Positions 1 to 25,681 of a DNA stretch of 25,681 bases are shown here, one piece after another. Position 1 is the first letter of the stretch, and each line of letters opens with the position of its first letter. The notes beneath the pieces were generated by a model, which was not told where the DNA came from, made no database searches, and was given only the letters and a program-made list of their open reading frames with translations. Source of the DNA: Nanobdellota archaeon (GTDB taxonomy: Archaea; Aenigmatarchaeota; Aenigmatarchaeia; QMZP01); NCBI GenBank assembly GCA_043814765.1, contig JBDRJQ010000038.1, positions 1-25,681 of the forward strand, read 5' to 3'. A program made the position numbers and the translations under genes.

Positions 1-210
1 CATGTCAGGAGCACTCATATTTGTGGTAGCCTTAAAAATAAACGCAGAGGTGTTAGTTATGTTTTGATTGCTTTCTGGGGCAGTTAGAATGACTATTACA
101 GCGTCAGGGGATGCCTGCCCTACCGGGAAATACCAGAAGACTAGAAAGAGTGAAACAAATACAAATAACGCAACACTAAACTTAGCTATACCAACAAAAC
201 GTCCATCCAT
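1..210 (-). CDS. 5' end of a secreted/surface glycoprotein gene (runs off the left edge; missing from the ORF track)
   Basis: Manual translation from ATG at 210: MDGRFVGIAKFSVALFVFVSLFLVFWYFPVGQASPDAVIVILTAPESNQNITNTSAFIFKATTNMSAPDM, open to base 1. Hydrophobic signal peptide, three N-x-S/T sequons (NIT, NTS, NMS), AGGT upstream of the ATG. Confidence 0.8.
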   Translation of the reverse strand, partial: MDGRFVGIAKFSVALFVFVSLFLVFWYFPVGQASPDAVIVILTAPESNQNITNTSAFIFKATTNMSAPDM

Positions 211-252
211 TTTATACCTATTATTAGTTATGTTTTATATCCCTAATAAATG

Positions 253-276
253 TTTACGAATTTAAGCCATTAAAGC
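253..276 (+). promoter_or_regulatory. Putative BRE-TATA promoter of the methyltransferase; copy 1 of a 24-bp direct repeat
   Basis: tttacgaatttaagccattaaagc. CGAA followed by TTTAAG 25-30 nt upstream of ATG 291. 22/24 identical to 2567-2590. Confidence 0.6.
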
Positions 277-290
277 AAAAAATATTTTAT

Positions 291-1097
291 ATGAAGGGGA
301 AAAGGAAGGAAATCTATTCGCATGAATACACAAAACCGTATTTTTTGAGTCGTGAACTTGAAGGTTATGAAGAATTTAAGAAAGGTGAACTAAGTCTCAT
401 TAAAACAAAGATATTCAATATGCTTGATATCAAAAAGGGAACATCTGTTCTTGATGTTGGATTTGGCAGGGGGGAGCTGCTTTTGCACTGCTCAAAGGCC
501 GGTGCACAAGTAACAGGAATAGACTATTCCAAAGACGCTTATAAGATAGCCAGAAATGTTCTAATAGGGCATGATTGTGATCTTATAACTGCTGATGCCA
601 GAAAATTGCCTTTTAAATCAAATTCTTTCGACAAAATAATTTCAAATGACACTATAGAACACATGAACAGGGAAGACGGTATAAAAATGTTAAAGGAGAT
701 GTATCGTGTTCTCAAACCAGGAGGATTCATGATTGTGCATACTTCACCTAATAGCATATTCATGAACAGAATCTATCCTGTTATAAAACACATTATTAGG
801 TTCACAAATCCTCATGTTTTTGGGATGCTTGAAAATCAAAGAAAAAGCACAAAACAAAACCAGTTTCACGTTTATGAATATAATCTCTTTTCATTGAAAA
901 GCGCAGTCAAAGAGGCTGGGCTGAATGCGGATGTATATATAGACAAAGATGTTTTGAGGTCATGTAAGAGTAAGTACACCAAATCATTGGCTGATAGCAG
1001 AGTAATAAAAATGACTAGTTTTTTCAACAAATACTATCTGTTCCGCTTTTTTCTTGGAAACGATCTTTATGTAAAATGCAGAAAGGATGAATTATGA
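291..1097 (+). CDS. Class I SAM-dependent methyltransferase (Methyltransf_11/UbiE-like)
   Basis: Motif I VLDVGFGRG, GIDYS, ADARKLPF.SNSFD, EMYRVLKPGG. ATGA overlap with the next gene. Confidence 0.9.
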   Translation: MKGKRKEIYSHEYTKPYFLSRELEGYEEFKKGELSLIKTKIFNMLDIKKGTSVLDVGFGRGELLLHCSKAGAQVTGIDYSKDAYKIARNVLIGHDCDLITADARKLPFKSNSFDKIISNDTIEHMNREDGIKMLKEMYRVLKPGGFMIVHTSPNSIFMNRIYPVIKHIIRFTNPHVFGMLENQRKSTKQNQFHVYEYNLFSLKSAVKEAGLNADVYIDKDVLRSCKSKYTKSLADSRVIKMTSFFNKYYLFRFFLGNDLYVKCRKDEL

Positions 1098-2485
1098 ACA
1101 GGTTGATAATCATACTTCTTGCCTCGTTTATAATCCCCTTGCTATTAATATCATCGTCCAAGACCTTTGACACAGACGAAGCCGGTTTCATATATGCCGG
1201 CAGCTTGGAATTGAAAGGAATCCACACATACGCCAACAACATAATAGTGATGCAGAAACCTCCAGCAATAATATGGGTCACAATACCGTTTATTGCTGCA
1301 TTTGGTAACTCATTTGAAACGTTAATAGCCATTCGCCTATTCTGTTTGCTTATCAAGACGTTAACAGTATTGGTGACTTATCTTATAGCAAAAAAACTTT
1401 TCAATAATGAAAAAATAGCATTGCTTTCAGCGCTGTTTCTCTCTGTATCCCATGTAGCAAACACCACGGCAGCCACGTTAATGACAGAAACCTTTACCGT
1501 GTTTTTCTTATCCCTTGCGTTTTTGTTTTACCTCTCGGAACAAAAACACAAATACATTATATCTGGGATTATGATTGGCATAGCCGCGATGTTCAGGCAA
1601 ACAGCAGTTGTATTCCTGATAATAATGTTGCTTTATATTTTGATAAAGGAAAGGAACTTCAAGTTAGACCTAAAATTGATAATGGGTTCCATAATAGGAG
1701 CCTTGCCGTTGATAATTTACATTATAGCAACAAATACCATCCAAACCTTTATACATATGACCATAATATTTAACAGATACTACAAGTACAATGTTTTCTC
1801 TCTGTCCACGTTGGATGGGGTATTTAATTACGAATACCACATGATATTTTTCCTAATAGCAGGATTAGTGTACTACGTATACAGCTACATACATAAATCC
1901 AAGAAGCCGGAAAAGGAAATTTATTTCCTTATCATATGGATAATTGCTTACATATTTTTATGGGCAGTTGGGGGATGGTTCTTCCAATGTTATCTGTATA
2001 TGATTTTAATACCGATATACATAATCGTCTCAAAAGTGATTTACAATATAACACCAAATATATGGAAAATAAAGAGAGATTACATTATTATGGCGATTGT
2101 ATTGTTTGTGATCGTATTATCCGTAACTTCAATAGAGGGCTTAAAAAGGTACGAGAATAACATCGATTATCTCATATACAGCCAAATAAAACAAGTTAAT
2201 CATACAACTATGCTAACAGATAGCCCTGCACAGTTGTTTCTCTTTAACATGACAGAGCAGTTTTATATGTACAACACTGAAAATGTTTACAAAGAAGCCG
2301 GTCTTGATGAAATGCTTGGGGAAAGAGGAATAAGCAATATTACACAATATGCAAAAATCAAAGAGTTTGATATAATATATTTAAACCAGCTTATTGATGG
2401 AAAAGTGTTTATACCTCCTGGTTTTAGTGGGAATAAAATAATGAAGATACACTGTAAAACTAAAACAGACTGTTATGTGACATGA
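1094..2485 (+). CDS. GT-C fold membrane glycosyltransferase (ArnT/PMT-like, probably using a lipid-linked sugar donor)
   Basis: Many TM segments. DE motif in the first loop (DTDEAGF), QKPP, TETF and AAMFRQ match the ArnT/PMT_2 pattern. Soluble C-terminal domain with sequons NHT, NMT, NIT. Confidence 0.75.
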   Translation: MNRLIIILLASFIIPLLLISSSKTFDTDEAGFIYAGSLELKGIHTYANNIIVMQKPPAIIWVTIPFIAAFGNSFETLIAIRLFCLLIKTLTVLVTYLIAKKLFNNEKIALLSALFLSVSHVANTTAATLMTETFTVFFLSLAFLFYLSEQKHKYIISGIMIGIAAMFRQTAVVFLIIMLLYILIKERNFKLDLKLIMGSIIGALPLIIYIIATNTIQTFIHMTIIFNRYYKYNVFSLSTLDGVFNYEYHMIFFLIAGLVYYVYSYIHKSKKPEKEIYFLIIWIIAYIFLWAVGGWFFQCYLYMILIPIYIIVSKVIYNITPNIWKIKRDYIIMAIVLFVIVLSVTSIEGLKRYENNIDYLIYSQIKQVNHTTMLTDSPAQLFLFNMTEQFYMYNTENVYKEAGLDEMLGERGISNITQYAKIKEFDIIYLNQLIDGKVFIPPGFSGNKIMKIHCKTKTDCYVT

Positions 2486-2566
2486 ACTTTTCTGAACGTG
2501 AATACACAAAAATTAGTTCCATGTAAAATGAAGAAATGGGAAAGAGAGGAATCTGCTGAAATCAGT

Positions 2567-2590
2567 TTTACGAATTTAAGTTATTAAAGC
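2567..2590 (+). promoter_or_regulatory. Putative BRE-TATA promoter of the HMG-CoA reductase gene; copy 2 of the 24-bp direct repeat
   Basis: tttacgaatttaagttattaaagc, followed by an SD-like AGGTTG at 2625-2630 before ATG 2636. Confidence 0.6.
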
Positions 2591-2635
2591 CAACGAATGT
2601 AATATTTTTAAGCCTTTCGGCTATAGGTTGTTATT

Positions 2636-3931
2636 ATGAGTGATGGGAAAAAGTCCGATATATCAGGATTTTACAAGCTTAGTGTAGACGAAAGATTAAA
2701 AAAAATAAAAGAGTTTGCAGAACTCACTGAAGAAGAAACAGCTCTTTTGAAAAAAACTGGTGCGCTTGAAATTGATAGTGCCAACAGGATGATAGAAAAC
2801 GTTGTTGGTACAACTGAGCTTCCTTTTGGTTTGGCTACAAATTTTTTGATAAATGATAAGGATTATTTGGTTCCAATGGTTATAGAAGAACCATCAGTAG
2901 TTGCTGCAGCATCATATGCAGCAAAACTTGCAAGAATCTCCGGCGGATTTGAAACAGAGAGTGATGATCCCATAATGATAGGACAAATTCAATTGGTTGG
3001 CATTGAGAATATTGAAGAAGCGAAAAAGGCAATTCTAAGAGAAAAAGAAGATATAATAAAATACGCCAACGAAGTTGATCCTGCTGTGCTTGTAAAATAT
3101 GGCGGAGGCCTTAAAGACATTGAAGTAAGGGAAATTGATTCGCAGAGAGGAAAAATGGTCATTGTTCATCTTTTGGTTGACTGCAGAGATGCTATGGGCG
3201 CAAACGCTGTCAACACTCTAGCAGAATCAATGAGTCCTAGATTGGAAAAAATAACAGGGGGCACTGCAAGATTGAGAATTATATCAAATCTGGCTGTTCA
3301 CAGAAAAGCACGTGCTAGAGCTGTCTGGACAAAAGAAGTTCTTGAGGAAAGCACTAAAGGTGAAATGAAGGGCGAAGATGTGATTGAAGCCATTCTCGAC
3401 GCTTACGCTTTTGCTGATGCTGACCCATACAGATGTACAACGCACAACAAAGGCATAATGAATGGCATTGATGCTGTAGTTATGGCAACAGGCAATGATT
3501 TCAGAGCGATAGAATCTGGCGCTCATTCGTATGCTGCCATTGACGGCAGATACAAATCACTAACAAAATATTACAAGAATGAAAATGGTGATTTGGTTGG
3601 TGAGATAGAAATGCCAATGGCTTTGGGTCTTGTTGGAGGAGTTACAAAAACTCACCCAACAGCTAAAATAGCTGTAAAAATTCTCGGAATAAAAACAGCA
3701 AACGAATTAGGTGAAGTTATAGCTGCTGTCGGCTTGGCGCAGAATTTTGCTGCGCTCCGGGCACTGGCAACAGAAGGCATTCAGAGAGGCCATATGGGAC
3801 TCCACGCAAAGAACATAGCAATACTGGCAGGTGCAAAAAGTGAACAAATAGATGTAGTGGCAAGCAAGATGGTAGAGGAAAAGGCAATAAGAGTGGACAG
3901 AGCAAAAGAGATACTAGAAAGCCTTAACTAA
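2636..3931 (+). CDS. mvaA: Hydroxymethylglutaryl-CoA reductase, class II (bacterial MvaA type)
   Basis: ENVVG, EEPSVVAA, DAMGAN, THNKGIMNGIDA, GNDFRA and GIQRGHMGLH are class II HMGR signatures. Confidence 0.96.
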   Translation: MSDGKKSDISGFYKLSVDERLKKIKEFAELTEEETALLKKTGALEIDSANRMIENVVGTTELPFGLATNFLINDKDYLVPMVIEEPSVVAAASYAAKLARISGGFETESDDPIMIGQIQLVGIENIEEAKKAILREKEDIIKYANEVDPAVLVKYGGGLKDIEVREIDSQRGKMVIVHLLVDCRDAMGANAVNTLAESMSPRLEKITGGTARLRIISNLAVHRKARARAVWTKEVLEESTKGEMKGEDVIEAILDAYAFADADPYRCTTHNKGIMNGIDAVVMATGNDFRAIESGAHSYAAIDGRYKSLTKYYKNENGDLVGEIEMPMALGLVGGVTKTHPTAKIAVKILGIKTANELGEVIAAVGLAQNFAALRALATEGIQRGHMGLHAKNIAILAGAKSEQIDVVASKMVEEKAIRVDRAKEILESLN

Positions 3932-3958
3932 TTTATTATTAAATGTCATTGTTTTTCT

Positions 3959-5347
3959 ATGACTATATTCAGAGCATACGATATACGTGGTATTTATCCT
4001 GAGCAGGTAAACCCAGAACTAGCCAGAAAAGTAGGTTTTGCTTTTGGTAAAATTTTGAAAGAAATAGTTTCAAAGGGAAAGATAGTAAAAAAACCTAGTG
4101 TTGTTGTTGGGGCTGATGCGAGAATAGGAGCCAAAGAAGCCAGAGAAGCTGTAATAGAAGGCCTTGTTTCTGCAGGAGTTCATGCTATTGATATAGGCCA
4201 TGTTCCTACACCTCTTGTTTATTTTGCTGCAGTTACACTTGATATTGATGCAGGCATCCAGGTGACTGGCTCTCACAATCCAAAAGAGTATTTGGGCTTT
4301 AAGTTTTGTGGAAAGGGGGCAGAACCAATTGGTTATGAAGAAGGTATAAAGAGGATAGAAGAATTCTGTAATTCTGAAAAGGAAGCTGTTCCTGAAGGTG
4401 AGGGCTCAAAAGAAGAAAGGGACATCGCAGAAGATTATATTAGTTTTGTTGCTGGAAAAATTAAATTGAACAAACAGTTAAGTATTGTAATTGATCCGGG
4501 TAACGGTATAGCAGGCAGTGTTGCAAAAAGGCTTTTTGAAAAGCTTGGATGCAAAGTTGATTGTTTGCACTGCGAGCCGGATGGTAATTTTCCAAACCAT
4601 TTAGCCAATCCAACGGAAAGAGAGACGCTAAAGGATCTTCAGAAAAGGGTTGTTGAAATTAATGCTGATCTTGGTTTAGCTTTTGACGGTGATGGTGACA
4701 GAGTTGGTTTTGTTAATAATAGAGGTGAAGTTATTGCTGCTGACATTATATTTTCTTTGTTCATTGAAAATGCACTGAAAGAGAACCAAGGAGCCAAGAT
4801 AATCTATGATGTTATATGCTCACAGCTAATAGATGATGTGATAAAAAAGAATAACGGACAGCCATTAGTCTCTAGAGTCGGCTATCCCTTTATAAGAAAA
4901 ATGATGAAGGATGAGGGAGCTCTGCTCTCAGGTGAAACTTCTGCGCACTTCTATTTTGCAGAGAGTTTTGGCTATGATGACGGTTTGTTTGCAGGAGCAA
5001 AGTTTTCAGAAGCCATTTGCAATACTGATTTTGATGAATTTGTGAAAAGCCTTCCTGTTTATATAATATCAGATGATACCAGACTATTTTGTAATGATGA
5101 TAAGAAGTTTTTGGTTATGGATGAAATTAAAAAATACTTCCAGAAACAGAACGCAAAGATGTCTGATCTTGACGGAATAAAATTGTTCTTTAAAGACGGA
5201 TGGGGTGCTATAAGACCATCTAATACTCAGCCCGCTTTTGTGCTGAGATGGGAGTCATCAAACAAAGAATCGTTTGATAAAATGGGTGAATTTTTAATCG
5301 GTGAGGTTAAAAGATTTATAGATAAAAGTGAAGGTGGAGAAAAATGA
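3959..5347 (+). CDS. manB: Phosphomannomutase/phosphoglucomutase
   Basis: FRAYDIRG, catalytic-serine loop TGSHNP, metal loop FDGDGDR, sugar loop GETSAH, RPSNTQP. Confidence 0.93.
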   Translation: MTIFRAYDIRGIYPEQVNPELARKVGFAFGKILKEIVSKGKIVKKPSVVVGADARIGAKEAREAVIEGLVSAGVHAIDIGHVPTPLVYFAAVTLDIDAGIQVTGSHNPKEYLGFKFCGKGAEPIGYEEGIKRIEEFCNSEKEAVPEGEGSKEERDIAEDYISFVAGKIKLNKQLSIVIDPGNGIAGSVAKRLFEKLGCKVDCLHCEPDGNFPNHLANPTERETLKDLQKRVVEINADLGLAFDGDGDRVGFVNNRGEVIAADIIFSLFIENALKENQGAKIIYDVICSQLIDDVIKKNNGQPLVSRVGYPFIRKMMKDEGALLSGETSAHFYFAESFGYDDGLFAGAKFSEAICNTDFDEFVKSLPVYIISDDTRLFCNDDKKFLVMDEIKKYFQKQNAKMSDLDGIKLFFKDGWGAIRPSNTQPAFVLRWESSNKESFDKMGEFLIGEVKRFIDKSEGGEK

Positions 5348-6285
5348 ACGCAGTGAAAGATTTCCCTGATTTATGCAAGAAGGCTGTTGGTTACAAAACA
5401 ACTTTGCCTGAAGAGTATAAGGATTTCAATAAGGTTTTAGTAGTTGGCATGGGCGGTTCTGCTATAAGCGGTAACCTGGTTAAAGACTGGCTGAATCCGT
5501 TCTCAAAGATTCCTATAGACGTTTACAGGGGATATAATTTACCGAAACATGCAGATGAAAACACCCTGTTGTTCTGCGTTTCTTATTCAGGCAATACAAA
5601 AGAAACGCTTTCCTGTTTTGAACAGGGACTGCATGCAGGATGCAAAATAATCATAATATCCACTGGCGGAAAACTAGGCGAATACGCTAAGAACATGGAT
5701 CTGCCGTTTATAGAGATTCCAGCTGGCATGACACCAAGAGATTCTTTGCCGCTTCTGTTCTTTCCTATAGTCAACTGCCTCAAAGAGGTTGGCAGTATTG
5801 GGTATGATTACGCTAGAATAGGGGATTTTCTTGAGGAAAACAAGGATGAGTGCGACAGCATAGCAGAAGGAACTGCTAAAAAAATACTGAACACCATACC
5901 GTTCATTTACGGAACAAGTGAATCAGTTGGTATGAGATACAAAACACAGATAAACGAAAACTCAAAAATGCATGCAAAGTTTGAGGTTTATCCTGAACTT
6001 AACCATAACGAAGTTGCTGGATGGCAGGGCAAATCCATAGGCCTTTCTGTTATTTTTTTGCGAAGACTGGAAAGAAACGAAGATGTTGAGAATGCTATGA
6101 ACACGCTGATAAAGCTAATAGAAAAGAGAGCCAAGATAGTGGAAATAATAGCCAGAGGAAATAATTGGCTCGAGAAAGCTTTTTATCTTCTGTATATAGG
6201 CGATTTGATAAGTTTTTACTTGTCAGAAAAACAGGGTGTAGAGCGCGAGAAAGTAGAATTTATTGACAAATTAAAGGAGTTATAA
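5344..6285 (+). CDS. Bifunctional phosphoglucose/phosphomannose isomerase (SIS family)
   Basis: GMGGSAISG, SYSGNTKET, STGG, PR, NENSK, PELNHNE and a C-terminal conserved Lys. ATGA overlap with the PMM gene; GGTGGAG RBS. Confidence 0.93.
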   Translation: MNAVKDFPDLCKKAVGYKTTLPEEYKDFNKVLVVGMGGSAISGNLVKDWLNPFSKIPIDVYRGYNLPKHADENTLLFCVSYSGNTKETLSCFEQGLHAGCKIIIISTGGKLGEYAKNMDLPFIEIPAGMTPRDSLPLLFFPIVNCLKEVGSIGYDYARIGDFLEENKDECDSIAEGTAKKILNTIPFIYGTSESVGMRYKTQINENSKMHAKFEVYPELNHNEVAGWQGKSIGLSVIFLRRLERNEDVENAMNTLIKLIEKRAKIVEIIARGNNWLEKAFYLLYIGDLISFYLSEKQGVEREKVEFIDKLKEL

Positions 6286-6287
6286 AG

Positions 6288-6297
6288 TTTATAAATA
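6288..6297 (+). promoter_or_regulatory. TATA box for a probably leaderless rpoL-aglB-aglH transcript
   Basis: TTTATAAATA 21-30 nt upstream of ATG 6318, with no RBS in between. Confidence 0.55.
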
Positions 6298-6317
6298 CAT
6301 ATAGTGATTATAATTCT

Positions 6318-6587
6318 ATGAACTTGAAAGTCGTGGAAAAAAGCCAGAACAAAATTAGAATTGAAGTAGCTGGAGAATGTCACACCCTTTTGAATCTATT
6401 AAGAGAAACTGCTTGGAAAGAGGGTGCAAAGCAAGCTTCTTATATGATACAACATCCCTATTTGTCACAACCGGAAATAATAATATATTCAAACGATCCA
6501 AAAAAAGTCCTAATTGATTCATCAACAAAAATAGAATCATATGTCAAGGAATTTTCGCAGGAATTTAAACGGGCTTTAGGAAAGTAG
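6318..6587 (+). CDS. rpoL: DNA-directed RNA polymerase subunit L (Rpo11)
   Basis: 89 aa. GE.HTLLNLLR and ASYMIQHP match the Rpo11/RPB11 pattern. Confidence 0.92.
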   Translation: MNLKVVEKSQNKIRIEVAGECHTLLNLLRETAWKEGAKQASYMIQHPYLSQPEIIIYSNDPKKVLIDSSTKIESYVKEFSQEFKRALGK

Positions 6588-6590
6588 CCT

Positions 6591-8825
6591 ATGGACATTG
6601 ATACTAGAAAATTAATAAAGAAGAATAGCTATCTTGTTGTAGTTTTATTAATTACTCTAATGGCTTTTTGGCTGAGAAGTTTCCCGGCTCAATATGGTGA
6701 TTTGCAGGCCCTTGATCCTTATTATTTTTACAGAATGGGAGACTATGTGCTAACACATAACTGGCAGTTGCCAGAAGTTGATACTTTAAGATATTATCCT
6801 ACAGGTGTTGTACCTGCTGAAGCAAACTACATGTCGCCTATCTATATGCCTGCATTTGCATATGCAGGGCTTAGTGCTCTCGGCATGTCTATGACTTATC
6901 TCGAGTGGGCAATAATATGGCCAGCACTACTAGGGGCAATCGCTGTATTTGCCATGTTCTTCCTTGGCAGAGAATTGTTCAACAGCAGAACAGCTGGATT
7001 TTTTGCAGCATTTTTCCTCGCAGTCATTCCTGCGTTTATTACGAGAACTTCTGCGGGTTTTTTTGAAAAGGAATCGATTGCCGGCGTTTTTATGATAACT
7101 GGTATGTATTTTTTTGTAAGATCTTATAAGAAAAGTTCATGGATTAACGGTATATTTTCTGGTCTTTCTCTTGCAGTAATGGCAACTGCATGGGGTGGTG
7201 CTGCATACATATTCTTATTATACGCAGCATTTGTGTTTTCTCTCTTTGTTATTCAGGGACTATTGTTGGTTGTAAACTATCTGTTCCCAGGCAGCACAAA
7301 AACTATGGTAGATAGTTTAGAAGGTCTTTTTGGCGGAGCTCTTCTAAAAGCATATGTTCCGACCATACTTCTTGGTACGTTCTTGCATCAAATTTTTTTG
7401 AAACATCTTCCCTTGTCAACAATATACATGCAGCTGGCTTTTGCTGGAATTGGTTTGCTGGTAATAAGGTATGCAGTTAAAGATATCGGTTTACAGAGAT
7501 TAAAGATTGTAAAGGAAGAATTGATTCCTTATGTAATACCTTCATTACTGGTTCTAGCTTTTGTAGGAGTTATATTCGGCTCTATGTTCTATGATCCTTT
7601 CAACAGCATACTGCAAAACCTGTTTGGTTTAACACCGTATTCAGGAGGTTTGATCAGCCAGACTGTTGCTGAGAACGCTCCTGGCGGATGGTCAGAAATA
7701 ACAGGCAAGCTAACAACTGCATTTGCTGCTCCGGTGATGCCTTACTTTACAGGCATATCTGAATTCTTTGCAGTATGGTTTTTCATGATACTAGGTGGTT
7801 TCTTAATGGTATACGAGTTTTTCAGAACAAAGAACTGGTTATATGTATTATTGCTAGTGTGGTTAGTTTCTGGCATATGGTCTGTTTTTGGTATGGTTAG
7901 ACTGACATTCTTAATTGGTCCTCCTGCAGCAATTTCTGCAGCGTTTTTCCTTTACTGGGTTACGAAACGAGCATCAAGACTTGATGTTATTAAGTCAGCT
8001 GAAACACTGAAGAGCAAGTTTAAAGTATACTACGTATCTGTTCCGCTTGTTCTTTTAATAGGATTTTCTCTGCTATTCAACTTCACTGCTGGATTTGTTT
8101 ACTCTCAGCAGCTTGGACCGTCAATAAACGGGCCTTGGAAAGAGTCAATGGCTTATATGGCCGAACAGACGCCTGAAGACTCTGTTATATTGTCTTGGTG
8201 GGATTTCGGTTACTGGTTCCAGACAGTAGGCAAAAGAGCATCTGTAGCTGATGGCGGAAACATGGTTGGCATGATAGATGAAAGTATAGCGGATTGGTTT
8301 ATCTCACCAACAAGCGAGTGGGATGAGTGGATACCTTGGCTGGAAGAGCATGGTGTAACTCACATATTAATGGACTACAGTCTTCCAGGAAAATATGGCG
8401 CCATATCAACAATAGGTACTAGAGGCGAGAGAGCGGATGGTTTCTTACAGTTGCAGCAAACAGATTCATTTGACAGGGGCGATGGTCTAACCATTATAGA
8501 ATTCAGACAAGGTTCTTATGTAGTTTGGATACCGACAGATGGTGGAGATAGCATGGTTGGAAACCCAATGTTCCTTGTTGCTCAGGGAGACCAATTCGTA
8601 GAAAGATACACCATAACAAAAATCTGCAGTAACACTGGTATAAGCGTTCTTGGTGAAGCTGATGATGCTATACCTGGATGTCTTTATATGGGTAATCTTG
8701 GTATGTATTACATACCAGAAGGGCTTGAGAACAACATATTCGTAAGCTTAATGTTCATGGATGGCGCTAATCTTCCAGTAAAAAAGGTTTTTGATAATAG
8801 TTATATAAGAATATATGAAGTTTGA
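6591..8825 (+). CDS. aglB: Oligosaccharyltransferase AglB (STT3 family)
   Basis: Multi-TM N-terminus with DPYY, RTSAGFFEKE, TVAE and R in GMVRL. C-terminal WWDFG, DGGN and a DK-like GKYGAI. Confidence 0.95.
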   Translation: MDIDTRKLIKKNSYLVVVLLITLMAFWLRSFPAQYGDLQALDPYYFYRMGDYVLTHNWQLPEVDTLRYYPTGVVPAEANYMSPIYMPAFAYAGLSALGMSMTYLEWAIIWPALLGAIAVFAMFFLGRELFNSRTAGFFAAFFLAVIPAFITRTSAGFFEKESIAGVFMITGMYFFVRSYKKSSWINGIFSGLSLAVMATAWGGAAYIFLLYAAFVFSLFVIQGLLLVVNYLFPGSTKTMVDSLEGLFGGALLKAYVPTILLGTFLHQIFLKHLPLSTIYMQLAFAGIGLLVIRYAVKDIGLQRLKIVKEELIPYVIPSLLVLAFVGVIFGSMFYDPFNSILQNLFGLTPYSGGLISQTVAENAPGGWSEITGKLTTAFAAPVMPYFTGISEFFAVWFFMILGGFLMVYEFFRTKNWLYVLLLVWLVSGIWSVFGMVRLTFLIGPPAAISAAFFLYWVTKRASRLDVIKSAETLKSKFKVYYVSVPLVLLIGFSLLFNFTAGFVYSQQLGPSINGPWKESMAYMAEQTPEDSVILSWWDFGYWFQTVGKRASVADGGNMVGMIDESIADWFISPTSEWDEWIPWLEEHGVTHILMDYSLPGKYGAISTIGTRGERADGFLQLQQTDSFDRGDGLTIIEFRQGSYVVWIPTDGGDSMVGNPMFLVAQGDQFVERYTITKICSNTGISVLGEADDAIPGCLYMGNLGMYYIPEGLENNIFVSLMFMDGANLPVKKVFDNSYIRIYEV

Positions 8826-8838
8826 TAGAGGTTATTAA

Positions 8839-9852
8839 ATGTTTGAAATGATACCAATAGGAATTGCGTTGTTGGTTGCTTTTCTGATAACTATTTTATT
8901 GATGCCCAAGTATATTAAGAGAGCGAAAGCTATCGGTCTTGTTGGAAGAGACATGAATAAATACGATAAGCCGGAAGTTGCCGAGGCCGGCGGCGTTGTA
9001 ACAATCTTCAGCTTTCTTTTCGCAATCCTTTTCTATATATTTTTAAAAACCTTTTTCTTCAGTGCAGAAACTCATCTTGTTGAGATATTCGTAATAGTAA
9101 TAACAATAGTTCTTGCAGGCTTCATTGGATTTGTTGACGATGTGTTTGGTTGGAAAAAGGGCCTTAAGAGATGGCAGAAACCACTAATGACCTTACCAAT
9201 AGCCATTCCTTTGATGGTAGTCAATGCTGGTCAATCTGTTATGTTTTTGCCGATTATAGGCAGAGTTGATTTTGGTCTGCTCTTCCCTCTTGTGTTTATA
9301 CCTATTGGTTTTGCAGGCGCAACAAACGGCTACAACATGCTCGCAGGCTACAACGGGCTGGAAGCCGGAATGGGCGCTATAATACTGGCTACCATGGGAT
9401 TCATATCATGGTATCTGAACGGTATGATTTGGTTGACAATGGTATCGTTTGTCGGTGTTGCTGTTCTGATAGGTTTCCTGATATATAATTGGTGTCCTGC
9501 TAAGGTCTTTCCTGGCGATTCGCTGACATATATGATTGGCGCATTCATAGTAACTGTAGCTGTCTTTGGCAACATGGAGAAGATAGCTCTGATTCTGTTC
9601 ATACCGTTTATACTCGATGCAATACTATCATTGATGCCAGAGATTAGAGGCAAAGACAAAGTAGAGGCCTTTGGCAAAGTTGGCCCAGACAACAGTCTTG
9701 ATATGCCGTACGAACATGTTTATGATACAACTCATCTTGCTATAAAGATGCTAAAGAAAGTAAAGAGTAAGGTGTATGAGAGAGACGTAACAATAGCATT
9801 GTATCTTTTTGAGATACTAATGGTTGTGCTGGTTTTCGCTTTCTTTATTTAG
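8839..9852 (+). CDS. aglH: UDP-GlcNAc:dolichyl-phosphate GlcNAc-1-phosphate transferase (AglH/Alg7-like, MraY/Glycos_transf_4 family)
   Basis: G.DMNK, AEAGG, GFVDD, NMLAGYNGLE and VFPGDS; polytopic membrane protein; GAGG RBS. Confidence 0.88.
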   Translation: MFEMIPIGIALLVAFLITILLMPKYIKRAKAIGLVGRDMNKYDKPEVAEAGGVVTIFSFLFAILFYIFLKTFFFSAETHLVEIFVIVITIVLAGFIGFVDDVFGWKKGLKRWQKPLMTLPIAIPLMVVNAGQSVMFLPIIGRVDFGLLFPLVFIPIGFAGATNGYNMLAGYNGLEAGMGAIILATMGFISWYLNGMIWLTMVSFVGVAVLIGFLIYNWCPAKVFPGDSLTYMIGAFIVTVAVFGNMEKIALILFIPFILDAILSLMPEIRGKDKVEAFGKVGPDNSLDMPYEHVYDTTHLAIKMLKKVKSKVYERDVTIALYLFEILMVVLVFAFFI

Positions 9853-10309
9853 AGCTTTTTTTTTTGTATGCCGCATAGAAGAAAAATGCTATCAATATCA
9901 AACCTGCAATCATCATTGAATCGCCTGAGATAAAGGGCAGGAATGAAAACACATTCGGATTCGTGAGCATAAATAAGAATATAAGGAAAGCTATTATCGC
10001 TAGTAAAAAGTAATCCACTTCTTTTTGACCGTCCTTTCCTTTGAACAGTTTTTTTATGAAGCCTATGAAGAAAAAGGCTACAAAAATCAACGCTGCATAA
10101 GGCATATAGCTAAGGATAACAATTCTTACAGCATCAACGCTTATTGCAAAAAATCCAAAAACTATTGATATAATTAAAACAACTTTTTTGTTCTTGAAAA
10201 TATCAGAAAAATCAATTGCACCGTAAACAATTGCAAACATTAAGAAAAACGGCAACAAATAGGCCATCGGCCCTCCAAATCCATATGTAAACAATTGTTC
10301 AAAAACCAT
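9845..10309 (-). CDS. Small polytopic membrane protein of unknown function
   Basis: About 5 hydrophobic helices separated by Lys-rich loops; YLLPFFLMFAIVYG N-terminal motif; ATG directly follows the upstream TAA. Confidence 0.8.
   Translation of the reverse strand: MVFEQLFTYGFGGPMAYLLPFFLMFAIVYGAIDFSDIFKNKKVVLIISIVFGFFAISVDAVRIVILSYMPYAALIFVAFFFIGFIKKLFKGKDGQKEVDYFLLAIIAFLIFLFMLTNPNVFSFLPFISGDSMMIAGLILIAFFFYAAYKKKSSK
9856..9865 (+). terminator. Oligo-T (T10) putative archaeal terminator just after aglH
   Basis: Ten consecutive T three bases after the aglH TAG. The same bases encode KKK on the opposite strand. Confidence 0.5.
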
Positions 10310-11035
10310 TTAACCACTTATTTCGTCATCCATTTTTTCAATCTCTTTTTTGTATACTGTTGTTTCTGTGGAAATTTCATACCCACCTACTTCACTAAAA
10401 TCATCAAGCTCTGATATTGCAGTCAGAGCAGCTAGTTTGGCAGTTCTATATTCTGACATAAGGCCCTGTTTGTTTGCAATGCTTTTGTTTTTTAGCAGTT
10501 TAACTAAACCATGCATTTCCTTGATATTTCCCTTTATTGTTTTTCTCAAAGTTTCTTTATTTTTTCTTTCTTTCTGAGAAAGGTGCCCACTAATCACTTT
10601 GCTTAGTCCGCCTCCGCCATGCAAATGTCCTCCTTTCTTTCCGCCGCCTCCGGAATTATCGCCACCAAAACTGAAACCGCCAAACATTCTCAGGATTACC
10701 ACGAATATCACCATTATCACAATTACTATATACCATACTTCTGATAGGGCGAGGAAGAGCGGATACATGCCTGAAATAACTATATAGACGTAGAAAGAGA
10801 TTGATAGAAGAAGGCTTATTGCCTCCTTTTTAGAATCTATTCCCATTTTCTGTACAACAAAATCTATCAGAATGAACATGAACAATACTATGAACACTGT
10901 AGGAAAGAGAACAAAATAAGCCATCGCTCCCATGTCGCCGGATGTGGAATGTCTTGATATAAAACTACTACAAGAACTCGCTGCACTGGATGTGGGGCAG
11001 AGTACGTTTACAAGCATCTGAAGAATATCAGCCAT
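10310..11035 (-). CDS. Membrane protein: about 3 TM helices, Gly-rich linker, charged helical C-terminal domain
   Basis: Hydrophobic segments at about aa 38-120, GGDNSGGGGKKGGHLHGGGG linker, Lys/Glu-rich tail. Confidence 0.8.
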   Translation of the reverse strand: MADILQMLVNVLCPTSSAASSCSSFISRHSTSGDMGAMAYFVLFPTVFIVLFMFILIDFVVQKMGIDSKKEAISLLLSISFYVYIVISGMYPLFLALSEVWYIVIVIMVIFVVILRMFGGFSFGGDNSGGGGKKGGHLHGGGGLSKVISGHLSQKERKNKETLRKTIKGNIKEMHGLVKLLKNKSIANKQGLMSEYRTAKLAALTAISELDDFSEVGGYEISTETTVYKKEIEKMDDEISG

Positions 11036-11064
11036 GTTTTAATTATGGTTTGCTAAGCTTATAT

Positions 11065-12567
11065 TTAATTCTCATTGTTGTAATTGTCCTTTAGTTTGGA
11101 CAGTGTTTTTTTCATGCTGTCTTCCTTTCTCTGTGCCGTCCAGTAATAAGCCTCATCTCTTGTGTTTTTTGTGATGAACATTATTATCTTTCCGAACTTG
11201 ACTCTGCCAACCCTTCCCTTTCTCTGTATGTTTCTTACCTCACTAGGCACAGGCTCATAAAAAATAGCCATGTCAGCAGAGCTTATATGAAGCCCCTCTT
11301 CTCCTATTGATGTGGTTATGAGGCAATTATAAACACCGCTCTCAAAATCTTTTATTACTCCTATCTGCTGTGTTTGTGACAGCCCCTCTTTTTGTCCTAT
11401 CAGCATAGCAGGCGATGCGCCGTCTATTTTCTTAAGCGTTTCATAAATTTCCTTGACAGTGTCCCTGTAGCTAGCAAATATAATTATCTTAGCTTCTGTT
11501 TTTTCATTTACCTTCTGACCAACAATAGTGCATAATTTGCTTATTTTAGGATGTTTTGATCCCATGTCATAGAGCTCTCTGGTTAAAGACATTGCATGTG
11601 AAACTCTATTATCATTAATCAGAGCCTTGCCTGCTTTTGTTGCATCTTTGCGAAGTCTTTTCCAGTAATTCTCCAGCACGCCTATGCCCTGCGTTTCCAG
11701 TAAGCCCATGCTGTGCTCAATTTTTATAGCCTGGCTGATAAGAAACAATCCGCCAAAGGCGCTTTTATTGCCTTTTCTCGCTTCCTTGGCCAGATATCCC
11801 TGCAGCTCTAAAAGGCCTCTTTTTGTTTTTGTTTGTTTTGCTCCCATTTTCTTTAGCTTGCTAATCTTTTCCATATAGACTTCGTTTAGTATAGCCTTTA
11901 TTCTCTTGAAGCTTTCAGGCAGTTCCAAGTAAACCCACTCTATGTTTTTTTCCATCATATAAGATGAAACGTCTTCATCTTCTTCTGTCCTTATTTCAAC
12001 AGCCTCTATGCCAGAGTTTTTGCATATCTCTCTAATTTTTTCTTCTGTTCCACCAGGAGATGCGGTGAGGCCTAATATTCTGGGATTCTTTGCCTGTTCA
12101 AGATACTTCTCTACAATGTAAGGATAAGCGTATCCGCCTATGGCATGATGAATTTCATCCAGAACCAGTAAACTGAAATCATCTAGGGTTAGTTTTTTTG
12201 TTTTCAAATCGTTTCGTATGGTCTGGGGCGTGGCGAATATAATTGTTTTTTCTTTGTATATATTCTCCCTGAGCGAAGGCTTCATTTCTCCTGTTAGCAC
12301 CTGCATGTCCTCTTCATCTATTTTGAGAAATTTCAGAAATGTCTTGTAGTGCTGATTTACTAACGGCTTGGTTGGCGCAAGCATCATTATCTTGCCTTTA
12401 TCCATCCTGTCAAGCGCCAGAAGTATTGCTATGCCTGTTTTTCCAAGCCCTGTTGGTATTACGCACAGCGTGTTTTTCTTTTTTGCTGTAGCTAGAATAG
12501 ATTCTTGATATTCTCTTAACTGCAGCATTCCTGGTCTTATCAGCGAATGCTCGAAAAACTCTTTCAT
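11065..12567 (-). CDS. hef: Hef/FANCM/Mph1-type SF2 helicase (helicase part only, no nuclease domain)
   Basis: LREYQ, PTGLGKT, APTKPLVNQH, ATPQ, DEIHHA, GLTASPG, HPK, GEEGL, YEPVPS, QRKGRVGR and TRDEAYYW; ends at 500 aa. Confidence 0.92.
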   Translation of the reverse strand: MKEFFEHSLIRPGMLQLREYQESILATAKKKNTLCVIPTGLGKTGIAILLALDRMDKGKIMMLAPTKPLVNQHYKTFLKFLKIDEEDMQVLTGEMKPSLRENIYKEKTIIFATPQTIRNDLKTKKLTLDDFSLLVLDEIHHAIGGYAYPYIVEKYLEQAKNPRILGLTASPGGTEEKIREICKNSGIEAVEIRTEEDEDVSSYMMEKNIEWVYLELPESFKRIKAILNEVYMEKISKLKKMGAKQTKTKRGLLELQGYLAKEARKGNKSAFGGLFLISQAIKIEHSMGLLETQGIGVLENYWKRLRKDATKAGKALINDNRVSHAMSLTRELYDMGSKHPKISKLCTIVGQKVNEKTEAKIIIFASYRDTVKEIYETLKKIDGASPAMLIGQKEGLSQTQQIGVIKDFESGVYNCLITTSIGEEGLHISSADMAIFYEPVPSEVRNIQRKGRVGRVKFGKIIMFITKNTRDEAYYWTAQRKEDSMKKTLSKLKDNYNNEN

Positions 12568-12617
12568 ATAGATTTAATTGTGAAAAGCAATATTAATCCT
12601 AAAAATATAATTAATTT
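12568..12617. promoter_or_regulatory. 50-bp divergent promoter region shared by the helicase and the protease
   Basis: AATATTAAT (12589-12597) is centred about 25 nt from both ATGs; purine-rich GAAAAG upstream on the + strand. Confidence 0.5.
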
Positions 12618-13028
12618 ATGAAAGTTGTTGGCATTGTTGAAGAAATAACCATAAAAGGCAAAACATCAGTAAAAACTCTTGCCCTTTTTGATACAGGAGC
12701 CAAGTTGAGCTCTATTGATAAAGAATTAGCAGAAAAAACAGAGCTTGGTCCAAAGATAAGAACAACCAGAGTTAAATTTGCATCTTCAAAGGCTCAAGTC
12801 AGAAGAGATGTTGTAAAAGCCAAAATAGAGATAAATGGAAAAGCATTTGACTCGGAAGTTAATATTCAGGATCGTTCTCACATGACTTTTCCTGTGATAA
12901 TAGGAAGGAACATAATACGGGGTAATTTTATTGTGGACTGTTCAAAAAACTTGAAACTGTTTGAAAGGCGTGCAAAGGAGATTGAAAAGGACAATAAAAA
13001 ACAGAAAAGAATGGTTGATTTTAAGTAG
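12618..13028 (+). CDS. Retropepsin-like (clan AA) aspartic protease, resembling the RimK-associated putative-protease family; C-terminal PIP-box-like motif
   Basis: ALFDTGA catalytic motif and DRSHMTFPVIIGRN; no signal peptide; ends KKQKRMVDFK. Confidence 0.8.
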   Translation: MKVVGIVEEITIKGKTSVKTLALFDTGAKLSSIDKELAEKTELGPKIRTTRVKFASSKAQVRRDVVKAKIEINGKAFDSEVNIQDRSHMTFPVIIGRNIIRGNFIVDCSKNLKLFERRAKEIEKDNKKQKRMVDFK

Positions 13029-13036
13029 CAGTTTTG

Positions 13037-13062
13037 GATGTGGCCTTAGAAAAGGCTGCCTC
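13037..13062 (+). other. Stem-loop between the protease and pyrG (possible terminator or RNA-stability element)
   Basis: gatgtggcctt-agaa-aaggctgcctc pairs on the + strand with two G-U pairs and one mismatch. Confidence 0.35.
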
Positions 13063-13091
13063 TATTTAAAATTTAGTTTTTAAAATAAACT

Positions 13092-14747
13092 ATGCTGGGA
13101 ATTGGAAAATCTAATGAAAAAAAGAAGCGCAGATTTATAGTTATAACAGGCGGGGTTATCTCTGGTCTGGGTAAGGGAGTGATAACAGCCTCCATTGGAA
13201 AGAATCTTCAAGTGCAGGGATACAAAGTGACTACAATAAAGATTGATCCCTATCTTAATGTGGATGCAGGAACAATGAGGCCCACAGAACATGGAGAGGT
13301 GTGGGTAACTGATGATGGCGGTGAAACAGACCAGGATTTTGGAACCTATGAGCGTTTTCTGGGCAAGAGTTTCTCAAAGAATAACAACATAACAACCGGG
13401 CAGGTTTACCAAACCGTTATTGGAAAGGAAAGGAATCTGGAGTTTAATGGCAAGTGTGTTCAGGTTATTCCGCACATACCAGAAGAGGCTGAGAGAAGGA
13501 TTAGAAAAATCGCTGAAGATGACGACGCTGACTTTGTTATTATTGAAATAGGCGGAACTATTGGCGACTATGAGAACGTATTATTTTTGATAGCTGTAAG
13601 GAGAATGCAGCTAATAGGAGATCCTATTTCCTTTATTCATGTGGTTTATCTGCCTGTACCAGAGACCATTGGTGAAATGAAAACAAAGCCGGCACAACAC
13701 TCTGTAAGAAGGTTGAATGAAGAGGGGATACAGCCAGATTTCATTATTACCAGAGCAAGCGTGCCTGTTGATGATGTCAGAAAAGGAAAGCTGTCTGTTT
13801 TCTGCAATATTAAACCAGAGCAAATTGTCTCCAGTCCTGATTTGAAATACATCTACGAGCTTCCGCTCATATTTGAAAAGCAGAATTTCACAGAGAATTT
13901 ACTGAGCAAATTCGGATTGAAGTATAAAAAAACAGGCGGCTTGAAGGACTGGGAAGCTTTGGTGGACAGCATGAAACACGCTGAACAGAAGGTTAAGATT
14001 GCTATTGTTGGCAAGTATTTTGATACTGGAAATTTCACGCTAGAGGATTCCTATGTTTCTGTAATAGAAGCGATAAAACATGCAGCATGGCATAAAAAAC
14101 TAAAGCCAGAGATAGTGTGGATGGATTCTAAGGAGTTTGAAGAGGACGAGAGCAAGCTGAAAAGACTGGATGATATGGACGGTGTGATAATACCAGGCGG
14201 ATTCGGAAGCAGTGGTGTTGAGGGAAAGATTAAAACAATAGAGTATATCAGAAAGAACAAAATACCTTTTCTGGGCCTTTGCTACGGAATGCAGATGGCT
14301 GTCATCGAGTATGCAAGAAATGTTTGCGGCATGGATGCCAATTCTTCTGAGATAAACCAAAATGTGGAATGCCCTGTAATAGACATACTGCCAGAACAGA
14401 AAGAACTGATAAAGAACAAACAGTATGGCGCAACAATGCGTTTAGGCGCATATGAAGCAAACCTTAAAGAGGGCAGCGTAGTTCATGATCTGTACGGAAA
14501 GAATGTTGTAAGCGAAAGGCATAGGCACAGGTATGAAGTAAATCCAGAGTATATACAGAAGCTGGAAGAGAAAGGCCTTATCTTCTCTGGTGTTTCACCA
14601 GACAGAAAGCTTATGGAATTCCTAGAGCTTCCTAAAGATGTCCACCCGTTCTTCGTCGCTACACAAGCGCATCCAGAATTCACATCAAGGGTTTTAGAAC
14701 CCAATCCGCTATTTGTTGGTTTCATTGAAGCTGCAATGAAAAAATAA
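13092..14747 (+). CDS. pyrG: CTP synthase
   Basis: TGGVISGLGKG, KIDPYLNVDAGTM, EHGEV, EIGGTIGD, KTKPAQ, catalytic GLCYGMQ, RHRHRYE, QAHPEF. Confidence 0.98.
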   Translation: MLGIGKSNEKKKRRFIVITGGVISGLGKGVITASIGKNLQVQGYKVTTIKIDPYLNVDAGTMRPTEHGEVWVTDDGGETDQDFGTYERFLGKSFSKNNNITTGQVYQTVIGKERNLEFNGKCVQVIPHIPEEAERRIRKIAEDDDADFVIIEIGGTIGDYENVLFLIAVRRMQLIGDPISFIHVVYLPVPETIGEMKTKPAQHSVRRLNEEGIQPDFIITRASVPVDDVRKGKLSVFCNIKPEQIVSSPDLKYIYELPLIFEKQNFTENLLSKFGLKYKKTGGLKDWEALVDSMKHAEQKVKIAIVGKYFDTGNFTLEDSYVSVIEAIKHAAWHKKLKPEIVWMDSKEFEEDESKLKRLDDMDGVIIPGGFGSSGVEGKIKTIEYIRKNKIPFLGLCYGMQMAVIEYARNVCGMDANSSEINQNVECPVIDILPEQKELIKNKQYGATMRLGAYEANLKEGSVVHDLYGKNVVSERHRHRYEVNPEYIQKLEEKGLIFSGVSPDRKLMEFLELPKDVHPFFVATQAHPEFTSRVLEPNPLFVGFIEAAMKK

Positions 14748-15416
14748 TCACTTTTTATAGCTGCTGTCCAGCAGGCTCCTTATTCTCTCAGCTTTCTTTG
14801 GTCCCATCTTGTCCACTTTTCTGAGTTCTTTCACATCAGCATTGAAAACGTCTTTAGGCGTCTTGAAATGCTCTAGAAGCTTCTTGCTCATCTTGTTGGA
14901 TATTAGCGGCAGTCCAGAAACAAGGAACTCCTGCTGTTGCTTTATGCCGTTAGCTCTTGCCTTGTAGCGTATCTGCAAGTCTTTTTTTTGGCCGAACTGC
15001 TCCCTGTAAGCTATCCAGTATATCTGAGCAGCCGTTTCCCTTTGAGAATGAGTCCATAGCACAGGAATCCTGTAATCTATGGTTAAAGATGACAGTGCGC
15101 CTCTTATGGCGTTTTCATGTATGTTCCTGTCGCCATTGAAAAGGTCTTCAGGATTCCCTTCCATGATTAAAAGTGGCCTCTTAAACGATTTCATCATCAC
15201 ATCTGCCTGCCTGAACATTCTTTGGTCTACTATTGACTGTAAGAAATCCGGTACAGTCTTCCTCTCTATGCAGACTCGATCAGATGCTATGTAGTCTCCT
15301 GTTTTTAGGTTCTTTATTTTCAGCTCAGCTCCGTGTTCTTGTATATAGCCAAATATATCTGAGTGCATCTCCCGGTTGTCTGCTATTATCTTCACTTTGA
15401 ATGATTCTTTTTGCAT
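14748..15416 (-). CDS. xpf: Stand-alone XPF/ERCC4 structure-specific endonuclease with (HhH)2 domain
   Basis: ADNRE, GDY, ERKT, D..SI.D.R...Q, IMEG, C-terminal HhH (VDKMGPKKA). Start moved from TTG 15425 to ATG 15416, which lies about 25 nt from an AT box. Confidence 0.9.
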   Translation of the reverse strand: MQKESFKVKIIADNREMHSDIFGYIQEHGAELKIKNLKTGDYIASDRVCIERKTVPDFLQSIVDQRMFRQADVMMKSFKRPLLIMEGNPEDLFNGDRNIHENAIRGALSSLTIDYRIPVLWTHSQRETAAQIYWIAYREQFGQKKDLQIRYKARANGIKQQQEFLVSGLPLISNKMSKKLLEHFKTPKDVFNADVKELRKVDKMGPKKAERIRSLLDSSYKK

Positions 15417-15468
15417 AGTAATCAATAACTAATAATTATTTATTAACTTTACCAACTAATAGTAATAT
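15417..15468. promoter_or_regulatory. Divergent promoter region between xpf and the 584-aa surface protein
   Basis: TTATTTATTAA (15436-15446) lies 20-33 nt from both ATGs. Confidence 0.45.
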
Positions 15469-17223
15469 ATGAGAAAGTTAGTGCTGTTTAGTGTTTGCCT
15501 TGTTTTACTGTTAGCAGTTTACAATGTTTCTGCAGTTGACATGGTAAAAACCATACCATCATGCGATGCCAAGTGCTACATATCAGAAGATGCAAATGTT
15601 ATAATGTATGTAACTGAAACCGCTTCAGAGCCAGTAAGATTTGAATGGCGTCTGATAGACGGTTCAACTGGTGATGATCCTGTTGCAAGGGGCATTTTTC
15701 CTAAAGTGGGGGATAAGCACTTCTGTTTTTTCTCTTCTGACTCAGACAACAATTGCGGACCAACTCCGTTTACAACAAGCACTGTGTTCGGATATGACTT
15801 AAGAACAAGAAAGGTTACTGACGCTGGTGCAGGAGCAGAGGAAGTTAAAAATATAGTTCCAAGTGATATTGAATTAACACCTTCTGTTATAGTGATTGGC
15901 AATGAGGTTAAAATAACACTCTATGCGCCAACAATAGATTCAGTAAGCTACAAAATTTATTACGCTAATCTAACAGTTGCAAAAACCTCTTCTATGAGCC
16001 TGTCAGATACTCTGCCATTTACTTATGTTGATAGCGTAACGTTTTCACAGGGCAAATATTACATAGCCTTTGAGGCTGATGCCCCTGGTCCAACATACGG
16101 TGGTGCAGTAGAAACATTTACCATAGGAGAAGCTGCTGGAGTCACATATAATGTGGTGGCTGAAAAAGCAAGCGGCACCATAACAATAACCAATTCCGGT
16201 GATGATGGAAAGATATCAGGATTGGACATAGACAATAATGGCGACGCTGAAGTAACTGGCTTAACAGTTGATGTTCCTTCCGGTCTAAGCAATGTTGATA
16301 TTACTCTAAGCGAAGATATGATAGCAGCAGGTGAAAAGATTACCTATGAAGTAAAGGTTAATGATGTAACCGGTTCCATGTGCATTTTCACTACAGCCAG
16401 CCTGCTGTCAGACGGTGAAAAGATTGGAGTTATAGACCTGGAGATAACAGTTGATCTAAAGGAAAGCGTCACAACCACTGGCGGTGATACAAACACATTG
16501 AGCATAGAAGAGAATCCAACTATAACAGGAAATTATCTGACGACAGATATGATAGAAAAAACATTCACCATTAAAAACAACGGGGATGCTGACGTAGAGG
16601 ATATAAGCAGTGTTGTTTCCTTAGGAGGATCAGCAGGAGTTAGCGTTGATTTGCCTAATAGTATAGCAGCAGGCGAGGAAGAGGAGATAACAGTAGAGAT
16701 AACCAGCTCCTTTGCCGGTACTATTGCAGGCAAGATAACAATAACAACTGAAGCTGGAGACAAGATAATATTGGTTAATGTTAATTTCTTTAATAGCCTT
16801 TCATCAAATAAAGCTTCGCTAGAATCCAGATTATCTACTATAAGAAGCACTTATAGCGGAATAGCCAGTGAATTGTCAGGCGCCTTCGCATCAGTTGGCT
16901 CTGACTTATCAAACGCAGGCGTGTCCATTCTCGGTAAGGATTACACAACAGCTCAGATAGATTTAGCAAGAGCAGAAGCTGGAATGGATGTTGTTTCTGA
17001 CCTTGCGCCTGAAATACTAAGTTGTAGTTCAGTAACCCCACCATCAGATAATAATGGTAGTGACTTTATCATAGACCCACTGCTTATAATAATCATAATT
17101 GTAATCCTAGTGGCAGCTGGAGTAGGTGCCTGGTATTACTTCAGTCAAAAAAGCGCTGGTGGAGAAGAAGGATACGACGAGGAAGAAGGTTCTTACGAGA
17201 AAGAAGGCGAAGATAATTTTTAG
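15469..17223 (+). CDS. Membrane-anchored surface protein: signal peptide, Ig-like/CARDB-like beta domains, helical stalk, C-terminal TM, acidic tail
   Basis: Signal MRKLVLFSVCLVLLLAVYNVSA. Internal repeat NNGDA.V...IAAGE at 114-aa spacing. TM PLLIIIIIVILVAAGVGAWYYF. Tail GGEEGYDEEEGSYEKEGEDNF. Confidence 0.85.
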   Translation: MRKLVLFSVCLVLLLAVYNVSAVDMVKTIPSCDAKCYISEDANVIMYVTETASEPVRFEWRLIDGSTGDDPVARGIFPKVGDKHFCFFSSDSDNNCGPTPFTTSTVFGYDLRTRKVTDAGAGAEEVKNIVPSDIELTPSVIVIGNEVKITLYAPTIDSVSYKIYYANLTVAKTSSMSLSDTLPFTYVDSVTFSQGKYYIAFEADAPGPTYGGAVETFTIGEAAGVTYNVVAEKASGTITITNSGDDGKISGLDIDNNGDAEVTGLTVDVPSGLSNVDITLSEDMIAAGEKITYEVKVNDVTGSMCIFTTASLLSDGEKIGVIDLEITVDLKESVTTTGGDTNTLSIEENPTITGNYLTTDMIEKTFTIKNNGDADVEDISSVVSLGGSAGVSVDLPNSIAAGEEEEITVEITSSFAGTIAGKITITTEAGDKIILVNVNFFNSLSSNKASLESRLSTIRSTYSGIASELSGAFASVGSDLSNAGVSILGKDYTTAQIDLARAEAGMDVVSDLAPEILSCSSVTPPSDNNGSDFIIDPLLIIIIIVILVAAGVGAWYYFSQKSAGGEEGYDEEEGSYEKEGEDNF

Positions 17224-17918
17224 AAATAATCCTCTTTAACTGGCTTTGATTTCTTAAGCGTGACTATTACCATTAGAAGAACCACTGCTAGCACTACTAT
17301 TATAATAATCCAGGTATAGAGAAGCGTGTTTTCAGATGGTTTACCGGCTGATCCGTTATCTAAACACTGTCCATTTGAGCATGATTCACTGCATGCCTCT
17401 GCTGCGAGCCAGGAATCTCCGTTTGCAGAGCACTGCTCAACAACCTTGCCGTTGCATCGCTTGTCGTAAGGCGTACAAGCAGCGTCTCCGCCCTGAGTTC
17501 CCCCTGTCTGGCTTCCACCAGTTACAGTGTTGCAATCACTGTCCGATATGTCAGAGACGCAGACCTTTCCAGAATAGGTTTTCGTTACCTCATTATTGAA
17601 TGATATTGTTATTGTGTAGTCAACCACTGTGTTTGCGCTGACCAAGTCTGCCCTGGGAGTAAAGCATATAGGCCTTGTTATGGTTGTGCCTTCATAGATG
17701 GTTGGATAGGATTTTCTGTTGTTAACAGAGAGCACTGTGTCAACAATGACACTGTACTTGCCTATTTCATTGATGCCAGAGTCTTCTGGCAATTTAATAT
17801 CAACGCACTGGGTTTCGCCTATAGGAATCGCAATGTTAAGATTGTCTGATATGGCAGAAGCTGCAGGAGCTAGCATTAACAGCAATAATACGAATATTGG
17901 AATATGTTTATATTTCAT
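17220..17918 (-). CDS. Small membrane-anchored surface protein with a six-Cys module
   Basis: Signal ending APAASA; beta-rich domain; Gly/Thr linker; CTPYDKRCNG...QC...W...C...C..GQC; C-terminal TM; ends KEDYF. Confidence 0.85.
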   Translation of the reverse strand: MKYKHIPIFVLLLLMLAPAASAISDNLNIAIPIGETQCVDIKLPEDSGINEIGKYSVIVDTVLSVNNRKSYPTIYEGTTITRPICFTPRADLVSANTVVDYTITISFNNEVTKTYSGKVCVSDISDSDCNTVTGGSQTGGTQGGDAACTPYDKRCNGKVVEQCSANGDSWLAAEACSESCSNGQCLDNGSAGKPSENTLLYTWIIIIVVLAVVLLMVIVTLKKSKPVKEDYF

Positions 17919-17932
17919 GTTTAACTCTTTAA

Positions 17933-20900
17933 CTACACATCAGCAGGTATATCATTAATTCCGCCACTGCCACCCGGACTGCCACCCGGACTGCATTCAG
18001 AATCATCAGGATGATGATACGTTATTATTCCTGGCATTGTATGTTTTTCTGTACCGCCAACCGTCCAGTATCCTATTACGTTATACTGACGTCCTCCAAC
18101 TTGCGTTCCAGCTGAGAAAATCTCATTCTCAGTTAATGTGAGATCTGGTGATGGATCACTATTCGTTGCAATTGTTTTACAGGAAGTAGGTGGATTGCTT
18201 GCATCCGTAACATCGTCCTTTGGGCACACCTTTACATTCCAGCTAGATATTGTGGGTGGCTCCATGTCTATTACATCAACTTCCAATGATTTGATGTTAA
18301 TCTTATTATTATCTCCCAGGCAGAATTTAACAGGCAATAGTTTTACGTTATTGATTCTAACATCGTCTGGATTTGCAGTTATTCCATTTTTGTCAAGACC
18401 AGGCACGTTGATATCGACATCTGGGGGTGCTGGAAGGTCTAAACCTGTTGAAACTTCAGCATACCTAACAACCAAATCTACAAGTGTATTTATTGCCGCC
18501 TCTGCAAGGTCTACCATAGCCTGTATATAGCTTACATCAACACCAAAATACATCATGATAGCAATGATTACAATCAATATTCCTATTATCCATAATAATT
18601 TTTTAACCATACTGTCCATTGCATTTTTAGCAGCGTTTCTTTGAGTTCCTACGCCGTCTGGAGTGTTACGGACAAGCTTATCTGTGTCATAAGTAAAATC
18701 AATATCATCTGAACTTAACACAAAGGTGTGAGTCTTTCCCAAGGCGTCTGTAAACTGCGCTTCAGTGCCGCTAAATGATATTTTGCCTGCTTCGTTTTTC
18801 TTTTCTCCTGGCCATGCAATAACAGTGTCTTTTAAACCAAGAATGCATTTGTAATAATCCGTTTCTGATATGCAGCCAGTATCCAATTCTACAGTTTCTC
18901 CCCCAACAGTTACTGTTGATTTCCATTTAAAAACAGCAAACCTGTCGCTTAGCGGCTGGTTGTCTATTTTAACTTTTACAGTCGGATTGTTTTGGAATAT
19001 GCATTCATCAGGGAACTCGCTATCCCTAGCGCAATAAACCTTTTTCCCGTCTGATGCTTTTATCGATCCAGTTCCTGAACCCAACCACTTTATTTTCATG
19101 TCAGCAGGTGATTTGCATGGATTTGACAGGTCAGAAGTGCAGTATGTGTCAGTAGGACAATCACAGTCTATGCAACAATTATTATAATCTTCTCCAACGG
19201 GTTTCTTTTCTGGCTCACATTTATCATATCCAGGAATTTCATAGCCTAGACCTGCTCCGCAAGAACTGGCTATGCATCCCATTTCAGGATAATTTATATT
19301 GCAGTATGTGCCAGGGTATTTCACAAGACAGGCTTCTGGAGGTGATTTATTGATTCCACAATCAAGGCATGAAGCAACACATGTGGTACCATCATCACTG
19401 TTTATAGGATTAGGACAAGTTATTCTTTCTCCTGCAGTAGAAGCGCAGTAATTGTCACCCACAAAAGGAGATGCACACTTACGATAATTTTCTTTTGACG
19501 GATTATGGTTTTGGCAGTAAGTATTGAGTTCGCAACTTACAGGGTCCTCTGCATATGGGAAATCAGTGCAGCATTCGCCAGCCATTCCAATGCCCTCAGC
19601 TTCTGGTATGAAAACGCCGTCTCCACATTCTATTTTTTTGCATTCCCAGGAGCCGTATGGATTTAAGCCACCATTAAAAGTTGGACAATAATAATCTTTT
19701 GGACAGTCGTACGTGTCCAAACAGCAGTCAGTAAGTTTGTCTGCTACTATGTCAAAGTATTCAGGCGGTTCAGGCGTACCGTCGTTGCAAACAGATATTT
19801 TGCACTCCTTTCCTGATGCTTCATCACAGTACCATTTAGGGCCACCGCCATGAAGATTTTGACAAACAATGTCTCCGCCAGCGTCCTGGCAACAGAATGC
19901 ATCACTGCCAGGAACGTCTTCTCCTGGTTCAGGAGGATAGCCGCTAGGACAAAGTGTCTCAACGCAAAAACCTAACTTATCTGAACAGTAATAATCATCA
20001 CCATTTGTATGTGCACAGTATAAGTCAGCGCTAGTTGCATCTTTCCATCCTCCCTTACCTGCATCTTTATAGCAGTCCTGACAGCACATGTCAGCTGTTT
20101 CTTCGCCTTCGCACTTGCCGTCACCGCAAGTAGTCACTATTGGCTTGCAAGTTGTACCTGAACAATAATAATCATCACCATTTGTGGTTATACAATACGA
20201 GTCGGCGCTGGTTGCACCATTCAATCCTCCCTTATCTGCATTGTTATAACAGTCCTGACAGCACATGTCAGCTGTTTCTTCGCCTTCGCACTTGCCGTCA
20301 CCGCAAGTAGTCACTATTGGCTTGCAAGTTGTACCTGAACAATAATAATCATCGTTATTATTTGTTATTTTACAATACAAGTCAGCGGTCATTCCATCTT
20401 CTGCTATTCCTCCCTTACCTGCATCTTTATAGCAGTCCTGACAGCATTCAGAAGCTGTTTCTTCGCCCTCGCACTTGTTGTTACCGCAGACAGTCTTTTC
20501 AGAGAAAATGATAAGAGGCAAGCTCTTTTTATAAGGAACGCTTCCCACTAAGATTACGCCTGGTTGGCCTTCTCCTTTTACATCATTAAATCTGATGATG
20601 CCTGAAATGAATGCCTCTAATGGCAAATATCCTGTCGGTGGTTTATCAATTTGTTGTATTTTAAATTCGCACTTAAATTCCTGTTGTCCGCTAGTCAGTG
20701 GATCATCACATTTTTCGTAAAGTATTTCACCGTTTACGCCTTCCATTAATGTTTCAAAGTTTGCGCTTACTGTTTTTAAGCCCAGAGGCCTGTTGTCAAT
20801 TCTGTACCAAAACGTTATTGTATGAGATATGTCAAATGCATGAGAATCATATTTTATGTTTCCCTTCCAAACACCATCAACAAATGCTATTGGGCTGCCA

Positions 20901-23029
20901 TCGCCCTTAACGCTGAATATCGTTATGCCTATGTTGCCTTTTGATTTGCATGTTGCTCCAGCTGGCTCTCCGGTCTTGTAATCACAGTATTCTCCTTCTG
21001 GACAGCCATTTGGGTCGTCATAACAGCAAATCTCGCCAGTTTCTAAAATTCCGTCACCGCAGGTGAATTTGCTTATCTTTATGGATTCTGAGAACACATT
21101 ATCCAGAGCAACCTCTTTGGTTGGGTCACCGCCTGCATAACCGTTTGTATAGCTAACATCAAAAGTTACTTTTGGTGTTATTGCATAGTCTCCCAAAAGG
21201 CTGTTAAAGCCCGGCACTCCTGTGAATAGCATATCACAGTTATATTCATCATAGGAATCTGTCTTTGTTGACTCTGTGCAAACAACATTGCATCCTGGAG
21301 CTGTTGGGCAGTCCGGACAGGATGCTATCTCGCAGGCAGGCGTTTGGTCAACATTTAATCCGCCTGGCTTAGTTACAGCTTCTCCTGTTTCAGATGCAGA
21401 AAATATACCCACTCTTGCAACAAAACCGACTTTGTCAACAGCTGGATTGTAGAAATTCAGAACTGTTGGTTCTATGCTAGATATAATGAGATTGGACGAG
21501 TCCAAATCCTCTTTGCATACCGGATTATCAGAATCAAAGACATCGCAGTAATATCCTTCCTCGCATTCTGCTTCTAAACAGCTGGAAGCTAAAACAGCAT
21601 CAAAATGGACATCATTAAAGTCTTTTGTAGCAGTTCCGTCACCGTCGCTGAAGCTTACTGAAACAGACAGGCTGTTGTCTGTGAACTTTACTCCTTCAGC
21701 ACATTCCTCCACTATTTCAGGAACGCTCATCGAGCACTCAAACTCTTTTATAGTGGCTGCATCACCAATAGCTACGCATGCCATTGGTTCAGAAGCATCC
21801 ATGAACTCCAGCTGGAAGCTTGCTGAATCTATTGCAAGCCCGTCAACTGCTGTTATGATTATGCTCATCTTCGCTGTCTGCGCACTGCATGTGAACAGGT
21901 TAATCTTATCTGATTTTAGGCGCATTGTTAATTCTGATGTTGCTTTGCATATTTTGTCTATAGGGTCGCAGTAATTGCCGTCTTCACAGAACTGGTCAGC
22001 ATTCAATGGGCAGTCAACGCAGCAGTTGCCAATATTTTCGCCTATGTCGCATTGGCTGTTGCCGCATGTTCCCAGCTCAACTTTCTCAAACAGAATAGGA
22101 CTGGCTATCTCATACCATCCAAGGTTTGAGTTCTGTCCTTCAGGGAAAACAAGCATGTGAGTCTTGTCAGCAGCATCTATTTCCTCTTCATTTAGCTCGT
22201 TCTCTTCAATATACTCTATGAAATCTTCTGCTCCTGTTGCATCAAAATCCGCTGGGATGTTGTCAGCAGCAGCTTTGTAAAGGCTTTCTGTGTCATAGCT
22301 CTTGCTGTCCTTTCCTTCTGCGTCAGTGAAACCATTGAACACAGCACTGTCAATGTATGTTAAAGGTATTGCCTGATGGTTCTCTATGTAATCTTGCATT
22401 TCTTCGGCTGTGTAGCCTTCTGTCAGGTAGATGTCCAGGCTGTCCAGCTTGTAGCTGTAGTGATGAACCAGCGACGGGGTTTCCCTGTAAAACTCCTCCC
22501 AGAAGCCCATAAGCGTGTCTGTTCCTTCTTTTGTCACGTCAACAATAACAAGGAAGTTCTCTGTCCTGAAATATGTCAAGTCCGGATGGTCTGATGGGTT
22601 TGCCCAGCTGTAGGAGTCGCTTGCTATCTGAGGTTCTTGGTCAGAAATCATGATTTCAGTTGCATCAATATTTTCTATGCAGTCTTTAACATCTCTGGAC
22701 AGGCAGCGATAGATATGAACAGTGTTCATGTCAACATTTCCAGAACCCCCTGTCTTTGTAATGTCAAAGTTTATGATGTTGTCGTATCCGGTTTGCTCAT
22801 CATACAAGAGCTCCACTTCCACAGCAACATCGATATATTCTTCGGGATTTATGTCAATTGTTAGGTCGGGTTCTGCGCTTCCAAAATTGTATATGCCTAT
22901 CTCAACAGCGCCTGAAACAGGCAGGAAAAGAATCAGATAGGAGCATACTATCGCAAAGAAGCTCAGTATGAATGGCTCTAATTCTACGCTTTTCATGTTC
23001 GCTTTAATGCTTGTTCGGTTCAATCGCAT
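17933..23029 (-). CDS. Giant (1698 aa) acidic Cys-rich modular exported protein
   Basis: Signal-like N-terminus ending VSGA, AAGGT RBS-like sequence. About 11 variants of a CG[DN]..C...E...CC.DC...YC...C module interspersed with beta-rich domains. One hydrophobic helix about 200 aa from the C-terminus. Confidence 0.88.
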   Translation of the reverse strand: MRLNRTSIKANMKSVELEPFILSFFAIVCSYLILFLPVSGAVEIGIYNFGSAEPDLTIDINPEEYIDVAVEVELLYDEQTGYDNIINFDITKTGGSGNVDMNTVHIYRCLSRDVKDCIENIDATEIMISDQEPQIASDSYSWANPSDHPDLTYFRTENFLVIVDVTKEGTDTLMGFWEEFYRETPSLVHHYSYKLDSLDIYLTEGYTAEEMQDYIENHQAIPLTYIDSAVFNGFTDAEGKDSKSYDTESLYKAAADNIPADFDATGAEDFIEYIEENELNEEEIDAADKTHMLVFPEGQNSNLGWYEIASPILFEKVELGTCGNSQCDIGENIGNCCVDCPLNADQFCEDGNYCDPIDKICKATSELTMRLKSDKINLFTCSAQTAKMSIIITAVDGLAIDSASFQLEFMDASEPMACVAIGDAATIKEFECSMSVPEIVEECAEGVKFTDNSLSVSVSFSDGDGTATKDFNDVHFDAVLASSCLEAECEEGYYCDVFDSDNPVCKEDLDSSNLIISSIEPTVLNFYNPAVDKVGFVARVGIFSASETGEAVTKPGGLNVDQTPACEIASCPDCPTAPGCNVVCTESTKTDSYDEYNCDMLFTGVPGFNSLLGDYAITPKVTFDVSYTNGYAGGDPTKEVALDNVFSESIKISKFTCGDGILETGEICCYDDPNGCPEGEYCDYKTGEPAGATCKSKGNIGITIFSVKGDGSPIAFVDGVWKGNIKYDSHAFDISHTITFWYRIDNRPLGLKTVSANFETLMEGVNGEILYEKCDDPLTSGQQEFKCEFKIQQIDKPPTGYLPLEAFISGIIRFNDVKGEGQPGVILVGSVPYKKSLPLIIFSEKTVCGNNKCEGEETASECCQDCYKDAGKGGIAEDGMTADLYCKITNNNDDYYCSGTTCKPIVTTCGDGKCEGEETADMCCQDCYNNADKGGLNGATSADSYCITTNGDDYYCSGTTCKPIVTTCGDGKCEGEETADMCCQDCYKDAGKGGWKDATSADLYCAHTNGDDYYCSDKLGFCVETLCPSGYPPEPGEDVPGSDAFCCQDAGGDIVCQNLHGGGPKWYCDEASGKECKISVCNDGTPEPPEYFDIVADKLTDCCLDTYDCPKDYYCPTFNGGLNPYGSWECKKIECGDGVFIPEAEGIGMAGECCTDFPYAEDPVSCELNTYCQNHNPSKENYRKCASPFVGDNYCASTAGERITCPNPINSDDGTTCVASCLDCGINKSPPEACLVKYPGTYCNINYPEMGCIASSCGAGLGYEIPGYDKCEPEKKPVGEDYNNCCIDCDCPTDTYCTSDLSNPCKSPADMKIKWLGSGTGSIKASDGKKVYCARDSEFPDECIFQNNPTVKVKIDNQPLSDRFAVFKWKSTVTVGGETVELDTGCISETDYYKCILGLKDTVIAWPGEKKNEAGKISFSGTEAQFTDALGKTHTFVLSSDDIDFTYDTDKLVRNTPDGVGTQRNAAKNAMDSMVKKLLWIIGILIVIIAIMMYFGVDVSYIQAMVDLAEAAINTLVDLVVRYAEVSTGLDLPAPPDVDINVPGLDKNGITANPDDVRINNVKLLPVKFCLGDNNKINIKSLEVDVIDMEPPTISSWNVKVCPKDDVTDASNPPTSCKTIATNSDPSPDLTLTENEIFSAGTQVGGRQYNVIGYWTVGGTEKHTMPGIITYHHPDDSECSPGGSPGGSGGINDIPADV
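17966..17994. repeat. 12-bp tandem repeat x2.4 (actgccacccgg) encoding SPGGSPGGS
   Basis: Exact copies at 17966-17977 and 17978-17989, plus a partial copy. Confidence 0.85.
19981..20488. repeat. Intragenic tandem repeat, about 3 units of 177-183 bp (59-61 aa Cys-rich module)
   Basis: ctgaac anchors at 19981, 20158 and 20335. 104-bp exact duplicate 20073-20176 = 20250-20353. 39-bp exact duplicate 20048-20086 = 20408-20446. Confidence 0.95.
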
Positions 23030-23053
23030 TCTATTACCTTGCTCTTCTCATCT

Positions 23054-25681
23054 TCAACACAACCAAGTACCAGGACATTTATTTGGGAAGCATGACGGTG
23101 CTGTTGCGTATTCGTCTCCAACCATGCATGAATAATATGCGCCTGAAGCTGGTACCTTAGACACCCAACATCCACCACCAATGATTCCCATGCCTGGGGG
23201 GCAATATGTTGCTGATCCACACTCCCTAAATCCTCCTAAGTAAACACCATTAACATAGACACCTCTTAATAGATATGGCGTTACCCAGCAGCTCTCGGAT
23301 ACAGCTGAATATGTGCACTCTAAGTCATTGTCAAAACCGATAGGTAAATAGTTTATTACATTAAATGAGCCACAATTGTTTGCTGAGAAAACTTGTTCTA
23401 TTATATATTGTTGCCGTGCATAATTGAACATATTAAACAAACGCCCCTGTGCAGGGTTGTCCGCTTCAAGTTTTGGAACATAGATATAATACTCATCGTC
23501 TCCTGTTATCTCTATGCCCGAGGCAGCACCAACTGAACTCAGATGCATGAAATCCTTGAAATCTGAATTGACTATCTTATAATATTGTTCTTCTAAACCA
23601 ATTTTGCTTGCTATTTCATCTGGTATAACATCTTTCAGTTCTATCTTTTTTGCAGCCGAGTCTATGCCTGTAACCAAAGAGCTGAAATCTCCTGAACTGA
23701 AGACCAATGTAGATACCTGATTGAATAAGGTTGGATCAATAGACCATGTGCCTTGCGTTTGTATTGCATCAACATATACTACGTTGCTAGCTGGCACGCT
23801 GGTAATCTTTCCTTCAGACAGGGATATTCCTGGAGTTGTACTGAATGAAAACAACTCAACATCATAATTAACACCCTTTGGTATGTCTCTTGTAGTCTTG
23901 AATGTTGTTGGACTTCCCCCTTCACCGGCATTTGTAATTAAAATATCATCATGACCAGCAGCAGTAAGAGTCATGGAAACGACAGCATCCGCAGATGTTA
24001 TTTCTGAAGGGTATCCTCTGCCAAGAGAAATAACATTATCATTAGTTTCACCGTAAAAGATATAATCATATTTGCTACCAAGATCGCTATTTGATACTAT
24101 TTTCTTGTATATGGGAACTTCGTAAAAATGGAAGGTTACTATTGGATTTTGTTTTAATTCAACTATCGCATAATCACCACTAATATCAGGAGAAGTGCAT
24201 AAACCATTGGAATCGTCTGTTTTACGGTCAATTGATATGCAGGTGTTGGATGTTGGTTCTGAATACTCTATATAATCCTGCTTGAAGACATTCAAATCTC
24301 CTGTCAAGACTCCTTCTGGCATGTATCCTTCAACGTATCCGTCTGCATCTGTAACGTATTGATTCGCATCGTATATTAAGCATCCTCCAAAACTGACATA
24401 AGCTCCAATAACACCCTCTCCTGCTTCATCAACGACTTTTATCTTTGCACGCTCAGTTCCTTGGGAGCAATATGTTGATACAGATGATGTGCTGCCGCAT
24501 TCATCTTTGCTTATAGCATTGTTTCCTCCGTCATATGATAATCTGTTAAGCGTGGCAAACTTGAATTTTTTGTTTCTCAAAGAATCATCCAGGCTAACTA
24601 TGACAGGGAAGGTGAAATCATAGTCTGTTGATGACCAAACAGCCGGATCCGGTATTGATGTGCCGATAAGCACAATTATCTTTGGCTTTATAATGATTGT
24701 TGACGGATTAGACTTGAAATTTGACGGAGTTAAAGTGTTTAATGCAAACGTGTCCCCCTCTTTTCCAAGAGAGAAGCTTACAGTAGGGTTGTCTTGATTG
24801 GTTTTGTATGTTTGGAACTGAGGATATGTTAGACCGTTTAAAGACAGTATTGAATAGTCTGGGTTAGTTGTTCCTGGGTTGGGCGGTTTTGCCCATAATC
24901 TTACGTCAGAAAGCGTGTCATGTATAACGTATTCCACTCTGTCCATTAGCATGAAGGGTGGTATTACTATAACCTTTGAAAATGGAACAGGCAACTGAGC
25001 TATATTCACAGGCACAAATTTATCTGTGTCAATATCAATGAATGAATCATCTGGCGTTGTAAGCATCATTGAATATGCAACATATTGTTCAAAATGTCTT
25101 TCATTTTTGTTCTCTACAGCAAAAGCACTCGCAAAATTATACAATTCCTTGAATTTAGAATCAACTGATGCTTTGTATTGCGAGAAAGACTTTCCTTCAA
25201 CAACAGTTTCCCAAACAACACTGGCTTCTATTTTATTGTCCAGTATTCTTACAATGACCTCTGGACTGCCCATGAATTCAACATTATTAAAATTATCTTT
25301 GACTTTGTCAATGTTAGCTGGATTTTTTATATAATTTTTTAATGTCGTTGACATGTCTTGCTCTATTATCTCAATTGGGGTGCTAAAGGCTAAATCATTG
25401 CACGTCTGCCAATACATTACCTTTTCATCTGTGCTGTAATCTATAGCATAATTTTTGTTGATTTCTGAATTAATTTTCTCTGAAGAAACACCGCCTGTAG
25501 AATAAAACTCGTCTAAAACCTCATTCATGCTTACAACTAAGAAACTTTCAAAACTTTCCTTGACGGCTCTCTGTTTTTCATCGAGTAATATGGTTGGCTC
25601 CAGGGGTCCGTTAATGACGCTTTGCCAGACAAGATAACCTGCTGCCACAACAAGAGCAAGCAGAACGACTATTATAATTAT
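23054..25681 (-). CDS. Large N-terminally anchored surface protein (5' end outside the window) with a carboxypeptidase-regulatory-like beta-sandwich and Cys-rich C-terminus
   Basis: The frame stays open past GTG 25648 to the edge and reads IIIIVVLLALVVAAGYLVWQS (TM). KVVDEAGEGVIGAYVS...TDADGY...LNVFKQDY is a prealbumin/CarboxypepD_reg-like pattern. Confidence 0.85.
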   Translation of the reverse strand: MIIIVVLLALVVAAGYLVWQSVINGPLEPTILLDEKQRAVKESFESFLVVSMNEVLDEFYSTGGVSSEKINSEINKNYAIDYSTDEKVMYWQTCNDLAFSTPIEIIEQDMSTTLKNYIKNPANIDKVKDNFNNVEFMGSPEVIVRILDNKIEASVVWETVVEGKSFSQYKASVDSKFKELYNFASAFAVENKNERHFEQYVAYSMMLTTPDDSFIDIDTDKFVPVNIAQLPVPFSKVIVIPPFMLMDRVEYVIHDTLSDVRLWAKPPNPGTTNPDYSILSLNGLTYPQFQTYKTNQDNPTVSFSLGKEGDTFALNTLTPSNFKSNPSTIIIKPKIIVLIGTSIPDPAVWSSTDYDFTFPVIVSLDDSLRNKKFKFATLNRLSYDGGNNAISKDECGSTSSVSTYCSQGTERAKIKVVDEAGEGVIGAYVSFGGCLIYDANQYVTDADGYVEGYMPEGVLTGDLNVFKQDYIEYSEPTSNTCISIDRKTDDSNGLCTSPDISGDYAIVELKQNPIVTFHFYEVPIYKKIVSNSDLGSKYDYIFYGETNDNVISLGRGYPSEITSADAVVSMTLTAAGHDDILITNAGEGGSPTTFKTTRDIPKGVNYDVELFSFSTTPGISLSEGKITSVPASNVVYVDAIQTQGTWSIDPTLFNQVSTLVFSSGDFSSLVTGIDSAAKKIELKDVIPDEIASKIGLEEQYYKIVNSDFKDFMHLSSVGAASGIEITGDDEYYIYVPKLEADNPAQGRLFNMFNYARQQYIIEQVFSANNCGSFNVINYLPIGFDNDLECTYSAVSESCWVTPYLLRGVYVNGVYLGGFRECGSATYCPPGMGIIGGGCWVSKVPASGAYYSCMVGDEYATAPSCFPNKCPGTWLC

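Follow-up and report, generated by a model that had tools for sequence, protein, structure and literature searches.

To our knowledge, RimK/RimB polyglutamylation has been studied in bacteria only, where the ribosomal protein bS6 is a target of the ligase RimK; as far as we know, and as the established nomenclature has it, bS6 is absent from Archaea. The peptidase of the pair, RimB of Pseudomonas fluorescens (RimABK), is a small cytoplasmic single-domain retropepsin of Pfam family PF05618 with a DTG active site and, according to the accessible portion of PMC11957791, is coupled in genomic context and phyletic distribution to a RimK-family alpha-L-glutamate ligase. Related proteins are RloA and RloA2 of Pseudomonas and Lpg0085 of Legionella; the site of action of the Rlo proteins, which possess signal peptides, lies outside the cytoplasm. 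The accessible portions of PMC12239564 and PMC11957791 report that RloA and RimB cleave poly-Glu via a basic channel, in vitro in the case of RloA (PMC12239564), and the same portions mention archaea zero times. The retropepsin fold is shared by Ddi1/DDI2, which additionally has UBL, HDD and UBA domains, and Hef of Pyrococcus and Thermococcus is a fused protein of the FANCM/XPF family. The literature searched contained no description of RimK in DPANN or of a retropepsin together with archaea and PCNA; it offered nothing relevant on a connection between Hef and a protease or on Hef being split in DPANN, and nothing useful on COG4067.

Here, we analyzed a 25,681-nucleotide stretch of DNA from a Nanobdellota archaeon (the window), in which an earlier note had proposed a Ddi1-like protease that could form a module with Hef and XPF for stalled forks and crosslinks. 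Our analysis indicated that the 136-aa protein in question is probably an archaeal peptidase of the RimB-like kind, whose gene in the window genome is not linked to rimK. The features of the locus are listed in Table 1.

Table 1. Features of the protease locus (positions in the window)
Feature	Position	Strand	Remarks
Hef-type SF2 helicase, helicase half of split Hef	11065-12567	-	500 aa; motifs PTGLGKT and DEIH
Divergent intergenic region	12568-12617	.	exactly 50 bp; AT-rich; read directly from the sequence
RimB-like retropepsin-type aspartic peptidase (probable)	12618-13028	+	136 aa; PF05618/DUF785
Catalytic D25 codon of the protease	12690-12692	+	within D25-T-G-A
PIP-like C-terminal motif of the protease	13002-13025	+	Q129-K-R-M-V-D-F-K136; ends a predicted helix, residues 112-135
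CTP synthase PyrG	13092-14747	+	NF003792, 700.7 bits
ERCC4/HhH nuclease, nuclease half of split Hef	14748-15416	-	about 223 aa; TTG start possible at 15425

The head-to-head arrangement of a clan-AA protease (ALFDTGA...IIGRN) and a Hef helicase across a 50-bp spacer, described in the earlier note, was confirmed, and so was the central TATA-like element, an AT-rich box (ATATTAAT) at 12590-12597 that lies about 25 nt from the start codons of helicase and protease alike. Leaderless archaeal transcripts have a matching spacing between TATA box and start, and the position of the putative box, as read from the sequence, is compatible with an archaeal TATA box for such transcripts. Helicase/protease spacers of the relatives, when compared, were about 30 to 50 nt long and contained AT-rich boxes too. 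In a groundwater RNA run (X1), four short contigs of at least 99% identity mapped to the helicase gene, to pyrG and to the nuclease gene at its 5' end; the protease gene received none. Being contigs only, which show neither strands nor start sites and may stem from DNA carry-over, these four are uninformative on co-expression.

The gene located 1.7 kb further on, taken for XPF in the earlier note, was found at that position, but its product proved to be one half, the nuclease, of a split Hef. This protein, which carries Pfam ERCC4 and HHH_5 domains with the motifs GDY...ERK...D and HhH2, matched positions 565-780 of the Hef model NF010337 with 246.3 bits, compared with 139.5 bits against Arch_Xpf (cut-off 300), and the 500-aa helicase matched positions 2-510 of NF010337 with 603.3 bits. 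The helicase gene is single-copy and no fused Hef was found elsewhere in the window genome. Given the better Hef than Xpf score and the lack of a fused Hef in the genome, the two genes represent a split Hef whose halves flank the protease gene and pyrG, whereas Hef of Pyrococcus and Thermococcus is a single fused protein. Both halves lie on the same strand in reversed order, the nuclease gene being upstream of the helicase gene with two opposite-strand genes in between. A Hef helicase match was present in 57 of 61 relatives, most frames being about 500 to 570 aa long, and helicase and nuclease are separate genes across the window's order. PyrG follows the protease in the window's family, and in 12 of 29 Aenigmatarchaeota loci overall; in family f6, RimK takes that position. 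PyrG is regarded as a neighbor, outside the protease system.

The protease matched PF05618 with 49.2 bits (cut-off 27), a domain carried by all 82 of its database homologues. Its motifs are ALFD25TGAK and IIGRN; in an alignment of 27 homologues, D25, G27, A28, G96 and R97 were invariant and D-T/S-G-A was kept throughout. The AF2 model (pLDDT 92.9) contained a single retropepsin domain plus one helix, and, as is known for the family, it would form a homodimer to which each subunit contributes one catalytic Asp (D25). Top Foldseek matches were RloA (9g58), Lpg0085 (2pma) and RloA2 (9g59), which were likewise nearest in the profile search and have the motifs DTGAK, RPV and DRS..P.liG in common with the protease; the basic positions of the family are kept as K29 (DTGAK29), R63 (RRD at the family's RPV site) and R86 (DR86S). 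Ddi1 RVP domains were also among the fold matches (Foldseek E about 2.5e-5, PDB profile E 5e-3), ranked under the DUF785 structures, and neither Pfam nor the AF2 model revealed a further Pfam domain, UBL, UBA or other Ddi1 accessory domain, HDD included, in the 136-aa protein. Close homologues are annotated publicly as "RimK/LysX family protein" or "ATP-dependent zinc protease". The scores, however, lay far below the NCBIfam equivalog cut-offs (RimB NF052261, 18.7 versus 200 bits; RloA3, 40.3 versus 210 bits; RloA2 and RloA also far below), and the protease is thus a distant family member and no orthologue of the studied enzymes. Unlike the Rlo proteins, it is predicted to be cytoplasmic and to lack a signal peptide: residues 2-13 form strands inside the modeled domain (pLDDT 96-97), and inspection of the N-terminal sequence found no hydrophobic leader.

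To place the protease in its gene context, its neighbors were compared among relatives. In 28 of 29 loci, protease and Hef helicase were divergent neighbors, and a second locus set from Aenigmatarchaeota contigs, whose genomes largely overlap with those of the first, again gave 28 of 29. The helicase's other flank was kept only in a locus of the same genus (L038), so the divergent pairing outlives the surrounding synteny. The Hef-protease adjacency is therefore not chance and is conserved across the window's order. A different picture was obtained in the other orders of the class, where all 11 loci had RimK after the protease, 8 of them with another RimK-like gene in the vicinity, and Hef lay within 5 kb of the protease in none of the 11. 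An uncharacterized conserved gene of 320-350 aa, for which no Pfam match was found, also belongs to the presumed ancestral operon. RimK also directly follows the protease in nine genomes of the window's own order (eight of family f6 and one of f3), giving the arrangement Hef helicase <-> protease-RimK; it adjoins the homologue in a Diapherotrites locus (L067) and two further DPANN loci (L069 and L070), and an ATP-grasp gene does so in L063. In the window genome, the RimK-family ligase gene (TIGR00768, 185.5 versus a cut-off of 143.4 bits) is on contig C35, and RimK2 and the 320-350-aa gene are on contig C8. Since rimK lies on a separate contig here, its coupling with the protease is read only from the relatives and from co-occurrence.

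Co-occurrence was tallied over 61 relatives, counting RimK matches with E <= 1e-30 as strong. A strong RimK was present in all 37 protease-positive relatives but in only 2 of the 24 protease-negative ones, 20 of which nevertheless retained the Hef helicase. Phylum-wide, the corresponding numbers were 43 of 43 protease-positive and 21 of 158 protease-negative genomes; the genomes are related rather than independent, and all these counts exceed the number of independent events. Presence of the protease follows RimK, not Hef. Genus g13 keeps the synteny of Hef nuclease, PyrG, slot and Hef helicase and has neither the protease nor a strong RimK. Small ORFs in this slot (L145:3908-4195 and L148:3304-3600) were considered as protease remnants and rejected, being unlike the protease and each other.

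The C terminus of the protease had been described in the earlier note as a PIP tail. QKRMVDFK fits the looser pattern Q..[LIMV]..[FYW] at the extreme C terminus but departs from the canonical PIP box Qxx[LIVM]xx[FY][FYW], because position 8 is Lys and the second aromatic is missing. Within the last 14 residues, the looser pattern occurs in just 8 of 973 ORFs of at least 100 aa in the genome, including FEN1, PolB and Nre. Among the homologues, 12 of 82 had such a Q-type tail and 51 of 82 had no such motif, with at least five lineage-specific tail classes; the motif was absent from the RimK-operon homologues of the other orders. Of 61 anchored tails, 9 were Q-type; 1000 shuffles gave 0.15 on average and at most 2, a comparison that ignores kinship among the homologues and yields no probability. 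Complex prediction with the genome's PCNA scored 0.58 (three runs, 0.57-0.59), the best of three controls scoring 0.24, with contacts agreeing in at least 90% and a partner pLDDT of at least 79. In calibration, 116 of 157 solved complexes attained the mark, as did 2 of 215 mismatched pairs, approximate counts given that our own alignments were used; at scores of 0.60 or below, it was reached by only 18 of the 157 solved complexes together with both passing mismatches. Furthermore, solved structures include many PIP-PCNA complexes, and this weak pass may therefore reflect mere likeness. The tail resembles those of PCNA clients while lacking the canonical box, and the predicted complex lends weak support to a possible docking on PCNA. 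In most relatives, the split Hef helicase has a similar [LI]x[DEK]F motif at its end, a motif lacking from the helicase of the window genome. In family f6, helicase and protease tails are alike (K[TS]Lx[DE][FY]), and the f6 FEN1 retains a canonical QS.L..F, so that a mere lineage dialect does not explain the f6 form; in many genomes, just one of the two proteins bears the motif, and the two tails show no strict co-variation. PCNA was also considered as a RimK target, since it ends in ...PRVEE here, and was dropped because a C-terminal Glu occurs in 14 of 21 RimK-positive versus 3 of 8 RimK-negative genomes.

On the preferred reading, the protease would act in the cytoplasm as an endopeptidase on oligo- or poly-alpha-glutamate, as its family and the conserved K29, R63 and R86 suggest. 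It would work with the RimK-family ligase or ligases of the genome by trimming the Glu tails or peptides that they make, and Pseudomonas RimB offers an analogy for a possible modulation of the ligase as well. The ancestral form would have been an operon of the 320-350-aa gene, the protease, RimK and RimK2. In the window's order, this operon would have come to sit next to the split Hef's helicase half in divergent orientation; in the window's family, the genes for the ligases would then have left, RimK to what is now contig C35 and RimK2 with the 320-350-aa gene to C8, while the protease remained, sharing with the helicase a 50-bp stretch in which their promoter regions interlock. Compared with Pseudomonas RimB, the window protease thus differs in its low equivalog score, its archaeal host without bS6, an ancestral operon with two additional genes, its separation from rimK and pairing with the Hef helicase, and an additional helix at the C terminus that ends in a PIP-like motif. 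A role with RimK leaves the Hef pairing (28 of 29) unexplained, interlocked promoters being the sole neutral explanation, and gives the PIP-like tail no role.

A repair protease of Ddi1 type, tethered to the clamp, co-expressed with Hef and clearing stalled forks of proteins or DNA-protein crosslinks without involving RimK, would account for a helicase pairing across 30 to 50 bp that outlives the helicase's other flank, for a tail like those of FEN1, PolB and Nre, for the weak PCNA pass and for the Ddi1 domains among the fold matches. However, most protease-lacking relatives keep Hef, the protease never occurs without RimK, and beyond the order it is encoded in RimK operons away from Hef. The accessory domains of Ddi1 are absent, the phyletic patterns revealed no link to repair genes, the Q-type tail is confined to a small minority of homologues, and the PCNA pass may be resemblance to known structures. 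We consider this repair role very improbable. The earlier note had held that homologues usually beside rimK would refute its proposal, and in the other orders that is where all 11 lie, although the pairing with Hef within the order stood. Its own alternative, a RimB-like peptidase as a chance neighbor, was the better reading as to family, but "chance" does too little justice to the stability of the adjacency.

Hardly more probable, and still unlikely, is a PCNA-tethered peptidase that trims RimK-added Glu tails on a replisome or fork-repair protein, which would thereby be regulated through reversible polyglutamylation, with RimK acting in trans and expression coupled to Hef via the shared promoter region. 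This would reconcile the co-occurrence with RimK with the Hef adjacency, the PIP-like tail and the PCNA prediction, and the similar helicase ends of most relatives agree with it. Nevertheless, a candidate substrate was not found, the C-terminal Glu of PCNA does not follow RimK, helicase and protease tails vary without strict correspondence, and given the motif-free RimK-operon homologues of other orders, such a role would be a recent lineage-specific addition. A near-even chance, if slightly short of it, is given to the tail being a basic, fast-evolving helix that docks on RimK or on no specific partner, with the Hef adjacency neutral and kept by overlapping leaderless promoters. The diversity of tail classes, the motif-free majority of homologues and the missing second aromatic favor this, as do spacers too short to separate two promoters and the binding of Pseudomonas RimB to RimK described in the accessible portion of PMC11957791. 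However, the motif is uncommon in the genome, where it is otherwise a mark of PCNA clients, and Q-type tails exceed the shuffle expectation, kinship aside.

The main outcome for the probable RimB-like peptidase is that an attractive but unsupported repair-module reading has been corrected; the split of Hef into helicase and nuclease genes is, in addition, documented over a whole order. If the PIP-like tail does bind PCNA, this would be the first hint of polyglutamylation touching the archaeal replisome. A RimK/RimB-type pair with a second ligase and an uncharacterized conserved gene is widespread in a DPANN phylum, and, as this phylum has no bS6, the pair must have another target there.

The 136-aa protease of the window passed the gathering score of PF05618 ("Zn_protease", DUF785) and matched generic retropepsin families more weakly. 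The NCBIfam models RloA3, RloA2, RloA, and RimB also matched it, every one far under its equivalog cut-off. D25, G27, A28, R63, D85, R86, G96, and R97 were invariant in an alignment of 27 homologues. The AlphaFold2 model was confident (pLDDT 92.9), with a helix (residues 112-135) after a beta-rich core, and its top solved-structure matches were Pseudomonas RloA (9g58), Legionella Lpg0085/DUF785 (2pma), and RloA2 (9g59); retroviral proteases and then Ddi1 ranked below the DUF785 structures. Profile alignment found the motifs DTGAK, RPV, and DRS..P.liG common to the protease and the DUF785 structures. Because its N terminus forms part of the modeled fold, the protease is predicted to be cytoplasmic, like RimB. 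PMC11957791 describes RimB as a cytoplasmic retropepsin-like endopeptidase that takes glutamates off RimK-polyglutamylated RpsF and stimulates RimK; the RloA enzymes described in PMC12239564 carry signal peptides and cleave poly-Glu via a basic channel.

The arrangement reported in the earlier note, with the protease head-to-head with a Hef-type helicase across 50 bp containing a TATA-like element, was borne out. The spacer read from the sequence was exactly 50 bp, with an AT-rich box lying about 25 nt from either start codon, and the spacers of relatives were about 30-50 nt, each with one or two AT-rich boxes. The features of this 859-kb genome (88% complete), in which the window forms contig C38, that are discussed here are collected in the table.

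Features of the window and of two other contigs (C8 and C3) of the same genome
Feature	Position	Strand	Remark
744-aa multi-pass membrane protein, then 337-aa membrane protein	6591-9852	+	Upstream of the protease region
SF2 helicase, 500 aa	11065-12567	-	Helicase half of Hef by NF010337
AT-rich box	12590-12597		Helicase/protease spacer
Protease ORF, 136 aa	12618-13028	+	PF05618
CTP synthase (PyrG)	13092-14747	+	
ERCC4+HhH nuclease	14748-15416	-	Nuclease half of Hef by NF010337
584-aa secreted or anchored protein	15469-17223	+	Divergent from the nuclease gene
1698-aa Cys-rich protein	17933-23029	-	Repeated CGDGKCEGEETA..CCQDCY modules; C-terminal membrane anchor
864-aa ORF	23054-25648	-	Next to the Cys-rich protein
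Homologue of the unknown operon gene	C8:21194-22081		After RimK2 and an MscS-like gene
423-aa protein, no Pfam match	C3:11132-12400 (locus L195)		Tail QKSLTEFN

By sequence, the 744-aa membrane protein resembles an AglB/STT3-type oligosaccharyltransferase, and the 337-aa one a glycosyl-phosphate transferase. The 1698-aa and 864-aa products probably lie on the surface of this DPANN cell.

The earlier note had named the second repair gene XPF. A nuclease gene is indeed present, but it scored 246 bits against positions 565-780 of the 781-position Hef model NF010337 and 139.5 bits against the stand-alone archaeal Xpf model, and is thus the nuclease half of Hef rather than a stand-alone XPF. The helicase covered positions 2-510 of NF010337 (603 bits). 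A helicase match was found in 57 of the 61 genomes of the order, the window's own included, mostly in frames of about 500-570 aa; no fused Hef was found in the window's genome, nor a fused frame among the 57. Given these separate matches, Hef is split into a helicase gene and a nuclease gene throughout the order. Adjacency of the 584-aa protein gene to the nuclease gene was kept in eight of the loci retaining the nuclease.

Of 29 loci within the order, 28 had a protease homologue divergently adjoining the Hef helicase, and a wider-flank fetch gave the same adjacency in 28 of 29 Aenigmatarchaeota loci, the genomes being largely shared between the two sets. The opposite flank of the helicase was kept solely in the same-genus locus, and 12 of the 29 Aenigmatarchaeota loci had PyrG after the protease; therefore, the Hef-protease pair outlasts its surrounding synteny.

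The protease also headed RimK operons. RimK, a glutamate ligase, lay within about 1 kb after it in all eight genomes of one family of the order (f6) and in the single genome of another (f3), usually followed by a second RimK-like gene (RimK2). The earlier note had proposed comparing hef/xpf with rimK neighborhoods, and the outcome went against the hef side: all 11 loci from other orders of the class had the protease-RimK order, 8 with a second RimK-like gene nearby, and none had Hef within 5 kb of the protease. Just 5′ of the protease-RimK-RimK2 operon, 8 of these 11 loci (L179-L189) had a conserved gene of 317-349 aa without a Pfam match, and in two of them a GCS2-family ligase was inserted. 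Among other DPANN, RimK adjoined the homologue in one Diapherotrites locus and two more loci, and an ATP-grasp gene lay 5′ of it in L063. In four Nanohaloarchaea loci (L068, L071, L072, and L073), the homologue was divergent from one or two Peptidase_M29 genes and was followed by an ATP-grasp_5 gene or TYW3, not RimK. The window's genome encodes RimK on contig C35, scoring above the TIGR00768 cut-off, and contig C8 carries RimK2, a 282-aa MscS-like gene, and a homologue of the conserved unknown gene, in that order.

The phyletic pattern was then compared. Of the order's 61 genomes, 37 had the protease; RimK matched strongly (E ≤ 1e-30) in 37/37 of these versus 2/24 protease-negative genomes, and 20 of those 24 had the Hef helicase. 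In an evenly drawn phylum-wide sample of 201 genomes, 43 had the protease, and strong RimK was found in 43/43 of them and in 21/158 of the rest. One genus (g13) kept the nuclease-PyrG-(empty slot)-helicase synteny with neither the protease nor a strong RimK match. Although counted over related and many incomplete genomes, the direction is unambiguous: the protease tracks RimK, not Hef.

The protease ends in Q129-K-R-M-V-D-F-K136. Scanning the last 14 residues of 973 six-frame ORFs (≥100 aa) of the genome for Q..[LIMV]..[FYW] returned only eight, namely three candidate ORFs, the protease, FEN1 (QSSLGKFF), PolB (QSDLTRFV), an Nre protein (QSRIDSFL), and the 423-aa C3 protein, which, having one of these few PIP-like tails, is a possible unrecognized PCNA client; RNase HII carries QSKLGQWL somewhat farther from its C terminus. 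Read by eye, the tails of 82 database homologues sorted into lineage classes: 12 Q-type ([GK]Q..L..F[ILV]-like), 15 ending in KK[TM]LSEY, 4 with G[LI][KR].I.[ED]F, and 51 in none of these. Q-type tails made up 9 of 61 anchorable tails, compared with a mean of 0.15 and a maximum of 2 in 1000 shuffles, the homologues being related. RimK-operon homologues of other orders lacked the motif. The helicase half carried a C-terminal PIP-like motif, [LI]x[DEK]F, in most relatives (e.g., QSDLGKF, TLGDF, and KTLRDFG) but not in the window's genome or a same-genus relative, and helicase and protease tails did not strictly co-vary.

Co-folding of the protease with the genome's PCNA (C9:3216-3959) scored 0.58 ("weak support"; three runs, 0.57-0.59), the best of three controls reaching 0.24; the runs shared at least 90% of contacts, with partner pLDDT of at least 79. 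The calibration counts apply only approximately, since alignments were self-made: 116/157 solved complexes and 2/215 mismatched pairs reached the mark, and just 18 of the former and both of the latter did so at ≤0.60. The score may reflect likeness rather than binding, because many solved structures are of PIP-PCNA complexes. That polyglutamylation control acts at the replisome, which would join the tail and the Hef pairing to the RimK association, we consider improbable. The clamp-tethered, Ddi1-like fork-repair protease envisaged by the earlier note was not supported as stated, as homologues usually sit beside rimK, an outcome that the note itself had named as refuting; the note's alternative, a RimB-like polyglutamate peptidase, is best supported, by PF05618, the RimK operons, and RimK co-occurrence.

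Since the protease lies beside RimK in f6 and f3, in other orders, and in some loci of other DPANN, its ancestral setting would be a RimK operon; Hef adjacency would have been gained within a single order, and the family to which the window belongs would later have seen its ligase genes relocate away from the protease. Unlike the studied RimB, it belongs to an archaeon without bS6 and to a system with extra conserved partner genes, and the window's copy is unlinked from rimK, paired with Hef, and tipped with a PIP-like tail shared by some sister lineages. The protease is quite probably an archaeal RimB-like poly-Glu endopeptidase that functions within a RimK system whose genes now lie in trans.
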